Positions 1 to 64,000 of a DNA stretch of 64,000 bases are shown here, piece after piece. The stretch comes from a phage. The DNA is taken from the sequence record PQ327946.1. One strand, written 5' to 3'. The position numbers were made by a program, and so were the translations under genes. The notes under the pieces are model-generated. The model was not told where the DNA came from, did no database searches, and saw nothing but the letters and a program-made list of their open reading frames with translations. Positions within the stretch are counted from its first letter, which is position 1. The number at the start of each line of letters is the position of its first letter.

Positions 1-411
1 ACAGTGAGTGGTAATACTAGTTCCGCTGGTGCGCACCAACACGCGCGTTCAGGCCCTCAGATGCAAGGCGGCGTACCCACTAGCATATTCCGTGATGGAT
101 ACAATAGTGCGGGTCCAAACGGCAACGCTAAAATCACTGGAACCGTGAGCGGTGCTACTGCATCGTCGAATATGGCCAAAACTTCTTCAGATGGTGCCCA
201 CACCCATAGTTGGTCTGGTACTACTAGCGCCACAGGTAACCATTCGCATACGGTAGGTATTGGCGCTCATACTCACACTGTAGGTATAGGTGCTCATACC
301 CACACGGTAGCTATTGGTTCGCACGGTCATACTATCACTGTAAATAGTACAGGTAATACAGAAAACACAGTTAAAAACGTTGCTTTTAACTATATCGTTC
401 GTTTAGCATAA
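1..411 (+). CDS. 37: Long tail fibre distal subunit gp37, C-terminal fragment (5' end outside window)
   Basis: ORF running off the window start; repeated His-x-His motifs (GAHTHTV, GSHGHTI) typical of the T4 gp37 needle/tip; followed immediately by gp38. Confidence 0.8.
   Translation, partial: TVSGNTSSAGAHQHARSGPQMQGGVPTSIFRDGYNSAGPNGNAKITGTVSGATASSNMAKTSSDGAHTHSWSGTTSATGNHSHTVGIGAHTHTVGIGAHTHTVAIGSHGHTITVNSTGNTENTVKNVAFNYIVRLA
211..330 (+). repeat. In-frame tandem coding repeat for HxH motif (IGAHTHTVG x2, then IGSHGHTI)
   Basis: Near-identical nucleotide units ggtattggcgctcatactcacactgta / ggtataggtgctcatacccacacggta read directly. Confidence 0.7.
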
Positions 412-440
412 GGAGAAGGGACTTCTGTCCCTTTTATAAT

Positions 441-992
441 ATGAAACTCTATCACTATTATTTTGACACTAAAGAATTTTACAAAGAAGAAAATTATAAA
501 CCATTAAAAGGCGTAGGATTTCCGGCTCATTCGACACCAAAAAAACCTTTAGACCCTAAAGAAGGCTATGCTATTGTATTTGATGAACGCGAACAAGAAT
601 GGGTATATGTTGAAGACCATCGTGGAAAAACAGTATGGACTTATGATAAGCAAAAAATTGTTATTGACACTCCAGGTGCTCTTCAAAATGTTACTACAGA
701 AGAACCTGGTGAATTTGACATTTGGACCGGTGACGGGTGGAAGGAAGATGAAGCATATAAACGCGTAGTTCAACGTGATAAGAAAATTCATGAACTCTAT
801 AAATTATTCAGTGTTTTAAGTTCTCTTATTGACGCAGAGGTTGCTAATAGAGAAGAAAAACGAAAATTTAAAGAGCTCAAAAAATTCTTTGCCCTTTTAG
901 AAAAACACGAACATCTTGGCGGTGAATTCCCTAAATTCCCTGACCTTGAAAACAAATCTATTGTCAAAGCGATTATAAATATCTTTAAGTAA
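441..992 (+). CDS. 38: Tail fibre assembly chaperone gp38 (T4 type)
   Basis: 183 aa; N-terminus MKLYHYYFDTKEFYKEENYKP and C-terminal FFALLEKHEHLGGEFP closely match remembered T4 gp38; same length. Confidence 0.85.
   Translation: MKLYHYYFDTKEFYKEENYKPLKGVGFPAHSTPKKPLDPKEGYAIVFDEREQEWVYVEDHRGKTVWTYDKQKIVIDTPGALQNVTTEEPGEFDIWTGDGWKEDEAYKRVVQRDKKIHELYKLFSVLSSLIDAEVANREEKRKFKELKKFFALLEKHEHLGGEFPKFPDLENKSIVKAIINIFK
974..981 (+). promoter_or_regulatory. Late promoter -10 element TATAAATA upstream of t
   Basis: Exact TATAAATA about 20 nt upstream of the AAGGAGG RBS and ATG of holin t. Confidence 0.55.
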
Positions 993-1001
993 GGAGGTAT
1001 T

Positions 1002-1661
1002 ATGGCAACACCAAAAGTATCATTTTCACTTAGTGATATTCTATTTGGGTTGCTAGATCGTATTTTCAAAGATAACGCTACTGGAAAGGTTTTAATGTCC
1101 CGAGTAGCGGTAATTATTCTTTTGTTCCTAATGGCACTAATATGGTACAAAGGAAGTATTTTGCTGGATTATTATGTAAGAGCTAAGTATGATACTTATA
1201 CTGAAATAATCCAAAAAGAACGAGCTTTACGTTTTGAATCTGCGGCTCTAGAACAACTGCAAATAGTTCATATCTCATCTGGTGCAGATTTTAGTGCTGT
1301 GTATTCTTTCAGACCTAAAAACTTAAATTATTTCGTCGACCTTATAGCTTATGAAGGCAAACTACCTAGCACAATTTCTGAAAAGTCCCTTGGCGGATTC
1401 CCTGTGGATAAAACGGCCAATGAATATATAATTCATTTAAGTGGCCGTCATTTCTCATCTAAATCAGAATTTGCATTTTTGCCTACAAAATCTAAGACTG
1501 CCGAACTTTCTTATATGTATAGTTGCCCATACTTTAATTTGGATAACATCTATGCTGGAACTGTGACGATGTATTGGTATAAGGGGAGTAATATACTTGA
1601 GGAAGACCGCTTAGCGGCTATATGCAACCAAGCGGTCCGAATACTAGGAAGGGCTAAATAA
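1002..1661 (+). CDS. t: Holin t
   Basis: 219 aa; strong match to T4 holin T (SDILFG..DRIFKDNATGKVL..; C-terminal ICNQAVRILGRAK); RBS AAGGAGG. Confidence 0.9.
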   Translation: MATPKVSFSLSDILFGLLDRIFKDNATGKVLMSRVAVIILLFLMALIWYKGSILLDYYVRAKYDTYTEIIQKERALRFESAALEQLQIVHISSGADFSAVYSFRPKNLNYFVDLIAYEGKLPSTISEKSLGGFPVDKTANEYIIHLSGRHFSSKSEFAFLPTKSKTAELSYMYSCPYFNLDNIYAGTVTMYWYKGSNILEEDRLAAICNQAVRILGRAK

Positions 1662-1934
1662 TTAGTTGTTAGAATACATCGCTAAATGACGATAAATATT
1701 TTCAAAACCTTCATTGAATTCACTAATCAGTGTTTTCTTTTCTTCGGCAGTTAAATTTGTAATTAGTTTTCTGAACGAATTCTGATTTAGCTGCCGACCA
1801 TCTTTTTTAATTCCAATCTCATTCAAGAATCCGATGAAACTTGCTCGGTCTTCAACAATATCTTCCCTAGAGAATTTAATCAAAATAGAAGCAATAGTAA
1901 TAATTTCACGTACGATTTCAATATCTTTATTCAT
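1662..1934 (-). CDS. asiA: Anti-sigma70 factor AsiA
   Basis: 90 aa; MNKDIEIVREIITIASILIKFSREDIVEDRA matches T4 AsiA in sequence and length; abuts the t stop codon tail-to-tail. Confidence 0.85.
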   Translation of the reverse strand: MNKDIEIVREIITIASILIKFSREDIVEDRASFIGFLNEIGIKKDGRQLNQNSFRKLITNLTAEEKKTLISEFNEGFENIYRHLAMYSNN

Positions 1935-2131
1935 AACGTTTTATTCATTCCACTTAGTTGGTATGGATATAGTACCATTATCAGTGTTGATTGTAAATGG
2001 CTTTTTCTACGCTTTTAACGTAATTGGTATAGTCTTCCTGTTCATACGAGTGTAAGGCCAAGAACTGAACTAATAGTTCATTATAGACTAAAGCCTCACG
2101 CTCACGTTCGGCCTCTACTACGTTCTGAAGA

Positions 2132-2431
2132 TTATGACTCATATCGTTCCTTATAACTATCAATATAGTCCTGTATGTCGAAGAATGATATTTCATATTC
2201 TAGGGCATTAAGAGCCCGTTCTTCAGTATAGTCAGAACCAAAGACGATAGTGATTTCGCCAGGCTTCATGTGATTGAAATCAACACTAAAAGGAATACGA
2301 GAACATACTTCGTCTGCCATATCTGCAACAACACTACGATATACTTCTCGGTTAACCTGATAAAGCTCTGCAAGTTCTTCACAACGAATAACAAGTTCAG
2401 TGGCAGGATTTTCTTTGATTTTAGTAAACAT
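2132..2431 (-). CDS. Small highly acidic protein, possible Arn-like DNA mimic
   Basis: 99 aa, strongly acidic; lies in the asiA-motA interval where T4 carries arn; assignment is positional only. Confidence 0.3.
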   Translation of the reverse strand: MFTKIKENPATELVIRCEELAELYQVNREVYRSVVADMADEVCSRIPFSVDFNHMKPGEITIVFGSDYTEERALNALEYEISFFDIQDYIDSYKERYES

Positions 2432-2505
2432 AGTCTTTACCCTTATGTTTTTGTTTGCGTTTAGATTGAAGTTCTGATTTCTTCTTGTCCTTATGAACAG
2501 AAGCC

Positions 2506-2733
2506 TTATTGAAATCGTGTTTTGCTACAAGATTGTTCATAATGATTTATAACCTCATTTAAACATTTATCGGTAAAAGAAAACTTTTTAGCCACAGAAC
2601 ATTCGATAATGTGCTCTTTCAAATCTTTAGAGTCGGTATATCCCATCTCAGTAATAAAGTGGCGAATTAAAGCTTTATTCTTATCATTAACAGAATTAAA
2701 ATAATCTGCTTTAGAATCAATTATTCTCATCAT
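2506..2733 (-). CDS. Hypothetical protein (75 aa)
   Basis: ORF in the compact same-strand early gene array. Confidence 0.4.
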   Translation of the reverse strand: MMRIIDSKADYFNSVNDKNKALIRHFITEMGYTDSKDLKEHIIECSVAKKFSFTDKCLNEVINHYEQSCSKTRFQ

Positions 2734-2998
2734 CTAATTTCCTTAATTGATATTGCAACGAGCTAATAATTTCTTCGTTCATTTTAATATACATGTCACG
2801 CAAGAAAGGTTTTAACCCATCACGAATAATTGCTAATGTATCACCTTTACATAAATTAACCAAATAAGGATGGTCTAAAGCGTCCCAACCAGGCTGATTA
2901 GCATACATACCATAGTTTTCTTCCATCATATGATTAAGACGTTTGATATCTTGGATACGTGATTCAATAGCATCTTTCTGGAGTTGTTTAATATTCAT
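2717..2998 (-). CDS. Hypothetical protein (93 aa)
   Basis: ORF packed between neighbours with short overlaps. Confidence 0.45.
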   Translation of the reverse strand: MNIKQLQKDAIESRIQDIKRLNHMMEENYGMYANQPGWDALDHPYLVNLCKGDTLAIIRDGLKPFLRDMYIKMNEEIISSLQYQLRKLDDENN

Positions 2999-3459
2999 TA
3001 ATAAAGGTCCTCTGAATAAAGTTCTTTCTCACTTCCGCCACGTTCAATACGTACCTGTCCAGCATACGTTGCAATAATCATTGCTTCTTCACGAGTCCAG
3101 TAATTAGAGTATTGGTCGATAAAGCCTTGGTCGTCACCACAAACTTGTTGCGAGACTAATTGAGGGCCAACTATATCAAGTACTTCAGCCATATCTTTAG
3201 AGTAATGACGAACTCCAGGAATAACCAGAGTTCCACCACTCTTCAATTTAAACCTATTAGCTGCACATACTATAACACGTTGAACTTTTTGGTCATTATT
3301 CCAATAGCACGTTTGCCAACAGATTTCAGGAACTTCATTCATTATATCATCAGCAGAATAATTATAACCGTAGGACTGGAATTTTTCTGCTAGACTTTCA
3401 GGGGTCTCACGAGACAAGGCCAAATCTAATAGCTCTAAACGTTCTTTAAATGATTTCAT
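2998..3459 (-). CDS. Hypothetical protein (153 aa)
   Basis: ORF with stop/start overlap to neighbours; motA.1-like position. Confidence 0.5.
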
Positions 3460-3800
3460 TTAAACCATTCCTTAATACGTTGCCAAATAGATTTTTGTGC
3501 TTGTTTATTTACACCAATCGAACGAATAACCGGTTGTGACTGCTGATATTCTTTATAATCTTCTTTATAGATTTCGTAAGCTGCATCAACAAATGAACTG
3601 ATCGCTGCCATAAAGTTTTTACGTATACCGCCAGGAGCTACTCCATTAGGGAATTCAGAATTTTCGCGAATAATTAAATATAACCCAGCTTTAACTTTAA
3701 CTATAGTTCCAAGATAAGCCCCGTGGTACCAAATATCCCATCCTTCCTGAGTAGGTTCTGCACATTTACGAAGTTCGTTAATAATATTCAGCTTATTCAT
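3456..3800 (-). CDS. Hypothetical protein (114 aa)
   Basis: ORF immediately downstream of motA on the same strand. Confidence 0.5.
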
Positions 3801-3810
3801 TATGTATTCC

Positions 3811-4443
3811 TCACAGTACGTTAGTTACAAGGGTAATGATTTCTTTGGACACATTAGGGAAGTCAATGTAAGTATATTTACCACCGATCTTAATCTTAAC
3901 ATCATTTTCAAGAGAAGTAAACAGCTTTGATTCAGTTTCTGACATGTTGTATGCAAATATTCTAAGACAACCATCTCGACGAATTTCGATCTGACGAATA
4001 CCTAGAACTCGTTTTGCAAATCGAACTTCCAAGTTACTACGGTTTTCACCAATTTCTTTAACTTCAACTTTATCTTTAATATTTTCAAAAACAAAGTTTG
4101 CTAATTCATGCATTTCGGGAGTAACTCCACGTGCTTTTCTAGTGTTACGTTTCTGAAGAAGTTCTGGAGCATTTTCTTGGGCAAAGAGGTCTGCAGCTTT
4201 TTGGATAATATCCATTGCTTCGCCTGTTGCTATAAGTCCATCACCAGATTTTTCGACTAAACCTTTCTTAATCAATACACCAATGTTAGAGTTGACAACC
4301 GATGCATTGTATTCCGCTTCCAGAGCTTCACGGACATTGGCAGCAGTGGTGAAGTTGTTCTTAATGATATAAACCATTATTGCAGCAGTTTTTTCATTCA
4401 GAGCGTTTTCAGAAGCTTTGATGATGTAAGCAACTTTAGACAT
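3811..4443 (-). CDS. motA: Middle-transcription activator MotA
   Basis: 210 aa; MSKVAYIIKAS..NSNIGVLIKKGLVEKSGDGLI..QENAPELL matches T4 MotA. Confidence 0.85.
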   Translation of the reverse strand: MSKVAYIIKASENALNEKTAAIMVYIIKNNFTTAANVREALEAEYNASVVNSNIGVLIKKGLVEKSGDGLIATGEAMDIIQKAADLFAQENAPELLQKRNTRKARGVTPEMHELANFVFENIKDKVEVKEIGENRSNLEVRFAKRVLGIRQIEIRRDGCLRIFAYNMSETESKLFTSLENDVKIKIGGKYTYIDFPNVSKEIITLVTNVL

Positions 4444-4472
4444 TTTATTTCTCCAATTTGGTTGTTTTGTTT

Positions 4473-4511
4473 TGATAGGTCTATAATATCATGTTTGAAG
4501 CACATGTAAAC
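4473..4511 (-). promoter_or_regulatory. Early sigma70-type promoter (-35 GTTTAC, -10 TATTAT) upstream of motA
   Basis: Minus strand reads GTTTAC-N17-TATTAT-AGACCTATC; member of the repeated gataggtctataata cassette. Confidence 0.45.
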
Positions 4512-4531
4512 TGTTTTGTGAGAAAAAATGC

Positions 4532-4552
4532 ACAAAAAGGAGCCGAAGCTCC
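4532..4552 (-). terminator. Intrinsic terminator hairpin (GGAGC-UUCG-GCUCC + U tract) after gene 52
   Basis: + strand aaaaaggagccgaagctcc; on the minus transcript a GC stem with UUCG loop followed by UUUUU. Confidence 0.55.
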
Positions 4553-4629
4553 CTAATCATGTTTGTCCAACCAGTACAGCCAAATCACTAGTGCAGCTAT
4601 TGCACCGAGAAATCCTAAGGCTAGGGCAC

Positions 4630-5955
4630 TCAAAGTGCCTCCAAGTCTTTAGTGTACTCTGTCACAACATCAGTAGACTTCCAATACTCATTTTCTTCTT
4701 TCTTAGCTTTAGCTTCTTCTGCCAGTTTACGTGCTTCGTCGGAAGTGATATGGAAGATGTTAAGACCTACCAGTTTATCGACATACTCTTTATACATTTC
4801 GATTTGTGCTAGCTCTTCAGTCAAAGCTTTACGAGTCTTGCCCTGAATCACAATTTCGCCACTGATAACTTTTTTGATGAAGTGTGCCTTAGCAAAAGCA
4901 AGTTTAAATGCTTTTTCAGATTCAAGGATTTTGTTGTCAATACGTTTCTGAACGTAAGTCTTACGGACTTCAACAAAATCTTTGATTAAGTCCACTACAT
5001 TATCATAGACTGCTAATTTACCCTTTTCATTAATCACTGTGATGTTTTGTGAACGACGTTCGATGAGACTAAAATCTTTCATGATTTTTTCATGACGTAG
5101 CTCTTCATCATCAGGAAGCGAGTACTCTTTACGGAACTTCACCTTAAACCCAAAGCCGTGTTCACCGCAATCATCTTCCCATGAGATTAGACCTTTGTCT
5201 TCCAACGGGTCAAGAACCTTACTCACATACGTTTCGCGGTCGAATTTATATGGGATTTCAGTTATCTGCATTTGAGTGCGAGATGTGAACTTATATGTTC
5301 CGTGAATCTCATAACGCCCATCAACTTCATGTACTTCACCACGGAATTCCGGGAATTCAACTTTTGGCTTAGTGACATTTTTACCTTGAAGAGCTTGTAA
5401 TACAGCCTTTTTGACTGATTTAAAACTATGAGGCAGAATATTTGTTGCGTAACCGGTTGCAATACCAGAGACACCATTCAAAAGAACTGTCGGAATAATA
5501 GGAAGATAGAATTTTGGTGGAATGTGTTCTTTATCTTCATGAGCTGGAGCATATTCAGTATCTTTATATACGTTATAGAAATTTTTACTTACACGAGCAA
5601 AAATATAACGAGATGCTGCAGCTTTTTGGACTGTTCGAGAACCAAAGTTGCCTTGGCCATCTAACAGTGGATAGTTGTTGTTCCATGTGTTAGCCATCAA
5701 TGCACCTGCATCTTGTGCAGAAGATTCACCATGGTGATAACCTAAATCTGCAACACCACCTGCAATTGACGCAAGTTTATGAAATTTTTCTTTATTGCCA
5801 CGAGCCAAATCTAACGCACGATGAACCACAAAACGTTGAACCGGCTTAAATCCATCAATCATGTTTGGGATTGCACGGTTTTCAACGGTGTACATCGCGT
5901 ATGCTAAGGCTTCGTTATCAATAATACTTTTTAGATTACGAGAATTCAATTGCAT
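4630..5955 (-). CDS. 52: DNA topoisomerase II medium subunit gp52 (GyrA-like)
   Basis: 441 aa; gyrase A-type segments (KPVQRFVVHRALDL, active-site region ..SRYIFAR..); T4 gp52 is of similar length. Confidence 0.85.
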   Translation of the reverse strand: MQLNSRNLKSIIDNEALAYAMYTVENRAIPNMIDGFKPVQRFVVHRALDLARGNKEKFHKLASIAGGVADLGYHHGESSAQDAGALMANTWNNNYPLLDGQGNFGSRTVQKAAASRYIFARVSKNFYNVYKDTEYAPAHEDKEHIPPKFYLPIIPTVLLNGVSGIATGYATNILPHSFKSVKKAVLQALQGKNVTKPKVEFPEFRGEVHEVDGRYEIHGTYKFTSRTQMQITEIPYKFDRETYVSKVLDPLEDKGLISWEDDCGEHGFGFKVKFRKEYSLPDDEELRHEKIMKDFSLIERRSQNITVINEKGKLAVYDNVVDLIKDFVEVRKTYVQKRIDNKILESEKAFKLAFAKAHFIKKVISGEIVIQGKTRKALTEELAQIEMYKEYVDKLVGLNIFHITSDEARKLAEEAKAKKEENEYWKSTDVVTEYTKDLEAL

Positions 5956-5959
5956 ATTT

Positions 5960-6100
5960 TCACCATATTAATGAACGAATAGCCATTATAACATCTGAAA
6001 TGAAAAGCACTACTTGGATTAGCCCAAACATCACACCATAGTACAGAACCGTAAGCAACAACAAGAGCCCGAAGGCTCCTGCTAAGATTTTCTTAATCAT
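5960..6100 (-). CDS. Small hydrophobic membrane protein (about 46 aa), ac/52.1 region
   Basis: Hand-translated: MIKKILAGAFGLLLLLTVLYYGVMFGLIQVVLF..; below the ORF-track size cut-off; coordinates approximate. Confidence 0.35.
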   Translation of the reverse strand: MIKKILAGAFGLLLLLTVLYYGVMFGLIQVVLFISDVIMAIRSLIW

Positions 6101-6246
6101 TACTCGCCTTTTAATACGTTAAAAAGAGCTAAGACCGCTAAGGTACCTTGTGACACCGCCTGTTGAAATACTGATGTTTCGCCTGTAACTAAAGTGTTAA
6201 TGAATAAAAACGACCAACACAACAATGCAATAATCCATGTTACCAT
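6100..6246 (-). CDS. Small hydrophobic membrane protein (about 48 aa), ac/stp region
   Basis: Hand-translated: MVTWIIALLCWSFLFINTLVTGE..; stop overlaps the next start (TAATG); coordinates approximate. Confidence 0.35.
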   Translation of the reverse strand: MVTWIIALLCWSFLFINTLVTGETSVFQQAVSQGTLAVLALFNVLKGE

Positions 6247-6298
6247 TTTAATTACCTCAAAAATAAATTAAAGGCCCAACTTAATAGGCCTGTATAAA

Positions 6299-6745
6299 TT
6301 AGTAACTCTGCAGAATGAATTTGAAATTATCAGCCAGAAGACGGTTCATTTCAGTGAGTGTTTGATATTCTGATGTATGGTTGCGAGTGAATGCCAGAGC
6401 CAATTGTCCTTTACCATAACCGGTAGTCAGGGGTTTCATGTTCTTAGCTGCAACAAAGATTACATCATATTCAATATTGTTAGTGCCCATAGTACGGGCT
6501 AGTTGCGAACGGCCTTGACGAATGTGAGAAAGAATTGCATCCAACCCTTGTTTAGAACGTTGACGTCCTACAAAGAATCGTGCTGCTACTTGACGCCAAT
6601 CAGATGAACCTTTAACAAAGAAGTAAAAACCTTCACGAGAACGAAACTCTTTAGAAACTTCAGAACCGTATTCGCCATTACGAACTACTGCAACAACTTC
6701 ACCGCCAACTGCCAGAAGGTCTTTACGAGTTAAATATTTGGACAT
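6299..6745 (-). CDS. ndd: Probable nucleoid disruption protein Ndd
   Basis: 148 aa ORF at the position and of the size expected for T4 ndd (between ac and denB); no motif check possible. Confidence 0.45.
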
Positions 6746-6788
6746 GCTAATTTCCTCAATTGATTAATGTTTTTGTAATCCATGAGAG

Positions 6789-6818
6789 CATTATACTCTG
6801 CTCTCAAGAGTTTGTACA
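6789..6818 (-). promoter_or_regulatory. Early promoter cassette (repeat family ttatactctgctctcaagagtttgta)
   Basis: Minus strand gives TTGTACAAAC..CTCTTGAGAGCAGAG-TATAAT; a second copy is at 51228-51257. Confidence 0.4.
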
Positions 6819-6821
6819 ATT

Positions 6822-7022
6822 TTATTCGGCTATATCAGAACGTTCAAAAAGCTCTTCAACAGTTAAACATTCAGTGTCATCTTCAATAAAGAATCGAGTC
6901 CAACACGTCGGGGCGATACAGTTATGGGTTTGTCCGGCGATAGAAGCTACACGAATAAGCTGCTGACCATTATTCAGAACAAATTTTTCACCAATTTCAA
7001 CATCTTTAAAAAGCTTAGCCAT
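6822..7022 (-). CDS. Hypothetical protein (66 aa)
   Basis: Small ORF in the ndd-denB interval. Confidence 0.35.
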   Translation of the reverse strand: MAKLFKDVEIGEKFVLNNGQQLIRVASIAGQTHNCIAPTCWTRFFIEDDTECLTVEELFERSDIAE

Positions 7023-7035
7023 TTTGTGTTCCTCA

Positions 7036-7075
7036 TGTTTCAGTAGGACTACTATACCATAATCCTACCTTGTTG
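7036..7075 (-). promoter_or_regulatory. Early promoter cassette with dyad (taggactactata..aatccta + gtaaac)
   Basis: Repeat family gataggactactata; -35 GTTTAC on the minus strand. Confidence 0.4.
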
Positions 7076-7272
7076 TAAACAATTAAATTACATTAAAATA
7101 TGTTAAAGCCAACCATGATCCAGTGAACGAACATGCGATGTAAAAACCCGTATCACAAATTGTTCTTAGTACAATAATAAGTGCATTTTTCATAAGTACC
7201 TCAATACAATTGAAAATACTATACAAATCATAGGGATACTAAGCAACCATATTCCGATCCACATTTTAGAGC

Positions 7273-7536
7273 TCATATCTCAACTTCCGCGAGTTCCATA
7301 TATCCTTTGTTGATAACCTCTTTAAGGTCTTTAGAAAGAATAACACTAAAATGGTCGTTCATATGTCCATTAACCAGACGAGTTATTTCGGCTTCAGATG
7401 ACATATAAGGCACGTCTGAGTCCCAATGAGATAGACCCAAATGGGTATAAATCATCCCTTCGTCATCTGCAGTGTTGTACATTGAAACAAATTCGCCTGT
7501 TACTTTATGTTTTGCGTAGAAAAATTTAAATTTCAT
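7273..7536 (-). CDS. Hypothetical protein (87 aa)
   Basis: ORF with upstream promoter cassette at 7551-7590. Confidence 0.45.
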   Translation of the reverse strand: MKFKFFYAKHKVTGEFVSMYNTADDEGMIYTHLGLSHWDSDVPYMSSEAEITRLVNGHMNDHFSVILSKDLKEVINKGYMELAEVEI

Positions 7537-7550
7537 GATGTTATCCTCTT

Positions 7551-7590
7551 TTAGATAGGACTACTATATCATAGTCCTACTTAGTTGTAA
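7551..7590 (-). promoter_or_regulatory. Early promoter: GTTTAC-N18-TATAGT with 8-bp inverted repeat TAGGACTA/TAGTCCTA flanking the -10
   Basis: Read directly on the minus strand: gtGTTTACaactaagTAGGACTAtgaTATAGTAGTCCTAtc. Confidence 0.45.
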
Positions 7591-7604
7591 ACACTTTTAT
7601 GAAA

Positions 7605-8162
7605 TTAAAGTTGAAGATACCACCCGTTGTAGTTGCTCTTGCGGACGATTTTCTTTAGGTCTTCATGGTCTCCCACGAACTTTATAGAATAAGAGAAGAC
7701 GTCAGGTGAGGTTTCTTTGACATCTAATATAATAATGCAATCTGCGACTCGATGGTTCAAGAAGGGCCCTATGTTGATTCCGTTGCCACCTGGATAATCA
7801 CCACTGTATCCTGTGGTAACAGAAATCCATTTAGAATCTATCTGGTGTGTCTTGACTTCTACACGAATTCCACAATACTTGGGGTGGGCTAACACGTCCC
7901 ATGCATACGTGTACGGGTCTTCTACGTCTTCAATACCTTTATTAACATATCCGTCTAGCCAATTTGCTACTACATACTCTGCAAAGACCGCAACCTTACA
8001 ACGTCGAACTACATCTTCTTTGTTTTGGTCAGGATTTTGGCTCAGGGAATACCGAGCAGTGTCAGCAATCTTCACCTTCATTTCACTAGTCAAAAACTCA
8101 TTCGACAGGATAAATGTCGGAAGATTCTTCAGTCTCAACAGTCCCAAGTTCGTCTTTACCAT
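7605..8162 (-). CDS. denB: Endonuclease IV DenB
   Basis: ORF adjacent to rIIB as in T4; starting at the internal ATG (MVKTNLG, good RBS) gives 185 aa, the T4 DenB length. Confidence 0.6.
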   Translation of the reverse strand: MVKTNLGLLRLKNLPTFILSNEFLTSEMKVKIADTARYSLSQNPDQNKEDVVRRCKVAVFAEYVVANWLDGYVNKGIEDVEDPYTYAWDVLAHPKYCGIRVEVKTHQIDSKWISVTTGYSGDYPGGNGINIGPFLNHRVADCIIILDVKETSPDVFSYSIKFVGDHEDLKKIVRKSNYNGWYLQL

Positions 8163-8385
8163 AGATACCTCTGATGTGTAGTTCGCCAAAATAAATGCGG
8201 TCACCTTCTTCAAGATATTCTGCATCTACCGGTGGGATTTCAATAACAACTTCGTCGCATTCTAACCAACCATAGTGTGCATCGCCAGGATGTTTTACCA
8301 ATTTAGCACAATAAACTGATTTACACTTATGATGACCACGAAGATTAGCAATTTTGGATTCTGATACGTCAAATGGATGAATCAT
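8098..8385 (-). CDS. Hypothetical protein (about 95 aa), denB.1-like position
   Basis: Track ORF starts at a TTG inside the terminator hairpin; internal ATG (MIHPFDV) with RBS is more plausible; overlaps the denB start. Confidence 0.35.
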   Translation of the reverse strand: MIHPFDVSESKIANLRGHHKCKSVYCAKLVKHPGDAHYGWLECDEVVIEIPPVDAEYLEEGDRIYFGELHIRGIYGKDELGTVETEESSDIYPVE

Positions 8386-8397
8386 AATTACCCCTAA

Positions 8398-8422
8398 AGA
8401 AAAAAAGGGGACCGAAGTCCCC
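8398..8422 (-). terminator. Intrinsic terminator (GGGGAC-UUCG-GUCCCC + U7) after rIIB
   Basis: + strand aaaaaaaggggaccgaagtcccc. Confidence 0.6.
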
Positions 8423-8427
8423 AATTA

Positions 8428-9375
8428 TTATTCTGCAAATAATTCAGTAACGTCTGAAATTACTTCATAACGACAAGTACGCATCTTAGCATCGCCATAG
8501 TCAACTGGGATGGACACAACATCACGTGGATGAACTTTAACCTTAACAACTTTATCTGAGCTAGAACCAAAGTAACGAATATACGATTTAGCGCAAACAT
8601 GTAGACCACGGGAGCAGGTTTGTGTATCATCATCGTTAACACGAGTACGAGGCATTGAAACAACTTTACCTGGTGAGTTATCAAATGTACCGCTATAGCA
8701 ATCTAAATAATCTTTACGAACTACTTTCCACGCGTAGAAATGCCCATCTTCAGTGATTTCAATATCATTTGCAACCAAGAAGTCGAATAAACGTTGTACA
8801 GCTTTTTCGCTTGGGTTTTCTAACAGGTTTTCAAGGAACGGTAGATAGAATTTAAAGTCTTCGCCTTTTTCCATAGAATCAATAATACGATTAACCAGGC
8901 CAGAACGAATCTCTATACCTTGATAAAATAAACTACCACCTTCAATAACAACATTACCGTCAACAAACTTACTAATAGCTTTCTTGATGTTAATAAGTTC
9001 GACAGCTTTACTAAGGTTTCCTGCGACCAGATTAGCTTTAATTTCTTCAAAATTTGCATGACTTGATGGAGTCGCATTGTATGCTACGCGTCCTTCAATA
9101 ATTGAAATAAATTTAGATGACGCGTTCCATACGATTTCAGGACGATGTCCGCCGATAATAGGTTCATCATTTTCTGGAACTTCTTCGATTACATAAGAGG
9201 CATCGTTTGCTTCAGGGACAACGCCTTCTGCTTTAAAATTCTTAACAATCTTACGAAGAGTATCTGTTGAAATGTCGAAGTAATCGGCAATTTCTTTACG
9301 AGTCCATTTGCCTGATTCAACCAGGCCGTAAGCTTCTAACTGTTCTTCTTGGGACAAGCATTTAATATTGTACAT
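8428..9375 (-). CDS. rIIB: rIIB membrane-associated protein
   Basis: 315 aa, immediately downstream of rIIA on the same strand; T4 rIIB is about 312 aa. Confidence 0.8.
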   Translation of the reverse strand: MYNIKCLSQEEQLEAYGLVESGKWTRKEIADYFDISTDTLRKIVKNFKAEGVVPEANDASYVIEEVPENDEPIIGGHRPEIVWNASSKFISIIEGRVAYNATPSSHANFEEIKANLVAGNLSKAVELINIKKAISKFVDGNVVIEGGSLFYQGIEIRSGLVNRIIDSMEKGEDFKFYLPFLENLLENPSEKAVQRLFDFLVANDIEITEDGHFYAWKVVRKDYLDCYSGTFDNSPGKVVSMPRTRVNDDDTQTCSRGLHVCAKSYIRYFGSSSDKVVKVKVHPRDVVSIPVDYGDAKMRTCRYEVISDVTELFAE

Positions 9376-9384
9376 AATGTTTCC

Positions 9385-11598
9385 TTATTTGGCCGCTTCC
9401 ACGGCCTTCATGAATTTAACGATTTGAGCGACCTGTTCTTTGGAAAGAGTACCACGTCGTCCCATGTATTCTGACACAATATGATAATTGGTTTCGAATT
9501 CAATAACCATTTTATCATCATTATCGTAAGCATTATCTTTAAGCTTATCGAAAATTTTAGCACACAATTCTAACTTCTTATTCAGTTCTCTGTTGGTAGC
9601 ACCTGAGAATCGATTCCATCCCCAACGATTATTTACTGTTGAAAGTTTTGCAAAATCTTTACTGATTTCTTTGTTCTTAGAGCTAAAATACTTACTAAGG
9701 AAGTTAAGCTCTTCATTACGAGTAATATGATTCAAATAAGGCTGGGCTCTACGACTTGGTGATACATACTCATCATAATCCACTTTATCAATTAGCATAA
9801 TATAGTCATTAATTGATTTTTCAAACAAACATTCTACTTCACCAAGTTTACGAACTTTCTTAGCAATCTGTGGACGGACTACAGTGAACTCTTTAATACC
9901 TGACAAATCAGCAATACGAGTCAAGAAACTAGAATCATAGTTCAACCAACCTTTATTTGCGTCAAGACATTCAGCGTTAAAACGATTACGAATTACAACA
10001 TAACCTTGGATTTCATCAGCTTTACCGGCCGGAATAAAGAGATCTTCTGATACCCAAACATCGTTTTCATTCTTAAAGAACCGATGAGCACTTGGGGATT
10101 TAGGACGAGGCCCATTAGAACGAGTCTTGACTTCAATCCATGGCTTAACGATTTGTAAAAGCTCTGAAGTCTTGTACATGTTAATGTTGTCGCCATCAAA
10201 GATAACTTTAAGACGTTCCAGAAGTTTCATTGCATCTTCGTCTGTAGGGTCAACGAATAGTACGCTTTTACCAAAACCGCGTGGAACTTTACCGTTTAAT
10301 TTAACCTCGTCTTTAGACATTTCAATTGAATTAAGAGCTCGCATTAATGGAACGCGTCCCTTAACGTCGTCAATAACAATTTCAACGTTTTTAATGTTAA
10401 TGCCAATCAGACTGTTAATTGAAATGGTTGATGATGAGCTACCACTTTCACGAATACGACGAAGACGAGGGTCTTCAATGATATCGTATACGACGCCAAG
10501 ATTACACCACTCAGGCCCCATTTTAAAACGTTTGTACAACTCGGAATAAGTTAGTTGTTCTTTAGAGTATTTCAGTGATTCAATATTAGACCCAGCCTTT
10601 TCCATGTATTTACGAGCGGTATAGCCAAGAGAATCAATTTCACGGAACACATGATGTGGGTATTTACAATCAATCCATTTCTTAGAATCTTCAGCGAACA
10701 ATTTAGCATCGATTTCTGCAACGCGTTTATGGATATTTGCTACTGTACGTTTATCAAATGACAATGCTTCACGAGACGGGGCTACATCTAGTTCACCCAT
10801 AGGGAATTTAATATAAGCTGTAGTGCATCGCGTCATCATCCATGTTTGTTCTTTAATAACACTTCCGATTGGATATACAATACCACCATAAACAGCCATG
10901 ATATTACCACGTTCACCCCATGGAGCTTCCTTGGCCAAATATACATCATCGAATTCCGGGAAGTATTTGATATCTTTAACACCACGAACTTCTGCAATAT
11001 CGCCGAGAGGACGCATAACATAAGCAATTTCGGATGCGAACTTTTCAAAATCTTCTGGGTTAACAGGCACAACTACTTCAACGCCGGTCCGGTCATCAGG
11101 ACCCATCTTATCTACGAAGGTTGGCTTAATTTGTGGGCCTGTGTCATCTTGGTAGATTACGTAACCACGAACTTCACCATTGTGATAAGACGTAAGGTTA
11201 AACGTATCAGTATATGCTAATGGAGCTTTAGAGCCGAGCCCGAATCCACCAATGAAATCGTTACTTGATGTTTTAGTTGAAGCAAAATATGAGTTATAGA
11301 TTCCTGGCTCTTCATCATTACCTCGAATGGTGAAATCACTCATACCAGGACCAAAGTCTCGAACTACAAAACGTGGGTCTAAACGACCTGGAGCCTGAAC
11401 AATAAACTTATCAGTGCAACCATTAAGAATTTGACCATCGATACAGTTTGTGATTAATTCGCGTACACAAGCCAATTCTTTGTTTGTATAAAGGTCATTA
11501 GACAAAATCTTATAAACTTTGCTATTGCCTTGAATAGTAAATGCTGTGCTCTTACCGCCTGAACCAATAATCGTTTCTTTAGCCGTTTCAATAATCAT
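9385..11598 (-). CDS. rIIA: rIIA protein (GHKL ATPase-like N-terminal domain)
   Basis: 737 aa; N-terminal ELITNCIDG and DFGPGMS motifs; size and synteny match T4 rIIA. Confidence 0.85.
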   Translation of the reverse strand: MIIETAKETIIGSGGKSTAFTIQGNSKVYKILSNDLYTNKELACVRELITNCIDGQILNGCTDKFIVQAPGRLDPRFVVRDFGPGMSDFTIRGNDEEPGIYNSYFASTKTSSNDFIGGFGLGSKAPLAYTDTFNLTSYHNGEVRGYVIYQDDTGPQIKPTFVDKMGPDDRTGVEVVVPVNPEDFEKFASEIAYVMRPLGDIAEVRGVKDIKYFPEFDDVYLAKEAPWGERGNIMAVYGGIVYPIGSVIKEQTWMMTRCTTAYIKFPMGELDVAPSREALSFDKRTVANIHKRVAEIDAKLFAEDSKKWIDCKYPHHVFREIDSLGYTARKYMEKAGSNIESLKYSKEQLTYSELYKRFKMGPEWCNLGVVYDIIEDPRLRRIRESGSSSSTISINSLIGINIKNVEIVIDDVKGRVPLMRALNSIEMSKDEVKLNGKVPRGFGKSVLFVDPTDEDAMKLLERLKVIFDGDNINMYKTSELLQIVKPWIEVKTRSNGPRPKSPSAHRFFKNENDVWVSEDLFIPAGKADEIQGYVVIRNRFNAECLDANKGWLNYDSSFLTRIADLSGIKEFTVVRPQIAKKVRKLGEVECLFEKSINDYIMLIDKVDYDEYVSPSRRAQPYLNHITRNEELNFLSKYFSSKNKEISKDFAKLSTVNNRWGWNRFSGATNRELNKKLELCAKIFDKLKDNAYDNDDKMVIEFETNYHIVSEYMGRRGTLSKEQVAQIVKFMKAVEAAK

Positions 11599-11610
11599 AT
11601 TTTTCTCTCA

Positions 11611-11811
11611 TCACAAGTTACGTTTAAAAATTTCTGCTACTTCAAGAAGTTCTTCTTTAGTAGCTGTATCGGTTTGTATTTTATATCGAATTTCCTTAAA
11701 GCGTTCTTTAAAGGCTTCAGCTGATTCGATATCAAAAAATCTTTGGATAAGCCGGAATTCCCGGAGCACAGCTTTATCAAAAAGTTCCAAGTCCACGTTA
11801 TATGTTCTCAT
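11611..11811 (-). CDS. Hypothetical protein rIIA.1-like (66 aa)
   Basis: Small ORF directly upstream of rIIA as in T4. Confidence 0.5.
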   Translation of the reverse strand: MRTYNVDLELFDKAVLREFRLIQRFFDIESAEAFKERFKEIRYKIQTDTATKEELLEVAEIFKRNL

Positions 11812-11903
11812 AATATTCTCTTCAGTAGATTCCTAGGGCACTATTACTAAAGACCATATAATCTATCATCTTATGTGTAATAGTGCCTCAGGCTATTCAG
11901 GAT

Positions 11904-13004
11904 TTATGCTGTGAAGATTTTATCCCACATCGCAACAACTGCATCTCGGTTATACTTCTTCCATACTGCTTCAGCACGTTTAACTCGAGCTTCGTATGTA
12001 TCAGTGAATTCTAATACAGCTTTTGTGTAAAGCGCAACTACTTCTTTCTTAGGAGTAGAGGAATCAATTTCTACACGCACAGTATCTGGGTCGTATTCAA
12101 ATGTCGCATGAGGATAATCCTTAAAAACTAACTGGATTACAGGGACACCTTTAGAGATGGCTTCAATAGAACTATTCTCTACTGTACCTGTGTCAGGACA
12201 AGTATTAATAAGTGCTTTAGCTGTTTTAAGACGTTCCATGATTTCACTGTGTGGAGCATCAATAATAACAGGATATTTAGCTGGTGGTGCCCATTTGCTT
12301 GGACAGTATCCTACACCATTTTCGCCTAGTGCTTTAATTGCTTCAAGAGCAACATCAGTGCGACGCATTTTAGTGTCATAACGTTGTGCACTAATAATCA
12401 GATCAGTCGCCGGAAGAACTTCAGGTTTCTCATTCAAACAAATAACCGGATAATCTTCGGCTTCAAACAACGGATTTGCTCGCCAATAATCATAATCAAT
12501 TTTGTCAGTCAGACCTGAAGTCATATAACAATATTTGCGTTCAAATTCACGGAAGGCTTTAGTAGGAGCATAACTCTTACCACCATTCTTATGAATTTGA
12601 ATAGTCTGGTCCCAAATTTGAACAATGCCACGAGATACTGGTTCAAATGGTGTTGCCATAAAATTCTTATGAACTTTAGAGAGACCTGCGTCTTTAATTG
12701 CCTGAACGGTTAGTTTAGTCGGTTCCATAGTAACAACAAAATCGTATTCATGGATGCCGGCTAGTTCAACAATCTTACGAGCCATAGTATAACTCATACC
12801 TAGACTGAATTTAGTCAGATGACCAACAGGATGGTGTGTAACTTTCCAGTCACCAAACGTGTCATTATCAAAGCCGATATAATCAATATCAGCACCGATG
12901 GACACAAGATATTTCAACACATTTAAATGTACTGCTTCAAGGCCACCTTGTACACGGTCAGGATTAAATGGGACTGCGCGAGATGGGATAAACATAACTT
13001 TCAT
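11904..13004 (-). CDS. GT-B fold glycosyltransferase, candidate DNA (5-hmC) glycosyl/arabinosyl transferase
   Basis: 366 aa; C-terminal motif VENSSIEAISKGVPVIQ resembles the GT4/GT-B donor-binding signature; sits between rIIA.1 and 39 where T4 has gene 60. Confidence 0.55.
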   Translation of the reverse strand: MKVMFIPSRAVPFNPDRVQGGLEAVHLNVLKYLVSIGADIDYIGFDNDTFGDWKVTHHPVGHLTKFSLGMSYTMARKIVELAGIHEYDFVVTMEPTKLTVQAIKDAGLSKVHKNFMATPFEPVSRGIVQIWDQTIQIHKNGGKSYAPTKAFREFERKYCYMTSGLTDKIDYDYWRANPLFEAEDYPVICLNEKPEVLPATDLIISAQRYDTKMRRTDVALEAIKALGENGVGYCPSKWAPPAKYPVIIDAPHSEIMERLKTAKALINTCPDTGTVENSSIEAISKGVPVIQLVFKDYPHATFEYDPDTVRVEIDSSTPKKEVVALYTKAVLEFTDTYEARVKRAEAVWKKYNRDAVVAMWDKIFTA

Positions 13005-13020
13005 AATTAAGCCTTATTAA

Positions 13021-13048
13021 AATTAAAATGAAGCTCCCGAAGGAGCTT
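13021..13048 (-). terminator. Terminator hairpin (AAGCUCC-UUCG-GGAGCUU) overlapping the gene 39 stop
   Basis: + strand aagctcccgaaggagctt, then a U-rich run on the minus strand. Confidence 0.5.
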
Positions 13049-14864
13049 AGGACATCCATTCTTTACGAAGTTCAGAATCATCACCCAACAACATTTCAAA
13101 GAGTTCTTTCCAATTTTCAGGAAGTTTAACTACGTCGTACACAGGGTTCTGAATCATTTCACGATATTCTGACTTTTCAAGGGAGCCCAATCCCTTGATG
13201 TATCGAATACTATGCTTAGGAAGTGTATCTTTAGCTTCTTCATACTCAGCTACAGTATAAAACCATTTTTGAGTTTTGCCAATTTGTGCAATAATTACAG
13301 GCGTTTTAACAAAGCGAATACGTCCTTGTTCAAACAATTCAGGCCAATTACTAAAGAAAGCAAGCAAAGCCGGATAAATACTTCCAAGACCGTCATGATC
13401 GGCATCGGTCATAATTGCAATATTACGATAGTTCGTATTCTCTGCCTTTTCACCAAGAATAAGACCTGTGATAGCACAGATATCGAAGAGCTCTTTGTTC
13501 TTCATCATATCAGCATATGACATACCCCAGCTATTCATCACCTTACCACGTAATGGGAATCCGCCGTGTAGTTCACGGTCACGAACATCAATGAGATAAC
13601 CAATTGCCGAATCACCTTCTGTTAAAAACAATGTCGTATCTGCATCTTTACCACATTGGTTAGCTTTAATATGCTTATGAACCTTAGCTTTAGTTGCCTT
13701 TTTAGCTGCTTTAGTTTCTGCGGCCTTTTCTGCTGCCAATTTACGAGCTAATGCTGCTTCAACAATAGGCATAATCAAGGCTTCATTTTTAAGAAGTGCC
13801 TGAGCAATTTTCTTAGCATCTAATTGGATATGATTACGAATATCACCATACGTTGACGTTAAACGTTCTTTAGTCTGAGAATCAAAACGCATGTTGCTCA
13901 TGTCTCTAATAAACATCAACAATGTGAGACATTCTTTAACACGAGCTTTAGTGACTTCAATACCCTTATATTTCTTTTTAATGCCGGGCAAAAGATGTTC
14001 GCAGATATCATCCATTACACATTCAACATGATGACCACCATTTTTAGTATGGATGTTATTCACATAAGTTAAATGACGGAAGCCGTCTGGTGATGTTGTG
14101 AATGCTATAGAGACTTTATCATTTTCTTGAATGATGTTATCTTCACCAAATTGTTTAGCAAATCGTTTAAAATTACCATCAACCTTTTTACCATTAAATG
14201 TGAACTTGATATCAGGATAAACGACTGCCAATGTTTGAAGTCGGTCTAAAGTAATATCTAAATAAATTTGAGATAAATTATGCTCTTCAAATGAAGAGAA
14301 ATCAGGAGTGAAGATTACTTTGGTGCCTTTACCTTTAGATTTCTTAGAAGACCATGATTTGTTTTCCATTCCGTTTGAACAGTTAACAGTGATTTCATTT
14401 TCGCCATCTGACGTGATGCCTGTAAACAACGTAGAGAAGATATTAGTTAAACTACTCCCGACGCCGTTCATACCACCAGTCTTGCGTTCAGAGTCATCAC
14501 CAAAGTTACCACCAGCCTTTGGAATAGTCCAGGCTGCTACAGGCCCAGGAATTTGTTCACCTGTTTGGTCGGTAACTAAACCTTGAGGAATACCACGTCC
14601 GTTATCTTCCACTGAGACTTGATTATTTTTAATTTGCACATCAATTTTATTTGCAAACTTAAATGATGTACGAATAGCTTCATCAACCGAGTTGTCAATA
14701 ATCTCATCGATTAATTTAACCAGACCAGGAACATATTCAACTTGTTGATATTTACCAAACAAAAAACGCTCGTGGGCTTCTTTGGCCGAAGAACCAATAT
14801 ACATGCCACTTCGTTTCTTAATATGTTCTACATCTGACAATACCTTAATTTCATTTTTAATCAT
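13047..14864 (-). CDS. 39: DNA topoisomerase II large subunit gp39 (GyrB-like), uninterrupted form
   Basis: 605 aa; GyrB ATPase and Toprim segments; matches the unsplit 39 of T2/T6-type phages, not the T4 39+60 split. Confidence 0.85.
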   Translation of the reverse strand: MIKNEIKVLSDVEHIKKRSGMYIGSSAKEAHERFLFGKYQQVEYVPGLVKLIDEIIDNSVDEAIRTSFKFANKIDVQIKNNQVSVEDNGRGIPQGLVTDQTGEQIPGPVAAWTIPKAGGNFGDDSERKTGGMNGVGSSLTNIFSTLFTGITSDGENEITVNCSNGMENKSWSSKKSKGKGTKVIFTPDFSSFEEHNLSQIYLDITLDRLQTLAVVYPDIKFTFNGKKVDGNFKRFAKQFGEDNIIQENDKVSIAFTTSPDGFRHLTYVNNIHTKNGGHHVECVMDDICEHLLPGIKKKYKGIEVTKARVKECLTLLMFIRDMSNMRFDSQTKERLTSTYGDIRNHIQLDAKKIAQALLKNEALIMPIVEAALARKLAAEKAAETKAAKKATKAKVHKHIKANQCGKDADTTLFLTEGDSAIGYLIDVRDRELHGGFPLRGKVMNSWGMSYADMMKNKELFDICAITGLILGEKAENTNYRNIAIMTDADHDGLGSIYPALLAFFSNWPELFEQGRIRFVKTPVIIAQIGKTQKWFYTVAEYEEAKDTLPKHSIRYIKGLGSLEKSEYREMIQNPVYDVVKLPENWKELFEMLLGDDSELRKEWMS

Positions 14865-14869
14865 GTTGT

Positions 14870-14910
14870 CTCCTCGTTATGAAGGTATTCTATCATCCGA
14901 AATCTAAAGC
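14870..14910 (-). promoter_or_regulatory. Candidate MotA-dependent middle promoter (TGCTTTA - N12 - TAGAAT) for gene 39
   Basis: Minus strand TGCTTTAgatttcggatgaTAGAATaccttcataacGAGGAGacaacATG. Confidence 0.45.
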
Positions 14911-14929
14911 AAAAAGGGCCGAAGCCCTT
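14908..14929 (-). terminator. Terminator hairpin (AGGGC-UUCG-GCCCU + U tract)
   Basis: + strand aaaaagggccgaagccctt at the 3' end of the goF-like gene. Confidence 0.5.
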
Positions 14930-15353
14930 ATTTAAATTTAATTTTCTGAAGTGCATCAATTGCAGCCAAACGCCCTTGTTCACTTTTAACTGTAATGACC
15001 ACATCACCTGATACGATCACCGAACCATCAACAAATTCTACAGAGCCTTTTTTGAAATCGACAGCTGTATCCGGTTCCGGAACTTCTTCAAAGAATTTAA
15101 ATTCTGCACCATAAAGCAGAATATCACCTTGCATACTATGAATAGTTCGACCATAATCGCCTACGGCTTCTACAGCAATCACCGAAACACCGTAACCAAT
15201 CATCTCTTCCACAATAAAATCTTTGGACAATAAAGTAGTATGCAGATTAGTATTAAGACGTTTACCAGTCGTATTAAGAAGTCTCAAGAAATTATCTTCC
15301 TGTCCTTTGATAATACGATATTTCTTACCAACTTCAAAACCTTTAAAAGCCAT
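14928..15353 (-). CDS. Hypothetical protein, goF-like position (141 aa)
   Basis: 141 aa ORF immediately upstream of gene 39, where T4 carries goF (also 141 aa); no motif support. Confidence 0.4.
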   Translation of the reverse strand: MAFKGFEVGKKYRIIKGQEDNFLRLLNTTGKRLNTNLHTTLLSKDFIVEEMIGYGVSVIAVEAVGDYGRTIHSMQGDILLYGAEFKFFEEVPEPDTAVDFKKGSVEFVDGSVIVSGDVVITVKSEQGRLAAIDALQKIKFK

Positions 15354-15355
15354 AA

Positions 15356-15535
15356 TTAACCCTTCTTAAGTAAGTCGTAAAAACCACCGTTCACATGTTT
15401 AGGAGCAGAAACCCGACGAGTAGACAGACGATGACATTCAGGGCAAACATCGTTTTCTCGTTCAGAAATTCTTTTAATTTTTTCATATTCATGACCACAA
15501 TCTTCAGATTGACATTTATAGTCGTATAATGGCAT
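15356..15535 (-). CDS. Small zinc-ribbon protein (about 59 aa)
   Basis: Hand-translated MPLYDYKCQSEDCGHEYEKIKRISERENDVCPECHRL..; CxxxxC..CxxC; below the track cut-off; coordinates approximate. Confidence 0.4.
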   Translation of the reverse strand: MPLYDYKCQSEDCGHEYEKIKRISERENDVCPECHRLSTRRVSAPKHVNGGFYDLLKKG

Positions 15536-15537
15536 TA

Positions 15538-15966
15538 TTATTCCTTAAAATGTGCTTTCAACATTTGATACAAAGACCATGCCTGGTCATTATTTTCGAT
15601 AGTAATCGTCATCACAGGAAATTCAGACAATTCACCAAGTTCACCAGAATCTTGCTCTTCAGACGCTTGATACGGATTTTCAACTTCGTCAAAGAACTCT
15701 GCTTCATTCGTGGAGAGCCAGATAAAGTTTTCATCAAGGATATCACCGCCTGTTGCGTATCCAACCGTGCCAGTAGATGTTAAAATTTTAGTAGGACGTC
15801 CGAGATGGTCAACATCTAAAATTTTAAAAGGTTCCATGCCAAGACGTCGTGCATAAATCCCATTATCAGTGTGGTCTTTAATAAACTCTTCTTGGGCACG
15901 TTTATCTATAAATTGGTACCATGAGTTAACGCGGAATTTATTAGCCATTAGTAAGTTTCCTTCCAA
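15538..15966 (-). CDS. Hypothetical protein (142 aa)
   Basis: ORF in the tight same-strand array. Confidence 0.5.
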
Positions 15967-16175
15967 TAAGTTGTACCGTTTTCAGTGATTTCACGGAAGA
16001 TGCCATAGATAGGCATTTCATCACCAAGTTTTTCGTAAACGTAAACCACTTCGGTGTAGCATAAAAATTCGGTCCAGTTTTTCTGTACAACAACTAAATC
16101 AGGATTAAACAGAACATCTTCAAACTCATCAACGTTTGAATCAGTAGTTACGTTTTTAATGATTTGACGTTTCAT
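15948..16175 (-). CDS. Hypothetical protein (about 75 aa)
   Basis: Track ORF trimmed to the internal ATG with GAGGAG RBS, because a promoter cassette occupies its 5' end. Confidence 0.4.
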
Positions 16176-16189
16176 AATATTCTCCTCTT

Positions 16190-16230
16190 GTTTTGATAGG
16201 TCTATAGTATCATAGACCATAGTTGTTGTA
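16190..16230 (-). promoter_or_regulatory. Early promoter cassette (gataggtctatagtatcatagacc + gtacaa)
   Basis: Repeat family with dyad GGTCTAT..ATAGACC around the -10. Confidence 0.4.
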
Positions 16231-16232
16231 CA

Positions 16233-16757
16233 TCATTTTAGCAAAATAAAATCAACTTGTTCTGCCAATGAACGTCTGAACATTAATTGACAACTTCCGA
16301 GGATGAAATCAGGCGCTTCATAGACCGCGATGTAGTATCCTTTAGCTTTCAAGAGTTCAACATCCACCTGGTCATCAAACCATGCATAAACCGCGTCAAC
16401 ACTTTCAAATCCAAAATAGAACCCTTGGGCCCAATCTTCACGCAATTCAAATGTGTGCTCAATTCTATAGTATCTTAAGATATTTTGTTCAAGGAGTTTA
16501 TCTTCATTTACTGTAGGACGATTAGGGACATTATAGTTGTCGCCGTGATGGTAGAAGTTACCTGAGATTATTCCATGTTTATCAAGGAACTCCCATGTTT
16601 CTTCAGAGTTGTCGGTGCCCGACCAACCGTATGGCGAACGAGGTTCTTTATTCCAAGAGGTTTCCCAAATTCTGACGGCTTTACCATCTTCGATAGCAAT
16701 TCCTGGTAATGATTCACGTTGAGTACAAAAACTACGTTCTACGCGGTAAACTAACAT
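16233..16757 (-). CDS. Hypothetical protein (174 aa)
   Basis: ORF. Confidence 0.5.
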   Translation of the reverse strand: MLVYRVERSFCTQRESLPGIAIEDGKAVRIWETSWNKEPRSPYGWSGTDNSEETWEFLDKHGIISGNFYHHGDNYNVPNRPTVNEDKLLEQNILRYYRIEHTFELREDWAQGFYFGFESVDAVYAWFDDQVDVELLKAKGYYIAVYEAPDFILGSCQLMFRRSLAEQVDFILLK

Positions 16758-16816
16758 ATTATTCTCCTCTGGTTGATATGGTTATACTATCAAAACCGGA
16801 GGAGAAGTAAACAACT

Positions 16817-17236
16817 TTATGCAAAAGATGCTGGACAATATTTTTTGATTTGGAACTCAGGAACTACCATGAACTGTCCGGCGAAAACGATGTTATAAAG
16901 CTTAACACCATCTTCTACCCAACGGTCGCTAATAAATCCGGCGATTTGCTTAGTTTTCCACGGTGTTCCATCAGTTGCCGCAGCAATAGTGAATTCATGG
17001 TCTTTTACAACTAAAACAGACCTGCACAGTTTCCATTTGAACACACGTTCTTCTGGCTCAATGAATTGGCTTTTAACATAACCAATGTTACCATCAACGT
17101 CACGAACTTTAACTTCGTTACGTCCAAAAACCGGATCACTCACAGAAAGAACTTCAACCAACTTCCCGGCAACTTTAGAGCGAGAAGCAACAGATACATA
17201 TACGTAATCACCTGTAGAGAGATTTACAATATTCAT
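16817..17236 (-). CDS. Hypothetical protein, tandem paralog A (KOW-like N-terminus)
   Basis: 139 aa; shares ..VASRSKVAGKLVEV.. and C-terminal GFISDRWVEDGVKLYNIVFAGQF with the next gene. Confidence 0.55.
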   Translation of the reverse strand: MNIVNLSTGDYVYVSVASRSKVAGKLVEVLSVSDPVFGRNEVKVRDVDGNIGYVKSQFIEPEERVFKWKLCRSVLVVKDHEFTIAAATDGTPWKTKQIAGFISDRWVEDGVKLYNIVFAGQFMVVPEFQIKKYCPASFA

Positions 17237-17245
17237 AATAATTCC

Positions 17246-17776
17246 TTAAGCTTTACGAGGAGACACATAGCGAGTGATTTCAGATTCTTTAACAACTCGG
17301 AAGTCACCTAAGAATACGATATTGTATAACTTTTCACCATCTTCAACCCATTGGTCACTAATGAAGCCACACATAGTATCAGTTTTGCTTGGATAACCGT
17401 ATTCGTCGATGTAATCAAATTCTTTATCGGTTACAAATTCAACGCCTTTACACAAGGCCCATTTGAACTGTACATTAGGCTCAGTGGATTCACATACGTA
17501 TCCATCACGTGATTCAACTTCTTCAACAGAAGAAAAGTGTGCAGGTGCAACTTCTTCGCTTGAAGCAAATTGGACTCGTATATGTTTTTCCAGGAATTTA
17601 GGACTTACGTAAGCATACTGGGCATCTTGTCCGCCAAAACTGGGCATGATTCGAACTTTAACTTCTTTAACAAGTCCCATGCCGTTAGTACGAAGCCCTG
17701 CGACTTCAACCAGACGACCTGCAGCTTTAGAACGAGAAGCAGGAGATACACGAAGGATTTCACCAATAGTAATCAT
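17246..17776 (-). CDS. Hypothetical protein, tandem paralog B
   Basis: Start moved to the ATG (MITIGEIL) with RBS; ..SPASRSKAAGRLVEV.. and GFISDQWVEDGEKLYNIVFLGDF. Confidence 0.55.
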   Translation of the reverse strand: MITIGEILRVSPASRSKAAGRLVEVAGLRTNGMGLVKEVKVRIMPSFGGQDAQYAYVSPKFLEKHIRVQFASSEEVAPAHFSSVEEVESRDGYVCESTEPNVQFKWALCKGVEFVTDKEFDYIDEYGYPSKTDTMCGFISDQWVEDGEKLYNIVFLGDFRVVKESEITRYVSPRKA

Positions 17777-17806
17777 ATTTTTTCTCTCTTTGTTTAAGTT
17801 GAATTC

Positions 17807-17836
17807 ATTATACTCCAACCATCCTTGGTTGTAAAC
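17807..17836 (-). promoter_or_regulatory. Early promoter cassette GTTTAC-AACCAAGGATGGTTGGAG-TATAAT (repeat copy 1 of 3)
   Basis: + strand attatactccaaccatccttggttgtaaac. Confidence 0.5.
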
Positions 17837-17841
17837 TGGTT

Positions 17842-18519
17842 TTATCGCTGTTTTACACTTAACGGATCAGGATTCTCAGGGACATCTTCAAGGCCAAGCG
17901 CATAACGCTGGGCATATTTTAACATCAAAATATCTTTAGCACAATCATGAATACTATCATGGGCAACGAATCCTTTTAGCGTACCCATTGGTAATGGACA
18001 CATACTTAATCCTCGTGTCAACGAGTAAGCTTCGATTGCCGTACGAATATCGCGTTGAGCCCAGAATTTAACCGGTTCTAATTTATCAGTATCAATCTCT
18101 GGTTCAGGAACACCTTCATCACGATAGAGGTCACGAATCAAATCGACCAATATCGGGAAGTCAAAGCTCATACCACGGCACCACATCTGTGATTTCCATT
18201 GGTCGACTTTATTAGCTCGGCAATAATCTAAAAAGATTTTAATGCCTTCAAGCGTAGTGACATCGTCTTCAGACGGAGCCAAGTTTTTACGCGCTTCAGC
18301 CGATTGTTCTTTCCACCATTTCATAGTGGATTTAGCGAAAACTCGCTTCCCTTTCTGAGAAGCTAAATTAAATTTAATTCGTTTACCTCGTTGAACAAGT
18401 TCTTCAAATGATTCAACAACTTCAGGGTCGGAATTATATGCAATAACCGCAAGGTCAATAACAGCTGCTTTTGATGTATTGCCGAATGTTTCAAAATCTA
18501 TAATAACATCAGTGCTCAT
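17842..18519 (-). CDS. dexA: Exonuclease A DexA (DEDD 3'-5' exonuclease)
   Basis: 225 aa; N-terminal IIDFETFG exonuclease motif; upstream of dda as in T4. Confidence 0.7.
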   Translation of the reverse strand: MSTDVIIDFETFGNTSKAAVIDLAVIAYNSDPEVVESFEELVQRGKRIKFNLASQKGKRVFAKSTMKWWKEQSAEARKNLAPSEDDVTTLEGIKIFLDYCRANKVDQWKSQMWCRGMSFDFPILVDLIRDLYRDEGVPEPEIDTDKLEPVKFWAQRDIRTAIEAYSLTRGLSMCPLPMGTLKGFVAHDSIHDCAKDILMLKYAQRYALGLEDVPENPDPLSVKQR

Positions 18520-18528
18520 AATTTTCTC

Positions 18529-19842
18529 TCAAATAAAATGGACGTCAAAACGACCACGAGTTGTGCCGACATACAATAACTGTTTAGCTAATTCTGAATC
18601 AGCGTAATGGATACACGGTGTATAAACAAAGGCCGTGTCAACAGACATACCCTGGGCCTTATGGAAGGTTGATACTGGTAGTGCCTTCACCTTAGTGAAC
18701 ATACGTTTAGCATCCCAGAATTCGCTCCATGGGGCTTTACCACCTTTATTCCAAAATTTGTATGTTTCTGCGGTCTTAGCCAAAAACAAATTGAATTTAT
18801 AAAGCTCTTCTTCAGAAGAAATAACCTTTATATCTTCGCGGATGTATTCTTCATCATCCCCATATGTTTCTACTGTAAGATTCCAGTATCGTATCATATA
18901 TTCGCCTGAAACACCACGTGCTTTAACGAATGTAGACGTTTCTACAGCATCTCGAATACGAACGAATTGACCATTATTAAAAAGCATTTCGGTAATATTT
19001 TTACCATCTAGCTTATATGTCTTAGTAAATGGCTCCTGTAGAACAATGACTTCGTCTTTAATAAATGGTTTTTCTGTTTCAAGAAGTTTTCGGCGAATAA
19101 TTGAATTTAACTTGTCCACCGACTTATTTGTGAATGCCATCATTCGATTTTCGAAAAGGTCTTCAGGAGTTTTAACAACGTTAAAATAGTTCATCATATA
19201 CGATTTAAGGTCTGTATATCCGTGAACACCGTGCCCATCAACTACTTTATCGTAGATCCATTTGCCGTTACGAATATCAGTCGCAACATCAATAATTGGT
19301 GCATTGCTACGTTTAACTTCTGTAAGGTTGCATTGCACGAAGTCTTTGTGAGTGAAGAAAGGACTTAGATACGCAGTTGATTCGCCTGGGTCTACCGGAC
19401 GAATCTGGCATCTGTCGCCGATTCCAATTACTGTACACCATTTAGGGATACTAGCTAACATTATTTTAAACAGAGAACGGTCGCACATTGACGCTTCATC
19501 AAATAGCAGTACACGGCACAAGGCTAAGTCGGGAACCTTTTTCTGTTCAAACAATACGTTTTCTTCGTATGTAGTTGGGTTGATTTTAAGAATGCTATGA
19601 ATAGTCGATGCTTCTTGACCAGCGAGTTTGCTTAGAACCTTTTTAGCAGCATGTGTAGGGGCTGCTAAAATAATACCTGATTCTCCAGAAGAAATAAGGG
19701 CTTCAACGATGAATCTAGTAAGGGTTGTTTTACCTGTACCAGCAGGCCCATTAATAGTTACGTGATGTTTCTTTTCTTTAATAGCGTTCATAACAACGTT
19801 GAAGGCGTTTTTCTGGCCTTCAGTCAAATCATCAAATGTCAT
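18529..19842 (-). CDS. dda: Dda DNA helicase (SF1)
   Basis: 437 aa; Walker A INGPAGTGKTTL, Walker B LLFDEASM; size matches T4 Dda. Confidence 0.85.
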   Translation of the reverse strand: MTFDDLTEGQKNAFNVVMNAIKEKKHHVTINGPAGTGKTTLTRFIVEALISSGESGIILAAPTHAAKKVLSKLAGQEASTIHSILKINPTTYEENVLFEQKKVPDLALCRVLLFDEASMCDRSLFKIMLASIPKWCTVIGIGDRCQIRPVDPGESTAYLSPFFTHKDFVQCNLTEVKRSNAPIIDVATDIRNGKWIYDKVVDGHGVHGYTDLKSYMMNYFNVVKTPEDLFENRMMAFTNKSVDKLNSIIRRKLLETEKPFIKDEVIVLQEPFTKTYKLDGKNITEMLFNNGQFVRIRDAVETSTFVKARGVSGEYMIRYWNLTVETYGDDEEYIREDIKVISSEEELYKFNLFLAKTAETYKFWNKGGKAPWSEFWDAKRMFTKVKALPVSTFHKAQGMSVDTAFVYTPCIHYADSELAKQLLYVGTTRGRFDVHFI

Positions 19843-20150
19843 CGTAAAGTCCCTGCAATTGGAATACTAACAATACGGCCTGTATCCAGGATTCGTTGAT
19901 ACAATTTTTGCGTCTCCGCATCTAGTTTAATGCGTTTCATTTCAAGCTTATTAAACCAGAACTTACGCGGAGTTTCGACCATTCTTAGAACTCCCATTTT
20001 TAAATCTGTTTTATACTGTGTTTTCAAAGTATCGAAAACTTTATCTGCAATATCCTTTCTAAAAAATACTGCAGGACGATGCTCATCAAGTGGAACTGGG
20101 ACAGTAAATCCTTCCATATCTCGATAAACTATTGCATATACATAAACCAT
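19839..20150 (-). CDS. Hypothetical protein dda.1-like (103 aa)
   Basis: ORF overlapping the dda start by 4 nt. Confidence 0.5.
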   Translation of the reverse strand: MVYVYAIVYRDMEGFTVPVPLDEHRPAVFFRKDIADKVFDTLKTQYKTDLKMGVLRMVETPRKFWFNKLEMKRIKLDAETQKLYQRILDTGRIVSIPIAGTLR

Positions 20151-20152
20151 AA

Positions 20153-20899
20153 TTAACCTTTAATCAGTTGGAATAATGATGCGCTAAGTGGTAAGCCACG
20201 TTTCAATTTTAATTTACCAATGAAACCAATCTTTTCAAAACGTTGCAGACCTTTGATAACTTTATCATATGTATCGAAAAGCGATTCAGCGTCAGTTAAT
20301 TTAGTTTTAGTTTTCCAGTCAGAGCCTTTAAGAAGAACGTTGAGTTTAGTAAGTTCATGGCCTTCTGCTTGATGCGAGCCATTAATGCGTGCTTTCAAAG
20401 CAACAATTTTAAGTTTAGATTCGTTAGATAAAGGTTGATTTTTCATCATGTTCGCCATATGCTTAACACGATTTTCACGTTTTGCTCGGATTTTTAAAAT
20501 AGTACCATAAACCTTTTTAATTTGGGCCCATTTCTTCTCGTCGAGATTAAGTTTCTCTACTTTACGAGCAGAAGGATTAGCGATACGTCTTGCAATGGCA
20601 TCACGTTTCTCAATAAGTTCTTCTAATGTTAAATCAGAACGAGCTGTGTTATATTTTTTCTTAACTGGGATAACATTACCTTTAATGTAGCCGATATCGT
20701 TATTAAAACGTTCTAAGGATAATTTCTCACCTTCAATAGAGTTATTGAAAGATTCACCTGAGTAAGCGCAGACCTTTTGATCAAGAATGTTTTTAAGGTA
20801 ATTAAAGTCTAAGTTAAAATCCTTAGAGCGTCTCTTCGCAGAAGCTCTGGTGTGGTCAAGACGACGATTGATTTTGTTAATTTTATTATTTGATAACAT
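20153..20899 (-). CDS. Basic protein, possibly Srd-like
   Basis: 248 aa Lys/Arg-rich ORF between dda and modA, where T4 carries srd; positional only. Confidence 0.35.
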   Translation of the reverse strand: MLSNNKINKINRRLDHTRASAKRRSKDFNLDFNYLKNILDQKVCAYSGESFNNSIEGEKLSLERFNNDIGYIKGNVIPVKKKYNTARSDLTLEELIEKRDAIARRIANPSARKVEKLNLDEKKWAQIKKVYGTILKIRAKRENRVKHMANMMKNQPLSNESKLKIVALKARINGSHQAEGHELTKLNVLLKGSDWKTKTKLTDAESLFDTYDKVIKGLQRFEKIGFIGKLKLKRGLPLSASLFQLIKG

Positions 20900-21052
20900 A
20901 ATATTTTCCTCTGTCTTACGGACGTTAGGTCATTTAGCTGATATGTCCTATAATATCATGCCCTCAGGTAGTGTACACTCTTTTTTCGTAAAATGCTTTA
21001 ATTTTTTATGTGTTATAATGGTTCTGAGTTCCATCCGGTTATTCCAATCCAG

Positions 21053-21661
21053 TCAGTAACCGACAATAGACAGATTCCAGATTGTATAACTTCCATCTTG
21101 AATAATAGAATCTACACGCAGTGTAGTCCCTATAGGGAGCATAAATTCACATTCGTCAGATATAAGTCTAGCATTAGACCGTCTTGTCGCTTCAGGGAAA
21201 GCTCCATTGAACTCACAAGATGGCGCAGCCAGAATCATGTTAAGCATATGTTCACGGAAGTTGAAAGCAAATGGTGCATCTTTGATGCAGAACATATTAA
21301 ATGTTCCGTAAAAATTATACGAAGCGAAGTTACGTGCTACACTGAACACTGGGCTGAAGCTCATTACTCTGTCAAATTTAATAATACTACCAACGCCTTT
21401 ATCATCGAGTGTGGCCATAGTTTTCTTAGAGATTCCACGATACATTGTCTCAGGAACAGAAGACGTCCAATTTCTACGAACAATTGCACTTAAATCTTGT
21501 TGGATGCTATCAGGCTTGTTTTCCATACACTGCCACAGTACACTTTGTTCAATGTCGCTGAATTGCTCATCGATTTTGTACTGAAGTTCATCCTGATAGT
21601 CTGGGCATTGAGCACGACGAACCATTTCTTCAATTTCACATTCATTATACGGCATAAACAT
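21053..21661 (-). CDS. modA: ADP-ribosyltransferase ModA/ModB-like
   Basis: 202 aa; R-S-ExE triad (YRGIS, MSFSP, ECEFMLP) typical of ART toxins and T4 ModA/ModB. Confidence 0.65.
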   Translation of the reverse strand: MFMPYNECEIEEMVRRAQCPDYQDELQYKIDEQFSDIEQSVLWQCMENKPDSIQQDLSAIVRRNWTSSVPETMYRGISKKTMATLDDKGVGSIIKFDRVMSFSPVFSVARNFASYNFYGTFNMFCIKDAPFAFNFREHMLNMILAAPSCEFNGAFPEATRRSNARLISDECEFMLPIGTTLRVDSIIQDGSYTIWNLSIVGY

Positions 21662-22189
21662 TTAGGTTTCTCCTGTGGTTGATAAAAGTATAGTATCATC
21701 GTCAGTAGAGTTTGTACACTAAAAATTCAACATTTTTAAATGAATGATTTTGTTAGGTATTCGCGTTCTTGAAGTTCAGATTGACATGTCATGATAGACC
21801 TCCATTTAAAGATAAGCCTATCATAACACGAGAGGAGGGAATGTAAACTACTTTTTAAGCTTTCCTACTAAAGGACCATCAGGGCCAGGTTGTTCTAACA
21901 TGAATAAGGATGCTTTAAAAAGCAATGTCAACCCTTTCACCATTCGATACCATGTCTCAAAGTCTTTTTCCTTGATTTCTAGTAAGAATTTCTCTTTAAA
22001 TTTCTCTTTCATTTCCAAGGACTCCATGGTGGAGGGTCGTCATAATAAGAGGCAAGGTCTTTCAGGGCTTCAACAGGTAAACTAAAGCCATGTCGTTGTA
22101 TAATACTATCTAGTTCATCAACAAGTTCACTACGATGCACTTTAGGAGCCTCAACTTCAGGCTCATCAAACATACTCATCAAGTCCATA

Positions 22190-22654
22190 TTATTCACCGA
22201 GATAAAAACTAACAGGTTCAGAGAATGTTTCTAGTGCTACACCTTTTGTCTTAAAAAATTTCCAAATAGCTCGTTGCAAATGGGTTAAATCTGCTAATGA
22301 TGTAATAAAGTATTTTTTAGCAAAATACTTATGGTCTCGCTTTTCAAACAGGTCTAAACGCTTTTCAGGATTCACATAAACTGCATTTTCCGTAGATTCA
22401 TAACCTAAGTCCTTTATGCCTTCTTCAAGACTAAACGGAGAATTTTTAGAATGAGTAATAGCTCCAACTCGCTCTACACGAATTTTGTAACCTTTAGGAA
22501 TCTGCAATTTGCAGAATTCTTCTACGATATATTGCGGATTATTTAGACTTTTGTTAATGAGAATAGCTATTTCTAGTGGAGTCTTATCTTCTACTGGTAT
22601 ATGTTTAAACGACTTGGCTTCAAGCAAATACATTTTAAATAACATAGCATCCAT
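22190..22654 (-). CDS. Hypothetical protein (154 aa)
   Basis: ORF. Confidence 0.5.
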   Translation of the reverse strand: MDAMLFKMYLLEAKSFKHIPVEDKTPLEIAILINKSLNNPQYIVEEFCKLQIPKGYKIRVERVGAITHSKNSPFSLEEGIKDLGYESTENAVYVNPEKRLDLFEKRDHKYFAKKYFITSLADLTHLQRAIWKFFKTKGVALETFSEPVSFYLGE

Positions 22655-22860
22655 TATAATTTCCTCGATGGTTCACCCATATAAAGTTTTACAATACGTT
22701 CGCCTTCATCTTCGATGAGCTTCTCTTCGTGTTTCTGGAATTCTTTAGCCATATTCTCTTCAAGAACATCCAGCCAATCTTCTGGACCGACACCATCGTC
22801 CCAGCTTTTAAACCATTTAACTATCTTGTTCATTCGCAGCTCCCTGAGCTTGAACCACAA
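22654..22860 (-). CDS. Hypothetical protein (68 aa)
   Basis: ORF. Confidence 0.4.
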   Translation of the reverse strand: MWFKLRELRMNKIVKWFKSWDDGVGPEDWLDVLEENMAKEFQKHEEKLIEDEGERIVKLYMGEPSRKL

Positions 22861-23153
22861 TCAGAATAACTTGACCCGGAATCACCAGGCCAAGACGATA
22901 CGTATGAATGATTATAATCGGAAGAGCTTGAAGCATTAACCTGTTTTGTTTTTGGACGAACAACTTCTTCCATCATTCCGTCACCGATATATTCCCAACT
23001 TTTTTCGTGTGTATCAGGAATCGGCATCATACCTTCGCCTGGTTTAACAGCAAACAACTTCTTCAGCATCGTAAGCATTAATTGTTCCTCGAACAAAACG
23101 AACACCACCGTCATCCCAACGGATTTCGGCATTAAATTTGACGTCTTCACCAT
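22830..23153 (-). CDS. Hypothetical Ser/Gly-rich protein (107 aa), doubtful
   Basis: Weak RBS; low-complexity C-terminus; overlaps 23044-23271 in another frame. Confidence 0.25.
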   Translation of the reverse strand: MVKTSNLMPKSVGMTVVFVLFEEQLMLTMLKKLFAVKPGEGMMPIPDTHEKSWEYIGDGMMEEVVRPKTKQVNASSSSDYNHSYVSSWPGDSGSSYSDCGSSSGSCE

Positions 23154-23271
23154 CCATCATGAACGAGTGTACGACTACGTCATCATAATATCCAAGGCCG
23201 TATTTCAACGAAACTTCTTGAGCAATCAAAGCACCTAATGTGTTATTAGGTTTAATCCAACGATTTAACAT
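23044..23271 (-). CDS. Hypothetical protein (about 75 aa)
   Basis: Internal ATG (MLNRW) preceded by AGAGGAG RBS; promoter-like gtaaac just upstream. Confidence 0.4.
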   Translation of the reverse strand: MLNRWIKPNNTLGALIAQEVSLKYGLGYYDDVVVHSFMMDGEDVKFNAEIRWDDGGVRFVRGTINAYDAEEVVCC

Positions 23272-23335
23272 ATTGTTCTCCTCTTGAGTAAGTAAGAATA
23301 TCTTAACACAGTTTTTAGTGGTTGTAAACTGTAGA

Positions 23336-23363
23336 AACAAAAAAGGAATCCCGAAGGATTCCT
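23336..23363 (-). terminator. Terminator hairpin (AAGGAAUCC-UUCG-GGAUUCCUU + U tract) after soc
   Basis: + strand aaaaaggaatcccgaaggattcctt. Confidence 0.6.
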
Positions 23364-23371
23364 TAAATTAT

Positions 23372-23608
23372 TTAACCGCTTACTGGTGTAGGCGTGAACA
23401 TTGCTGCGTTCTTGGTCTTCCAGTCAGCAGCATCAGTTACTACCGTTGTATAAGCAGCTTTTTCAGACGGGAAAGTCTGATAATGAGAATCTGCAATCCG
23501 ATGTTCGTTTGAATAAATCTCAAACGGTACAGAAACTTCCATACCTTTAACTTCTTTGCCTTCACCTGCAGGATGCGTAAAGGTTTTGATGTTTACATAA
23601 CCACCCAT
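23372..23608 (-). CDS. soc: Small outer capsid protein Soc
   Basis: 78 aa; GYVNIKTF..HYQTFPSEKAAYTTV matches T4 Soc. Confidence 0.85.
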   Translation of the reverse strand: MGGYVNIKTFTHPAGEGKEVKGMEVSVPFEIYSNEHRIADSHYQTFPSEKAAYTTVVTDAADWKTKNAAMFTPTPVSG

Positions 23609-23642
23609 AATTAACTCCTTTGTTGTTTAATTACAGGTGTAT

Positions 23643-23650
23643 TTATAACT
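23643..23650 (-). promoter_or_regulatory. Late promoter TATAAATA for soc
   Basis: + strand tatttata about 35 nt upstream of the soc ATG. Confidence 0.5.
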
Positions 23651-23653
23651 TAA

Positions 23654-24175
23654 TTAGTAACCATTATCCTGGCGTTCAAAGTTGTGTTGGTTTTTCAGGT
23701 AATACAGTTTGAAGATTTCTTCAGCAGAAAGTCCTAGACCTTGGAACATATTTAGAACGAAATGCAGAATATCAATCATCTCGAATTTAATTTCAAGCTG
23801 GTCTTCAGGAGACAGTTCATCGATACGACGATTTCGATATTCAGCATGCTGGGCCTTCCACGGCTTCCATACAGAGCTAGCGGCCTTTTCACCATTGCTC
23901 ATACCACCAAGTGAAGTCAGCAGTTCACGGAATTCATCATCAATATAATCTTTCTGATTACGCAGCCAATCAACAACATCACCAGCAGTAGCCAATTCAT
24001 CAGGATGTTTGTTATGTTCAGGCTTGTCATTTGCCAGACGAACCTGTAAAGATTTCTGCATATCAAGCATTACCTGCAGAGGGTCTTTATCTTCGTGAAT
24101 CAGAGCATTAAAATAAGCTTCTTCTGCTTTATCAACACCAGAAATAAGTTGTGAGCATTCGTTAAAGTGCGCCAT
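23654..24175 (-). CDS. 56: dCTP pyrophosphatase gp56 (MazG-like)
   Basis: Start set at MAHFNECSQL to match the T4 gp56 N-terminus; MazG-like core ..ELATAGDVVDW.. Confidence 0.75.
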   Translation of the reverse strand: MAHFNECSQLISGVDKAEEAYFNALIHEDKDPLQVMLDMQKSLQVRLANDKPEHNKHPDELATAGDVVDWLRNQKDYIDDEFRELLTSLGGMSNGEKAASSVWKPWKAQHAEYRNRRIDELSPEDQLEIKFEMIDILHFVLNMFQGLGLSAEEIFKLYYLKNQHNFERQDNGY

Positions 24176-24265
24176 TATTTTTCCTTTCAATTCAGTATAA
24201 GAGAAGTTAATTCTAACATTAATTTTATAAAGCGTAATAAATAATAAGGTAACTAAGGAGATATT

Positions 24266-24463
24266 ATGTTTAAACTTCCATCGTTAATCAACGCTATTAA
24301 AGGCAATAAAAAGAAAACTGCTATCGCTGCAATAGTTGTAGGTGGCATTATTTCATGGAACTTCGGTATTGCGCCATTGTTAGTTGCCCATGGTGTTATG
24401 GTTCCTTCTGTTCCATTAGATACTGTAGTTGATTTGGCCTTTGCTATTATAGGGCTTGTTTAA
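24266..24463 (+). CDS. Small membrane protein (65 aa) on the opposite strand
   Basis: RBS AAGGAGATATT then ATG; hydrophobic segments; convergent with gene 61. Confidence 0.45.
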   Translation: MFKLPSLINAIKGNKKKTAIAAIVVGGIISWNFGIAPLLVAHGVMVPSVPLDTVVDLAFAIIGLV

Positions 24464-25482
24464 ATCTTAGAATAACGAGATAATCTCATTTTAGCATGCA
24501 ACCCACTTGAAATATTCTGTTTCATATATTCTAAAATTTCTTGTGGTGTTGCATTTTCTTTCATTACCATATCATTCACATCCTTTGATCTCCATGGAGC
24601 TCGGTCCCAGAACATGACACGTTCGCCTGCATCTACTAATCGCTTCATACGAGCTATAGTATCCGGATGCCTAGGTTCATTATCCATCACCCATACCCGA
24701 CGTTCTTTAAATGGTACCACATCTAAATCTATTGAGCCGCCTGTAATAGCGATTGCATTGGGTATGAATAAACTATCAATAGGGCCTTCCATTACCCAGA
24801 CGTCTCCTTCCTTAACACGTTCAACACCATAAATTTTTGTTGCAGACTCAAACGCTTTAATAGTGATATATTTCTGAGGAGCATCTTTACGAAGTGCACG
24901 TCCTTGGAATGACTCGGCCTTCCCGTCTTTATTAAAAATAGGAATCACTAAACGTGGTTCTGGAATCTCTTTCTTATACGTACCAGGTTGAATCTTGTTG
25001 ACCAATTTGGGCCATTCTAATGTGAACCATAATCTGTTCCATGATTCTTTAGGAATGCATCGAGACTTAACATATTTCACAATAGGATGCTCTTCAGGCA
25101 GCTTGTCCAGACGAGAACAAGACGGCAAAGAATTTATAGTCTTTTTCTCCGGTTCTGGTTTATGTTCAGGAACCTTTTCAATCTTTGGTTCCATTCTAGC
25201 TTTTTCTTTACGAACTTCCATTAGATATTCGCGGTAAAGCTCTTCATCATACTCTTTTAAGTATCCGGAAATCGTATTATGATATTGACAGTTATAGCAA
25301 TGCACATTACCTGGAGTACCGCCATAATACCAACCGCGAGCTTTCATTGCATCTGTCTGGGAGTCGCCACAAACTGGACAACGAAATGTTAATTTAAATG
25401 TGCTTGAATTATTGATTTGTCTAAAACGAGGTAGGTGAGAAAACGCACGATAAGCAAATTCATTATCTATCCATTCAGCCAT
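24460..25482 (-). CDS. 61: DNA primase gp61
   Basis: 340 aa; N-terminal zinc ribbon CPVCGDS..CYNC; Toprim-like region; size matches T4 gp61. Confidence 0.85.
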   Translation of the reverse strand: MAEWIDNEFAYRAFSHLPRFRQINNSSTFKLTFRCPVCGDSQTDAMKARGWYYGGTPGNVHCYNCQYHNTISGYLKEYDEELYREYLMEVRKEKARMEPKIEKVPEHKPEPEKKTINSLPSCSRLDKLPEEHPIVKYVKSRCIPKESWNRLWFTLEWPKLVNKIQPGTYKKEIPEPRLVIPIFNKDGKAESFQGRALRKDAPQKYITIKAFESATKIYGVERVKEGDVWVMEGPIDSLFIPNAIAITGGSIDLDVVPFKERRVWVMDNEPRHPDTIARMKRLVDAGERVMFWDRAPWRSKDVNDMVMKENATPQEILEYMKQNISSGLHAKMRLSRYSKI

Positions 25483-25521
25483 AGTATTCTCCAGAGGCCT
25501 TAAATTAATAAGGCCATCATA

Positions 25522-26016
25522 TCACAACTTATTAATATTTACTTTAATTCGCTTTCTTTTCTTGGAAGGAATTTGTTCTGGACCTTTATTTACGACTGCA
25601 CCTGTAGTTGTTCCTGATGCAATAGCTTGAGGACTACCGCCTGAATCACCAGCAACCATATCCTCAAATAAAGGGAGTTCTTTAAATATTTCTTTCTGTT
25701 GTTCTTCTGTAATGTTATAGCGTGAAGCTACAGCACTCCAGGCAGACATCATTGAGGCCATTCCATTAAGACCTGGAACAGTGCTCATCATTCGCTTCAT
25801 TGAACGAACTGAAGCATGAAAAGGTGTATACGCAGCTTTCTCTTCGGGAGTAGAAGGACGTTTAAGAACACTTCCACGTTCATCGATGATTTTGGCTTCG
25901 TATGCTTTCCATTCGGTAAAAGGTTTTTGCATTAGTCGAATAAACTTATATGCATAAACAGAATCTATTGCAGTGTTAATAATACCCATAGGTACCTCCT
26001 GAGTATATTTAATCAA
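25522..26016 (-). CDS. Hypothetical protein 61.1-like (164 aa)
   Basis: ORF. Confidence 0.5.
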   Translation of the reverse strand: MIKYTQEVPMGIINTAIDSVYAYKFIRLMQKPFTEWKAYEAKIIDERGSVLKRPSTPEEKAAYTPFHASVRSMKRMMSTVPGLNGMASMMSAWSAVASRYNITEEQQKEIFKELPLFEDMVAGDSGGSPQAIASGTTTGAVVNKGPEQIPSKKRKRIKVNINKL

Positions 26017-26206
26017 TTACAAAGATTGCTTTGTCACCATTTATATCTGTGACTTCATATGTAGTGCCTTCATACTGTGGAATATTCCAAATTACACCAT
26101 CATTAGCTTTTACGCTAATATGGTATTGGTGTTTTGAAACAACTTCATAATCTTCAAAACTTGTAAAAACACTAATTTTAGAACCAGTGCAAATTGCAGT
26201 AGTCAT
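26009..26206 (-). CDS. Hypothetical protein (65 aa)
   Basis: ORF. Confidence 0.4.
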   Translation of the reverse strand: MTTAICTGSKISVFTSFEDYEVVSKHQYHISVKANDGVIWNIPQYEGTTYEVTDINGDKAIFVID

Positions 26207-26207
26207 T

Positions 26208-26867
26208 TTAACCTCGATTCATAAATGCATTAAATATTTGGTCATCAACAGAAATTTCTAATTCGACTTCAATTGTTTCAGCCTTTTCTTCAGGCGGTAA
26301 TTCGTATCCACACACTACAATTTTTTCATCGATATCAAAATATACAGAAGCAATACGATTAATGTTACTTTCAGTTAAGTCTAAATCAACATCAACATCT
26401 TTTTGACCTACACTTAAAGGATAACTAATACGGGTTATTTTATTATCTTTAACAAAGAGTCCACCAACATACTCTGTACTACGTTTGAAGTTTACACGTT
26501 TCCGAATTGAAAGATACGATACATCTTTACCGTGAGCTCGGCTCATAGGACATAATGAATAGCTAGAATAAGAGATGTCAAATCCTACACCTTCAATATG
26601 AGCCAACGCGTCGTGATTAAACCAATTATAATCATATGCCAAATCCATTATATTGTAATATGTGAAAGGCACCGGATTAACATCATACGTTGTACCTTTA
26701 AAATCTGCCCAGGCAACGATTTCGTTATCTTTAACAATTACAAAAATTACACCAATATGGTATCCGTTATTATTTTCATTCGGCGTTATATTATAACATT
26801 GTGCATTAGGAAATTTACCATATTTAAATGGCGCGTTTTTGTGCATGTAATAAATCATATTATTCAC
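26208..26867 (-). CDS. Hypothetical protein (219 aa)
   Basis: ORF. Confidence 0.5.
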   Translation of the reverse strand: MNNMIYYMHKNAPFKYGKFPNAQCYNITPNENNNGYHIGVIFVIVKDNEIVAWADFKGTTYDVNPVPFTYYNIMDLAYDYNWFNHDALAHIEGVGFDISYSSYSLCPMSRAHGKDVSYLSIRKRVNFKRSTEYVGGLFVKDNKITRISYPLSVGQKDVDVDLDLTESNINRIASVYFDIDEKIVVCGYELPPEEKAETIEVELEISVDDQIFNAFMNRG

Positions 26868-27153
26868 CTGTGATTTCGGTTACGATATCTTTGTTATCGA
26901 AATTAGGGTCACAATACAAAACATAGTTGTACTGCATGATACCGCCAGACTTAAGTTGTCCAACAACTTTATTAACCATATTAGGACGGTCTCGTTTAGT
27001 GATGTTCATGATATCAGAGAAGATTTGTTGTTCAACATCTTCTTGATTTGCAGTCATTGACCACTCACAGAGGTCTTTATCATAACCTGCTGTAACTGGA
27101 GCTGGTGCACATGATACTGCAAGTAAGATTGCTGCCAATGATAACTTTTTCAT
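26860..27153 (-). CDS. sp: Spackle-like periplasmic protein (signal peptide)
   Basis: 97 aa with N-terminal signal peptide MKKLSLAAILLAVSCAPAP; same length and genomic position as T4 Sp (61.3). Confidence 0.55.
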   Translation of the reverse strand: MKKLSLAAILLAVSCAPAPVTAGYDKDLCEWSMTANQEDVEQQIFSDIMNITKRDRPNMVNKVVGQLKSGGIMQYNYVLYCDPNFDNKDIVTEITGE

Positions 27154-27164
27154 TTTAACTCCTT

Positions 27165-27210
27165 AGTTGATTTGATAGGACTACTATACTATAGTCCATC
27201 TATAATGTAA
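27165..27210 (-). promoter_or_regulatory. Early promoter cassette (gataggactactatactatagtcc + gtaaac)
   Basis: Third copy of the TAGGACTA dyad promoter family. Confidence 0.4.
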
Positions 27211-27216
27211 ACAAGT

Positions 27217-27465
27217 TTATTCTTTTTCGCGAATAATAATTACTTGTTGAGGCTGCTGAGCAGATTTCTTTTCGGCAACGATAGACCAAATTAAAGTTCC
27301 AATCCAACCAACCATCGTCCAGTTAAAGAGTAAAGATACAAAGAAGATTGCTGTTGTGCTTTTTGTGCCACGAATAAGTGCGATTACCCAAGGCAACATG
27401 TAAATGATGATTGAACCAATACCTGCGATTAAAACTGCTACTGAACTAGCTACGAATAATTCCAT
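27217..27465 (-). CDS. Small integral membrane protein (82 aa)
   Basis: Two predicted hydrophobic helices. Confidence 0.5.
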   Translation of the reverse strand: MELFVASSVAVLIAGIGSIIIYMLPWVIALIRGTKSTTAIFFVSLLFNWTMVGWIGTLIWSIVAEKKSAQQPQQVIIIREKE

Positions 27466-27526
27466 GTTAATTTCCTCTTAATTTGTTATGTTTATAATAT
27501 CTTGTTTTAACTTTGGTGTAAACCAA

Positions 27527-27895
27527 TTAATTAAATTTGTTTAAACGTTCAATACACTGGACGTAGTTATTCGCGATTTGTTTCTGGGTAGGCTCTTTAC
27601 CAGTTGTTTCAACATAGCGAATGAATGCGATTTCAGTAGCCTGTAGACAATGTTCTTTAACGCGTTGTTCTTTTGATAATGCTACAGTATCAGAGTCACG
27701 ATAACGTTGAGCATGGGCATCAGCTTGAATCATTCGATTACCTACAGTAACCGGGTCTTCCACTTCAACTTTAGGTTGGTCATACTGTTTAACATTCGGA
27801 TTGTAAATCAGTTGGCCAACGTTATTAGGGATAAAGCCATGGGCACCACATCCGGTTAATCCAAATACCACTGCTAAAGCGATTAATTTTTTCAT
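27527..27895 (-). CDS. Putative lipoprotein (122 aa)
   Basis: Signal peptide with lipobox LTGC. Confidence 0.5.
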   Translation of the reverse strand: MKKLIALAVVFGLTGCGAHGFIPNNVGQLIYNPNVKQYDQPKVEVEDPVTVGNRMIQADAHAQRYRDSDTVALSKEQRVKEHCLQATEIAFIRYVETTGKEPTQKQIANNYVQCIERLNKFN

Positions 27896-27955
27896 TTCAA
27901 TTTCCTCTGTAGTTGATAAAAAGATAGTAACACAGTATGCGATGCTTGTAAACAG

Positions 27956-28213
27956 TTATTTTAAACTTTTGCGAAATTTGCGTTTTTCTTGACGAATCTG
28001 TCGTTTAGTCGGACGTACAGCAAATTTAACGAAGTCCACTTTGCCGTGTGGAAACTTTTCAGATGCTTCACAGTCCATCATTAGTTCCCATCCTTCCAGA
28101 ATAAGAGCTTTCCATTGTGTAGTTGATGCAAATTCGTATGTTGATGGTTTAAACACAGTTGAATACATATTATCCTCTGAAATCAGCTTCAAAAACTTTC
28201 TCGTCATTAACAA
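27956..28213 (-). CDS. Small protein with basic C-terminal tail (VRPTKRQIR motif)
   Basis: 85 aa; paralogous to 56954-57151 through the shared motif F.VRPTKRQ[IL]R. Confidence 0.5.
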   Translation of the reverse strand: MLMTRKFLKLISEDNMYSTVFKPSTYEFASTTQWKALILEGWELMMDCEASEKFPHGKVDFVKFAVRPTKRQIRQEKRKFRKSLK

Positions 28214-28382
28214 ATGCTTTAACTAATGCTTTGTTCACTTCAGCAAGTTGTACCGTAACCCACTCGATTTCTTCACGGTCACCTGATAACATGATATCTT
28301 TAGTGAACATCTCGCCGCTTTTAAACCAACCGATAAAAGTAACTTTAGTTAATTTGCTCATATTTCCTCGCAAAATGCCCAT
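28170..28382 (-). CDS. Hypothetical protein (70 aa)
   Basis: ORF. Confidence 0.4.
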   Translation of the reverse strand: MGILRGNMSKLTKVTFIGWFKSGEMFTKDIMLSGDREEIEWVTVQLAEVNKALVKAFVNDEKVFEADFRG

Positions 28383-28675
28383 TCAGCGTGATAAACTGTA
28401 GCACCTTTAGTATTATTCATTTGAACTACGTCTACCGGAGAAATTACTCGATAGAGACGTGGTTCACCTCCGTAAGAGCGTGCTGCTCGTCCTGCATAAA
28501 TCTTTGCTAAACCGATATCTTCGGTAAAGAATACACGGTCCAAGTTTTTCTTACGTCCAGTTTCAGACAGAACTCCTGTTTCCTCAGGAGGACAAAGCAT
28601 GTTTTCGATGTTAGCTGAACTACTTGAACCGTGATAAAAAATCTTAAATTCTGCTTTACAATCGATGGTTTTCAT
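28358..28675 (-). CDS. Hypothetical protein (105 aa)
   Basis: ORF. Confidence 0.45.
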   Translation of the reverse strand: MKTIDCKAEFKIFYHGSSSSANIENMLCPPEETGVLSETGRKKNLDRVFFTEDIGLAKIYAGRAARSYGGEPRLYRVISPVDVVQMNNTKGATVYHAEWAFCEEI

Positions 28676-28682
28676 TTTGTTC

Positions 28683-28715
28683 TCCAGTAGTTGATAGGTC
28701 TATAATAACACAACT
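28683..28715 (-). promoter_or_regulatory. Early promoter cassette (agttgataggtctataataacac)
   Basis: Repeat family gataggtctataata. Confidence 0.35.
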
Positions 28716-28730
28716 ACTGGAGAAGTAAAC

Positions 28731-29144
28731 TTAAAAACGTAATTTAGATACATCTGCGTTGATTTCGTTTTGGTTTGCGTCGTATGCAATTAAACGAACA
28801 GCTTTAGATGGGTCATTCAATGCATAGAAATGATGGAACATTGCTCGAACGATATCACCATTTACGAGTTCTACCTGGATAGGAGAACCTTTTTCGAGTT
28901 GGAAATGTTCATAAGCTTTGATGGTTCGCAGATAATCAAGTTTTTGATTTCCGGCTCCAACAATTTGTACGATACGTTTGCCCATGTTTTCCATACGAGA
29001 TACAATAGTTTTAGGAGCAAGAATAACGTAGGTTGCCAGCGGAGAAACTACTTCAACAGTTGTGTTTTCGGTGATTGCAGTAAAAATTGCTTGAGACATA
29101 TTCATAATGTTTTCCTCTTGGTTGGTGTAAGTACATCGTATCAT
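28731..29144 (-). CDS. Hypothetical protein (137 aa)
   Basis: ORF. Confidence 0.5.
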   Translation of the reverse strand: MIRCTYTNQEENIMNMSQAIFTAITENTTVEVVSPLATYVILAPKTIVSRMENMGKRIVQIVGAGNQKLDYLRTIKAYEHFQLEKGSPIQVELVNGDIVRAMFHHFYALNDPSKAVRLIAYDANQNEINADVSKLRF

Positions 29145-29162
29145 GCCTAGAGGAAGATGTAA

Positions 29163-29192
29163 ACCCCGAAAGGAGACCGAAGTCTCCTTTTT
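29163..29192 (-). terminator. Hairpin (GGAGAC-UUCG-GUCUCC) after gene 41
   Basis: + strand ccccgaaaggagaccgaagtctccttttt; palindromic stem with T-runs on both sides. Confidence 0.45.
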
Positions 29193-29193
29193 A

Positions 29194-30636
29194 TTAAAAT
29201 TTTAACTCATTGGCTAAGCTATCTAGGTCAGCACGGGTTGTTTTGGCTTTACCTACGCGTTCCGTACGATTCACCTCTGCCTGACGCATCTGAGCACCTG
29301 CGTTTTCATTTACTGTGTTAGGTGTGTTCATGCCTTCTTGCTCAATCTCAACCCATTTCTGGTTGCCTTTACGTACACCCATCAGGAATTTATTCCACTT
29401 ATTCTTATCACCGTATCGTGATTTGATTTGTTTGATAAGTTGTTGTTCAGCTTGTGCAAGTTCTTCGGTTTCAATTACGGCCAACATGAAATCCGCCGTT
29501 GCTGGTAAACCTGCTGATTCTGCAATATCGCTCATGTTCATATCCGAAGCATCCCATGCTGCGCGTCCTACTTGAGCGGCAGTCCATAGAACTGTTTCAG
29601 ATTCTACTGCTAATGCACGAAGTTCTTCTGCGATAGCTTTAACTAATGTGTAGCTATTTTCAGTGTAAACTCTGATACGACAAGACCCACAAATACCTAA
29701 GTAATCAACCATGATTACAGATGGCACAAAGTTCTTCTTGAGTTTCAATTCATTAAGCAATGCACGGAATGTATTAGCATTAGCTCCACCAGTAGGATAC
29801 TGTTTAACTACTAAACGTCCTAATGTGGATTTTGAACGCCATTTTTCCATCTTGGCTTTATATTCAGCATAAGATACGTTACCATCATCGATATCATCAA
29901 GTGATACGTCAAGCATGTTTGCATCTATACGCTTAGCACAAACTTCTTCAGCCATTTCCATAGAAATATAAAGAACATTATGGCCCGTTTGAAGATAATC
30001 TGCAGCAAGTGAACAAAGGCCTAAAGATTTACCAACGTTAACACCAGCCATTAAAACATTCAGTGTACCGGTTTCAGCACCACCTTTAGTGATTTTATTC
30101 AGAATGTTTAATTTGAACGGGACCTTACGTGCTTTGTTCAGATAAGAAAGCCAGCGTGCTTCATAGTCTTCCATCCAGTCATGTCCAACATAACTATCGA
30201 ACGAAATTGAAAGTGCTTGACGCATAATATCAGGAATAGCTCCTACGTCAGGCATTTTCTTGTTACGTTGTTCTGGAGGTAGTTCAGCATTAGACTGAAT
30301 CTCAATGATTTTGGACGTAGCATTATACATCGCTTTTTGCTGGACATATTTCTCAGTTTCTTTAACTAACCATTCGTGGTCTTCAGGAGTATCAGCCAAT
30401 TTTTCAATTAGGTCTGAAGTTCCTTTATATTCGGCTTCAGTTAAAGAACTGTTATCTAAAGCCACCTTTAATGCATTGATAGATGGCATTGCATTATATT
30501 CGTTAACGTGGCTCTTTATAATTTTAAAGACGTTTTTTGCCGGTCCACGCTCAAAATACTCAGAATCCATATAAGGCCAGACCTTAGAAAAATAAGCCTG
30601 GTCGTATACTAGATGAGACAAAATAATTTCTACCAC
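29194..30636 (-). CDS. 41: Replicative DNA helicase gp41 (DnaB-like)
   Basis: 480 aa; MVEIILSHLVYDQAYFSKVWPYMDSEYF.. and Walker A GVNVGKSLG match T4 gp41. Confidence 0.9.
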   Translation of the reverse strand: MVEIILSHLVYDQAYFSKVWPYMDSEYFERGPAKNVFKIIKSHVNEYNAMPSINALKVALDNSSLTEAEYKGTSDLIEKLADTPEDHEWLVKETEKYVQQKAMYNATSKIIEIQSNAELPPEQRNKKMPDVGAIPDIMRQALSISFDSYVGHDWMEDYEARWLSYLNKARKVPFKLNILNKITKGGAETGTLNVLMAGVNVGKSLGLCSLAADYLQTGHNVLYISMEMAEEVCAKRIDANMLDVSLDDIDDGNVSYAEYKAKMEKWRSKSTLGRLVVKQYPTGGANANTFRALLNELKLKKNFVPSVIMVDYLGICGSCRIRVYTENSYTLVKAIAEELRALAVESETVLWTAAQVGRAAWDASDMNMSDIAESAGLPATADFMLAVIETEELAQAEQQLIKQIKSRYGDKNKWNKFLMGVRKGNQKWVEIEQEGMNTPNTVNENAGAQMRQAEVNRTERVGKAKTTRADLDSLANELKF

Positions 30637-30645
30637 GATAACTCC

Positions 30646-31008
30646 TTAAAAGAATTTAAATTTTTTCTTGGTTCGTTCATTAAAAGCTTGTTGTACTTGC
30701 ATTGTAACACATTTTTCAACGTGTGGTGCAAGTTCTGCTTTTCTGTCCTGGTCAAGAACTGCAAAGTCCATTACGATTTTACCATCAACCCAGTCTAGTT
30801 TTGTAATATAGACTATATGATGGGAACCGTCTTCAAGTGTAATCAGAATCTCTTGAATGACATTTTCCATTGCTGAACGGATAATTTTAAGAGATTCATT
30901 AAACACTCGTTCTTTGCGAATGTCTTCCCCTTCCGAAGAAGGGGATTCATCAACGATTTCTAGATTTAAATCATCGAGATTATTCATCGAAATCTTCCAT
31001 TTCGTCAA
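30646..31008 (-). CDS. 40: gp40-like protein
   Basis: 120 aa ORF between 41 and uvsX as in T4. Confidence 0.6.
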   Translation of the reverse strand: MTKWKISMNNLDDLNLEIVDESPSSEGEDIRKERVFNESLKIIRSAMENVIQEILITLEDGSHHIVYITKLDWVDGKIVMDFAVLDQDRKAELAPHVEKCVTMQVQQAFNERTKKKFKFF

Positions 31009-32152
31009 GGTCGTTTTCTATATCTGCTGCAGACGGAGCATCAGAAGTTTTAACCGGAACTTTAGTTGTTGCTTTGCAATTAATAAGGTCATTAACAGCG
31101 TCATCAACTTCTTTAATAGAAGAGATAGCACCTAATTTATATTTAGTTTCAATTGCATCTCGGAAAGGTTTGTGTTTAAACAAAGGTCCCCAGAATTCTA
31201 CACAATCAGTAGCTTTAGCACGCCATGATTTCTCTTCACGAATCATTTCGCCTGTTTCTTCGTCAAGGAATTCACGAGCATACCACCCGGCTTTAGGCTT
31301 AACTACAAAACCGATTTCAGTTGCCATTTCTAACAAGCCACTGAATGGGTCAATACCACCATCGAAATTAACCGTGATCGGGAAAGTAGATTTTTCTTTA
31401 ACGGTGCGAGATTTTTCTGCTTTCAACGTGAAGTCATAACCGGTCAATTCTGTACCTTCTTTAACCTGACGTTTAGAGATAAAGAATACAGTGTTAGCAG
31501 AGTAAAGAATACCTGTACCACCACCCATAATCTCTTTAGGATATAGTCCGCCGATTTCCATTGCTGTATGGTTGATTGCAACACATGGAATATCTTTAAT
31601 AGTCAGATAAGGAGTCACAATGCGGAACAGAGATTTAAGTGCCTTAGCACGAGACATATCACCTACAACTTTCTCGTTCAACGCATCTTCGGTTTCTTTC
31701 TTAGATGCAGTATTACCGATTGAATCGATAAAGATAATAACTTTATCACCGCGTTCAATCGCGTCAAGCTGATTAGTCATATCAACTTTAAGTTGTTCGA
31801 CAGATTGAATCGGAGTATGAACTACACGGTCTAAATCAACACCCATTGAACGAAAATAAGATTCTGAAGCACCAAATTCTGAATCATAGAACAAACAGAT
31901 TGCATCTTTATATTTCTTCATATATGCTGCAACCATGGTCAGTCCAAACAACGTTTTAAAGTGTTTAGAAGGAGCAGCAAAAATAGTTAAGCCTGATTGC
32001 AACCCGGCATTCAGTGCACCACCTAATGCAATATTCAACATCGGAATACGAGTAGGGACTTCATCACGATTATTAAACAGCTTAGACTTAGTCAAGTCTG
32101 CAGTCATTTTAGAAGTAGAAGCTTTAATCAGACGAGATTTTAAATCAGACAT
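30980..32152 (-). CDS. uvsX: Recombinase UvsX (RecA-like)
   Basis: 390 aa; MSDLKSRLIKASTSK.. and RecA core match T4 UvsX. Confidence 0.9.
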   Translation of the reverse strand: MSDLKSRLIKASTSKMTADLTKSKLFNNRDEVPTRIPMLNIALGGALNAGLQSGLTIFAAPSKHFKTLFGLTMVAAYMKKYKDAICLFYDSEFGASESYFRSMGVDLDRVVHTPIQSVEQLKVDMTNQLDAIERGDKVIIFIDSIGNTASKKETEDALNEKVVGDMSRAKALKSLFRIVTPYLTIKDIPCVAINHTAMEIGGLYPKEIMGGGTGILYSANTVFFISKRQVKEGTELTGYDFTLKAEKSRTVKEKSTFPITVNFDGGIDPFSGLLEMATEIGFVVKPKAGWYAREFLDEETGEMIREEKSWRAKATDCVEFWGPLFKHKPFRDAIETKYKLGAISSIKEVDDAVNDLINCKATTKVPVKTSDAPSAADIENDLDEMEDFDE

Positions 32153-32252
32153 TGTATTTTTCCATAGGCATCATTATATTTTACTCATGTTTAAAAGATA
32201 AGACGATTATATACTAAGGGTTATACAGCATTTAAAAACTTTAAACAGGCTC

Positions 32253-32801
32253 TTAACGAGCCCATTTGATAATTTCTGTAATCAAATTATTACGTTCGCT
32301 TGCATTAAATCCTATAACTTTGTTAGCACCATCATGATTAAGTAATTGATACGTTTGGATTTCGTTATGAATTGCAAACTCTTCAAAATATGAAATGACT
32401 GTATTAAAACCGAATGAAGACAAAGTAATAAGGTCGTCTTCAAAACTTTCAGTCATTTCGTTACGTGTTAAAATAATTGTGAACACATCATGGTTTTGGC
32501 AAAGACGAACATAATCCTGTTCATAAACGTCAAGAACCGAGTCCGCATCTTGTCGAATACGTCCATAAACCCAGTTACTAATATATCCACGGTCTAACAG
32601 ATAAATCTTAGTAGGGTCTAAATAATTCAACATCGTTTCGAAACAGCCAACTTCATTTCGAGACTTAACATCGAAACGTCCATCAACTGTTCGTTTAAGG
32701 AAATCAATCTTTACATATCTTTCACTAATTTCCATTATGTCATTAATGAAAGTTGTTTTACCAGCATTATCCGGGCCATCTACTAAAATAATTTTAGCCA
32801 T
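32253..32801 (-). CDS. P-loop nucleoside/nucleotide kinase-like protein
   Basis: 182 aa; Walker A GPDNAGKTT and LLDRGYISNWVYG (dNK/thymidylate-kinase-like DR motif); occupies the locus where T4 has beta-gt. Confidence 0.45.
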   Translation of the reverse strand: MAKIILVDGPDNAGKTTFINDIMEISERYVKIDFLKRTVDGRFDVKSRNEVGCFETMLNYLDPTKIYLLDRGYISNWVYGRIRQDADSVLDVYEQDYVRLCQNHDVFTIILTRNEMTESFEDDLITLSSFGFNTVISYFEEFAIHNEIQTYQLLNHDGANKVIGFNASERNNLITEIIKWAR

Positions 32802-32802
32802 T

Positions 32803-33702
32803 TTATTCCTCGATTACGACATCTTCATATTTAGGTATATTATACGGTGAAGAAATTAAAGCGTTAAAGTAGATGAACTCACCAAGACCTGGATGGAATA
32901 CTTCTTCAGGATTTTCGAAATATTGAATCTTCGGACGTCCTTTAAGAATTTGATAGTACTCAGTTTTAGTTGGATTAAAAATTCGAATCAGCGCTTCTTC
33001 AGGATACTTATTTCTGTCGAAACTATTATTTGGATCAGTTATATAAAGCGGTTGACCTAATTGAATTGCGCATTCAACCACTTGTTCAAAACGATAGCAC
33101 GGGTCACTAATTCGAAATGGATGAAAAATACCATCTAGATGAATAGGAGCCAAATCACCTACAAGACGCTGCATGATGGAAGGACGTATAACTTTCTGCG
33201 TTACGATAATCTTATTACCATCCGCACCAGCGTTAACCAGCACTTCCTTTTGACGTTCATTCAACACAGTAGTTTGAAGTGAACGATTAACCGACAACAT
33301 GTCGGTTTTTAAGAATTCGTCAATATAAAAACGCGGTTTATTAGGGTCTGCGGTGATATTGAAATTGAATTCTACATCAAAAGCACCATCATATCCAGTG
33401 ATATCTGTTATTAGAAAATCACAATCATAATAAGCAATTAATGAATCAACCACAAATTCATTTTCAGACCAGAAATATTTACGAGTGTTATACGCGTTAT
33501 CTTTATACCATAATGGAACAAACTTAAATTCTGGGAAAAGACGTTCACATTCTTTAATATCAGATGCATTACGTGGATATGTAATCACATCACCTGGATT
33601 AGCACGGTGCAAATGAAGTTGGAAGTTGCCATCCTTAAGGATAGCATACTGTCCAGTTTCATAAGACCGCATACTCAAGATAGGTACGCGGAAAATAGCC
33701 AT
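32803..33702 (-). CDS. Hypothetical protein (299 aa), candidate DNA-modification enzyme
   Basis: No recognisable motif; directly coupled (ATGA overlap) to gene 42 where T4 has beta-glucosyltransferase. Confidence 0.45.
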   Translation of the reverse strand: MAIFRVPILSMRSYETGQYAILKDGNFQLHLHRANPGDVITYPRNASDIKECERLFPEFKFVPLWYKDNAYNTRKYFWSENEFVVDSLIAYYDCDFLITDITGYDGAFDVEFNFNITADPNKPRFYIDEFLKTDMLSVNRSLQTTVLNERQKEVLVNAGADGNKIIVTQKVIRPSIMQRLVGDLAPIHLDGIFHPFRISDPCYRFEQVVECAIQLGQPLYITDPNNSFDRNKYPEEALIRIFNPTKTEYYQILKGRPKIQYFENPEEVFHPGLGEFIYFNALISSPYNIPKYEDVVIEE

Positions 33703-34418
33703 TAGTCAAGGAATCCTTTAACATAATCAAAATCACGTTCAAACACATGGGCACTTACCATGGTATGAGTATAATCACCAACTTCTACACCACATTCGTT
33801 AGCGATATAATGAAGTAATTTTCCTTGGAGATAAAAATCCAACTGCATAACAACAGCACAGTTCTGAGAACGCATATGGCAGTGGGTATAAAGCTTACCA
33901 TCACGAATATAATAAGTCACCGAGTCAGTACATGGATATTCAAGCGTTTCGTCCGAATCAAGCAAAGCCTGATCAGAACTTTCTAGAATTTGGAACACAA
34001 CTCTTCGGGAGTTAGGCTTCTCTTTAAGTTCTTTTAGAAGAGCTGGTAATTGGGCCGCAATGCGAGGACCATAGAAAGTGTTGAAGTTCGCCGGCAAAAC
34101 ATCTGATTTTGGTTTAGAAATAAATTTAGCGACATTAGGATATGCCTTAAACGCTTCTTCTGCGTCAGTACCACCAGAAATCATAAACTTCCAGAAGTCT
34201 TCGGCATATTCATAAGAGATGCGGTTAATACGTGGGTCGGTCATTTTGAATGATGATGGAGTGTCAACAACTACTGTCATAGACCCAATTTCATTACAAC
34301 GTCCAATACGAGAATCAGTTACGAATTCCGGGTTTTCTAAAATTTCACGATTGACTGCTTTAAATGCGGTTTGAAAATCTGCGGCTTTGATATATTTCAT
34401 TGTGTTATGTTTTCCCAT
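33702..34418 (-). CDS. 42: dCMP hydroxymethylase gp42 / thymidylate-synthase-family enzyme
   Basis: 238 aa; TS-family catalytic EYPCTD and SAHVFERDF motifs; position between uvsX and 43 as T4 gene 42. Confidence 0.6.
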   Translation of the reverse strand: MGKHNTMKYIKAADFQTAFKAVNREILENPEFVTDSRIGRCNEIGSMTVVVDTPSSFKMTDPRINRISYEYAEDFWKFMISGGTDAEEAFKAYPNVAKFISKPKSDVLPANFNTFYGPRIAAQLPALLKELKEKPNSRRVVFQILESSDQALLDSDETLEYPCTDSVTYYIRDGKLYTHCHMRSQNCAVVMQLDFYLQGKLLHYIANECGVEVGDYTHTMVSAHVFERDFDYVKGFLD

Positions 34419-34696
34419 GTTTACCTCAATACAATTTATTATATACTCAATTCGTAAAGCTTATTTGAATTTCTTGACAATGTTGATATAACGTAAAGCT
34501 TCAGCATCGATACTTCCAAGAACACTATGAAGAAATGCATCAGCGTAGTATTCCAATTAAACAGGTTCTTTAATCACTTTAGCCGCTTTAGTTTCAAACA
34601 GGCCCATCAGGGCCTTTTTAAGAATTTGTTCGATGCTGTTAATTTTCATAGTCAAAATCTCTTCGTTAAGTTGGTGGTTAAAAGTTTTTCTAGAAA

Positions 34697-35857
34697 TCAT
34701 TCTGGGTACCTCAAAGCGTCGTCAGAGTTAGTTATATCAATAATAGATATAGAATTTTCTGATAACCCATTTTTAGATAACTGACGTTTATAATATCTTT
34801 CACAATATGTACACGTCGTCCCGCAGATTTCATTAGCACAATCGAAATCTGGATGTTTGAACCACCTTTTTTCTAAAAAGCCATCTAACAAAGAGGTTTC
34901 AATATTTACCGTATGTGAAAACTCGGTCTCATTTTCAAGAGTGAAAATGGTCTCTAAAGGCTTCCACAATTCCAACAAATTACCTTCAAATTTTTCGGAA
35001 GCATAAGCTTCAAGAACTTTCAAAATGTAGTCTGTGCTACCTGTACGTCCTGAAACTTTGAATTGAGTGATACCAATATCATTATAAAGTTTCAAATCTT
35101 GAGGACGAACAAAACGAGTTCTCAACCAGTTAAATGGGTCTGTATCACGAGCTTTAATACAGTGCTGCATTGGATACCCATTTAAGGATTTGGCATCATC
35201 TACTGTAACATCGGTGCTATGGAAAATATAGCAAGAGTCACGATAACTACAATGTGTTGTATACCCTTTACCAGCATTAGAACAGAACTCATTTACAAGA
35301 ACTTCAAATATTATATTGTTCTTATTACAAAACTCTGCTGCACGCTTCAGGAAAGAAACTGAACGGTTCTTATGAATTCCGCAGCAGACCTTTTTGATAT
35401 TATATTGGTCATGCAAGTATTTGATTTGAGTTACAGCATCGACATGTAGAATTGTTGAAACTTCAATCTCAATGTCTTTATTGACTTCACGAACAATTTC
35501 CATAACAACAGGGTTAGCGATAGTAATACGCCATACGCCTATTGACCAAAGATACTGAACATAATCCTGAATAGCTTTCTTCTTCCACTCAACTAGTTCT
35601 CTTTTTGAACCAGGATTTATCGTGTTGAGTGTATAGTTAAAGCAAATACCTAATTCGTTACAACGTTTAACGTAGTCTTCTAACATCTTTTTGTCAACGT
35701 CAGGAAGCCTAAAATCAGGTCTGGCTGCTACAAAAGCCATTTCTCTTGTAGAGCCATATACTTCGTTTATCAAGCTATTAGGATAGGTTTTATTGAGCTC
35801 TACGATTTTATCAAGAAGAGCTAAATCAAAATTCGTTCCGATTTTAAAAGTATTCAT
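34697..35857 (-). CDS. U32-peptidase-like Cys-rich protein
   Basis: 386 aa; FNYTLNT and EVLVNEFCSNAGKGYTTHCSY resemble the U32 signature; C-terminal cluster CANEICGTTCTYC; family assignment tentative. Confidence 0.35.
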   Translation of the reverse strand: MNTFKIGTNFDLALLDKIVELNKTYPNSLINEVYGSTREMAFVAARPDFRLPDVDKKMLEDYVKRCNELGICFNYTLNTINPGSKRELVEWKKKAIQDYVQYLWSIGVWRITIANPVVMEIVREVNKDIEIEVSTILHVDAVTQIKYLHDQYNIKKVCCGIHKNRSVSFLKRAAEFCNKNNIIFEVLVNEFCSNAGKGYTTHCSYRDSCYIFHSTDVTVDDAKSLNGYPMQHCIKARDTDPFNWLRTRFVRPQDLKLYNDIGITQFKVSGRTGSTDYILKVLEAYASEKFEGNLLELWKPLETIFTLENETEFSHTVNIETSLLDGFLEKRWFKHPDFDCANEICGTTCTYCERYYKRQLSKNGLSENSISIIDITNSDDALRYPE

Positions 35858-35914
35858 TTTTTTTGCATCCCACGTTAATTGATGCGATGGTTTTTGCAGG
35901 TCTTACTTAAATTA

Positions 35915-36301
35915 TTATAGATTCGGTTTATATGATTTAAATGTTTCGAATTCGCCTTTATTCATAAGAGCTTTGAATTCGTCAGGACGCATAGCTTTGT
36001 CGTCGATAATCCAATCATATACTGGTTTATGTGTTAGCAAATTATGGTACTTCAATCCAATGTTTGCCAAGTTCTGAATCAGACTTGGGAGAATGTCAAT
36101 TGCTATACGACCAGGACCGACTGACTTCATACCGCGAGCAGTGTAAAGCGTTATGGTATGCCCTGCATCATACAGGGCATTAATGGCAGATACCATTTCG
36201 ACGTCTGGTTTGAAGTTCACGTAATCACGATTGTTATTCCACTCTGTTATACAATCATCGACATCAAAACAAAGATTAAGCATGTTTTCTACACGGTGCA
36301 T
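35915..36301 (-). CDS. HAD-superfamily phosphatase (KdsC-like)
   Basis: Motif I LCFDVDDCIT near the N-terminus; start set at the ATG overlapping the upstream stop (TAATG). Confidence 0.5.
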   Translation of the reverse strand: MHRVENMLNLCFDVDDCITEWNNNRDYVNFKPDVEMVSAINALYDAGHTITLYTARGMKSVGPGRIAIDILPSLIQNLANIGLKYHNLLTHKPVYDWIIDDKAMRPDEFKALMNKGEFETFKSYKPNL

Positions 36302-37986
36302 TAGATTCGTTCCCATTGATGAGTGATATCGCCACCGATTGGACGATAAGAAACACCAGTTTCTTTATCAGTTAGTACCCATTTACCAGGATTTTTTGTA
36401 ATCAGAGTAGCCGTTACAGGTTCTGCTACATCATAACTAATAGTGCCGTCCTGAAGTACACGGCCCATGTTACGTAATTGCTTAGTCAGAAGTTCCATAC
36501 CTTTATAATATGCGGCTACCGCTTTAAGTGGATTATTCTTGAAATAACCACCTAATGCAATCCAGATAATTGCTACAGCCAAATGATGATACTCATTAAA
36601 CGAACTCATCTTTCCATATTTGTAAACTAATGGATTGATGTTAATAGTCACATTACAAGTTGTTTCATCAATAGTAAACTGACCCCAGGTCGGATTAGCG
36701 TTGAATTCATCATAACCTGAAACAGCATAAAGCACTTTAGCTTCATCATACAATTTTGGCCCATAAATCTTGGTTTCACCAAAATATCCACGAGGGTCGA
36801 TAAACTTGACTTCACCATTATCAGTAATCATAGTATTACTGAAGTTCGGGTCACCATGAATAACAGAGTACTGTCCCTGAGAACGGTTATGATAACGAAT
36901 AAGGTGTTCTAAAGCTTGTTTCAGCATTGGCTTCAGACGCCCAATCTTAGTGTAGTTCACATGTGTGATTTTACCAAATGAATCAATCAATGGTTGAATA
37001 CTTTCACAACGATCAATAACTTTCGTATAGAATTCTTTAGTGAAATCACGACGAACAGTTTCAGGACTTACAAAATAAGTGTCTGTGCTGAATTTCAGTG
37101 CGTCTAAAATTGCATCAACAATTTGTGGACGAGCAAGACTCGATTTGGATTTAATATATTCAAATGCTGGCTTACCTTTAATGCGTTCCATTTCAAAGTT
37201 ATTTTCATTAACAGAAACTAACTGAGGAACTGAATCTGATTTCACTTTAAGATACCATGAAATCTCATCTTTCTGAAGAGCTCGTCCCTGTTCGGTTAAT
37301 GCGAATTTAGTTACAGTTTCTTCACCAATTTCAACTGCATTAAAACTACGATTAAGTTCACGAACTTCATGAGCTTTTTCAAGTTTAGGCATATCACCTA
37401 AATCAATTAGATTCATAAGCTCTGATTTATTGAATGCGCTGCCGTAAAGGAATTCTACGAAATCACGTCCTTTGCAGTATTCATGAATTTCCTCATCAGT
37501 AGAACCCATATAGAATTCCCAGTCTTTGAACTGATAAATTCCTACAACATTACCACCTGTTGAACCTACGTTAGTGATATTTTCGCCGTCGAAATTATAT
37601 CGACATTCGTCACCCTTAACATAGATTGCGTTAACATTCCAAGACCATGAACCAAAATCAGGAATAATATCACACCAGTTAACAATTACATTATGACCGT
37701 CTAAATCTTTGTGTAATTTAGCAAGAGCATAAGCAGAACCGTACGCTTCATCAACTGTACGAATAGTCACATTGAACCCTTCTTGCTCACAATAAACTCG
37801 AACAGTTTCAGCAAATTTTGAATGAACTACTACAATAATTTCATCTGCGCCAAGGTCAGAATAAATTGTATACAAATTGCTCAGAATAGTGTCTTGTTTA
37901 TAGTTAACAAGCACCTTAGGAATATGATGCGTTATTGGATACAAACGAGTTGCCAGTCCAGCACCAAGAATAACAGCTTTTTTCAT
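36301..37986 (-). CDS. Bifunctional sugar-1-phosphate nucleotidyltransferase / sugar kinase
   Basis: 561 aa; N-terminal AVILGAGLATRL nucleotidyltransferase glycine loop; C-terminal VIHGDPNFSNTMI..FIDPRG of APH/choline-kinase-type kinases. Confidence 0.6.
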   Translation of the reverse strand: MKKAVILGAGLATRLYPITHHIPKVLVNYKQDTILSNLYTIYSDLGADEIIVVVHSKFAETVRVYCEQEGFNVTIRTVDEAYGSAYALAKLHKDLDGHNVIVNWCDIIPDFGSWSWNVNAIYVKGDECRYNFDGENITNVGSTGGNVVGIYQFKDWEFYMGSTDEEIHEYCKGRDFVEFLYGSAFNKSELMNLIDLGDMPKLEKAHEVRELNRSFNAVEIGEETVTKFALTEQGRALQKDEISWYLKVKSDSVPQLVSVNENNFEMERIKGKPAFEYIKSKSSLARPQIVDAILDALKFSTDTYFVSPETVRRDFTKEFYTKVIDRCESIQPLIDSFGKITHVNYTKIGRLKPMLKQALEHLIRYHNRSQGQYSVIHGDPNFSNTMITDNGEVKFIDPRGYFGETKIYGPKLYDEAKVLYAVSGYDEFNANPTWGQFTIDETTCNVTININPLVYKYGKMSSFNEYHHLAVAIIWIALGGYFKNNPLKAVAAYYKGMELLTKQLRNMGRVLQDGTISYDVAEPVTATLITKNPGKWVLTDKETGVSYRPIGGDITHQWERI

Positions 37987-38027
37987 GTTGTGGTCCTCAT
38001 TGGTAAGTAGGAGTATTGTACACTATT

Positions 38028-38171
38028 CTAGTTAAAGCATTCATACTTTGCTTGTAGTCCAATCATAATCCATCCGATTATAAGAGTCGGAATCATTACT
38101 GGAGCCGTTAAGCTCCAGTAGATAGTCATGACAAGCATCAATAGTAAAAGTCCTATTGTTATTGCTTTCAT
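38028..38171 (-). CDS. Small membrane protein (about 47 aa)
   Basis: Hand-translated MKAITIGLLLLMLVMTIYWSL..; ATGA overlap with the SIS gene stop; coordinates approximate. Confidence 0.3.
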   Translation of the reverse strand: MKAITIGLLLLMLVMTIYWSLTAPVMIPTLIIGWIMIGLQAKYECFN

Positions 38172-38803
38172 TGTTCGCCTCGTAACATGGCACCTAGTGC
38201 ACCGCCAGGGTGGAACTTAAGGAAGTCATTAGAGGTAAATCCACGTTCAGACGAAAGGTTGATAGCAAACGTATCGATAAGCGCTAACAACAATGTAGTG
38301 GACATAGTCGGAGCCAGAGAATTCTCATCAACCTCTACTGCGATGCCTGTACAGAACGTATAATCAAAAAGAGCTTCGTATTCTTGTGGAATGTCTGGGT
38401 TACAATGCAACAGAATCTGTTTGACGTTCGGACGAATCATTTTAAGATGCTTAGCCACGCCTATCATTTCTTCAGTTTTACCAGAACGACTAATATGAAT
38501 CAACACATCATTAGGCGCAATGAATCCTGCATCACCGTGAGAATAATGCCCGGTGTTCAAGTACATACTCGGGATACCGAGTGAAGCAAATGTCTCAGAA
38601 GCTTTAGTTGCGATATTAGCGTTCTTACCAACACCTGTAATAATTACACGACTTTCATAATTACTAAGTCCTGGGCGTCGAAGAGTTTCTAGAATAGCAT
38701 TATAACGAGCAGGGTTTTGACTAATTACTTTGGCCATAGCGGCCAAAGAAGAAGCTTGTTTTATGATTGCGTCAATAGCGATAGTAATAGGAGTAGTTTT
38801 CAT
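38168..38803 (-). CDS. SIS-domain sugar-phosphate isomerase (arabinose-5-phosphate isomerase KdsD/KpsF-like, no CBS domains)
   Basis: 211 aa; ITGVGKNANIATKASETFASLGIPSMYLNTGHYSHGDAG matches the KdsD/GmhA SIS core pattern. Confidence 0.6.
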   Translation of the reverse strand: MKTTPITIAIDAIIKQASSLAAMAKVISQNPARYNAILETLRRPGLSNYESRVIITGVGKNANIATKASETFASLGIPSMYLNTGHYSHGDAGFIAPNDVLIHISRSGKTEEMIGVAKHLKMIRPNVKQILLHCNPDIPQEYEALFDYTFCTGIAVEVDENSLAPTMSTTLLLALIDTFAINLSSERGFTSNDFLKFHPGGALGAMLRGEQ

Positions 38804-38843
38804 ATTTCTCTCATTTAATTAGTTTACCGTCCATGGCATTATA

Positions 38844-41555
38844 TCAAAAATCGAACATATCGAACAGAGATGCTTTCTTCTCGTAATCGAGTTTCGCTGC
38901 TGATGTGAATCCTTCAAGTGGTTTAATAAATGTCTTCTCAAGGAGAACAGTGTAGTCCATCCAATGAAGTACGTCGTCTTTAATTAAATCTGTGATTTCA
39001 GTACCAGAAGGCCATGCGATACATTTATCACCGAATGGGTTTCCTTCACGTAAAGGCAGAACATATACTTTTTCACCTTCTACAACTTGCGGTGCATCGA
39101 TATTACCTTTGATAGCACGGTTATACGTCAGAATTCCACGAATATGGAATGGGCATTTGGGACCAGGGAATCCACCTACATCATATTTAGCAATGTTATT
39201 CGCAGAAGATACCGACGCGATGCTAATATAATTCAATTGACGGAATTCTTTTTCAAACTCTTTAAAATATTCTTGTAATGATTCTTCACCTTCTTGAAGC
39301 ATACGACGAATACATTCTTTAAGAGCTTTCTGTACTGCTTTAGGAGTCGAAGATTTCTGAGTCTCTAGACCCATGATTTTGAGTTTAGGCTCAGCATAAC
39401 GAGTACCTTCCATATCCCACACGTTTAATGCATAACGTTTCTTACCAGTCCAGAATCCACCAATACCTTTAGAACCGAGTGGAGGCCCGGCGATAGCTTC
39501 TCGGTCCATGAACATTAAGTGTTGTTTATTGTTCATGTATTCACACATTTCACGGAAACCTCTATCAATAGCTGGTTCCATACGTTCACGTGCAAACTTA
39601 TCTAAGAAGTCTACCCAATGGTTGGTATCACGGAATTTAGATTCACCAACCTTATCGATAATTTTATCAGCAGATACGTAAATAGAGTCTGTATCACCAT
39701 AAAGAACGAAAGCTTCACCTTCTGTACCACAAACTTCATTCAGATATTCATTAACTTTACGTTCAATCCACTGTAAAGCCATTTGACCAAATGTTGTGAT
39801 TGCAGTAGCATTACGCAAATCGTAATAACGGAACCAAACGTTTCCAAGTGCACCATAAAGCGAGTTGATGAGCAATTTACGGTTAATCTGTGCAGTCATA
39901 CCTGCAACTTCAGTACGTTGAGCTCTAAACAACATTTCATTAAGAGATTTAGCAGACAACTTTTTAATCTTTTCTTTAATCTCATCACTGAAGTCGAAAC
40001 GATAATCAACATCTAATGGTTCGTCAACAGAAAGATTAGGATTATGCAATGCCTCTTTAATTATTTCACCATTACGTTGAGCCGCAAGCATATAACCTTT
40101 ATGTTCTTTACGTTGATTAAAGACTTTAGTGATTTCAGTTGGAACAACACCGTCACGGTCTTTATAATACATCATGCCGTTAGGAGAACAACTGTACACA
40201 TCAGAAGGACGTTCAGCAACAGCGTTAATATAATCATGCAATGGAGCTACTTTAAACGTTCCTGCTATTGTTTCCGGGCTAATATTCACTTGGCGAATAA
40301 TACTTGGATACAGAGATGTAAGGTCGAAACTCATTACATATTTGTATCGATTTGGAATAGGTTCCTTAACAAAAGCGCCGGGATAAGGTTGAACCGGGTG
40401 AGAACGACCTTGTGGAATCACCTTGTTCTGCTCTTTAAGGCTATTAAAAATAATAGCATCCCATGTTTTAATTGGGCTAAACACGGATTGAATCTGTATC
40501 TTAGCATAATAACCCATGTCCAAACTCAAGTTGATGAACTGACGCTTAGCATCAATTTGCAATACACGATACACGTCGATAATGTTATAAGAAATATATC
40601 GTTGGTGATTGCTTTCACGAAGCTTAGAAATAGGGCCGTCATATTTCAGTTTACCAACGTTCAATTCAAATTCTGAAATGTAATCCAGAGAATACGACGG
40701 TTGATTGGTAAAAGAGAATTTTTTGTAAAGGTCAATGTAATCAAGAACAGAGATACCGAATAATGTAATGATTTCACGAGAACCATACATGTTTTCGATA
40801 ACTTTAACACGAGTTTTACGATGTGGTGATAAACGTTTCGCAGTAGATTCGCCAAAAATATTCTTGATTCGGTTATACACATATGGAATATCAAATGACT
40901 CAACGTTCCATCCAGTCAAAATGACAGGAGTTTTCTGTTGCCAGAAATTGAGATATTCCATCAATAATTCTTTTTCGTTATCGAACGGCATATAAATGAT
41001 TTTATCGATAATTTCGGATGGAACTTCATCACCACCTTGTTCTTGAAGCTTAGCCGCAATTTCGATAGACCATTCTTCTACATTACCATATGGAGAATTC
41101 AATAGATCAAATACGTAGAACCTGTCGTCAATTGAGTCATAATGGGTGATAGCATCAATCGGATGTTTTGCTTGTGACGGCTCAGGGAACCCATCCGGAG
41201 ATGTTACTTCGATGTCGAAGTTAGCCACACGAATTTTTGTATGATCGTATTTGATTTCATAGTTATAAGTGTCAGACAAATACGCCAATTTGAAATCGTC
41301 CATGCCAAGTGCTTCAAGACCGATATCTTCCATGCGTTTAATCCATTGGGAGGCATCACGCATATTGGCGAACAACTTACGAGTACACGGCTTACCGTAG
41401 ATATCGAAATATTTCGTAGCCTGACTTTCCGGACAATGAGCAAACAGTGATGGTTTATATTCTACTTCACGAGTACGTTCACGGCCATTAGAATCGATGT
41501 AACGTTCAAAAATTGAATCACCAATCTGTTCAACCGTTAAGTAAAATTCTTTCAT
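38844..41555 (-). CDS. 43: DNA polymerase gp43 (family B)
   Basis: 903 aa; exonuclease FDIE motif; polymerase motifs DxxSLYPS and YGDTDS; size matches T4 gp43. Confidence 0.9.
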   Translation of the reverse strand: MKEFYLTVEQIGDSIFERYIDSNGRERTREVEYKPSLFAHCPESQATKYFDIYGKPCTRKLFANMRDASQWIKRMEDIGLEALGMDDFKLAYLSDTYNYEIKYDHTKIRVANFDIEVTSPDGFPEPSQAKHPIDAITHYDSIDDRFYVFDLLNSPYGNVEEWSIEIAAKLQEQGGDEVPSEIIDKIIYMPFDNEKELLMEYLNFWQQKTPVILTGWNVESFDIPYVYNRIKNIFGESTAKRLSPHRKTRVKVIENMYGSREIITLFGISVLDYIDLYKKFSFTNQPSYSLDYISEFELNVGKLKYDGPISKLRESNHQRYISYNIIDVYRVLQIDAKRQFINLSLDMGYYAKIQIQSVFSPIKTWDAIIFNSLKEQNKVIPQGRSHPVQPYPGAFVKEPIPNRYKYVMSFDLTSLYPSIIRQVNISPETIAGTFKVAPLHDYINAVAERPSDVYSCSPNGMMYYKDRDGVVPTEITKVFNQRKEHKGYMLAAQRNGEIIKEALHNPNLSVDEPLDVDYRFDFSDEIKEKIKKLSAKSLNEMLFRAQRTEVAGMTAQINRKLLINSLYGALGNVWFRYYDLRNATAITTFGQMALQWIERKVNEYLNEVCGTEGEAFVLYGDTDSIYVSADKIIDKVGESKFRDTNHWVDFLDKFARERMEPAIDRGFREMCEYMNNKQHLMFMDREAIAGPPLGSKGIGGFWTGKKRYALNVWDMEGTRYAEPKLKIMGLETQKSSTPKAVQKALKECIRRMLQEGEESLQEYFKEFEKEFRQLNYISIASVSSANNIAKYDVGGFPGPKCPFHIRGILTYNRAIKGNIDAPQVVEGEKVYVLPLREGNPFGDKCIAWPSGTEITDLIKDDVLHWMDYTVLLEKTFIKPLEGFTSAAKLDYEKKASLFDMFDF

Positions 41556-41616
41556 TTAATTTCCTTTAGACGAGTTATTGTCTTTTGTTTGTTGATGAAC
41601 TTATTATACTCCAAAT

Positions 41617-41636
41617 GGGACCGAAGTCCCATTGCT
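41617..41636 (-). terminator. Hairpin (AUGGGAC-UUCG-GUCCCAU) between regA and 43
   Basis: + strand atgggaccgaagtcccat; short U tract; could also be an RNA stability or operator element. Confidence 0.4.
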
Positions 41637-42014
41637 TTAATTACCAATTGTATATTTTGCTTTCAAAGTCCAGTCATCTTTCTGTTTAAAAGAGATAACA
41701 CGGAAGTTATTAGTCAGGCCAAACAGATCTTCACGAGCAGAGTCTTCAATAACAATCAATCCCCATTCTTCAAGCAACTGAGCAATCGAATCACGTCGCT
41801 GATAGTCTTCACCGTCAATATCAACCTGACGTCCGTCCATACGCAACATTTCTTTAAAGTGGACGATATAGTACTTACCTTGCTTTTGGAGGATATGACA
41901 AGACTGGTAAAGGACTTTATCTTTGTTATTAGCGATGCCCATACGAGTCAGAGTCTCTTTGACTTTCAGAAAATCTTCAGGGTTCTTCAATTTAATTTCA
42001 ATCATTTTTACCAT
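41637..42014 (-). CDS. regA: Translational repressor RegA
   Basis: 125 aa; ..[46 protein letters not shown] matches T4 RegA. Confidence 0.9.
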
Positions 42015-42571
42015 TCCAATGCTAATTTTTTAAATTGTTTTTGTTCTTTCACATTTTTTGTAACTTCTTTGAGAAACTCATCAGTGACCATGGCCTTCAG
42101 TTCTTTAAGGACTATTGGCAACTTGTTATTTTTTTCAAGGAGCCGCTTATACTCAGTAGCATCATTCATGTTGATTGTGTAATGTTTCATCAACAGTTTG
42201 ATAACTAGTAACTCTGAAGTGTCTTCGACTAGTTTAGCCCATTTAGAGAATCGACGACCACGTGGAATTGCCGCCATCATATAGTTGAAGTGCGCTTCAT
42301 CACTTAATTCAGAACCGACTAAGTTCATCATGTAAACGGCTGGCATACATTCTGGAAACTGGGATAATGAGTTCTCAACCATAAATTTTGAGTAGTCGAC
42401 CTGAGCAATTGACATAGATTTCTTTTCATTAATAGCATTAATGATTTTAAAGAATTCATTCTCAGGTTTTTCTTTAAACATATCAGCACATTTTTGAATC
42501 GCATCAGCGTCATTAGACTTCCATGCAATTTGGTGCTCGTTAAGCCGGACGTCATCATCGAATAAGTTCAT
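42008..42571 (-). CDS. 62: Clamp loader small subunit gp62
   Basis: 187 aa, same as T4 gp62; between 44 and regA. Confidence 0.8.
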
Positions 42572-42572
42572 A

Positions 42573-43535
42573 TTATTTCCAAGTCAGTTCGCAGGTCAGT
42601 TGAAGAAGCATATACATAACATGTAATTCAATATTACTTGCTAATCCATGAAACTTATTGTTTTCGCCTGCAATTTCATAAAGCGAAATAATACTTTTAC
42701 CAGGTGCAACTTGGTCATAACATTCTGAAACTAATTTATCGATGAACCATGAATAATCTGCGGCATATTTTGGAGCTAATGCACGAAGCTGTTTGATATC
42801 TTTGTTCTTCATTGCTTCGATAACATCAGAGACTGTGCCACGGTCATTAGTTACGATAGACAAAATACCCGCATCAAGAACACCTTTAGACGAGTACTGG
42901 TCTAATTGACCAATTGTGCGACGAAAGTCTGGGAAGTTCTTTTTAACCAGAGCTGCAACAACTTTCATATCAGCGATTTCGATATTTTCATTCTTACAGA
43001 TTTCAACCATACGATGAATCATTTTCTTCATCATCGAGATTTTATCTTCTTCGGTTGGACGCCCGAATTCGATAACTCGACAACGACTACGTAATGGTTC
43101 AATAATTCCATCGATGTTGTTAGCAGTAATAATAATAGAACAGTTACTAGAGAATTCTTCCATGAATGTACGAAGGTGACGTTGTGATTCGGCGAGGCCA
43201 CTACGGTCAAATTCATCGATAACAATAACTTTCGGCTTGCCTTCCATTGAGACTGAACGAGCGAATGCGGTTAACGGTCCGCGTACAAAATCAATCTTAC
43301 AATCAGAACCGTTGACGAACATCATTTCAGCGTTGATATCATTACACAATGCTTTTGCTACGGTTGTTTTACCTGTACCAGGAGAAGGAGAGTGCAAAAT
43401 AATATGAGGAAGTTTTCCTTTAGATACTAAAGACTTGAATGTTTCATGGTCATACGCTGGCAGAATACATTCGTCAATGGAAGAAGGACGATATTTCTGT
43501 TCTAGAATGTGTTCTTTGTGATTGATAGTAATCAT
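42573..43535 (-). CDS. 44: Clamp loader ATPase gp44 (AAA+)
   Basis: 320 aa; Walker [11 protein letters not shown], Walker B VIVIDEFD. Confidence 0.85.
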
Positions 43536-43610
43536 GTAATTTTCCTCATTATCATTAAACTGGAGGATTTCTCCTCCATAATAGTACTACATTAAACGTA
43601 AAGCTTTGAC

Positions 43611-44297
43611 TTAGAAGTCGTGAGTAGAATCGGCTTCCATCGCAATAACATAACTTACTTGAGGGCTTTCAAACTTGGCTGCAACTTTATCACCAGCTCC
43701 CCACAACATTACTTTATAATTACCCGGCTGAATTTTCATATTAGCCATATTGATTACGAAGTTAAAGTTGTTAGAACCATCATAATCGGTAAGAGTCAAA
43801 GAATACTTAGGACGAGTTAGTCCGGAATCTTCAACTTTATTATAGCCATTGATAACAATTTTACCATCTTTATTTGTAATAGCAATTGTATCAATCTGAA
43901 GACCACGTGAAACTCGAAGCAATTGTTGAAGGTCTTCAGCTTTAATTTCAGTAATCACAGAAGCCACTGGGAATTGAATTGGCTTATTAGGAAAAACAAT
44001 GGTGCTCTTGTCAGCGGCAGGCCAATAAACCGTGGAACGTGTATCTGCAATTTTAATATTGCCATCGGTGTGCATTGAAATTTCAGCATCATCAGACACT
44101 AGACTCAAAATGCTTAAGAAGCTATTCAAATCATAAAGTGCTACGTCAAAATCAATTTCATCAGAGATATTTGCTTCCGCATAAGTGGTGCCATTAACTG
44201 CACGAGTCATAATAAATTTACCTTGACTCAGCAGAATACCGGAGTTAATAGAGGCAAAGTTTTTCAGAATAGCGATAGTATCTTTAGACAGTTTCAT
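43611..44297 (-). CDS. 45: Sliding clamp gp45
   Basis: Start set at ATG MKLSKDTIAILKNF (228 aa, the T4 gp45 length); the track ORF begins at an upstream TTG. Confidence 0.9.
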   Translation of the reverse strand: MKLSKDTIAILKNFASINSGILLSQGKFIMTRAVNGTTYAEANISDEIDFDVALYDLNSFLSILSLVSDDAEISMHTDGNIKIADTRSTVYWPAADKSTIVFPNKPIQFPVASVITEIKAEDLQQLLRVSRGLQIDTIAITNKDGKIVINGYNKVEDSGLTRPKYSLTLTDYDGSNNFNFVINMANMKIQPGNYKVMLWGAGDKVAAKFESPQVSYVIAMEADSTHDF

Positions 44298-44337
44298 TTT
44301 ATTTCCTTTCAAGACAATTCAAAGTTTAACAAATTTA

Positions 44338-44754
44338 TTATGCAGCAACCATTTGCTTTTTAATAGCTTCAGGCAGTGATTCAATATATTCTGGAATTTT
44401 AGAAGCAACAATTTCGCCAGCTGCAATTAGTTGTTCGTCGGCATCAACACAATAGAAATCTTCCAGACGTTCAGAACCATCTTTATCAAGAACGATTTTT
44501 CCGCCGGCTTCAATAGAATCTTTATAGTGCTTACGCATCAGATGAATCCACATATCAGATACATCATTATCAATAAAACCATAAATCATAAAACGAGTTT
44601 CTTGTGGCAAAGATTGGAGTTTTTTAGCACTTGCGTCATCACAATGCAGGACCCATGCTTTACGAACACGATTATGGTTATGTGGGTTAGCGTCAGTACG
44701 GATAGAAGTAACTTTCAGATCAGCAGCAGTGAAACCTTTAGCAGTAGTAAACAT
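44338..44754 (-). CDS. rpbA: RNA polymerase binding protein RpbA
   Basis: 138 aa ORF directly upstream of gene 45 as in T4. Confidence 0.6.
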   Translation of the reverse strand: MFTTAKGFTAADLKVTSIRTDANPHNHNRVRKAWVLHCDDASAKKLQSLPQETRFMIYGFIDNDVSDMWIHLMRKHYKDSIEAGGKIVLDKDGSERLEDFYCVDADEQLIAAGEIVASKIPEYIESLPEAIKKQMVAA

Positions 44755-44766
44755 ATTATTTCTCTC

Positions 44767-44958
44767 TTATTCGTAGAAGTCGGTAACTGTCCATGCGGAA
44801 TTGCGATTAGACATTATTTTATTATACTCATCTTTAAAAGCAGATTTGAGCATTTGTTCGGTAACAATATGTTCTTCACCTGAAAACGTATTGGTCAAAA
44901 CATATTTTTTAATTTCAGGGACAACGAGAAGATGTTGCCCGGTTGAATACTCCGCCAT
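44767..44958 (-). CDS. Hypothetical protein (63 aa)
   Basis: ORF. Confidence 0.45.
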   Translation of the reverse strand: MAEYSTGQHLLVVPEIKKYVLTNTFSGEEHIVTEQMLKSAFKDEYNKIMSNRNSAWTVTDFYE

Positions 44959-44982
44959 TATAAATCTCCGTGTTTAAAGCAA

Positions 44983-44990
44983 TATAAATA
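44983..44990 (+). promoter_or_regulatory. Late-promoter-like TATAAATA upstream of the HNH endonuclease gene
   Basis: Exact TATAAATA on the + strand about 45 nt before the ATG at 45036. Confidence 0.4.
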
Positions 44991-45035
44991 GGTTTATCAA
45001 TTTATCTGTTGCTGTATCAAATAAGGATTTAGTAA

Positions 45036-45752
45036 ATGAATTATAACTCAATATACGAAAAGCTTATCGCCAATGCTAAATCAAGAAGTTTAGATGGTTA
45101 TACAGAACGTCATCACATTATACCACAATGTTTAGGTGGAAGTGATGATGCTTTAAACTTAGTAGACTTAACACCGGAAGAACATTATTTGGCACATCAA
45201 CTGTTGGTCAAAATCCATCCAGATAATGCCTCTTTAATATATGCCGCTCGTATGATGACAATATCATCTCCTAAAGCAGATAGAAGCAAAAACAAATTAT
45301 TTGGATGGCTTCGACGTAAGAATCAAGAAGTTCAAAAGAACAAAGAATTCACTGCTGAAACCCGTAAGAAAATGTCTGAAGCCGCTTTAAAGAGACCAAA
45401 GATTACCTGTCCACATTGTAATAAATCTGGATACGTTTCTAACATGCGTCGTTGGCATTTCGACAACTGTAAGCATGGACCCAACAAGTGTGTACATACT
45501 ATACCTGAATCACAAAAGCAAAAAATAAAAGACGGGTTAAAGAATGTGGTTCACACTATAGTCCAATGCCGGTATTGTAACATGGAAGGTATAAAGTGTG
45601 TTATAGCAGCACATGAAAAATTCTGTAAATCAAATCCCAATAGAAAGAAAAAAGAGGACAAGAAAATTCAGTGTCCTCATTGTGATAAAATAGGAATCCC
45701 TGCTAATATGTATCGTTGGCATTTTGATAATTGTAAACACAAGCCTCATTAA
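45036..45752 (+). CDS. HNH homing endonuclease with two C-terminal zinc-finger repeats
   Basis: 238 aa; HNH core ERHHIIPQCLGGSDDALNLVDLTPEEHYLAH; duplicated CPHCNKSGYVSNMRRWHFDNCKH / CPHCDKIGIPANMYRWHFDNCKH. Confidence 0.8.
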   Translation: MNYNSIYEKLIANAKSRSLDGYTERHHIIPQCLGGSDDALNLVDLTPEEHYLAHQLLVKIHPDNASLIYAARMMTISSPKADRSKNKLFGWLRRKNQEVQKNKEFTAETRKKMSEAALKRPKITCPHCNKSGYVSNMRRWHFDNCKHGPNKCVHTIPESQKQKIKDGLKNVVHTIVQCRYCNMEGIKCVIAAHEKFCKSNPNRKKKEDKKIQCPHCDKIGIPANMYRWHFDNCKHKPH

Positions 45753-47437
45753 GAGGCTTTCATTACAGTAAATCGTCCAACTTTGCTCATTTGAAGATGT
45801 TGTCCATAACGTTGAGGGTCATGGTCTCTATGAGAGATAATGAACACGTTAGTATTTTGTAAACTGCCAAGGATGGTATCTATAGCCTTAACAGCCTCAG
45901 AATCAACAGCTCCATCAAAAACCTCATCAAGAATCAACGTGTTGATTTTAACACCAGAAACCTTTTCGGCAATATCTCGCCATGTAAACAACAATGCGAT
46001 ATCGATACGTGCCTTTTCACCTTGACTAAATGAAGCATAACTGAACTCTTCACGACCACGTGATTTTATAGATTCATTGAATTCTTCATCAATAGAAAAC
46101 ACGTAATCAGCTTCCATGATTTTAAGATAATGGTTAATCTGCTTGTTGAACAGAGGCACATATTTTTTAATGATAGCACCTTTAATACCAGAATCTTTTA
46201 ACATATCTGTGATAATACCACGATGGTATTTTTCAAGAACGATATCTGATTTTGTTTTAATGATTTTATCAAGTTCTTTTTGAAGCAAAGCTATCTCATC
46301 GGCATGGTCGATAAATTCTGCTGAGGCTTGTTCTATTGCGGCTTTAACTTTCTTAGCTTTATCAATAGTGGCAATCATTGCTTGTTTCTTGGTACGAATA
46401 TCAGATGCAAGGTCCTGTTTAGTCTTAACATTAGCTCTATATTCGTCCACTAGGACACTCAGATTATCTCTGTGACATGTAAGTTGCTCGAATGAGTGAT
46501 TACATTCGTGAAGCTTATCGGTAATCTTAGAGACAATAGGGTCACCCTGGTGCAACTGTGACGCACAAGTAGGACATGTGCCACCGTCATGATACATCTT
46601 AATAACTTTGTTATATGAGTCGATTTTAGATTTAATCAAGAATGCTTCTTGTCCGATCTTGTTGAATGCCTCAGTAGGGTCTTCATCAAGAACGATATTA
46701 AGTAGTCGCTCATTAGCTTCTTCGATTTCTGCTTTTAATGAACGAGCTTCTTTGGCTAGGTCATCATACATATTCTGTAGACGCGCTACATTATCACCAG
46801 ATAATTTCTTTTGACGTTCGATATTCTCGTTATAAATCTTAATTTGTTGGATAACACCATCTTTCTTGGCATCGAGAACTTGTCCCTGGGAATTAAGTTC
46901 TCGAACTTGAGACTTATTGATTTTATCCATTTCAGCGAGTGTGCCGACTTCTAAAAGGTCTTCGACAAGTTTTCTACGAGCAGGGGTGCTAAGAGCCATG
47001 AAAGGGGTATACCCTGCCGTCCCAAGCACAACGATTTGTTTAAAAGACGCGTATGACATTCCGATGCTACGTTCAAATTCTTCTTGGAAGTCACGACTGC
47101 TGGCAGATTCATCGAGACGAACACCGTCAACGGAGATTTCGAAAATATTGGGCTTTTGGCCACGTTTAATGAAGTATTTTTTACCATCGAATTCCATCCA
47201 AAGCTCAACTAAGAGCTCTTTCTTGTTCGTGCTATTAATGATTTGCCCTTTCTTAACATCACGAAATGGTTTACCGAAAAGTCCGAAAGTAATGGCTTCT
47301 AACATCGTAGATTTACCACCACCATTTTTACCAGTGATTAATGTCTTTTGGACTTTATCTAATTGGATGTCAATAGGATTCCCACCTACCGACATGATGT
47401 TTTGATAACGAACACGATTTAATTTAAATGATTTCAT
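45749..47437 (-). CDS. 46: Recombination nuclease subunit gp46 (Rad50/SbcC-like ATPase)
   Basis: 562 aa; Walker A TGKNGGGKST, coiled-coil middle, zinc hook CPTC, signature/Walker B region LILDEVFDG. Confidence 0.85.
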   Translation of the reverse strand: MKSFKLNRVRYQNIMSVGGNPIDIQLDKVQKTLITGKNGGGKSTMLEAITFGLFGKPFRDVKKGQIINSTNKKELLVELWMEFDGKKYFIKRGQKPNIFEISVDGVRLDESASSRDFQEEFERSIGMSYASFKQIVVLGTAGYTPFMALSTPARRKLVEDLLEVGTLAEMDKINKSQVRELNSQGQVLDAKKDGVIQQIKIYNENIERQKKLSGDNVARLQNMYDDLAKEARSLKAEIEEANERLLNIVLDEDPTEAFNKIGQEAFLIKSKIDSYNKVIKMYHDGGTCPTCASQLHQGDPIVSKITDKLHECNHSFEQLTCHRDNLSVLVDEYRANVKTKQDLASDIRTKKQAMIATIDKAKKVKAAIEQASAEFIDHADEIALLQKELDKIIKTKSDIVLEKYHRGIITDMLKDSGIKGAIIKKYVPLFNKQINHYLKIMEADYVFSIDEEFNESIKSRGREEFSYASFSQGEKARIDIALLFTWRDIAEKVSGVKINTLILDEVFDGAVDSEAVKAIDTILGSLQNTNVFIISHRDHDPQRYGQHLQMSKVGRFTVMKAS

Positions 47438-47688
47438 ATGTATTCTCTTCGAATGAAGTCCTCTACATATTTTAACATGTCATCTCTATCAGCAAAATAT
47501 TCATCTAGTTCTGCATACATAACAACACCTGGTGCGTACTCACAGGTAACATACATTGTTCCAAAGAAACGAGGAGTTGATTCCTCGTAATTCTCAGTCC
47601 ATTCAACGATACCAATATAACCGTCACCAATACTAAATTCATGACGATGGATTTCATAATCAGTCTTCGTCATTATACGCGTCCTCAA
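47434..47688 (-). CDS. Hypothetical protein (84 aa)
   Basis: ORF between 47 and 46. Confidence 0.5.
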   Translation of the reverse strand: MRTRIMTKTDYEIHRHEFSIGDGYIGIVEWTENYEESTPRFFGTMYVTCEYAPGVVMYAELDEYFADRDDMLKYVEDFIRREYI

Positions 47689-47917
47689 TACATGCTTCAG
47701 CCATTTTAAGAATAGAACCAGGAGTATCGTTGTCCATTATATTAAAGCTAAATTCAATAGCCCAGTCGGTGCAGACATGAACTGCTTTAACTTCATTGCC
47801 TTCAACGCGTAATGGCTCAATCCAATACTTGATAGCGTTCTCAAATCCATCATCGTCTTTAACGTCCATTTCAACTTCAAGTCCAAGCCCAGCATTGTTA
47901 AATTCATCTAAAGTCAT
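47660..47917 (-). CDS. Hypothetical protein (85 aa)
   Basis: ORF. Confidence 0.45.
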   Translation of the reverse strand: MTLDEFNNAGLGLEVEMDVKDDDGFENAIKYWIEPLRVEGNEVKAVHVCTDWAIEFSFNIMDNDTPGSILKMAEACIEDAYNDED

Positions 47918-48933
47918 TGTGTTGCCTCAATATAAAGTTCGTTGGAATATTTGACCAGCGCTTCTCTGTCTTCGTCTGAGATATCTGGAATCGCGTCAAT
48001 ATATTCTTTAATGATATCTTGAAGTGATTTAATCTCGATTTCCTGGTCGTCATCAGATTCAACACTGTTATCAACTTTAGAAACCATACGAAGAGAGTGA
48101 ACTACTTTTTCAAGTTCAGATTCAAACTTAGTCAACTCTGAATCAATTTCTGATACTATAACACGTATGGCTAGATTAGTATAATCAGAATAATTGATTT
48201 TGCCTTTAAACGGATAAGTGATTCGTCGATGCCATGTTGTTTCATTAGGAATAAATTCCATACGTTCAACATCAGTGTCAAATACCCAGAATCCGCGTGG
48301 GTCGTTCTCATCACCTGCAGTAAGTGTCCACGGTGTCCCAATATATTTGACGTTAGCAGCTTCAGAGATTGTGTGGAAGTGGCCGGACCAGACTTGTTTA
48401 TAGGTCTTTAAGAAATCAGGTTCAAGCCCATGAGACTTCATTCCTTTATAGAAATAAAAGCCGTTCAGTTCCCAGTGACCAACACAATACGCCGCGGAAG
48501 AAGTCTTGATGTGCTCTAAGATTTCACCTGTATTTTCTTCACACATCCATGGAATGATATCAATCAGACATCCGTCAAAATCTACAGTAGTTGGATGTTC
48601 GTAAATAGTAAAGTTTTCAAATTGAGTTAACAATTCAGAAACAGTGTTAGGTGTTATTGTATTCTTAAACGCCATGTCATGGTTTCCTATCGTGACATGA
48701 ACGTGAATGCCTGCTTTAGAAATCATATCAACGATTTCACGATTGAATTCCATCGTACGATGTGTAATTGCTTTACGGACGTCAAACCAATCACCGTACT
48801 GAATCCAAGTTTTAATCCCGTGTTTCTTAGAGTATTCAATTGCTTGACGAATACCATCACGTTGAATATCTTGAACCCATGGGTCGTCTTGTTTGACTCC
48901 GATATGGAAGTCGCCTAAGTGCAAAATTTTCAT
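47914..48933 (-). CDS. 47: Recombination nuclease subunit gp47 (Mre11/SbcD-like phosphoesterase)
   Basis: 339 aa; MKILHLGDFHIG and GNHD calcineurin-like motifs; T4 gp47 is 339 aa. Confidence 0.9.
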   Translation of the reverse strand: MKILHLGDFHIGVKQDDPWVQDIQRDGIRQAIEYSKKHGIKTWIQYGDWFDVRKAITHRTMEFNREIVDMISKAGIHVHVTIGNHDMAFKNTITPNTVSELLTQFENFTIYEHPTTVDFDGCLIDIIPWMCEENTGEILEHIKTSSAAYCVGHWELNGFYFYKGMKSHGLEPDFLKTYKQVWSGHFHTISEAANVKYIGTPWTLTAGDENDPRGFWVFDTDVERMEFIPNETTWHRRITYPFKGKINYSDYTNLAIRVIVSEIDSELTKFESELEKVVHSLRMVSKVDNSVESDDDQEIEIKSLQDIIKEYIDAIPDISDEDREALVKYSNELYIEATQ

Positions 48934-48947
48934 ATTATTTCCTCATT

Positions 48948-48980
48948 AGTTAATTCATTCTATCATCCGTTTATAAAGCA
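48948..48980 (-). promoter_or_regulatory. Candidate MotA-dependent middle promoter (TGCTTTA - N12 - TAGAAT) for gene 47
   Basis: Minus strand TGCTTTAtaaacggatgaTAGAATgaattaac..ATG. Confidence 0.45.
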
Positions 48981-48985
48981 AAAAA

Positions 48986-49003
48986 GGAACTCCGAAGAGT
49001 TCC
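48986..49003 (-). terminator. Terminator hairpin (GGAACUC-UUCG-GAGUUCC + U6)
   Basis: + strand aaaaaaggaactccgaagagttcc, overlapping the stop of the small upstream ORF. Confidence 0.55.
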
Positions 49004-49176
49004 TATCCACATAGTACACCGTACAGAGGCTCATTTGAACTTTTAAATCGAATGGGCTTGTATGTAATAGTTCCTTCGGCTTTAGCTTTATCATAAGACT
49101 CTTTAAAACGTCTCATTCTTTCTGCTTTGCCTTTACGGATTTTATCGAAATTTTCAGAAGTCTGGGTGTTCGTCAT
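49003..49176 (-). CDS. Small hypothetical protein (about 57 aa)
   Basis: Hand-translated MTNTQTSENFDKIRKGKAERMRRFKESYDKAKAEG..; coordinates approximate. Confidence 0.3.
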   Translation of the reverse strand: MTNTQTSENFDKIRKGKAERMRRFKESYDKAKAEGTITYKPIRFKSSNEPLYGVLCG

Positions 49177-49215
49177 GCATAATCACCTCTCAGAAAATAC
49201 CTAAATCGATTTCTC

Positions 49216-49437
49216 TCATCGTTTCCACCATTTCTTAACTTGAAATGAATCAACCCACACGAGTTGTTTTGGGTCTGCCTTTACAATAGGTGGACAAATT
49301 TCTGTAATAGAACTGTCGTGATATTCCTTTTCAGAGATTTTAACACAAAGAGGACCTCCCAATTTAATGGAGAATCCTGCGTTCAGATTAAGACGTTTAA
49401 ACTTTGTTTGAACTAGCGCCATTAATGATGTCCTCAA
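49216..49437 (-). CDS. Hypothetical protein (73 aa)
   Basis: ORF. Confidence 0.4.
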   Translation of the reverse strand: MRTSLMALVQTKFKRLNLNAGFSIKLGGPLCVKISEKEYHDSSITEICPPIVKADPKQLVWVDSFQVKKWWKR

Positions 49438-49720
49438 TAGCCTGACGAGTAGTAATCCACTGGATTTTAATTAACTTGTCATTATATGGTTGTCGTAGAA
49501 TATCCCGAGATTTCTTAATAGCATATTCATAAGCTTCGAAGTTGTTTTGAATTGCTGCTTCTTGAGCATGAGCATAAAGACGGTTTAGTTCAAAACGATT
49601 CTTTTTAAGAATCTTTTCGGATTTTTTACGTGCTTCAGCTTCATTTTTCTTTTGGATTTCTTGTAGCATTTTAGCTACTGCATCTTCTGCTTCTTTATTT
49701 TCAATAATCTCGGTAGTCAT
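49397..49720 (-). CDS. Hypothetical protein (107 aa)
   Basis: ORF. Confidence 0.45.
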   Translation of the reverse strand: MTTEIIENKEAEDAVAKMLQEIQKKNEAEARKKSEKILKKNRFELNRLYAHAQEAAIQNNFEAYEYAIKKSRDILRQPYNDKLIKIQWITTRQAIEDIINGASSNKV

Positions 49721-49721
49721 A

Positions 49722-50015
49722 TTATCTCATTAAATTAAAATAAAAACGTCCATCCTCTTCAATACAGAACTCATACTCAACCGGAGTCCCATTTATCGAA
49801 AATGACACGTCATGTGGGTTCAAAGGGTCGATGTCAAAATTAATTTTAAATTCACGACCCAACAGTTTTACCAAATAAGGGATTGCTTCGTCAAAAGGTT
49901 CTTCTAAGTAGTTAGAGATGTCAATTGTCATCCTCATATAAAAAATCCAAACTAGGCGAATCGCTAACAACTTCCTTCTTTTCAGCCCCAGGAGCTTTAT
50001 AAGCGGATTCTTCAT
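49722..50015 (-). CDS. Hypothetical protein (97 aa), overlaps the 3' end of gene 55 out of frame
   Basis: ORF; the overlap of about 95 nt makes it uncertain. Confidence 0.3.
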
Positions 50016-50478
50016 AATGCGTCATTTTATCGTAGATGTCTTGAATAAACGTTTCATCTACCAACGCTACCATATCATCGTCATGACTGTCGTAGACATT
50101 ATGAACGAAGTAACTATATTTCTTTGCAACTTCCTTACGTTCTTTTTTGATACGTTGGACAAAAGCATTAAAACAAGCTCGAGTTATGTATGCATGTGGG
50201 TTATTGTACTTAGTTTCGTCGAAATTATGAAGTCCCTTAATAGAGGCTTCAATCCCATCTGCAATCATCTCCTGCTTCCAAGACTGGGTATATCCTGAAA
50301 AGTTGAAACGTTTGGACAGGCCTTCGGCGATAAGCATAATTGCTAAACCGATGGTATCATTCTGACGAATAATTTTGTTTGGGTCTTTATTATTTAAGAG
50401 CTCCTTTTTCCACTCGATTATAGCGGCGAGAAGCTCTTTATTATTCACATAGTTATTTTTAGGTTTTTGTTCAGTCAT
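49921..50478 (-). CDS. 55: Late sigma factor gp55
   Basis: Start set at [19 protein letters not shown] (185 aa); near-identical to remembered T4 gp55. Confidence 0.9.
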
Positions 50479-50494
50479 AAGTACCTCTTGGCTC

Positions 50495-50530
50495 AATTCA
50501 TAGGTCTATTATATCATAATATTTAGAGAC
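50495..50530 (-). promoter_or_regulatory. Promoter-like cassette (cataggtctattatatcataa..agacctatc)
   Basis: Member of the gataggtctataata family, upstream of gene 55. Confidence 0.3.
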
Positions 50531-50633
50531 CTATCTTAAAGCACGAGATACTATCAAAGATACGTAACTTTCATAAAGTTGTCGACTTAAAATTCACCAA
50601 ACTTTTCTTCGGTTATAGCGATTCAAGATAGTT

Positions 50634-50861
50634 TCATTCTATTTCCTTTGCTGCAAATAAGGCAGCATCCAACGAATCAAATTGGTCAACGAAATCAATA
50701 TTCAACGCATCGTCAACCGTAGCATATAACCACCATTGTTTGAATTCGTATTCAAGAATAAATCCGGGACCTTCAATCTGAGGAAGACCTAGGCTATTTG
50801 TACCAACTTCGTAACCAGCTAGACGCAGGTCATTAATCAAAGTTTCTGTTAATACGCTCAT
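50634..50861 (-). CDS. Hypothetical protein (75 aa)
   Basis: ORF. Confidence 0.45.
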   Translation of the reverse strand: MSVLTETLINDLRLAGYEVGTNSLGLPQIEGPGFILEYEFKQWWLYATVDDALNIDFVDQFDSLDAALFAAKEIE

Positions 50862-51220
50862 TTTACCGCCTTAACAATTTTCAAGTCAGCGAATTTTTTC
50901 TTACGTTGATTTTTCATACGACGGATAGTTTTTTCAGAGATTTCATGTTTCTGATAAGCTTTAGATTCAACACCAAATGCAGCAACGTCAAATTCAGAAA
51001 GAATATATTGTACTAGAATTTCGCGAATAGAATTACGTCCAATTTTCTGGTCGTGTTTTTGCATGATTTCATAAAGACGGAATTCCCACGCGTCAAGAAC
51101 TTGAGGAGTAACAATATTGCCGGATTCAAGAAGAGCAACAACTTTATCGAAAGCGAAAGAATTAACTACGTTTTTGATTTTAGTAGACATATTATTTTCC
51201 TCGGTTATTTTATTATCCAA
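50858..51220 (-). CDS. Hypothetical protein (120 aa)
   Basis: ORF with upstream promoter cassette at 51228-51257. Confidence 0.5.
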   Translation of the reverse strand: MDNKITEENNMSTKIKNVVNSFAFDKVVALLESGNIVTPQVLDAWEFRLYEIMQKHDQKIGRNSIREILVQYILSEFDVAAFGVESKAYQKHEISEKTIRRMKNQRKKKFADLKIVKAVK

Positions 51221-51227
51221 TGATAGA

Positions 51228-51257
51228 ATTATACTCTGCTCTCAAGAGTTTGTATAC
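51228..51257 (-). promoter_or_regulatory. Early promoter cassette (second copy of ttatactctgctctcaagagtttgta)
   Basis: 26/27-nt identity with 6789-6818. Confidence 0.4.
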
Positions 51258-51258
51258 T

Positions 51259-51498
51259 CTATTTTTTAAGCATGAAAAGTAAGTAATTTGTATCACGTGG
51301 AGTAATATCAACACCCATATCAAAGATGCCTTTATAGATTGGGTATTTGTTTTCGGTTGTATCGAAGCTGAAACTATTTCCATCACATCTAACAGTAATA
51401 GCATCTGTTAAAATGTCATACTCAATCCTAACAATTGAATCCCCAATTTTAACGTCGAGGTGTTTTTTGAATTTGATAAAATCTAATTCTTGTTCCAT
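51259..51498 (-). CDS. Hypothetical protein (79 aa)
   Basis: ORF. Confidence 0.4.
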   Translation of the reverse strand: MEQELDFIKFKKHLDVKIGDSIVRIEYDILTDAITVRCDGNSFSFDTTENKYPIYKGIFDMGVDITPRDTNYLLFMLKK

Positions 51499-51561
51499 GA
51501 TATTTTCCTCATTTTAAGACGATAGGAAGATAATAACATGTCTTCCTATCGTTGTACATTA

Positions 51562-51774
51562 TTAACCGAACTTTTTAGCGCCTTTCCAGCCTTCGTACAT
51601 AACTGCGCAAGTCAGTAGTACAGCGTGCTGGCATTCTTTGTATTTGTAAATCCAGAACCAACGTAAAAAGTCTTCATCATCAACACCGTTGAGTTTCATA
51701 TTGGCAAAGAATTCGGCACGTTCTTCACGAAGTTGCCATGACACAATATTTTCAGGATTCATTTTGTGTTCCAC
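51562..51774 (-). CDS. Hypothetical protein (70 aa)
   Basis: ORF. Confidence 0.4.
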   Translation of the reverse strand: MEHKMNPENIVSWQLREERAEFFANMKLNGVDDEDFLRWFWIYKYKECQHAVLLTCAVMYEGWKGAKKFG

Positions 51775-51986
51775 GCCCCATTTTCATCGATGAACTTAAT
51801 CCAGTCATTTACAGACCATTTAGTTGTATCACCCTTTGGATTAGCATTTAAAGTATATAATCCCTGCTTAAAAAGCATTCGTTTGATATTCATAATTTCC
51901 TCAACTGTAACGATAACATTCGTTAGCTTTACGTTTGGCTTCAGTATGAGAAGTATTATAATCATACTCTTCTTTACTGTAAACAT
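51759..51986 (-). CDS. Hypothetical protein (75 aa)
   Basis: ORF. Confidence 0.4.
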   Translation of the reverse strand: MFTVKKSMIIILLILKPNVKLTNVIVTVEEIMNIKRMLFKQGLYTLNANPKGDTTKWSVNDWIKFIDENGAWNTK

Positions 51987-52221
51987 CTTTTTTCAACTTA
52001 CGAACTTCTTTGCGGAGTTGTCGATTCATTTCATTCTTGACTTCAGAATCAACGCCTTTCATACGTTTCCATTTATCTGAGCGGAAGATGTTTTCAACCA
52101 TGTCTTTGTGGCTAACACCGTCAGGAGCTTTACGCTTACCAAAATAGTCGTAATCGCGAACTTTCAAATCTTTACGACGATATGTTTTACCCATAAGTAC
52201 CTCAGAGGTTGATTGATACAA
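51901..52221 (-). CDS. Hypothetical basic protein (106 aa)
   Basis: ORF; overlaps its neighbour. Confidence 0.35.
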   Translation of the reverse strand: MYQSTSEVLMGKTYRRKDLKVRDYDYFGKRKAPDGVSHKDMVENIFRSDKWKRMKGVDSEVKNEMNRQLRKEVRKLKKDVYSKEEYDYNTSHTEAKRKANECYRYS

Positions 52222-52453
52222 TGCGTTTGATAAAATTCACTTCACTTACTGAAAGGTGGTCTTTAAGACCGATTGATTCTAAACGCTGAGTAAGCGTCAA
52301 CATTGGGATATAGTCCCAATGTGTTTTAGACGTTTGATAAGTACGGACGCCATTAGCAATTTCAACGTTCAAATCGGAAATGGTAATGAATATCAGACGT
52401 TCGTTGTTTACATTAAGAGTTAGAACAACTTTCTTTGAATCTAAACCAATCAT
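52202..52453 (-). CDS. Hypothetical protein (83 aa)
   Basis: ORF. Confidence 0.4.
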   Translation of the reverse strand: MIGLDSKKVVLTLNVNNERLIFITISDLNVEIANGVRTYQTSKTHWDYIPMLTLTQRLESIGLKDHLSVSEVNFIKRIVSINL

Positions 52454-52752
52454 GGCTTAATTTCCTTCGCAATTGAACAGAAGATACCACGGTCACAAAG
52501 CATTTCACCAATTTCTGGATATTTGATCGAACGGTACCAAACATCCAGGCTTGAAACTCTGGTTATCTGTACTGCACTACCGTTGACAGAATAGTACTGG
52601 TCGACCTTAATTTCTTTATCTTCAATTGTCATTTTATTTTCCTCTATAGTAGATGGTTTAATCTTAACACATCTATTGAGGATGTAAACTGTTTTATGAA
52701 AATATTTTCGATTTGAGAGGGGCACAAGGAGATAGTGAAGTGAAGATTCCAA
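52450..52752 (-). CDS. Hypothetical protein (100 aa)
   Basis: ORF. Confidence 0.4.
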   Translation of the reverse strand: MESSLHYLLVPLSNRKYFHKTVYILNRCVKIKPSTIEENKMTIEDKEIKVDQYYSVNGSAVQITRVSSLDVWYRSIKYPEIGEMLCDRGIFCSIAKEIKP

Positions 52753-52797
52753 TGGATTATATTAGAAATGAGATAAAGAAGACCAGGCGGCACCTGG

Positions 52798-53169
52798 TCA
52801 ATCTTCTATGATATCAGAGTCATATCCTAATGAAATCAAGGACTTTTTAAACTCTGCGATATTCCTTTGTTTCTTATCATTTAAAAATATGACAGGATAA
52901 CGAATATTAAGTGAAGTGAATCCTGCACGTTTAGCAAGAGATACGATTAAAGGACGGTCATATTCAATCTTACCATTATTAGTGAGGACTTTATAAAATG
53001 TATAAGGAGCATTGAGCTCCTTTAAAAGTTTTGTAACAGTATAACATCCCGGACAACGTCCTACTTCTTCAGGGATGCCATAGATTTCAATCTTGTTCTT
53101 TAAGTTCGAGTTTTGTTCCACGAGAAATAATTCCTTGGTAAGCCCAATATGGCGGGTTAACAGAATCAT
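52798..53169 (-). CDS. nrdH: Glutaredoxin-like protein NrdH (start uncertain)
   Basis: CPGC redox motif in KIEIYGIPEEVGRCPGCY; no in-frame ATG close to the fold start, so a GTG start near 53133 is possible. Confidence 0.55.
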   Translation of the reverse strand: MILLTRHIGLTKELFLVEQNSNLKNKIEIYGIPEEVGRCPGCYTVTKLLKELNAPYTFYKVLTNNGKIEYDRPLIVSLAKRAGFTSLNIRYPVIFLNDKKQRNIAEFKKSLISLGYDSDIIED

Positions 53170-53404
53170 CACCGGAGTTTTCTTCAGGAAAATAAACCTG
53201 GATAACAAATCCGGATTCATCAAAGGTAAAATAAACCGTAGGCAGTTCACCTAACAATTCGGCACGAGCATTAATTTCTTCGAGATCTCGTTCACGTCCA
53301 GCCCAAAAACTAGGATTTAGATCACATTCGTAAAAATAATAGTCATTACCGAACATATCAAACCCCTTCCAACTCTCTACCACATACTGCTCAAAACTAA
53401 TCAT
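53087..53404 (-). CDS. Hypothetical protein (105 aa)
   Basis: ORF. Confidence 0.45.
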   Translation of the reverse strand: MISFEQYVVESWKGFDMFGNDYYFYECDLNPSFWAGRERDLEEINARAELLGELPTVYFTFDESGFVIQVYFPEENSGDDSVNPPYWAYQGIISRGTKLELKEQD

Positions 53405-53406
53405 AA

Positions 53407-53622
53407 TTAAGCCTTTTTATCAAGAACAGAATTCAGTTTATTAGTAATTTTGTCCAAACGTTCATTGAATTCGCTGGAGGATAATCCCTTTTCCGGAGAA
53501 ATTAAACTAATCAAGAAAAATACAACAGTAAAAGGAATAAGAAAAATAGCTCCAACTGCCATAAACAAAAAGAACGTTACAGTTGTAAGAAAATCAGCTA
53601 AACCTTTACGAAATTTATACAT
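53407..53622 (-). CDS. Small membrane protein (71 aa)
   Basis: Hydrophobic core FLFMAVGAIFLIPFTVVFFLISLI. Confidence 0.45.
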   Translation of the reverse strand: MYKFRKGLADFLTTVTFFLFMAVGAIFLIPFTVVFFLISLISPEKGLSSSEFNERLDKITNKLNSVLDKKA

Positions 53623-53732
53623 ATTTACCCTTAATTAACTAAGCATTGATAAACACCAAACTATACTGCGAATAAAATTCTGGACCAAAACGAAAAATCA
53701 TATCATTTATAGTATCCATAATGTAATTCAAT

Positions 53733-54203
53733 TTAATCATGTTTCCACACCCCATCGGTATTTGACCAAAGTCGCTGATTATCTGATCCTCGCCACATCT
53801 TTTTAGTCGGAAGATTTTTCTCATACTTCCCATCAATAATAACATCAACATATTTAAGCATTTCTAGTTGTTTAATATCTTCAAACTTATATCCTGTCCA
53901 CAACCAAATGCTTTTATTGGGATAAAGATTTTTTACTGTTTGAGCAATGCGATGAATAACATCTCGGTTATCAGGATAGAGAGGATCTCCTCCGGTTATA
54001 GTTAATCCTTCTATATAATCATTATTCAAACATTCAATCAATTGTTCTAGTGTTTCACCAGTGAATGGAATACCATTTCTAGCGTTCCATGTTGATTTAT
54101 TATAACACCCTTCGCATTTATGCAAACAACCTGTAACGAAAAGAACGACCCTGCAACCAGGGCCATTCACAAAATCGCAAGGATAAAATCTATCATAATT
54201 CAT
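53733..54203 (-). CDS. nrdG: Anaerobic ribonucleotide reductase activating protein NrdG (radical SAM)
   Basis: 156 aa; CxxxCxxC in CLHKCEGCYN; immediately downstream of nrdD. Confidence 0.85.
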   Translation of the reverse strand: MNYDRFYPCDFVNGPGCRVVLFVTGCLHKCEGCYNKSTWNARNGIPFTGETLEQLIECLNNDYIEGLTITGGDPLYPDNRDVIHRIAQTVKNLYPNKSIWLWTGYKFEDIKQLEMLKYVDVIIDGKYEKNLPTKKMWRGSDNQRLWSNTDGVWKHD

Positions 54204-56017
54204 TGGTGTTTAACCCTATGCATGATTTCTTTATTTTTACCGAGATTAAATCCGCGTTCGTTCGGATTTCCCAAATAACCACATGTTCTTCTTATGGTGT
54301 TCATCTTTTTAGGATCACTTTCTCCACAAACTGAACAAACAAATCCGTTTTCAGTAGGAGTCATTTCATGAGTACTTCCACATGTAAAACATTTATCTAC
54401 TGGCATATTAACACCAAAATAATCTAAATGTTGTGCAGCATAATCCCAGACAGCCTCAAGACCTTTTAAGTTATTTTTCATATCTGGAAGTTCAACATAA
54501 GAAATGTGACCGCCTGTTGCAATGAAATGATATGGGGCTTCGCGAGAAATCTTTTCAAATGGAGTAATATTTTCTTCTACTGAAACGTGGAAACTGTTAG
54601 TGTACCAGCCTTTATCGGTAACATCTTTTACACTTCCATATTTCTCAGTATCAAGTTTACAGAAGCGATAGCACAGGTTTTCAGCAGGAGTAGAATACAG
54701 GCTAAAAGCAAAACCGGTTCTTTCAGTCCACTGCTTAAGACGAGCATTCATTTTAGTTAAAATTTCCTGTCCAATATCACGTCCGACAAGAATATTCAAT
54801 TCGTGAATACCAATGTATCCTAGGGACACTGAACTTCTGCCGTTTTTAAATAACTCAATTATATCGTCATCAGGTTTAAGACGAACCCCGAATGCACCTT
54901 CTTGGTAAAGAATAGGAGCAACAGTAGCTTTAACTCCTTTTAAGGAACTAATTCTGCACATCAATGCTTCAAAACATAAATCCATTCGTTCATTGAATAA
55001 TTCAACAAATTTCTGTTCATTGAACTGTGTTCCAATATAAGAATCTAACGCAATACGAGGAAGATTCAGTGTTACAACACCAAGATTATTACGTCCATCA
55101 AGAATTTCATTACCAGTCGAATCTTTCCATACGCTCAAGAAACTACGACAGCCCATTGGAGAAACAGGAACAGATGAACCAGTGATAGCTTTATTATTCT
55201 TAACTGAAATAATATCAGGATACATTCTTTTGCTTGCACACTCTAGAGCAAGCTGCTTAATATCATAATTCGGATCGTCTTTATAAAGATTAACACCTTC
55301 TTCAACGAACATAACAAGTTTAGGGAAAATAGGAGTTATCCCATCGCGACCAAGACCTTTAATACGATTTTTCAGAATTGCTTTCTGAATCATTCGTTCA
55401 GTCCAGTCAGTTCCAGTACCAAATGTAATTGTCACAAAAGGCGTTTGTCCGTTTGAACTAAAGAGAGTATTTACTTCATATTCATAAGCTTGGAATGCAT
55501 CGTATACGTCTTTTTCTGTTTTAGATTGGGCATAATTCAGCGCATCAGCGATTTGCCATTTTTCTGCATCTTCAATATGTTTTGCGTAGGTGCGTTTAAC
55601 ATAAGGAGAAAGGACTTTATCTACATTCGCAAATGTAGTTCCACCGTATTGATGGGAAGCAACCTGCGCAGTAATTTGTGCCATAATTGCAGTAGCAACA
55701 CCAATCGATTTAGGCGTTTCAATTTGAGCATTGCCTAATTTAAATCCATTCTCAAGCATCCCCTTTAAATCGACTAAACAGCAATTAGTAAATGGAAGAG
55801 CAGGAGAATAATCAATATCATGCATGTGGATAATTCCACTTTCGTGTGCTTTCATAATAAAAGACGGGACCATATTTTTGGCAATGTGCTTAGACACAAT
55901 ACCAGCCATAAGGTCCCGTTGAGTTGGAAAAACACGAGAATCTTTATTAGCATTCTCGTTCAAAAGATCTTTATTAGTTTTATGAATTAATCCTTCAATT
56001 TCTTTTTCAATTTTCAT
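54200..56017 (-). CDS. nrdD: Anaerobic ribonucleoside-triphosphate reductase NrdD, intron-free
   Basis: 605 aa; C-terminal glycyl-radical motif RRTCGYLG and zinc-ribbon Cys; single continuous ORF. Confidence 0.9.
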   Translation of the reverse strand: MKIEKEIEGLIHKTNKDLLNENANKDSRVFPTQRDLMAGIVSKHIAKNMVPSFIMKAHESGIIHMHDIDYSPALPFTNCCLVDLKGMLENGFKLGNAQIETPKSIGVATAIMAQITAQVASHQYGGTTFANVDKVLSPYVKRTYAKHIEDAEKWQIADALNYAQSKTEKDVYDAFQAYEYEVNTLFSSNGQTPFVTITFGTGTDWTERMIQKAILKNRIKGLGRDGITPIFPKLVMFVEEGVNLYKDDPNYDIKQLALECASKRMYPDIISVKNNKAITGSSVPVSPMGCRSFLSVWKDSTGNEILDGRNNLGVVTLNLPRIALDSYIGTQFNEQKFVELFNERMDLCFEALMCRISSLKGVKATVAPILYQEGAFGVRLKPDDDIIELFKNGRSSVSLGYIGIHELNILVGRDIGQEILTKMNARLKQWTERTGFAFSLYSTPAENLCYRFCKLDTEKYGSVKDVTDKGWYTNSFHVSVEENITPFEKISREAPYHFIATGGHISYVELPDMKNNLKGLEAVWDYAAQHLDYFGVNMPVDKCFTCGSTHEMTPTENGFVCSVCGESDPKKMNTIRRTCGYLGNPNERGFNLGKNKEIMHRVKHQ

Positions 56018-56487
56018 TTTAAACTCTTTCTAAGCTGCTTTTTGAATGAAGCTATTAATTGTGTTTTGGTATCAGATTCATTATATTCAAATCCTCTTTG
56101 AAGCATCTCGGCCATCATTTCCTCTTTACCTAGTCTTGAGAACTCTTTAGTTTTGTCTGGAACAAAATTAGGATGGATATTATTATCAGAATAATCTTGT
56201 TTCAAATAAGCAAGAAGAGCTTCAAGCCATTCTAAGTAGTCAACGTTTTGTCCTTTCAAACCGGAACGGTTGAACTTATGCTTCATTTGACCTTCTGCTG
56301 CGTTGCACAGATTACAGAGTAAACCACGAACTCTACCTGCTTTTGGCCCGTTTAATTCGTGGTCGTGGTCAAGATGGTTACCTTGAACATCAGGGTCTAA
56401 TTCACGGTGGCAAATAGGACACTTACCATTCTGTGCATCATAAAATTTTTGTTTTTCTTCTTTATATTTTGCGCCTGATAATAACAT
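56014..56487 (-). CDS. 49: Endonuclease VII gp49 (Holliday junction resolvase)
   Basis: 157 aa; near-identical to remembered T4 endo VII (..GKCPICHREL..HLDHDHELNGPKAG..). Confidence 0.9.
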   Translation of the reverse strand: MLLSGAKYKEEKQKFYDAQNGKCPICHRELDPDVQGNHLDHDHELNGPKAGRVRGLLCNLCNAAEGQMKHKFNRSGLKGQNVDYLEWLEALLAYLKQDYSDNNIHPNFVPDKTKEFSRLGKEEMMAEMLQRGFEYNESDTKTQLIASFKKQLRKSLK

Positions 56488-56517
56488 AATAAACCCTTAC
56501 CTTAAATAGATAAGGGT

Positions 56518-56525
56518 ATTTATAA
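56518..56525 (-). promoter_or_regulatory. Late promoter TATAAATA for gene 49
   Basis: + strand tatttata about 30 nt upstream of the gene 49 ATG. Confidence 0.5.
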
Positions 56526-56526
56526 T

Positions 56527-56952
56527 TTAGTAAACGTTATAAAAGTCTCGATGAAAACGTCTTTCTAAATATTCAATGTATTCCGCTGCGGCTTGCATCA
56601 GATTACCTTCATAACCGTCATTATTTTCTTGGGCGGCTAATTTAGCTAGAGCATAAGAAATACGTTCACCTTCGAATTTGCCAACACAAACTACTTGGTC
56701 AATTTCTTCGAGTTCATCTATTGAATGGGATTCCCAGAAGCACCAAAGAGAAGTATCACGGTCATAGATGCAAAGTTTATCACCTGTGTTCAACATCACT
56801 TCGTTAATGCCATGGCCGCCATAACCACCTTCGGTAGTAGTACCAATTACCTTGATGAGTGTTCCTTTCTTTAATTCAGGAAACTTGACTTGTAGTTCTT
56901 CATCTTCTTTAACAATCTTGAACCATTTACCGCGAGTTTCAGAAATATTCAT
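56527..56952 (-). CDS. Hypothetical protein, pin-like position (about 141 aa)
   Basis: Start set at internal ATG MNISETRGKW; the T4 neighbour of gene 49 is pin; positional only. Confidence 0.35.
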   Translation of the reverse strand: MNISETRGKWFKIVKEDEELQVKFPELKKGTLIKVIGTTTEGGYGGHGINEVMLNTGDKLCIYDRDTSLWCFWESHSIDELEEIDQVVCVGKFEGERISYALAKLAAQENNDGYEGNLMQAAAEYIEYLERRFHRDFYNVY

Positions 56953-56953
56953 A

Positions 56954-57151
56954 TCAATATTCTCTATAAAAGTTACGATGAGAACGTTTAGCTTTGCGAA
57001 GCTGACGTTTAGTAGGACGAACTGTAAATGGTTGTCCAGAGAAAAAATTCGGATCGGTTTTAATAAGCAAATACCAATCATGCTTGCCATTTTTTAATAA
57101 ACGGTACAATAATTTAACTTGCATAATAATCTCTTCCCATTTCCATATCAA
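56954..57151 (-). CDS. Small protein with basic C-terminal tail (VRPTKRQLR motif)
   Basis: 65 aa; paralog of 27956-28213. Confidence 0.5.
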   Translation of the reverse strand: MIWKWEEIIMQVKLLYRLLKNGKHDWYLLIKTDPNFFSGQPFTVRPTKRQLRKAKRSHRNFYREY

Positions 57152-57252
57152 TTAATTCATTTATTGAAGGTTCATCATAACACGTTTCTTCGTCATTGTA
57201 AACTGTTTCGACGTCTGGCTCGACTGTCTCCCATCGAGCCGAATACCACGGT

Positions 57253-57609
57253 TTAACCCCGGAGTTTATTGAGCTCTTCATAATCAATCCAGGATTCTAG
57301 CCCTGAAGGCAGGTCACATTCAATGTTCCACAGAAGCTCTTCAATGGCTTGCAGGCGATTATATTCTTCAACGGTAATGGTAACCATTGGTGCAACCGGT
57401 TCTGCCTTTTTAACCATCATATCGTTCATCAGGACGTAAAGGTCATCACGAACGACAGTGTCGTTCCAACCCCATGATTTGGCTTCGTAAGCTAATGATG
57501 AAGGGAGCACATTTAAAACTTCAATAATAGTTGGAGCATCAGGACCAAGTTCATTGGCACAAACTTCGTATACATCTTGGAAATCTTTAAGATTTAATGA
57601 ATATGTCAT
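57253..57609 (-). CDS. Hypothetical acidic protein (118 aa)
   Basis: ORF. Confidence 0.5.
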   Translation of the reverse strand: MTYSLNLKDFQDVYEVCANELGPDAPTIIEVLNVLPSSLAYEAKSWGWNDTVVRDDLYVLMNDMMVKKAEPVAPMVTITVEEYNRLQAIEELLWNIECDLPSGLESWIDYEELNKLRG

Positions 57610-57869
57610 TTAAAATATTCTCGCAGTTGGTCAAATCCACCAATATGACTTCCGTCAGGAGCAAACACTTGAGGCATAGTCAATCCGATTTGTGATTCAC
57701 GTCCAAGCTTAACCAGAAGCTCAGCAATTTTCTCATCATCAAAAACACCTTTTTCCGGCATAACATTAATGAATTCGAATGGCTGTTTCTTAACGGTCAG
57801 CAATCGTTTCGCATTATCGCAATAAATGCATTTATGAATAGTAGAGTCATAACCATACACTTTAAACAT
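57606..57869 (-). CDS. nrdC: Thioredoxin NrdC
   Basis: Start set at ATG MFKVYGYD; CIYC active site; near-identical to remembered T4 NrdC. Confidence 0.9.
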   Translation of the reverse strand: MFKVYGYDSTIHKCIYCDNAKRLLTVKKQPFEFINVMPEKGVFDDEKIAELLVKLGRESQIGLTMPQVFAPDGSHIGGFDQLREYFK

Positions 57870-58275
57870 TATTTTTCCTTTCATCGATTAAATATGCAAT
57901 GCCAAATACAATACATGTAATAAAACCTGTGATACAGATAGAAACCAACAACACTGTACCAAAGAACCAAATCAAGTTATCTTTAGTAGTTTGTTTGATA
58001 TCCATCTCACGAATTTCTATAGCTATCGTATCACCTTTATTCAGAAGCGTATAAAACGATGGCGATACACGCCTGTCAAAAACTCGTCCTTGCTCATCTT
58101 TATAGACTGCAATAAATTCTAATTTAGAATATTTTCCTGTAGATTGGCCTGAGATTAATTCCACTACCTCCACAGGAATTACTTTAGTTTCCATGTAAGT
58201 ATTCTGGCTGTTCCAAATGAATGGAATGATGGCAAAAACTAAAGCTGCAATAAAGCAACGAAGGCTATATCTCAT
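57862..58275 (-). CDS. Membrane protein (137 aa)
   Basis: N- and C-terminal hydrophobic helices. Confidence 0.5.
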   Translation of the reverse strand: MRYSLRCFIAALVFAIIPFIWNSQNTYMETKVIPVEVVELISGQSTGKYSKLEFIAVYKDEQGRVFDRRVSPSFYTLLNKGDTIAIEIREMDIKQTTKDNLIWFFGTVLLVSICITGFITCIVFGIAYLIDERKNNV

Positions 58276-58580
58276 TATAATGTTCTCTCAAATTTGTGGA
58301 AGCATTTACGGCATTTCAATTTCAAGTTATCAGTGGTCCAGTTAACCAGTTGGACTTGGATAGTTCCACATTCCGGACATGGATGTTTTGCTGCCGATTT
58401 GGCAGCATTTTCACGTCGTTCAACCATTTTCATTATTTCGTTCCATGCCGGAGGAACGAACTCTTCTTCACCGTGGATTTTATCTCGCTGAACAAATTCA
58501 ATCTTTGAACTATCGTCAATAAACTTAACCAAGCCATGATTAGTGCTCATATCAATATCCTCTAAAAGACGTAGTTTCAT
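58275..58580 (-). CDS. Zinc-ribbon protein (101 aa)
   Basis: CPECG..CRKC motif. Confidence 0.5.
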   Translation of the reverse strand: MKLRLLEDIDMSTNHGLVKFIDDSSKIEFVQRDKIHGEEEFVPPAWNEIMKMVERRENAAKSAAKHPCPECGTIQVQLVNWTTDNLKLKCRKCFHKFERTL

Positions 58581-59524
58581 TATAACACCTCAATGGCATT
58601 TCGTAAGCCATCCGCTTTCGCATTCAGAGCTTTTAACGATTTAGTTTGTTCTGCAATCTGGGCTTCGACTTCTTTCAGACGAGATTTGAGATATTCGCGT
58701 TCTTCTCTTAAGTTATCAACTTTTTCTGCTTTAGGCTCTTTAATAGGCTTATACTCATTAGGGTTCTTCAACTTAATTTGAATGCGAGAACTGTATAACA
58801 TTGAACCGTTATCTTCGGTTTCGCTGAACATTTCAACAACATCCATAGTCTGTAATATCATACGAAGTTTATAAGACAGCGAACTAACGGTTTTGTTGCG
58901 CTTATTAATTTCTTCGGCTTTCATGGTACCGAGATTACGTGAGTAGTAATAAGGAACCTGGATATCAATTGACAATGATGCGTTACCATTACCAGTTGGT
59001 TTGAATACTGCAGTAACCCAATCTTTAACATGAACTTTATTTGTACGACCGTCGCCGCCTGTGAATAATTTACGTGAATGTTTAAAAAGCATATTCACTT
59101 GGTTATTGAATTCACAAGCAAATTTATCAGCAAATTTAGTTTCAGGAATGGTAGATAACCAATCAGCTAAATAGGTCTTTTTAACATCGTTAACAATAGT
59201 AAATTCAACCAAATCGGTTATAGATGTCGCAGTTTTAATGAATCTCGGCTTCATAAAGTTTTTAATGTTATCGCGAGCTACAGTAGAAGATAACATACGA
59301 GAACGTTTAAACCATTGAAGCAAATTGCCCAACGAATGAGAATAAGCGTTCTGTGTATCTTTACAGATATGATTTTCTTGACCTGTGTATGTACCAAAAT
59401 CGCGAAGAATACCACTTACTACAACTCGGTGTGGAACATCAAATCCTAATGAACCGGAAGCACGTTGGGCATGAACGTTAGCGATAAGACCTGCAAAATA
59501 ATCAACATAATGTGAACGTGTCAT
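58580..59524 (-). CDS. Hypothetical protein with C-terminal coiled coil (314 aa)
   Basis: Globular N-domain plus heptad-rich tail ..LREEREYLKSRLKEVEAQIAEQTKSLKALNAK.. Confidence 0.55.
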   Translation of the reverse strand: MTRSHYVDYFAGLIANVHAQRASGSLGFDVPHRVVVSGILRDFGTYTGQENHICKDTQNAYSHSLGNLLQWFKRSRMLSSTVARDNIKNFMKPRFIKTATSITDLVEFTIVNDVKKTYLADWLSTIPETKFADKFACEFNNQVNMLFKHSRKLFTGGDGRTNKVHVKDWVTAVFKPTGNGNASLSIDIQVPYYYSRNLGTMKAEEINKRNKTVSSLSYKLRMILQTMDVVEMFSETEDNGSMLYSSRIQIKLKNPNEYKPIKEPKAEKVDNLREEREYLKSRLKEVEAQIAEQTKSLKALNAKADGLRNAIEVL

Positions 59525-59552
59525 AATATTTTCCTCTCGTTAAGATAGAAAG

Positions 59553-59583
59553 ATTATACTCCAACCATCCTTGGTTGTAAACT
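59553..59583 (-). promoter_or_regulatory. Early promoter cassette GTTTAC-AACCAAGGATGGTTGGAG-TATAAT (copy 2)
   Basis: + strand attatactccaaccatccttggttgtaaac. Confidence 0.5.
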
Positions 59584-59586
59584 GAT

Positions 59587-60519
59587 TTATGATTTTAATG
59601 CATTCATTGCGTTAAAAAGTTTAGAGTACTGCAACTGGAGCTTGGTAACTACTTGTTGAGCATCACGAAGCTTAGCTTGTGCTTTGTCAAGTTCAACAGA
59701 CAGTTGGTCCACAGTGCCTTTGATTTGATTATAATAGTAATCTTCGGCAGGAAGAAGACCGTTAGAGATTTCCAGTTTAGTCGACGGTGTGCCGTTAAAC
59801 ATAACAGGTTGTGCTGAAGCTGCATTAATCTTACCGATAGTTGGGGCGACAATAATTGACGCTTCGAACGTTGCATTTTCCTTTTTAAGATTTTGATAGT
59901 ATTCAGAGTCTTTGTGCCACCATGGCGCAGGAACCTTTTTACCAATAGATACACGAGCCTGGATAGCGATATGGCCCTTATTCTTGATAGGGTTGATAAT
60001 ATTAAGCTCACGAGAATAAATTGCTTTAATCTGGTGAATATTATCACCTAGCACTTCCAACGCTTGGTGGAATACACGAGCAACGTTATCATTCTTAGGT
60101 TTATACGTAAGAGTGAACTCGTTCTCACTGATAACCATGATTTCCAACTTATCGTAAGTATATTTCAAATGTTTCATGTTAATTGCTTGAGGACGAATAC
60201 GAGAAGCAATGGCCATCAGATTGTTAAGGTTATTCCGGAACTGCTTAGCGAAATATTGTCCTTCATCGCCAATACAAAAATTACGAAGTTTCTGTTTGGC
60301 TAATAAACGGCTGAACTCACCATTTTTAATGAACTCTTTAACGGGTGTGTTAGTAACGCATTCAAATTGAGTAAACTTACGAGAAGTAATCCCATAATAT
60401 GAACAGATTTCCTCAATCTCTTCAGGAGTCTTTACAGGCATACGGATAGGATTAGGACCTGGGGTATATGCGTTCGAGGTAAATTCTTTGATAAGTTCTC
60501 TACGTGTAATAGAAGCCAT
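59587..60519 (-). CDS. Hypothetical protein with C-terminal coiled coil (310 aa)
   Basis: C-terminal ..QLSVELDKAQAKLRDAQQVVTKLQLQYSKL.. Confidence 0.55.
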   Translation of the reverse strand: MASITRRELIKEFTSNAYTPGPNPIRMPVKTPEEIEEICSYYGITSRKFTQFECVTNTPVKEFIKNGEFSRLLAKQKLRNFCIGDEGQYFAKQFRNNLNNLMAIASRIRPQAINMKHLKYTYDKLEIMVISENEFTLTYKPKNDNVARVFHQALEVLGDNIHQIKAIYSRELNIINPIKNKGHIAIQARVSIGKKVPAPWWHKDSEYYQNLKKENATFEASIIVAPTIGKINAASAQPVMFNGTPSTKLEISNGLLPAEDYYYNQIKGTVDQLSVELDKAQAKLRDAQQVVTKLQLQYSKLFNAMNALKS

Positions 60520-60544
60520 TTTATATTCCTCATGTTGAAAAATT

Positions 60545-60575
60545 TATTATACTCCAACCATCCTTGGTTGTACAT
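60545..60575 (-). promoter_or_regulatory. Early promoter cassette (copy 3, -35 variant TGTACA)
   Basis: + strand attatactccaaccatccttggttgtaca. Confidence 0.45.
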
Positions 60576-61570
60576 CATTCCTTAAGAAGTTTTACTACTT
60601 GAATAAGATTAGCTCGTTCTGTTTTATTTTTACCGTTTAAGCCTGCTAATCGTGAGATTTCATCATCAGTCTGTTGAATAGTTACATTAAGTTCGTTAAT
60701 CAAAGCTTCAAAGTATTTGATTTGCTCAGCATGTTTTGATTCAAATTTTTGAACCGGAATAACGTCTTGGTTTAGTTCATCAATAAGGTCTTTAAGAGCA
60801 TCTTCTTGGTTGATATCATATTCAACTTCTTTTATTTCTTCAACGAGCTCGTCTTTATATCTAACGTCTTTTAGTCCTGGTGCTGGTCCTGAAATCTCTT
60901 CTTTAAGAGTACAAACATATCCAATACGGTATCCAATACCGTCTCGCTTGATAACAACTTCGTCAATAAATCCACAATGTTTAAGACCGGAGCCGATTAG
61001 GTCAAAATATCCTTGACGTCGTCCTTCAAACGTTACACGAACTACTAAGACAGTTTTACCTGCAACCTTTTGAAGCTCACATTTATAAAAGTCTGTTGAA
61101 CCTGAATAACGTGGATGAGTTTTAAAGTTCATCTGACGATCTAGGCCCATTTGTAAGCGTGCTGATACGGCCATAAAACGTGTTTGGTTCTCGTTAAGAT
61201 GAGCAACAATCCATTTCAAAGGCATTTTACACTGTTCACGACCGAACAAATCAGTACGTCCTAGATTACGCAGGATGTTGTTAGAGTTAATCATCGACAG
61301 AACGTTAAGTTTATTCAGCGCGCTGAAGATTCCATCGGCCATTGATTTTCCGTAACCTTTACACGCTTTAATAAGCGCTCGCGGTAGATTAGTATAGATT
61401 TCAGACGGCATATGAAAATCAAATTTACTAGTCAGTAATTGATGAACTTGGATAGCAATTTGCTCATAATTAAGTGCTCTGCGATCATTATGGTCTTTAA
61501 ACCACACTTTAATCTGTGAAGCACATAAACCGTTAATTTCATGTTTTACCGCATCAGATGTAATGCTCAT
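60575..61570 (-). CDS. Hypothetical protein with C-terminal coiled coil (331 aa)
   Basis: C-terminal ..QKFESKHAEQIKYFEALINELNVTIQQTDDEISRL.. Confidence 0.55.
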   Translation of the reverse strand: MSITSDAVKHEINGLCASQIKVWFKDHNDRRALNYEQIAIQVHQLLTSKFDFHMPSEIYTNLPRALIKACKGYGKSMADGIFSALNKLNVLSMINSNNILRNLGRTDLFGREQCKMPLKWIVAHLNENQTRFMAVSARLQMGLDRQMNFKTHPRYSGSTDFYKCELQKVAGKTVLVVRVTFEGRRQGYFDLIGSGLKHCGFIDEVVIKRDGIGYRIGYVCTLKEEISGPAPGLKDVRYKDELVEEIKEVEYDINQEDALKDLIDELNQDVIPVQKFESKHAEQIKYFEALINELNVTIQQTDDEISRLAGLNGKNKTERANLIQVVKLLKE

Positions 61571-61632
61571 AACTATTTCCTCAGATTGAATTGGAACTCA
61601 AAACCATTATAACCCGTCCTTGGGTAAAGCGT

Positions 61633-62160
61633 TTATGCGTGAACCGTCTTTAAACGTTCTTCAAATTTCCGAAGAGTACTAATACGTTCTGCTTTCTGTT
61701 TTGTATAGTTTGCAATACGTTCTGAAGTGAGAGCGTATCGTTCGTTTACTGTTTCTTTCATGAAGTCAGGGATTTCACGAGAAGCTTTAATTTCATCAAA
61801 CTTATCGAGTACTGCCTGGTCTTCAGCGATTAAATTTTCGTACATCTCGATATCTTTCTTGATAAACTCGATATCTTCCTGGGTTACTTTGGATAAACGA
61901 GATGCTTTATCCTTTTTGTACTGCTCGTTAGTTTCACGAGACCAGAATAATGTACGTTTTTTGTTAGTGTTTTTGTAGACTTCCACAATTCCAACTGAAT
62001 CGATGATAGCAATCCAATTCCAGCGAGATTTGAAAATCTGACCTCCGTCCACGGTAATCTCGTTACCATAAGCAACGTCATTAAAGAACTTGCTTTGTGC
62101 TTCAGATTTAAATTTACCGTCGTTATAATTTACCAGGTTGAAAATATCTTTAGCGTTCAT
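61633..62160 (-). CDS. Hypothetical protein (175 aa)
   Basis: GGAGG RBS and promoter cassette upstream. Confidence 0.55.
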   Translation of the reverse strand: MNAKDIFNLVNYNDGKFKSEAQSKFFNDVAYGNEITVDGGQIFKSRWNWIAIIDSVGIVEVYKNTNKKRTLFWSRETNEQYKKDKASRLSKVTQEDIEFIKKDIEMYENLIAEDQAVLDKFDEIKASREIPDFMKETVNERYALTSERIANYTKQKAERISTLRKFEERLKTVHA

Positions 62161-62169
62161 GTTTTACCT

Positions 62170-62215
62170 CCAGTAGTTGATAGGTCTATAATAACATAAC
62201 CATAGACCTTGTAAA
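62170..62215 (-). promoter_or_regulatory. Early promoter GTTTAC-N17-TATTAT-AGACCTATC-..GGAGG
   Basis: Minus strand GTTTACaaggtctatggttatgtTATTATagacctatcaactactGGAGGtaaaacATG. Confidence 0.5.
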
Positions 62216-62218
62216 CAA

Positions 62219-62506
62219 CTAAAAGAAACTTTTTTCGGTATTTTTTCCACTGAACCAAACCGATTTCGGAATTTTCTGTAATTTTTCAGATTTAAGTTTC
62301 TCTTCCTGTTCTTTCTTATATGCATCCTTGTCGTACTGGAACAACTCTAAGGCATTCTTTTGTAGACGGTCTAAGGTAATTAAGGCTTTAGTTTTTCCTT
62401 TCAAGGAAGAGTCCTGGCGAACCTCCTCGCTATATTGCATCGTAGAACTAACCATACGATGAGCATAGAGTTCTACTGCGGCTTTAATTTTTTGCATAAA
62501 ATCCAT
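62219..62506 (-). CDS. Hypothetical protein (95 aa)
   Basis: ORF. Confidence 0.45.
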   Translation of the reverse strand: MDFMQKIKAAVELYAHRMVSSTMQYSEEVRQDSSLKGKTKALITLDRLQKNALELFQYDKDAYKKEQEEKLKSEKLQKIPKSVWFSGKNTEKSFF

Positions 62507-62644
62507 AACATATCCTCTTTGATTTGTACATCATTATTTTTAAATATTTCTATGCCCTCAGTAGGTTCCTGGTGTCCTTCTTTGAGGTAAGCCATATGAT
62601 TATTCATCTTTATGGCTTTTGTTACCTCAGAACTTCCTATAAGC

Positions 62645-63646
62645 TTATTTCAGTAAAGTTACTTCAGAGATTTCCTCCCAACCATCTTTATCAGTTGAAA
62701 TAAAATCTGCTACGTAAAGAGCCGTACGTAATGATACATTGCGAAGACGAGATACGTTAGCCTTCATCCAGGACAATGCTTTATACGTTTCTGCATCCGT
62801 CAGACCACGTTTCTGCATCATGTCAGTAGATAATATTACATCTTCAACTCGAACCATAATCTCTTCATTAGAGTGTACTCCAAGGTCGAGATACACTGAA
62901 CGAGATACTAAAGCTTGAAGGTGTGGGGCAAGTTTCGAACCGCGTTCTAACTCTTTATCGATATCAACGTTTGTAATGAAAACGATAGTACCTTCAAACT
63001 CAAATTCTTTATCAATACCCTTATCATCGAGATAAGATGACGCAGTGCTCCAACAAACTTTGCGTTTATCTCCAGTATCTAATGCTGCTTTAAGAAGGTT
63101 CAAGATGTCCATATCTGAGAATACGTCAACGTCGTCGATTAAGAGAACGCTGTCTGCATCACGGTTGAGCCAAAGTTGTTCGTAAAGGCCGATACCAGAG
63201 ATTTTACCATTAATGCTTTTGTATTTGATGAAACCATTATCATTAGCGTTATTAAGTGCTTTATCCAGAGAATACGTCTTACCAATACCAGCTGCACCTG
63301 AAATAATGAGTGAACGAATTTTACCATCGATAATGCCATTCGTCATCATGTTCATTACTTTAAAGCGTTTGTTGATACGAGTTTTCATATCTTCAGTGCT
63401 TTCAACGACTGCAACTGGTGATGTCTCAACTCCTTCCATTACGATGTCTGATTTGAAGACCCATACTCCACGTTCAGAACCGTCAATCATAACGAAGATT
63501 TTACCATCACCTAAGTGGGAACATTCAGGATTAAGCTTTGCCGGGAACCAGGTCTTTGTGGCAACATAAGAACCAGAGATTTCGTTATTACGATAGATAC
63601 CTTTTTTGATTTGAACGTTGAACATTTTATTCTCCAATTTACTCAT
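62645..63646 (-). CDS. P-loop NTPase (AAA-like)
   Basis: 333 aa; Walker A ISGAAGIGKTYS, Walker B VLLIDDVDVF. Confidence 0.6.
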   Translation of the reverse strand: MSKLENKMFNVQIKKGIYRNNEISGSYVATKTWFPAKLNPECSHLGDGKIFVMIDGSERGVWVFKSDIVMEGVETSPVAVVESTEDMKTRINKRFKVMNMMTNGIIDGKIRSLIISGAAGIGKTYSLDKALNNANDNGFIKYKSINGKISGIGLYEQLWLNRDADSVLLIDDVDVFSDMDILNLLKAALDTGDKRKVCWSTASSYLDDKGIDKEFEFEGTIVFITNVDIDKELERGSKLAPHLQALVSRSVYLDLGVHSNEEIMVRVEDVILSTDMMQKRGLTDAETYKALSWMKANVSRLRNVSLRTALYVADFISTDKDGWEEISEVTLLK

Positions 63647-63651
63647 TTCGT

Positions 63652-63690
63652 TTCGATAGGTCTATAATAACATATCCTAAAAGCATGTAC
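63652..63690 (-). promoter_or_regulatory. Early promoter cassette (ttcgataggtctataataacat..gtacac)
   Basis: gataggtctataata family. Confidence 0.35.
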
Positions 63691-63720
63691 ACCACTTTTT
63701 AAAAATATTTTATCCCCCTA

Positions 63721-63738
63721 AAGGGCCTTCAGGCCCTT
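63721..63738 (-). terminator. Hairpin AAGGGCC-(UGAA)-GGCCCUU after the last ORF
   Basis: + strand aagggccttcaggccctt. Confidence 0.4.
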
Positions 63739-63739
63739 A

Positions 63740-63985
63740 TCATTTATAGTACGAATTGTGGTTTTCTAAGTAAACTTGTTCAAGGAAGTCATCCCAGAAA
63801 CTCATATCTACTTTTTGCTGCATACCATTCTTAGCGGCTTGTTCTGACGCATGTTCTACCTGGTCAACAATATCTTCCAGGAATTCTTGTACAGTTTTAA
63901 ACGTATGTTTACCAAGCTTAACATCGAGAATAAATGGAGCATCTTGAAGCGGGTAAACCAGGTCGCCGGTTTTGTAAATTTCCAA
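63740..63985 (-). CDS. Hypothetical protein (81 aa)
   Basis: ORF. Confidence 0.45.
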   Translation of the reverse strand: MEIYKTGDLVYPLQDAPFILDVKLGKHTFKTVQEFLEDIVDQVEHASEQAAKNGMQQKVDMSFWDDFLEQVYLENHNSYYK

Positions 63986-64000
63986 TAATTGAAGTCCACC

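Follow-up and report, generated by a model that had tools for sequence, protein, structure and literature searches.

What do the four genes that separate the DNA polymerase gene from a thymidylate-synthase homolog do for an RB69-like phage, and do all of them serve the same pathway? In the stretch of phage DNA analysed here (64,000 nucleotides of record PQ327946.1, hereafter the window), which represents an RB69-like Mosigvirus, positions 34697-38803 are occupied by four co-oriented minus-strand genes for a SIS isomerase, a nucleotidyltransferase/kinase fusion, a HAD phosphatase, and a U32 protein, just as a first-pass annotation had described them. Its remark that T4 carries only small imm-type genes between genes 42 and 43 also agrees with T4, where imm and imm.1 alone fill this interval. 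The same annotation called the genes translationally coupled, which applies to the overlapping pairs (SIS gene and a 47-aa ORF, fusion and HAD gene, U32 gene and another 47-aa ORF), but not across the gaps of 41 and 57 nt that separate these blocks.

Two small ORFs had been overlooked. One (38028..38171, minus strand) encodes a hydrophobic 47-aa homolog of RB69 ORF054c and overlaps the SIS stop codon (ATGA); it had no match in the Pfam search. The other (34557..34700, minus strand), which the U32 gene overlaps by ATGA, is a homolog of RB69 ORF049c shortened by a CAA to TAA change at codon 48 (47 aa compared with 79 aa in RB69).

Identity and relatives of the locus

The region is conserved and does not consist of chance ORFs, since at least 80% of 32200-38900 is covered in 152 phage records and 155 records match the region at 95-99% identity. 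Its DNA is 97.7-98.6% identical to that of RB69, S143_2, and JS09, the cluster proteins are each 98.4-99.6% identical to their RB69 counterparts, and near-identical proteins exist in the PDB for the HAD phosphatase (9IQW), the thymidylate-synthase homolog (9IQC, 9IR2, 9IQU), and a second transferase (9IQZ). From uvsX to gene 43, gene set and order are shared with the RB69 gp45-gp55 cytosine arabinosylation cluster (PMC6024577; Lee et al. 2026, PMC13326640), gp46:47 and gp52:53 being single ORFs in both the window and the corrected RB69 sequence; apart from the nonsense codon in the ORF049c homolog, only point changes distinguish the two. Arabinose is present in RB69 DNA, and ORF055c together with ORF53_52c was first proposed to make UDP-arabinose by Thomas et al. 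2018 (PMC6024577). The module is hence already known, having been proposed in 2018 and characterised in 2025-2026, and the initial doubt as to whether it is the published one is resolved: it is the described RB69-type system. Within the gene cluster by which RB69-like phages (Mosigvirus) hypermodify their DNA to contain arabinosyl-5-hydroxycytosine, the region is, we conclude with high confidence, the half that provides the sugar donor, with U32 as a separate unit and putative hydroxylase.

Synthesis of the sugar donor

The gene at 38168..38803 (minus strand) encodes a SIS-only D-arabinose-5-phosphate isomerase of 211 aa, 99.1% identical to RB69 gp55, which is recognised by Pfam SIS (1.7e-10), by NCBIfam KpsF/GutQ (2.2e-32) and KdsD (1.2e-30), and by PDB sequence matches to 3ETN (5.5e-25) and 2XHZ (6.5e-19). 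It is followed by a single 561-aa ORF (36301..37986, minus strand), uninterrupted also in the corrected RB69 sequence (PMC6024577), for a bifunctional arabinose-5-P 1-kinase/UDP-arabinofuranose pyrophosphorylase of the RB69 ORF53_52c and HY126 AfhE type. The N-terminal pyrophosphorylase domain matches Pfam NTP_transferase (2e-9, residues 3-99), and the fusion also matches NCBIfam sugar-1-P nucleotidylyltransferases and PDB 1JYK (1.7e-5); the C-terminal APH/ChoK-like kinase domain gives weak Pfam kinase-family matches at residues 344-409, and an HGDxxxxN motif is present in the fusion. For the two activities themselves we follow PMC13326640, where He et al. 2026 is given as the source. The third gene (35915..36301, minus strand; longest ORF 35915-36316, 133 aa) encodes a HAD-superfamily phosphatase of the RB69 gp51 and HY126 AfhF type, for which M6 at 36301, overlapping the upstream fusion stop codon (TAATG), is the likelier start. 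A DVDD motif I is present, and the protein matches the NCBIfam capsule-biosynthesis phosphatase TIGR01689 (4.3e-13) and PDB 1XPJ (5e-10).

With the HY126 Afh pathway the window thus shares both the AfhE-type kinase/pyrophosphorylase and the AfhF-type phosphatase, the latter being 100% identical over 129 residues to PDB 9IQW, while its hydroxylase and one transferase are near-identical to solved chains; no such U32 chain was found in the PDB set searched. Entries 9IQC, 9IQU, 9IQW, 9IQZ, 9IR0, and 9IR2 are those which we take to stem from the HY126 study (He et al. 2026, Nat Chem Biol). By analogy, the SIS protein would convert host ribulose-5-P to D-arabinose-5-P, the C-terminal kinase domain of the fusion would phosphorylate C1 to give arabinose-1,5-bisphosphate, the HAD phosphatase would remove the 5-phosphate to leave arabinose-1-P, and the N-terminal nucleotidyltransferase domain would finally form UDP-arabinofuranose. 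This order, with phosphorylation of C1 before removal of the 5-phosphate and subsequent uridylylation, is the one reported for HY126 AfhE/AfhF in the account of He et al. 2026 given by PMC13326640, and it reverses the earlier proposal that dephosphorylation precedes anomeric phosphorylation. Otherwise, the proposed conversion of ribulose-5-P into an activated pentose donor for glycosylation of a modified DNA cytosine holds for three of the four genes, and the predicted sugar other than glucose is arabinose, as in RB69 (PMC6024577, PMC13326640). We infer these steps for the present phage from 98-100% identity to experimentally characterised RB69 and HY126 proteins. Essentially nothing speaks against this reading of the sugar module, the chemistry of the virion DNA being a prediction from sequence.

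Acceptor base and DNA transferases

The neighbouring thymidylate-synthase homolog (33702..34418, minus strand), which had been taken for gene 42, is 99.6% identical to RB69 gp48, carries the D169N and N177D signature, and shares only 26% identity with T4 gp42. RB69 gp48 was experimentally identified as a flavin- and O2-dependent 5-hydroxy-dCMP synthase in work that established 5-hydroxycytosine (5hoC) as the base and included 18O2 labelling and FMN, and together with a dNMP kinase alone gp48 sufficed for 5hodC formation in E. coli (PMC13326640). The glycosylated base expected in the window is hence 5-hydroxycytosine and not 5-hydroxymethylcytosine (5-hmC), as had been assumed. Downstream lie a putative DNA arabinosyltransferase (32803..33702, minus strand), a single ORF colinear with RB69 gp47 plus gp46, whose assignment rests on the fold (PMC13326640) and which had no Pfam or PDB sequence match, and a thymidylate-kinase-like nucleotide kinase (32253..32801, minus strand; 98.4% identity to RB69 gp45), whose fold assignment is given in Table 1 of PMC13326640; a terminator-like hairpin (32243-32267) follows the kinase gene. 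A second DNA arabinosyltransferase of the GT-B/GT4 type (11904..13004, minus strand), located between rIIA and gene 39 and thus outside the interval although it consumes the product of the module, is 99.2% identical to RB69 gp3 (ORF003c) and matches PDB 9IQZ/9IR0 at 4.7e-251.

According to this scheme, the thymidylate-synthase homolog would hydroxylate dCMP at C5 with flavin and O2, kinases would convert 5-hydroxy-dCMP into the triphosphate that enters DNA, and the GT-B transferases encoded at 32803-33702 and 11904-13004 would attach the first and then the second arabinose to 5-hydroxycytosine in DNA. The logic, as well as the genomic position, is that of the T4 hmC-glucose system (gene 42, alpha-gt, beta-gt), in which dCMP is likewise hydroxylated by a thymidylate-synthase homolog, incorporated by the polymerase, and glycosylated on the DNA. 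However, the base is 5-hydroxy instead of 5-hydroxymethyl, the cofactors are flavin and O2 instead of folate, and the sugar donor is made by the phage. The host has no NDP-arabinose pool (PMC13326640), so that the phage must produce the donor itself, which explains the existence of the extra sugar module.

The U32 protein and its chorismate mutase partner

The fourth gene (34697..35857, minus strand) encodes a 386-aa homolog of RB69 gp50 with 13 Cys and a single Pfam domain, Peptidase_U32 (6.3e-11), whose AF2 model (pLDDT 92.7) has the U32 structure 5D88 as best PDB fold match. C158, C192, C203, C209, H213, C233, C340, C345, C349, and C352 are invariant in 121 homologs, suggesting a [4Fe-4S]-type protein. 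C203 and C209 align with Cys of UbiU, UbiV, RlhA, and TrhP and are the only two Fe-S Cys that do so unambiguously; profile-based similarity to individual U32 sequences of E. coli was weak. No other protein of the cluster is conserved as well as U32, which shows 80-87% identity in Proteus and Shewanella phages compared with 44-71% for the fusion and 64-68% for UvsX; this conservation, together with the invariant Cys/His set, points to a metallo-cofactor enzyme under strong selection. In all genera examined, U32 lies inside the DNA-modification cluster, despite the rearranged gene order in Thanatos, and homologs at 50-58% identity adjoin genes for dCMP deaminase, a TET-associated glycosyltransferase, dUTPase/DCD, DAHP synthase, or dNK/NT5C, some of these contigs showing no thymidylate-synthase homolog within 7-8 kb. 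Yet DLP3 and JS98 have clusters that are complete but for U32, and the 222 U32 matches include no Acinetobacter phage, whereas the fusion enzyme is present in 57 records of Acinetobacter phages. As DLP3 and JS98 do without it, U32 is dispensable for UDP-arabinose and probably not a sugar-nucleotide enzyme, contrary to the role in the sugar pathway first suggested for it; the reconstituted pathway, too, has no place for it.

In all genera other than Mosigvirus, a chorismate mutase follows U32; phages of Enterobacter, Klebsiella, Proteus, and Shewanella encode it immediately downstream (Pfam CM_2, above gathering threshold). Homologs occur in 56 phage records, which, leaving out one unannotated faecal contig, are T4-like phages of U32-carrying host genera (Klebsiella, Serratia, Yersinia, Enterobacter, Proteus, Shewanella, and others), and most of the annotated ones have the peptidase gene and/or that of the thymidylate-synthase homolog next to the match. 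The phage profile hits chorismate mutases of known structure (1YBZ, 3e-15) and contains 14 invariant residues, six of which (R8, R25, K36, E49, S71, Q75) presumably correspond to AroQ catalytic positions. All Mosigviruses carry an unrelated 79-aa ORF in this slot, filled in the window by the ORF049c homolog, which had no CM_2 match and an hhalign probability of 0.05% as a chorismate mutase.

Discussion

What, then, is U32 doing beside a sugar module that does not need it? The four-family assignment made at first sight was correct, supported by profile and structure matches, and it invited the reading that all four genes form one NDP-pentose pathway for 5-hydroxymethylcytosine, comprising isomerase, phosphatase, anomeric kinase, nucleotidyltransferase, and U32 as a fourth sugar enzyme. 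Arabinosyl-hmC was indeed the published view in 2018 (PMC6024577), and the neighbour is, like T4 gp42, a thymidylate-synthase homolog. We consider this very improbable, given that NMR and MS establish an ether link to 5-hydroxycytosine (PMC13326640), that the neighbour belongs with gp48, which makes 5hodCMP, and not with gp42, that the kinase reportedly acts before the phosphatase, and that DLP3 makes a tri-arabinosylated base (PMC13326640) without a U32 gene; for RB69 itself, the published chemistry refutes it. That U32 is a true peptidase of the collagenase type, or a passenger gene without function, deserves just as little credit, despite "peptidase" or "collagenase-like protease" annotations in many records, as U32 retains its identity and its Cys/His set where UvsX diverges, and U32-family peptidase activity is itself doubted (PMC5727448).

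An assisting role in the O2-dependent pathway, either as Fe-S electron-transfer partner or reductase regenerating reduced flavin or as the "sugar or heterocycle reductase" by which gp50 is labelled in Table 1 of PMC13326640, would fit the invariant Cys clusters and the fact that U32 is always accompanied by a 5hoC-type thymidylate-synthase homolog in T4-like phages. It appears unlikely all the same, because gp48 and a dNMP kinase needed no such helper in E. coli, distant contigs lack the thymidylate-synthase homolog nearby, and the conserved chorismate mutase partner and the DAHP synthase neighbour would be left unexplained. T4-like phages encode their own tRNAs, and U32, with chorismate mutase where present, could act on RNA, whether of host or phage, or on quinones, tuning translation or respiration independently of DNA modification; all characterised U32 hydroxylases target RNA or ubiquinone precursors (PMC10990095, PMC5727448). 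This we regard as quite unlikely, since U32 stays within DNA-modification clusters, Thanatos included, its distant homologs adjoin genes of deoxynucleotide metabolism or DNA glycosylation, and the additional domains found in RlhA and TrhP are absent from U32.

Our new lead is instead that U32 may be a prephenate-dependent pyrimidine C5 hydroxylase. RlhA, which forms ho5C in rRNA, TrhP, and UbiU/V require prephenate and Fe-S clusters (PMC5727448, PMC10990095), and the chorismate mutase beside U32 points to such a hydroxylase, because its product prephenate is the oxygen donor. An in vitro hydroxylase assay does not exist even for these E. coli enzymes (PMC10990095). The phage proteins share with them the Peptidase_U32 domain, the two aligned Cys, and, in related phages, the link to a prephenate-making enzyme, and the 5-hydroxycytidine made by RlhA is the same base chemistry; however, they form a distinct subfamily (~20% identity) with an invariant C-terminal CX4CX3CX2C motif of their own, and their putative substrate would be a deoxynucleotide or DNA. 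The proposal is also reminiscent of phage TET/JBP plus TAGT cassettes, as one contig (L014) has a U32 homolog immediately upstream of a TAGT-family glycosyltransferase, placing a putative hydroxyl-installing enzyme beside a DNA glycosyltransferase. In contrast to TET, which needs O2 and 2-oxoglutarate and acts on 5mC in DNA, U32 would be O2-independent and act on unmodified C5.

Against this proposal stands the unrelated ORF in the chorismate mutase slot of the window and of all Mosigviruses; in its favour we count that an anaerobic ribonucleotide reductase, NrdD, is likewise encoded in the window. The link with host physiology holds in one direction only, because Dhakaviruses of E. coli such as JS98 have no U32 even though E. 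coli is a facultative anaerobe. For the phages that carry it, U32 may provide an O2-independent route to 5-hydroxycytosine, by which cytosine nucleotides would be hydroxylated without O2 when the facultatively anaerobic host grows anoxically.

The modification cluster and its genes

The genes at 34697-38803 belong to a DNA arabinosylation module of the RB69/HY126 type, which is known and characterised, and this answers the question of the first-pass annotation as to whether the module is the one already described. At the DNA level, the region is 97.7-98.6% identical to RB69, S143_2, JS09 and about 150 other Mosigvirus records, the cluster proteins are each 98.4-99.6% identical to their RB69 counterparts, and the features of the RB69/HY126-type cluster are present: a thymidylate-synthase homolog with the 5-hydroxycytosine (5hoC) signature, an AfhE-type fusion enzyme, an AfhF-type HAD phosphatase, and GT-B transferases. 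Near-identical chains exist in the PDB for the phosphatase (9IQW), the hydroxylase (9IQC, 9IR2, 9IQU), and the second transferase (9IQZ, 9IR0). Together with the published work on RB69 and HY126, these chains make the finding one of recognition of a known system; the module is settled science, and its recognition in this phage contributes no new knowledge. Through it, RB69-like phages obtain a sugar donor missing from the host and thereby shield their DNA from restriction and CRISPR.

As previously annotated, four sizeable minus-strand ORFs lie between the DNA polymerase gene (38844-41555, minus) and the thymidylate-synthase homolog (33702-34418, 99.6% identical to RB69 gp48), and the equivalent interval of T4 contains imm and imm.1 only. 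Two further ORFs of 47 aa each, at 38028-38171 and 34557-34700 (both minus), had been missed. The genes had also been described as translationally coupled, which is only partly right: the SIS gene overlaps the small ORF at 38028-38171 by ATGA, the 561-aa gene and the 133-aa gene share TAATG (if the latter begins where it does in RB69 and PDB 9IQW), and the U32 gene overlaps the small ORF at 34557-34700 by ATGA, but gaps of 41 nt and 57 nt separate these blocks. Base composition of the region is unremarkable. Scans for sigma-70 promoters and T4 late promoters gave no more matches than expected by chance, and we therefore claim no operon structure beyond the gene overlaps. A terminator-like hairpin of 10 pairs followed by a T-rich tail (32243-32267, minus) lies directly after the kinase gene, where the modification cluster ends downstream, such sites being no more frequent in the region than by chance.

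The ORF at 38028-38171, a homolog of RB69 ORF054c, is very hydrophobic and overlaps the SIS stop codon; its copy in JS98 adjoins imm, and the RB69 record describes ORF054c as "similar to T4 42-imm intercistronic region". Its product is probably a small membrane protein. In the RB69 reference record (L001), gp46/47 and gp52/53 are split (2102-3002 and 5599-7285), whereas here both are single ORFs of 299 aa (32803-33702) and 561 aa (36301-37986), which supports the published view that the RB69 splits are sequencing errors (PMC6024577, PMC13326640).

Acceptor base and transferases

The acceptor was first taken to be 5-hydroxymethylcytosine, yet the base concerned is 5-hydroxycytosine, as the protein encoded next to the cluster (33702-34418) carries the published 5hoC signature. 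In an alignment it has Asn at the position of D169 of E. coli ThyA and Asp at that of N177 (RSQN...QLD, against RSCD...PFN in E. coli ThyA and RSND...FRND in T4 gp42). The dCMP hydroxymethylase gp42 of T4, in contrast, keeps Asp at the D169 position and is only 26% identical; since, in addition, the RB69 ortholog makes 5hodCMP and not 5hmdCMP, orthology to T4 gp42 was rejected. In RB69, gp48 binds FMN and makes 5-hydroxy-dCMP with oxygen from 18O2, and the modified base is a mono- or di-arabinosylated 5-hydroxycytosine with an ether link, as established by LC-MS and NMR (PMC13326640). Given the identity to RB69, virion DNA of the present phage would likewise have dC replaced by mono- or di-arabinosyl-5-hydroxy-dC. 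Two DNA arabinosyltransferases of the GT-B fold are encoded, a putative one of 299 aa (32803-33702), colinear with RB69 gp47 plus gp46, and a second one at 11904-13004, which shares 99.2% identity with RB69 gp3 and has a PDB match to 9IQZ (4.7e-251).

Enzymes of the sugar donor

All four protein families proposed from inspection (SIS, nucleotidyltransferase/kinase, HAD, and U32) proved correct by profile, PDB, and fold matches. The SIS protein (38168-38803, 211 aa) matches Pfam SIS, the NCBIfam models TIGR00393 (KpsF/GutQ, 2.2e-32) and KdsD (1.2e-30), and PDB 3ETN and 2XHZ. It has the KpsF/GutQ-type SIS catalytic domain, with the match spanning positions 2-153 of the 268-position KpsF model, and no C-terminal tandem CBS domains were found in its 211 residues; it thus shares the SIS domain with the KdsD/GutQ isomerases but lacks their CBS pair, and is SIS-only like 3ETN. 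The fusion enzyme, a single ORF at 36301-37986, combines an N-terminal sugar-1-phosphate nucleotidyltransferase (NTP_transferase at residues 3-99) with a C-terminal APH/choline-kinase-like domain (kinase-family matches at residues 344-409) bearing an HGDxxxxN motif, here HGDPNFSN; homologs occur in 377 phage records, including DLP3. The HAD phosphatase (35915-36316, 133 aa) gave no match in a Pfam search, but matches the capsule-biosynthesis phosphatase family TIGR01689 (4e-13), has a DVDD motif, and is 100% identical to PDB 9IQW over 129 residues.

Arabinose was reported in RB69 DNA by Thomas et al. 2018, who suggested that ORF055c and ORF53_52c synthesise UDP-arabinose (PMC6024577), and Lee et al. 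2026 proposed that gp55, gp52:53, and gp51 convert ribulose-5-phosphate into NDP-arabinofuranose, probably UDP-arabinofuranose (PMC13326640). According to the reconstitution of the HY126 pathway by He et al. 2026, as it is cited in PMC13326640, AfhE phosphorylates arabinose-5-phosphate at C1, AfhF takes off the 5-phosphate, and AfhE then uridylylates the product. In that cited account the kinase precedes the phosphatase, which reverses the order of dephosphorylation before anomeric phosphorylation assumed in the first-pass annotation.

The U32 protein

The fourth protein (34697-35857, 386 aa) had been counted among the sugar-nucleotide enzymes as well. This does not hold for Acinetobacter phage DLP3, whose isomerase, fusion enzyme, phosphatase, hydroxylase, transferases, and kinase are all present and U32 absent, and whose base is nevertheless tri-arabinosylated (PMC13326640); as the DLP3 cluster works without it, U32 is not needed for the sugar donor. 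E. coli phage JS98 has neither U32 nor the isomerase.

The protein matches Pfam Peptidase_U32 (6e-11; 42.4 bits against a cut-off of 22.4), and its AlphaFold (AF2) model (pLDDT 92.7) is a TIM barrel whose top PDB match is 5D88 (TM 0.72, normalised to the target), the sole U32 structure in the PDB, the remaining top matches being generic TIM barrels. A PDB sequence search gave no match. Comparison of the family alignment with a single UbiU sequence yielded a probability of 5% and is uninformative, so that the family assignment rests on Pfam and fold. In a set of 121 homologs reaching down to 46% identity, C158, C192, C203, C209, H213, C233, and a C-terminal C340-X4-C345-X3-C349-X2-C352 motif do not vary. 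Only C203 and C209 align column for column with cysteines of UbiU, UbiV, RlhA, and TrhP, the alignment of the putative [4Fe-4S] ligands being partly ambiguous: C192, C203, C209, and C233 are spaced CX10CX5CX23C, whereas RlhA and TrhP have CX6CX15CX3C. Across genera, no other protein of the cluster is as well conserved as U32, which keeps 80-87% identity compared to 44-71% for the fusion enzyme over the same phages; as a yardstick, UvsX identity in the Proteus and Shewanella phages is 64-68%.

Characterised members of the family include RlhA, which forms 5-hydroxycytidine at C2501 of 23S rRNA, TrhP, which forms ho5U in tRNA, and UbiU/UbiV; these are O2-independent and need Fe-S clusters and prephenate, the latter being the shown oxygen donor for UbiU/V (PMC5727448, PMC10990095). 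For RB69, gp50 appears solely in a table, labelled a "sugar or heterocycle reductase", and is not taken up in the text; the discussion of the same paper notes that other pyrimidine hydroxylation pathways exist, citing the RlhA paper, with no tie to gp50 (PMC13326640). A full-text literature search, with He et al. 2026 and Mahler et al. 2025 outside its reach, found no paper tying U32 to phage DNA modification, and U32 and chorismate mutase both go unmentioned in the Thanatos and Durham-collection papers.

A chorismate mutase partner

The gene that overlaps the stop codon of U32 in Enterobacter phage Entb_45 carries the annotation chorismate mutase. A mini chorismate mutase with a Pfam CM_2 match above the gathering threshold directly follows the U32 gene in T4-like phages of Enterobacter (L002, 6158-6397), Klebsiella (L003, 6158-6403), Shewanella (L005, 7134-7391), and Proteus (L004, 6530-6904). 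Its profile matches solved chorismate mutases (1YBZ, 3e-15), and its invariant residues include R8, R25, K36, E49, S71, and Q75, which we assign to AroQ catalytic positions. With the phage protein as query, tblastn retrieved 56 phage records. All but one unannotated faecal contig belong to T4-like phages from the host genera in which U32 is found, and the peptidase and/or the thymidylate-synthase homolog flanks the match in most annotated cases. The exception, MT836175.1 ("Bacteriophage sp.", a 12-kb contig from human faeces), has a weak match at 5031-5285 (33% identity, E = 3e-3), the sole one in an unannotated, unclassified contig. Thanatos, a Shewanella phage, has the U32-chorismate mutase pair on the far side of the kinase gene, to which the two have moved together.

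In all Mosigviruses, this slot is filled by a different, unrelated 79-aa ORF of the ORF049c type. The homolog at 34557-34700 retains 47 aa, codon 48 having changed from CAA to TAA (stop at 34557-34559), with the reading frame past the new stop still recognisable downstream. That RB69 ORF049c is a diverged chorismate mutase was rejected, as it has no CM_2 or NCBIfam match, hhalign gives a probability of 0.05%, and the catalytic Arg residues are missing. No recognisable chorismate mutase was found in the window, and with an unrelated, shortened ORF in the slot, prephenate would have to come from the host PheA/TyrA.

Hosts and distant homologs

The 222 U32 matches include none from an Acinetobacter phage, although the fusion enzyme occurs in 57 Acinetobacter phage records; U32 is missing from E. 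coli Dhakaviruses as well, so that a pattern of strict-aerobe versus facultative-anaerobe hosts is only partial. Metagenomic homologs of 50-58% identity occur in phage-like or deoxynucleotide-gene contexts. For instance, they adjoin a dCMP deaminase and a PolIII-alpha gene (L006, L013), or lie with NT5C, a PnuC-type transporter, dNK, and a nucleoside deoxyribosyltransferase (L007, L008). A recurrent cassette (L020, 5459-9086; L021, 5456-9101; also L006 and L007) adjoins a PolIII-alpha gene in several metagenomic phage contigs, in L020 and L021 just upstream of it. Its members are a thymidylate-kinase-like protein, a radical SAM/SPASM protein, an uncharacterised protein of about 327 aa, and U32. 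On an unrelated 61-kb phage contig (L014, 7001-9000), a TET-associated glycosyltransferase (Pfam TAGT, 33.9 bits) comes directly after the 50% identical homolog; genes for dUTPase/DCD and UDP-galactopyranose mutase are close by, and there is no thymidylate-synthase homolog within 7 kb. On an 80-kb phage-like contig (L012, 7001-9804), a Bacillus-type DAHP synthase (NCBIfam 237 bits, against 63 for KDO8P synthase), which is the entry enzyme of the shikimate pathway, and then an NAD-dependent epimerase/reductase directly follow U32, and a 484-aa protein with weak nucleotidyltransferase and choline-kinase matches precedes it.

A putative O2-independent cytosine hydroxylase

The most economical reading of the evidence gathered appears to be that U32 is a prephenate-dependent, O2-independent hydroxylase making 5-hydroxycytosine. 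Going further, U32 and the chorismate mutase found behind it in most other genera may constitute a two-gene cassette for C5-hydroxylation of cytosine, which would act at the level of dCMP or of DNA in a prephenate-dependent and O2-independent manner. The neighbours of the U32 homologs point to dCMP as the most likely substrate. Such a route would back up the O2- and flavin-dependent 5-hydroxy-dCMP synthase, permitting phages of gut and other facultative anaerobes to replace cytosine in full without oxygen. The phage encodes the anaerobic ribonucleotide reductase NrdD (54200-56017; Pfam NRDD, 1e-171), with endonuclease VII at 56014-56487, and is therefore equipped for dNTP synthesis and replication without oxygen, but the sole known phage route to its cytosine substitute needs O2. 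As a probable dCTPase (23654-24190), which would destroy dCTP, is encoded as well, the phage should fail to replicate anaerobically unless an O2-independent route exists.

Against a U32 hydroxylase stand the unrelated ORF in the Mosigvirus slot, the Dhakaviruses, which manage without U32, and the partial ambiguity of the Fe-S ligand alignment. The proposal draws on gene context and family chemistry. We put the U32/chorismate mutase lead forward as a testable hypothesis, and rate somewhat below an even chance that it is both correct and unreported.

If true, the 50-58% identical subfamily would represent a previously unrecognised class of DNA-base hydroxylases, and prephenate-dependent hydroxylation would extend from RNA and quinones to DNA precursors. 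An in vitro assay of U32 hydroxylase chemistry is still lacking (PMC10990095), and this would be the first member of the U32 family whose substrate is a small-molecule nucleotide amenable to reconstitution, offering a simple substrate for the first such assay. It would also explain how an O2-requiring DNA modification persists in the anoxic gut.

Follow-up and report, generated by a model that had tools for sequence, protein, structure and literature searches.

The window analyzed here, a stretch of 64,000 nucleotides of the record PQ327946.1 from an RB69-type Mosigvirus, raises the question of what a U32-like protein does inside a DNA-modification gene cluster. The gene (34697..35857, minus strand) is in the ORF list of the window with an ATG start and a length of 386 amino acids, and its product is the homolog of RB69 gp50 (RB69p050). 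In Table 1 of Lee et al., gp50 was predicted to be a “sugar or heterocycle reductase” (PMC13326640), and the GenBank names of the homologs are mostly “peptidase” or “collagenase-like PrtC.” An earlier note on this DNA had tentatively assigned the protein to the U32 family and had suggested a redox or hydroxylation step on a sugar or a base.

The family assignment was confirmed. The sole Pfam domain in the 386-amino-acid protein was PF01136 (Peptidase_U32; E = 6.3e-11, 42.4 bits vs. a gathering score of 22.4), which spanned residues 94–286 and profile positions 2–192 of 233, and the protein matched PHROG 5757 with E = 2e-266. When the phage family was aligned by hhalign with the four U32 paralogs of E. 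coli (TrhP, UbiU, RlhA, and UbiV), the probability was 97.1% (E = 1.2e-10, 271 columns); with the single TrhP sequence it was 12%. The sole NCBIfam match was a weak one to the UbiU equivalog NF047963 (19.4 bits vs. a cut-off of 440), in which residues 57–157 alone were matched, and a phmmer search of PDB chains with the 386-residue query gave no match at E ≤ 1. The structure predicted with AlphaFold2 (pLDDT 92.2, pTM 0.90) was a confident TIM barrel with alternating strands and helices. Its best Foldseek match in the PDB, followed by generic TIM barrels, was the U32 structure 5d88, which Table 1 of PMC13326640 likewise gives as the structural match. This protein, Mk0906 of Methanopyrus kandleri, shares the TIM-barrel core (E = 5.3e-8, TM 0.69 normalised to the target), but it has 247 residues and 12% identity and is without the C-terminal Cys cluster region of the phage family. 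On the evidence of sequence and model, the product of the gene is a stand-alone U32-family protein with a predicted TIM-barrel fold. It belongs to a large family, with 459 representative clusters at E ≤ 1e-30.

We then compared the conserved Glu and Cys residues with those of the characterized U32 proteins. The segment EVLVNEFCSNAGKGYTTHCSY starts at residue 185 and the segment CANEICGTTCTYC at residue 340. Nine cysteines (C158, C192, C203, C209, C233, C340, C345, C349, and C352) were invariant in 121 homologs, down to approximately 49% identity, and are thus no chance feature. Among 126 distant representatives, C192 was found in 125, C233, K267, and R271 were each found in all 126, and the four C-terminal cysteines were kept in 77–88%; in about 20% of the distant members, C203 and C209 gave way to G and H. 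MAFFT and hhalign both placed E185 opposite the Glu that is essential in TrhP (E162) and in RlhA (E161). The residues reported as essential are E161, C169, and C176 in RlhA (PMC5727448) and E162, C170, and C177 in TrhP (PMC6599085), and the Fe-S ligands of UbiU are C169, C176, C193, and C232 (PMC6747719). In the two alignments, C192, C203, C209, and C233 fell on or adjoining the Fe-S ligand positions of these relatives. The motif cysteines of RlhA and TrhP corresponded to C192 and C209 by MAFFT but to C203 by hhalign, with C192 six columns off, and C233 aligned with the UbiU ligand C232 by MAFFT. Because the two methods disagree in this mapping, we propose no specific ligand set. The core spacing is CX10CX5CX23C, compared with CX6CX15CX3/4C in the family (reference PMC6747719), i.e., the four invariant cysteines have a non-canonical arrangement. 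In the C-terminal cluster, the last three cysteines are spaced CX3CX-Tyr-C, and the protein ends about 35 residues past it. The phage CTYCE aligned by MAFFT with C611-RP-C614-E of RlhA, in which C580 and C611 are essential (PMC5727448). The phage protein is therefore probably an Fe-S enzyme, as its conserved residues suggest, and the link to the Fe-S-dependent U32 hydroxylases of RNA and quinones that the earlier note had drawn agrees with its relatives RlhA, TrhP, and UbiU/V. The dN/dS ratio was 0.01–0.03 within Mosigvirus and 0.05–0.07 between genera, and with these values (0.01–0.07) the gene is under strong purifying selection and functional.

The placement of the gene in a DNA-modification and sugar-activation cluster was also correct. 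A SIS isomerase, a nucleotidyltransferase-kinase, and a HAD phosphatase are encoded upstream, and a ThyA homolog and a glycosyltransferase downstream (see the table below). The U32 gene sits between the genes of the phosphatase and the ThyA-type 5hodCMP synthase, as in RB69-like genomes, and the order of the cluster is identical to that of RB69p045–p055, of HY126, and of 15 IMG/VR Straboviridae loci. The ThyA homolog was 98.3–100% identical to Mosigvirus proteins, including that of HY126. The equivalents of gp52:53 and gp46:47 are each one intact ORF here, of 561 and 299 amino acids, respectively, and the phosphatase ORF had no Pfam match. No Afh gene names are used in the GenBank record of HY126. 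A terminator-like hairpin (32267–32243) follows the gp45 homolog, the last gene of the cluster, and a promoter and terminator scan of the 32–39 kb region gave 22 sites, vs. 26.3 expected from shuffled sequence.

The interrupted gp49 slot was considered separately. Codon 48 of RB69p049 is CAA (Gln), and the HY126 copy carries two 1-nt insertions. The size and position of the 79-amino-acid chorismate mutase (CM) of Entb_45 suggested that the slot, with its 47- and 31-amino-acid ORFs, might be a decayed CM. This was ruled out, because there was no Pfam match, the CM profile gave E = 0.87, and homologs of RB69p049 coexist with a genuine CM in Yersinia phage TG1, Serratia phage 92A1, and Pectobacterium phages.

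Features of the window that are discussed in the text (coordinates are those of the window)
Feature	Coordinates	Strand	Evidence or remark
Probable gp56-type dCTPase (RB69p028 equivalent)	23654..24190	-	dUTPase_2 E = 1.2e-6; position adjoining primase gene
Thymidylate-kinase-like nucleotide kinase (RB69 gp45)	32253..32801	-	Pfam; PMC13326640
DNA arabinosyltransferase 1 (RB69 gp46:47)	32803..33702	-	Role per PMC13326640
ThyA homolog (RB69 gp48), 5-hydroxy-dCMP synthase, FMN/O2-dependent	33702..34418	-	Thymidylat_synt E = 2.4e-15; PMC13326640
gp49 slot, homolog of 79-aa RB69p049	34461..34700	-	Interrupted by in-frame TAA, codon 48 (34557-34559)
C-terminal Cys cluster of the U32 protein, residues 340-352, CX4CX3CX2C	34802..34840	-	Possible second metal or Fe-S site
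U32 core motif, residues 185-233 (E185, E190, C192, C203, C209, C233)	35159..35305	-	Putative [4Fe-4S] site and catalytic Glu
Phosphatase (RB69 gp51 / AfhF-like; Araf-1,5-P2 -> Araf-1-P)	35915..36316	-	Role per PMC13326640, HAD-like there
Bifunctional nucleotidyltransferase-kinase (RB69 gp52:53 / AfhE-like)	36301..37986	-	NTP_transferase E = 2e-9; weak kinase matches; PMC13326640
SIS-domain arabinose-5-phosphate isomerase (RB69 gp55)	38168..38803	-	Pfam SIS E = 1.7e-10; PMC13326640
NrdG, radical-SAM activase of NrdD	53733..54203	-	Fer4_12 E = 2.2e-48; Radical_SAM E = 5e-8
NrdD, anaerobic ribonucleoside-triphosphate reductase	54200..56017	-	NRDD E = 1.3e-171; Gly_radical E = 1.8e-25; motif RRTCGYLG

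The DNA of RB69-type phages contains arabosylated, i.e., arabinosylated, 5-hydroxycytosine (5hoC), and its canonical C is fully replaced (PMC13326640). The hydroxylation of cytosine has been assigned to the ThyA homolog gp48, which needs FMN and O2, with 18O2 labelling of RB69 gp48 (PMC13326640). Base hydroxylation is therefore already part of the known chemistry and is credited to gp48, so the suggestion in the earlier note that such a step lies outside the known modification chemistry of T-even phages has to be revised. The oxygen logic had been missed there: an O2-dependent hydroxylase is paired with a U32 protein, as in TrhO/TrhP and UbiIHF/UbiUV. RB69p028 is listed as a dCTPase (PMC13326640); this enzyme removes dCTP, and the phage thus depends on modified dC nucleotides. 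The NrdD homolog shows that the phage is, as judged from its gene content, equipped for anoxic dNTP synthesis. With an O2-requiring gp48, complete replacement of canonical C, and a dCTPase gene, the phage would need an anoxic hydroxylase, given that it carries NrdD and NrdG for growth in anoxia.

The best explanation of the U32 gene, which we consider moderately probable, is that its product hydroxylates pyrimidines at C5 in an O2-independent, prephenate-dependent reaction and serves as a backup of gp48 when oxygen is absent. The target would be C5 of a pyrimidine deoxynucleotide, which in RB69-type phages would be dCMP, and the oxygen would come from prephenate instead of O2, as has been proposed for RlhA, TrhP, and UbiU/V. 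The resulting 5-hydroxy-dCMP would join the gp48 route, in which it would be phosphorylated, incorporated into DNA, and arabinosylated. A single step would then be served by two hydroxylases, of which gp48 would work in air and the U32 enzyme where oxygen is absent, e.g., in the gut, and the pair would parallel the aerobic and anaerobic ribonucleotide reductases of the phage. For the phage protein, the binding of an Fe-S cluster, the use of prephenate, the independence from O2, and the substrate and level of action are inferred from sequence and genomic context. The 5-hydroxy-dCMP synthases (RB69 gp48, DLP3 gp80, and the HY126 homolog) share with it the proposed product, the cluster, and the arabinosylation pathway, but they have a ThyA-type fold, use FMN, and take the oxygen from O2, and their activity is experimentally shown, whereas that of the U32 protein is predicted.

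Similar pairs of enzymes are known in other systems. TrhP (YegQ) converts tRNA U34 to ho5U in a prephenate-dependent, O2-independent reaction and is paired with the O2-dependent TrhO (PMC6599085). This use of an O2-dependent and a U32 enzyme for one pyrimidine C5 hydroxylation is the logic proposed here for gp48 and gp50, but the substrate is tRNA, TrhP has C-terminal extensions, and its partner belongs to the rhodanese family and is not a flavoenzyme of the ThyA fold. UbiU-UbiV binds [4Fe-4S] on conserved cysteines, and 18O labelling showed prephenate to be its O donor (PMC6747719, PMC10990095). It is an anaerobic counterpart to the flavin monooxygenases UbiI/H/F; however, it is a heterodimer that needs UbiT and has a lipid substrate, whereas the phage U32 protein apparently acts alone and has an extra C-terminal cluster of four cysteines. 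The T4-type NrdAB and NrdDG are O2-dependent and O2-independent enzymes for one DNA-precursor step in one T-even phage, but both the reaction and the enzyme families differ, and the analogy is one of strategy only. Because no U32 hydroxylase has yet been reconstituted in vitro (PMC10990095), the chemistry of the model enzymes is itself deduced.

The genes next to U32 in other phages suggest where the oxygen donor may come from. Prephenate is regarded as the oxygen donor of the U32 hydroxylases RlhA, TrhP, and UbiU/V, although this is inferred for RlhA and TrhP (PMC5727448, PMC6599085, PMC10990095). In 56 phage records, which cover at least 12 host genera, the gene of a CM_2 chorismate mutase separates or flanks those of U32 and the ThyA homolog, and the phage CM retains the EcCM residues R11, R28, K39, E52, S84, and Q88. 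In Shewanella phage Thanatos, the adjacency of U32 and CM was kept despite rearrangement of the cluster. Of 29 distant viral lineages, eight had a gene for CM alone, for DAHP synthase alone, or for a fusion of the two at most 2 kb from U32, and a prephenate-supply gene near U32 was absent from the other 21; such genes lay equally close to U32 at four of 11 loci in cellular assemblies. No chorismate mutase was found in Mosigviruses, including this window. The recurrent adjacency points to a link between phage U32 and prephenate. In most related genera, the phage CM beside U32 would boost the supply of prephenate, and the Mosigviruses, without a CM of their own, would rely on host PheA/TyrA. We found no literature that links U32 or CM to phage hydroxycytosine, within a coverage that did not extend to He et al. 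(2026) and Mahler et al. (2025), and U32 is not mentioned in the 2018 RB69 paper or in the Thanatos paper.

The association with prephenate genes fits equally well with a polymer substrate, i.e., prephenate-dependent hydroxylation of phage-DNA cytosine after replication, or of host or phage tRNA/rRNA. All characterized nucleic-acid U32 enzymes act on RNA polymers (PMC5727448, PMC6599085), and a C-terminal Cys feature is common to phage U32 and RlhA. The closest precedent is RlhA (YdcP), which converts C2501 of E. coli 23S rRNA to ho5C and requires Fe-S biogenesis and prephenate (PMC5727448). RlhA shares with the phage protein the cytosine C5 hydroxylation (proposed for the phage), the Glu and Cys of the U32 motif, and C-terminal cysteines. 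However, RlhA has 653 amino acids and DUF3656 and acts on a 50S precursor, whereas the phage protein has no RNA-binding extension and a different Cys spacing, with CX4CX3CX2C directly after the barrel, and the similarity is remote. There was no Pfam match to DUF3656 in the phage U32 protein, and with so short a C-terminus after the Cys cluster, it is not an RlhA ortholog. We consider a polymer substrate unlikely, because the protein is a single barrel with a short Cys tail, without the long C-terminal regions of TrhP (453 amino acids) and RlhA, and because the enzymes encoded by its conserved neighbors (dCMP deaminase, NT5C, dNK, thymidylate kinase, and the ThyA homolog) act on mononucleotides. 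Furthermore, the dCTPase of T-even relatives removes dCTP, and thus unmodified C should not reach the DNA for later hydroxylation.

We next analyzed the distribution of the gene among phages. U32 was found in 222 phage records, and the listed hosts were all Enterobacterales or Shewanella; these host associations are phylogenetically clumped and are not independent events. The ThyA homolog was found in 374 records, among which 57 from Acinetobacter and about 20 from Rhizobium/Agrobacterium were without U32. In Acinetobacter phage AB-Navy71, the phosphatase gene directly abuts the ThyA homolog. The rest of the cluster is present without U32 in phages of the aerobes Acinetobacter, Rhizobium, and Agrobacterium and also in E. 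coli Dhakavirus VR5, and some Enterobacter phages lack U32 as well. U32 is therefore an accessory member of the Straboviridae arabinosyl-5-hydroxycytosine cluster, missing from AB-Navy71 and VR5. It is dispensable in air, because the DNA of DLP3, a phage without U32, carries tri-arabinosyl-5hoC (PMC13326640). The rule that a facultatively anaerobic host implies the presence of U32 fails with VR5 and some Enterobacter phages, and the lifestyle of the host is thus no predictor of presence. The reverse rule holds, i.e., U32 was found in no phage of a strict aerobe, which gives indirect support to an enzyme that would work without O2.

This distribution bears on whether U32 belongs to the sugar branch and helps to make or edit the NDP-arabinose donor, be it as the predicted “sugar or heterocycle reductase” or through another redox step. 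Such a role is consistent with the position of U32 between the phosphatase, nucleotidyltransferase-kinase, and SIS genes and the glycosyltransferase, and it is the prediction in Table 1 of Lee et al. (PMC13326640). Several distant lineages also keep SIS, nucleotidyltransferase-kinase, and U32 together, with an RmlD-like reductase added in one (L008), and the sugar genes in some distant clusters make the context alone compatible with a sugar-related role. Nevertheless, the proposed route from ribulose-5-P to UDP-Araf has three enzymes and requires no extra redox step, and AfhE and AfhF were reported to be sufficient in HY126 (PMC13326640). DLP3, other Acinetobacter phages, and VR5 have the cluster without U32, and DLP3 still makes tri-arabinosyl-5hoC. 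A role in the sugar branch is also contradicted by the recurrent chorismate mutase and DAHP synthase neighbors, which would go unexplained, and so would the lineages that have genes for dCMP deaminase, NT5C, and dNK next to U32 but lack sugar genes. Moreover, we know of no U32 enzyme that acts on a sugar. We therefore regard this role as quite improbable, and of the two targets named in the earlier note, the base is retained as the probable one and the sugar is not.

The proposed hydroxylation of a pyrimidine nucleotide can also be considered in more distant genomes. The subfamily was detected in 11 of 185,579 species genomes, which were mostly those of obligate anaerobes (Romboutsia, Oscillospiraceae, Tannerella, Phocaeicola, and Gastranaerophilaceae). 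Near U32 in the 29 distant lineages, we found a GT1-like glycosyltransferase in 13, a nucleotidyltransferase-kinase in 12, SIS in nine, and dCMP deaminase in six; further neighbors were NT5C, dNK, thymidylate kinase, and UDG. No ThyA-type hydroxylase was found within ±10 kb of U32 in these lineages, where the loci were scanned over ±8–10 kb and such a gene could sit elsewhere on the genome. The gene content points to U32 taking the position of the hydroxylase in the glycosylation clusters of these lineages.

A further alternative is that U32 acts on another small molecule and is only loosely tied to 5hoC; e.g., it might turn dUMP into 5-hydroxy-dUMP, hydroxylate the ring a second time, or modify a cofactor or quinone that is required during infection. 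In several huge-phage loci, dCMP deaminase is encoded directly upstream of U32 and would feed dUMP; TrhP hydroxylates uracil, and the substrate is not readable from sequence. In the T-even relatives, however, the gene is embedded in a cytosine-modification cluster, and RB69 DNA has no other reported hydroxylated base (PMC13326640), and we think this alternative has little chance; for the distant phages, it does not compete with the main explanation but is a version of it. That the protein is a protease, as in the database names and in the historical reports of U32 collagenases cited in PMC5727448, or an inactive relic is extremely improbable, given its strong purifying selection and nine invariant cysteines, its context of nucleotide and sugar metabolism with prephenate-supply genes, and the role in hydroxylation of those U32 members for which genetic evidence exists (PMC5727448, PMC6599085, PMC10990095).

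Based on these comparisons, a more general proposal can be made, for which we put the chances at about even: viruses would encode an O2-independent, prephenate-driven pyrimidine hydroxylase, often together with their own supply enzymes, which would be the anaerobic twin of the O2/FMN-dependent synthase in T-even relatives and the sole enzyme providing the hydroxyl handle in many uncultured large phages of anaerobes. If the proposed function is correct, it would fill a gap in the arabinosyl-5-hydroxycytosine pathway, since the published hydroxylase needs O2 and these coliphages, in which all cytosine is replaced and dCTP is destroyed, live in the gut, and the phage could build its sugar-coated DNA in the oxygen-free gut. 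DNA precursors would join RNA and quinones as targets of prephenate-dependent hydroxylation, which would then occur in viruses as well, and viruses would encode shikimate-pathway enzymes for an oxygen donor that is consumed stoichiometrically; the estimated demand is the burst size times ~6e4 cytosines for each genome. With a soluble mononucleotide as its substrate, the phage protein would be without precedent among the U32 hydroxylases and, for that reason, the first of them to lend itself readily to reconstitution in vitro; as a stand-alone enzyme of 386 amino acids, it would make the U32 mechanism directly testable. In phages of anaerobes, the family is probably a marker of DNA hypermodification that is based on hydroxypyrimidines. 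For phage therapy and studies of restriction evasion, the prediction is that oxygen and the aromatic-amino-acid metabolism of the host may influence DNA modification and, through it, the host range.

The window comes from a Mosigvirus, a T-even phage of the RB69 type. At 95–99% DNA identity, 153 phage records share the target gene, whose neighbors in the window include the genes for gp43 DNA polymerase, UvsX, and gp41 helicase. The encoded protein, a homolog of RB69p050 (gp50), exceeded the gathering score of Pfam Peptidase_U32 (E = 6.3e-11), and its family profile aligned with four E. coli U32 paralogs over 271 columns at 97.1% probability. An AlphaFold2 model built with 52 homologs was confident (pLDDT 92.2, pTM 0.90); its best solved-structure match was the U32 protein Mk0906 (5d88), and the remaining matches were TIM barrels. 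The U32 assignment tentatively proposed in the earlier note is thus borne out, and both peptide motifs it had cited were found in the ORF, at residues 185 and 340. The gene differed from that of RB69 by 26 synonymous and 3 non-synonymous substitutions (dN/dS 0.03) and is under strong purifying selection. An exhaustive profile search recovered 459 representative clusters (50% identity) of this subfamily at E ≤ 1e-30 and 1,123 at E ≤ 1e-10, with most members 350–390 aa long and aligned over their full length.

Nine cysteines were invariant across 121 homologs: five in the core (C158, C192, C203, C209, and C233) and four in a C-terminal cluster, CX4CX3CX2C. The core cysteines lie on or adjacent to positions that in UbiU serve as [4Fe-4S] ligands, with a one-to-one pairing that varies with the alignment used, and the cysteine spacing is non-canonical for the family. 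Both alignment methods placed E185 against the glutamate essential in TrhP and RlhA. Like RlhA, the rRNA 5-hydroxycytidine enzyme, in which conserved C-terminal cysteines are required, the phage protein has conserved cysteines at its C-terminus. Among distant family representatives, C192, C233, K267, and R271 were near-universal, and C203 and C209 were jointly replaced by Gly and His in ∼20%, which suggests a subgroup with a different set of metal ligands. The final three cysteines of the C-terminal cluster (CGTTCTYC, residues 345-352) are spaced CX3CX-aromatic-C, as is typical of radical-SAM cluster motifs; at the end of a U32 barrel, this likeness may be a coincidence.

Prephenate is the product of chorismate mutase (CM), and DAHP synthase is the entry to that pathway. 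A type II CM (Pfam CM_2, E = 2.4e-10) is encoded in Enterobacter phage Entb_45 by the 79-aa gene that separates U32 from the ThyA homolog, and CM homologs occupied the same position in 56 phage records, the hosts being Klebsiella, Serratia, Yersinia, Edwardsiella, Erwinia, Pectobacterium, Proteus, Providencia, Morganella, Kosakonia, and Shewanella. These homologs retain six of the eight EcCM active-site residues. Despite a rearranged cluster in Shewanella phage Thanatos, U32 and CM still adjoin with overlapping codons; published work on this phage modelled TH1_057 to TH1_065 and mentions neither the U32 nature of TH1_065 nor the CM identity of TH1_066, just beyond the modelled set. Our IMG/VR scan yielded 52 loci in 30 U32 lineages at 85% identity, 29 of them non-T-even, and in 8 of these 29 a CM, a DAHP synthase-CM fusion, or a DAHP synthase directly adjoined U32. 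The phage fusions reverse the domain order of the NCBIfam bifunctional DAHPS/CM model, in which CM is N-terminal. A prephenate-supply gene also adjoined U32 at 4 of 11 loci in cellular assemblies. RlhA and TrhP require prephenate (PMC5727448, PMC6599085), and for UbiU/V it has been proven to donate the oxygen (PMC10990095).

No CM was found in the window or in any Mosigvirus. The gp49 homolog, located between U32 and gp48, carries an in-frame nonsense codon in the window (CAA to TAA at codon 48, 34557-34559) and two 1-nt insertions (frameshifts) in HY126; with 4 non-synonymous and 2 synonymous differences from RB69, it evolves far faster than the adjoining U32 gene. We rejected its interpretation as a decayed CM, since it is a member of a distinct family of small genes found alongside CM in other genera.

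Features in the window and at other U32 loci (L-numbers)
Feature	Location	Strand	Remarks
AdfA match, 219 aa	window 26208-26867	-	
Glycosyltransferase, 299 aa	window 32803-33702	-	one intact ORF
ThyA homolog (RB69 gp48)	window 33702-34418		
gp49 homolog	window 34461-34700	-	start overlaps U32 stop codon; RB69p049 79 aa, intact in RB69
U32 protein, 386 aa	window 34697-35857	-	ORF; Pfam Peptidase_U32
Final three Cys of U32	window 34802-34825	-	
NTase-kinase, 561 aa	window 36301-37986	-	one intact ORF
NrdG, 156 aa, and NrdD, 605 aa	window 53733-56017	-	anaerobic ribonucleotide reductase system; ∼18 kb from modification cluster
U32 (TH1_065) + CM (TH1_066), Thanatos-1	L016 1350-2740		Pfam CM_2 E = 2e-8
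Stand-alone CM_2 protein beside U32	L051, L054 and relatives		
Fused DAHP synthase-CM beside U32	L045:8399-9430; L047; L048:7290-8354; L049:8323-9384; L059:11076-12194; L075:6922-7956		N-terminal DAHP synthase, C-terminal CM where coordinates are given
DAHP synthase alone beside U32	L008, L034		
U32 after dCMP deaminase	L005:7447-9086; L009; L010:7504-9083		
Island with two U32 genes	L006:8001-15428; L073		

RB69 DNA was originally described as containing arabinosyl-hydroxymethylcytosine (PMC6024577) and was revised in 2026 to mono- and di-arabinosylated 5-hydroxycytosine (PMC13326640). According to the latter study, 5-hydroxy-dCMP is made by the FMN-binding gp48 with oxygen from O2 (18O2 labelling), and UDP-arabinofuranose by a SIS isomerase, an NTase-kinase, and a phosphatase; RB69p050 appears only in its Table 1, as a predicted “sugar or heterocycle reductase,” and pyrimidine hydroxylation by RlhA and TrhP/TrhO is discussed without a tie to gp50. 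In the accessible literature, whose coverage leaves out He et al. (2026) and Mahler et al. (2025), we found no link of gp50 to RlhA/TrhP-type hydroxylation. The earlier note had suggested a hydroxylation step foreign to known T-even chemistry, and this holds in part: a candidate U32 hydroxylase does lie in the modification cluster, whereas base hydroxylation is known chemistry (PMC13326640). The glycosyltransferase and NTase-kinase genes, split in the RB69 reference record (p046/p047 and p052/p053), are intact in the window, in agreement with Lee et al., who attributed the splits to sequencing errors. Elsewhere in the window, a protein matching AdfA (anti-DarT factor A; Pfam E = 1.1e-118) is encoded by an anti-defense gene unrelated to the U32 finding.

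Within 10 kb of U32, the scanned flanks of the 29 distant lineages contained no ThyA-type hydroxylase; the sole ThyA match (L036) is an ordinary thymidylate synthase. The position of U32 is one at which a hydroxylase would be required. Its neighbors in these lineages included a GT1-like glycosyltransferase (13), NTase-kinase (12), SIS isomerase (9), and dCMP deaminase (6), together with NT5C, deoxynucleoside kinase, thymidylate kinase, nucleoside deoxyribosyltransferase, and UDG; the mononucleotide-metabolism enzymes among them favor a nucleotide substrate. A sugar-related role, with which the sugar genes present in some distant U32 clusters would agree, appears quite improbable. In huge Pol III-alpha-encoding phage contigs of up to 466 kb (L005, L009, and L010), U32 directly follows a ComEB-like dCMP deaminase, with thymidylate kinase and UDG-family genes nearby; this order hints that the nucleotide hydroxylated there may be dUMP rather than dCMP. 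A compact island in L006 and L073 (Bacillota MAG) contained U32, NT5C, an NMN transporter, a deoxynucleoside kinase, an AlaX-like protein, a radical SAM/SPASM protein, a nucleoside 2-deoxyribosyltransferase, and a second, very divergent U32 with a weak TrhP-like match; its gene content resembles that of a base-modification or salvage pathway acting on nucleosides and employing two U32 enzymes.

The aerobic pathway can proceed without U32. DLP3, a phage of Acinetobacter, lacks the gene and still produces tri-arabinosyl-5-hydroxycytosine (PMC13326640), and U32 is absent from the E. coli Dhakavirus VR5. The phosphatase and ThyA-homolog genes of Acinetobacter phage AB-Navy71 directly adjoin, with the U32-CM pair absent from exactly that junction. 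U32 occurred in 222 phage records, every listed host being Enterobacterales or Shewanella; the ThyA homolog occurred in 374, including 57 from Acinetobacter, ∼20 from Rhizobium plus Agrobacterium, and 1 from Pseudomonas, and none of the records from these four genera had U32. Among 185,579 species genomes, the subfamily was encoded at only 11 loci, mostly in obligate anaerobes (Erysipelotrichales, Oscillospiraceae, Gastranaerophilaceae, Romboutsia, Tannerella, Phocaeicola, and a Woesearchaeote). These associations with oxygen ecology are suggestive rather than statistical because they are phylogenetically clumped.

Taking these points together, we infer throughout that U32 is probably an O2-independent, prephenate-dependent pyrimidine C5 hydroxylase serving DNA hypermodification; no U32 enzyme has been reconstituted so far (PMC10990095). 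The phage fully replaces cytosine and carries a probable dCTPase gene, and gp48, its only demonstrated hydroxylase, needs O2; NrdD/NrdG would supply dNTPs in anoxia, so that in the gut there would be no usable C nucleotide without an O2-independent hydroxylase for cytosine nucleotides, a role that U32 could fill. Two enzymes for one reaction, a U32 protein and an O2-dependent partner, are established for TrhP/TrhO and UbiUV/UbiIHF, and such a pairing is proposed likewise for gp50/gp48. As one oxygen donor would be spent per cytosine hydroxylated, the demand for prephenate would be large, and phage-encoded CM and DAHP synthase genes would make sense. Such a role would carry U32 hydroxylase chemistry, in a connection not made in the accessible literature, into DNA hypermodification.

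Follow-up and report, generated by a model that had tools for sequence, protein, structure and literature searches.

Why does a single gene run against the direction of all its neighbours in the replication and recombination module of a T4-like phage? The window analysed here, a 64,000-nt stretch of phage DNA (PQ327946.1), comes from a T4-like Mosigvirus-group phage; when a 20-kb stretch of it was compared with Mosigvirus records, many were 96-98% identical and none matched exactly. As the first-pass annotation had claimed, a free-standing gene occupies the 45.2/46 junction on the opposite strand: a 238-aa ORF lies at 45036..45752 on the plus strand, and its neighbours all lie on the minus strand, namely gene 45 (43611-44312), rpbA (44338-44754), gene 45.2 (44767..44958), gene 46, encoding a Rad50/SbcC-like recombination nuclease subunit (45749..47437), two small ORFs (47434-47917), gene 47 (47914-48933), and, also in the neighbourhood, genes 44 and 62. 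The assignments of rpbA and gene 45.2 were backed by Pfam matches (Phage_RpbA and Gp45_2, respectively) of identical genes on metagenome contigs. Besides the 238-aa ORF, no credible plus-strand ORF of at least 150 aa was found between 1.7 kb and 64 kb, and no paralogue of the protein was found within the window. Our comparisons by PHROG, BLASTP and family alignment indicated, with a probability that we put at about 0.85, that the region is a Mob-type free-standing HNH homing endonuclease cassette. The kind of element is already known, as relatives at the same site are annotated as homing endonucleases in RefSeq (F2 gp056, YP_010068820; Ozark gp057, YP_010072623; Bp7 gp161, YP_007004119), and a homologue of the endonuclease is held by roughly 180-260 phage records.

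The HNH assignment proposed from the letters alone was borne out by the catalytic core (E24-H54, pattern HH..N..H; 45105..45197, plus strand), in which the motif ERHHIIPQCLGGSDDALNLVDLTPEEHYLAH carries residues E24, H26, H27, N41, H50, and H54, all invariant in an alignment of 51 family members. An AlphaFold model built from the same 51-relative alignment (mean pLDDT, 91) predicted a beta-beta-alpha arrangement at the HNH core; the catalytic His, structural Asn, and metal-binding His of the HNH superfamily are all present on this predicted fold. The protein matched PHROG 655, 'homing endonuclease' (E=8e-64), and aligned over its full length (residues 1-236) with T4 MobE at 33% identity (BLASTP, E=1e-32), the MobE sequence being the ORF between nrdA and nrdB taken from the T4 assembly. 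The N-terminus of T4 mobC was 38% identical, and a tblastn search with the window protein found five places in a T4 genome. The window protein fell below the Pfam HNH gathering thresholds (PF01844, 12.7 bits with a cut-off of 21.4; PF14279, 14.7 bits with a cut-off of 27.5), and T4 MobE passed both PF01844 (24.6 bits) and NUMOD3. A PDB sequence search with the window protein returned marginal HNH-motif matches only (E=0.4-0.8), and an NCBIfam search returned nothing meaningful. Conservation along the protein is highest in the nuclease domain, which is under purifying selection, with 0 nonsynonymous and 5-6 synonymous codon changes over aa 1-113 when the window allele was compared with F2 and with the alleles on metagenome contigs L012 and L013. 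An HNH protein of the packaging type (HK97 gp74-like) was ruled out by the location of the gene in the replication/recombination module and by its homology to Mob proteins.

Comparison of the 45.2-46 junction among relatives revealed that empty sites are the majority among close relatives. A megablast search with the 2-kb region returned 284 records, in 14 of which the endonuclease gene was covered; relative to the Mosigvirus records at or above 90% identity, which number about 150, this corresponds to an occupancy of about 9%. The other close relatives were collinear and about 739 nt shorter. Empty-site alleles were found in PNJ-9, JS09, Shf125875, phiC120, vB_EQ1, and others, as well as in T4, with a 45.2/46 spacer of 54 nt in PNJ-9 and the other close relatives and 55 nt in T4, and a scan of IMG/VR with gp45.2 yielded two loci only, both of them empty. 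The gene is thus not conserved at this site in all relatives, which supports the homing reading. The same junction is occupied in the same orientation in at least Mosigvirus (F2, ST0, ESCO47, G2285, and mar005p1), Tequatrovirus (Ozark, G4498, KMB39, Pu-Krd-SF4, and fFiEco06), Dhakavirus (Bp7 and FB), and T4-like Klebsiella and Yersinia phages, with YenP8, Roth04, and Prick1 as further named carriers. The allele is 717 nt long in most of them and 726-735 nt in two Klebsiella alleles. The ORF was intact in all 10 Mosigvirus alleles checked, and the occupied phages have diverse backgrounds, the flanks of ESCO47 and G2285, for example, differing upstream. We found no paper on the 45.2/46 insertion site and no report of cleavage, transcripts, or homing for this sub-family in the literature, and reviews of T4 mobile elements and T4 genomes do not mention 45.2.

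Alignment with the empty allele of PNJ-9 delimited the whole cassette at 44954..45759, where 67 nt of the empty-site allele are swapped for 806 nt in the window (net, +739 nt). The cassette begins in the first codons of gene 45.2 and ends in the last three of gene 46. At the left edge, the N-terminus of 45.2 reads M-A-E-Y-S in occupied alleles and M-E-Y-S in empty ones; at the right edge, gp46 ends in ..VMKAS in the window and ..VMTVS in PNJ-9, each directly followed by the stop codon. The same edges recur in Tequatrovirus when Ozark (occupied) is compared with T4 (empty). The start codon, the extra Ala codon, and the ribosome-binding site of gene 45.2 come from the cassette, which also recodes the last three codons of gene 46, and the convergent stops of the endonuclease ORF and gene 46 overlap by 4 nt (TTAA). 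Both stop codons lie in the loop of a terminal hairpin, AAGCCTC-ATTAA-GAGGCTT (45741..45759), whose fold is strongly non-random (z=-5.6 on the plus strand and -5.0 on the minus strand) and which is conserved in F2, Bp7, FB, and YenP8. With the 45.2 start and ribosome-binding site, the recoded end of gene 46, and the shared hairpin all supplied by the cassette, its insertion would cost the phage little.

Taken together, the empty alleles, the full-length homology to MobE, and the PHROG 655 match uphold the view of the gene as a homing endonuclease that the first-pass annotation had taken, and from them we infer endonuclease activity and homing. Two further signs of mobility were observed. First, the endonuclease tree and the gp46 tree disagree: the window endonuclease is 75% identical to that of Dhakavirus FB and 60% identical to that of Tequatrovirus Ozark, whereas the corresponding values for gp46 are 65% and 82%. 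Second, a tract of about 140 nt in the part of gene 46 coding for the segment from Walker B to the H-loop (45810..45948, minus strand) is hyperdivergent in F2-type occupied alleles; it is about 33% divergent, includes amino-acid changes, and is common to 5/5 F2-type occupied Mosigvirus alleles and 0/6 empty ones. Nothing comparable was seen in the 45.2/rpbA flank. In Tequatrovirus, five occupied alleles were 62-86% identical to T4 over the last 250 nt of gene 46 and 98-100% identical thereafter; in all, the occupied alleles of two genera carry a divergent gene-46 3' tract of about 140-200 nt. The tract of F2 encodes MDSATD..EGIKAI, as does the allele of a Yersinia phage, which implies import from a distant donor along with the endonuclease gene.

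Such one-sided divergence of a flank is what co-conversion during homing produces, with MobE (PMC2790892) and SegG (PMC2988022) as precedents. It suggests that the enzyme acts on the 3' end of gene 46, where the 45810..45948 tract is a candidate target and co-conversion region, and we consider the odds that the cassette's target lies there to be about even. The earlier proposal that the enzyme may be directed at the equivalent site in relatives lacking the insertion holds insofar as such relatives exist, but the flanks favour the 3' end of gene 46 over the junction itself. The tract boundaries were identical among occupied alleles within each genus, which suggests one old acquisition followed by mostly vertical descent, not frequent ongoing homing. 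These boundaries also fall on conserved stretches that code for motifs, where crossovers may simply be favoured.

Behind the nuclease domain lies a C-terminal DNA-binding region, with all its elements on the plus strand, in the order NUMOD3-like helix, C2HC finger, NUMOD3-like helix, C2HC finger, and C2HC finger. NUMOD3-like helix 1 (EFTAETRKKMSEAALK; aa 104-119; 45345..45392) was placed by alignment of residues 104-116 of the window protein with the Pfam-verified NUMOD3 of T4 MobE, and NUMOD3-like helix 2 (TIPESQKQKIKDGLK; aa 155-169; 45498..45542) by resemblance in the family alignment and a predicted helix at residues 158-169. Zinc finger 1 is C125-x2-C128-x12-H141-x3-C145 (45408..45470), zinc finger 2 is C178-x2-C181-x11-H193-x3-C197 (45567..45626), and zinc finger 3 is C213-x2-C216-x12-H229-x3-C233 (45672..45734); the last is common to T4 MobE, and its residues C213, C216, H229, and C233 are invariant in the 51 relatives. 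At each of the three Cys/His modules, the AlphaFold model predicted a beta-hairpin plus helix. For comparison, the classical TFIIIA-like finger binds zinc on such a hairpin and helix with C-x2-4-C-x12-H-x3-5-H/C spacing; fingers 1 and 3 have x12, and finger 2 has x11. PF07460 (NUMOD3) was found in many relatives, and Pfam NUMOD3 gave no match to the window protein or to its 101-175 segment. Pfam zf-C2H2 reached no better than E=0.3, and for MobE and F2 only, and the best Foldseek matches, to CTCF/TFIIIA finger arrays, were not significant (E=0.08-0.5).

This array differs from the duplicated pair of near-identical modules that had been described at first. Both are there, CPHC..NMRRWHFDNC (aa 125-145) and CPHC..NMYRWHFDNC (aa 213-233), but they are similar and not near-identical, sharing 19/27 residues and 73% of nucleotides (45399-45475 versus 45663-45739). 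Nor are they the only two: a third module of the same C-x2-C..H-x3-C type, CRYC..HEKFC, lies between them at aa 178-197. The finger array is conserved family-wide, and the maintenance of three fingers across the sub-family, together with the single finger of MobE, marks the array as an old family feature and not as a recent duplication.

Part of this region sets the window allele apart. Compared with F2, residues 1-113 are identical (0 nonsynonymous and 6 synonymous codon changes) and residues 206-238 are 94% identical, whereas the 92 central residues, aa 114-205 (45375..45650, plus strand), are 46% identical to the F2-type sequence, with 50 nonsynonymous and 11 synonymous codon changes. Among 50,697 phage records, the best match to the central 291 nt was 68% identical over most of its length, with short stretches at 82-89%, and no record carried the window-type allele. 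In a collection of 5.8 billion proteins, a single cluster (P0001) came close, at 97%, and all others were at most 64% identical in the central segment. The window-type allele was found on four metagenome contigs only (L010-L013), two with the exact window protein and two with a 97% variant, always at the 45.2/46 junction. A third Mosigvirus allele, in mar005p1, has a nuclease domain 97% identical, together with different middle and C-terminal parts. From its sequence, the window allele is a recombinant in which the common nuclease domain and last finger appear joined to a different central DNA-binding segment.

The flanking sequence of this allele is also distinctive. In all window-type carriers (the window and L010-L013), the gene-46 tract is of the native, empty type and not divergent. 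Comparison of window-type gene 46 with six empty alleles revealed only four fixed differences, all synonymous, and the best of 88 empty-site records was 96.0% identical to the window gene 46 over 151 nt (45835-45985). A cluster of candidate immunity SNPs at 45848, 45866, and 45872 was present in window-type gene 46, and its excess over the rest of the gene was marginal (p=0.048). Native gene 46 beside this allele may mean that the target lies elsewhere, that a few synonymous SNPs suffice to immunise the carrier, or that the sequence is no longer cut. It is conceivable, though unlikely, that the enzyme has been retargeted, a recombinational swap of aa 114-205 having changed or abolished recognition of native gene 46 and so allowed the carrier's gene 46 to revert to the native form; the segment proposed to have been swapped comprises finger 1, finger 2, and the NUMOD3-like helix 2 between them, while the HNH domain ahead of it stayed the same. 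If this were true, the window-, F2-, and mar005p1-type variants would be a record of an arms race between specificity and target immunity, and Mob-type enzymes would be natural modular 'zinc-finger nucleases'.

Native-type gene 46 is likewise what would be expected, for want of cutting, if the gene were a resident relic or a domesticated nuclease that entered each lineage once in the distant past and has since been inherited vertically with occasional loss, and that now either has ceased to home or is retained for a role beneficial to the phage, possibly the exclusion of co-infecting relatives or the stimulation of local recombination. The tract boundaries, identical within the F2-type Mosigvirus alleles and within Tequatrovirus, and the deep divergence of the endonuclease between genera (47-78% aa) would fit such a history, and phage homing endonucleases are described as acting in competition or anti-defence in two published accounts (PMC11620839, PMC13096335). 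We nevertheless regard it as improbable, given the low occupancy at about 9% of Mosigvirus records on diverse flanking backgrounds, the incongruence of the endonuclease phylogeny with gp46, and an ORF that is intact and under purifying selection. Moreover, a single cleavage reaction can be read out both as exclusion and as homing, so that this explanation overlaps with the main one and does not replace it. Under the homing endonuclease reading, the chances that the enzyme is currently active appear evenly balanced.

How would such a gene be expressed from within a block of oppositely oriented genes? The T4 late promoter consists of TATAAATA at -10 and has no -35 element. An octamer of this type, TATAAATA, is located at 44983..44990 on the plus strand, 45 nt upstream of the ATG, followed by a Shine-Dalgarno sequence, AAGGA, read from the sequence at 45023..45027 on the same strand, 8 nt before the ATG. 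The first-pass annotation had credited the gene with its own late-type promoter; the octamer is indeed present and conserved, but its occurrence alone does not exceed chance, with four copies of TATAAATA in the window against 7.1 expected. It counts as evidence because it is conserved across genera: it is found 33-45 nt before the ATG in 6/8 representative loci from different genera, its equivalents being kept in F2, Ozark, Bp7, FB, and Roth04 and degenerate in YenP8 and Prick1. The element apparently has the features of a T4 late promoter, being situated upstream of the gene, with the early genes on the other strand. A hairpin sequestering the ribosome-binding site, as in mobE, had no support in the fold of the 5' leader (z=-0.64), and a scan of the region for sigma-70 promoters and terminators gave sites no commoner than in shuffles. 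The promoter and leader were also searched for a target copy of the I-TevI type by comparing the leader with the empty-site region and the gene 46 3' end of Mosigvirus and Tequatrovirus; no match rose above shuffles (best, 15/20 and 14/20). On the minus strand, the window cassette carries a look-alike of a MotA box plus TATAAT (44982 to 44957) that is missing in some genera; the empty-site spacer has a similar look-alike and a hairpin of its own, both of which the cassette deletes.

That the protein serves mainly as a sequence-specific DNA-binding regulator with a vestigial nuclease domain, for instance by repressing its own gene or modulating the expression of gene 46/45.2, is very improbable, for although three zinc fingers, two NUMOD3-like helices, a block conserved in several genera (TTTATC..GCTGTATCAAA), located between promoter and Shine-Dalgarno sequence, that could be an operator, and the precedent of I-TevI, which doubles as an autorepressor (PMC2988022), would suit such a role, the catalytic HNH residues are all invariant in 51 relatives, no part of the protein is better conserved than the nuclease domain, and the leader has no significant similarity to gene 46, its best match of 15/20 being equalled by 18% of shuffles. 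As a homing endonuclease gene, the cassette would instead be transcribed late in infection from its own TATAAATA, against the direction of the early and middle replication genes. When two phages infect one cell, its product would recognise a long, asymmetric site on an allele that lacks the endonuclease and would nick or cut it, most probably within roughly 200 nt of the 3' end of gene 46. Recombination-dependent repair of the T4 type would then give the recipient a copy of the cassette and of the gene-46 sequence beside it.

In T4-like phages, patterns of mosaicism and marker exclusion are shaped by free-standing homing endonucleases; to our knowledge, the targets of few of these, MobE and certain Seg enzymes, have been mapped. 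The present cassette adjoins gene 46, an essential recombination gene, and leaves a chimeric gp46 C-terminus in its carriers, which matters when therapeutic T4-like coliphages are compared or engineered. In addition, the pairing of one nuclease domain with three allelic DNA-binding variants makes a compact natural system in which modular changes of HNH specificity can be studied.

Among characterised enzymes, T4 MobE, whose gene lies between nrdA and nrdB, is described by Wilson & Edgell (2009, PMC2790892) as a free-standing HNH homing endonuclease that introduces a strand-specific nick into a conserved gene next to its own, the subsequent repair being consistent with that of double-strand breaks, and their account presents mobE as promoterless and co-transcribed with nrdA. 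Common to MobE and the window protein are an N-terminal HNH domain of the form HHIIP..GG.D..N..LT..EH and a C-terminal CPHC-x12-H-x3-C finger; a NUMOD3 repeat of MobE has a NUMOD3-like helix at the same position in the window protein, and both genes stand free between conserved genes and are missing from some relatives. They differ in site (45.2/46 versus nrdA/nrdB), in orientation and expression, as the window gene, unlike mobE, is opposite to its neighbours and has its own late-promoter-like octamer, and in the DNA-binding region, which comprises three fingers and two NUMOD3-like helices in the window protein, whereas MobE has a single finger and three stretches matching Pfam NUMOD3. A second parallel is SegG at gene 32, which, like other T4 seg/mob elements, cuts at a distance and co-converts flanking markers (PMC2988022). 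The window cassette resembles it as a free-standing endonuclease gene that adjoins an essential, conserved gene and has a tract of apparently imported sequence on one side; SegG, however, is a GIY-YIG enzyme, whereas the window cassette encodes an HNH enzyme and its tract was deduced from comparative genomics. With I-TevI and I-TevIII it shares an endonuclease under a late promoter, a predicted one in the window, inside an early/middle unit, the presence of one or more zinc fingers, and a modular binding region (PMC2988022). Unlike these intron-encoded enzymes, the window gene is not encoded in an intron, its fingers form a C2HC array of three (C-x2-C-x12-H-x3-C), and no I-TevI-style operator copy of the target was detected for it. 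The closest counterparts are the genes of F2, Ozark, Bp7, FB, YenP8, Roth04, and Prick1, which share its junction, orientation, architecture, octamer type, and hairpin type. The nuclease domain of the window protein is 98-100% identical to the F2-type domain, and it is the central segment and the native gene-46 tract that set the window allele apart; what is new here, as far as sequence comparison can tell, is the apparently recombinant central DNA-binding segment of this allele.

The gp46 C-terminus was found to be chimeric (LIMDEVMDSATDSEGIKAISTILNSLTDANVF) in the F2-type phages (L002, L022-L024, and L005), the occupied Mosigvirus members carrying a divergent gene 46 tract. The chimeric segment lies between the Walker B motif and the H-loop at the 3′ end of gene 46, equivalent to window 45810-45948, and partially matches a Yersinia-phage allele. 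An essential recombination protein has therefore been altered beside a mobile element.

The opposite flank of gene 46 was also variable. Across the gene from the endonuclease cassette, the window contains two small 46.1/46.2-like ORFs (84 and 85 aa; 47434-47917), in place of which both PNJ-9, with its empty site, and F2 possess a different 861-nt gene, annotated in F2 as an 'HNH endonuclease'. Beyond window position 47435, identity to these phages falls to 25-44% (compared regions: PNJ-9, L001 3886-4262; F2, L002 4627-5003). The interval 47434-47917 appears to be a second nuclease site of variable content, adjoining gene 46.

Within the cassette, a look-alike of the T4 MotA-dependent middle promoter, ATTGCTTTA-N12-TATAAT (44957-44982, - strand), abuts the late octamer (44983-44990, + strand) and points away from it; the -10 element of the look-alike overlaps the ATG of 45.2. 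A comparable element is present in the native spacer of the empty alleles of PNJ-9 and T4, and inspection of the Ozark and Bp7 cassettes revealed no such look-alike in either. The 5′ leader of the endonuclease gene carries a TTTATC..GCTGTATCAAA block (44995-45022), with equivalents in the leaders of L002-L004 and L007-L009, whose retention across genera seems higher than would be expected for an untranslated leader. A search for similarity between this block and gene 46 detected none. The block may serve as an operator or else act in translation. Elsewhere on the + strand of the window, TATAAATA occurs only once, at 974-981, directly upstream of a 219-aa ORF (1002-1661, + strand) that probably represents a true late gene lying at the window edge.

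In Bp7, a Dhakavirus with an occupied site, gene 46 adjoins the endonuclease gene and is annotated in two pieces of 183 nt and 1239 nt, with indels in its alignment (L004 3900-5400). The split could reflect either a sequencing error or endonuclease-associated fragmentation of a host gene; fragmentation of the latter kind has reportedly occurred in nrdA of phage Aeh1.
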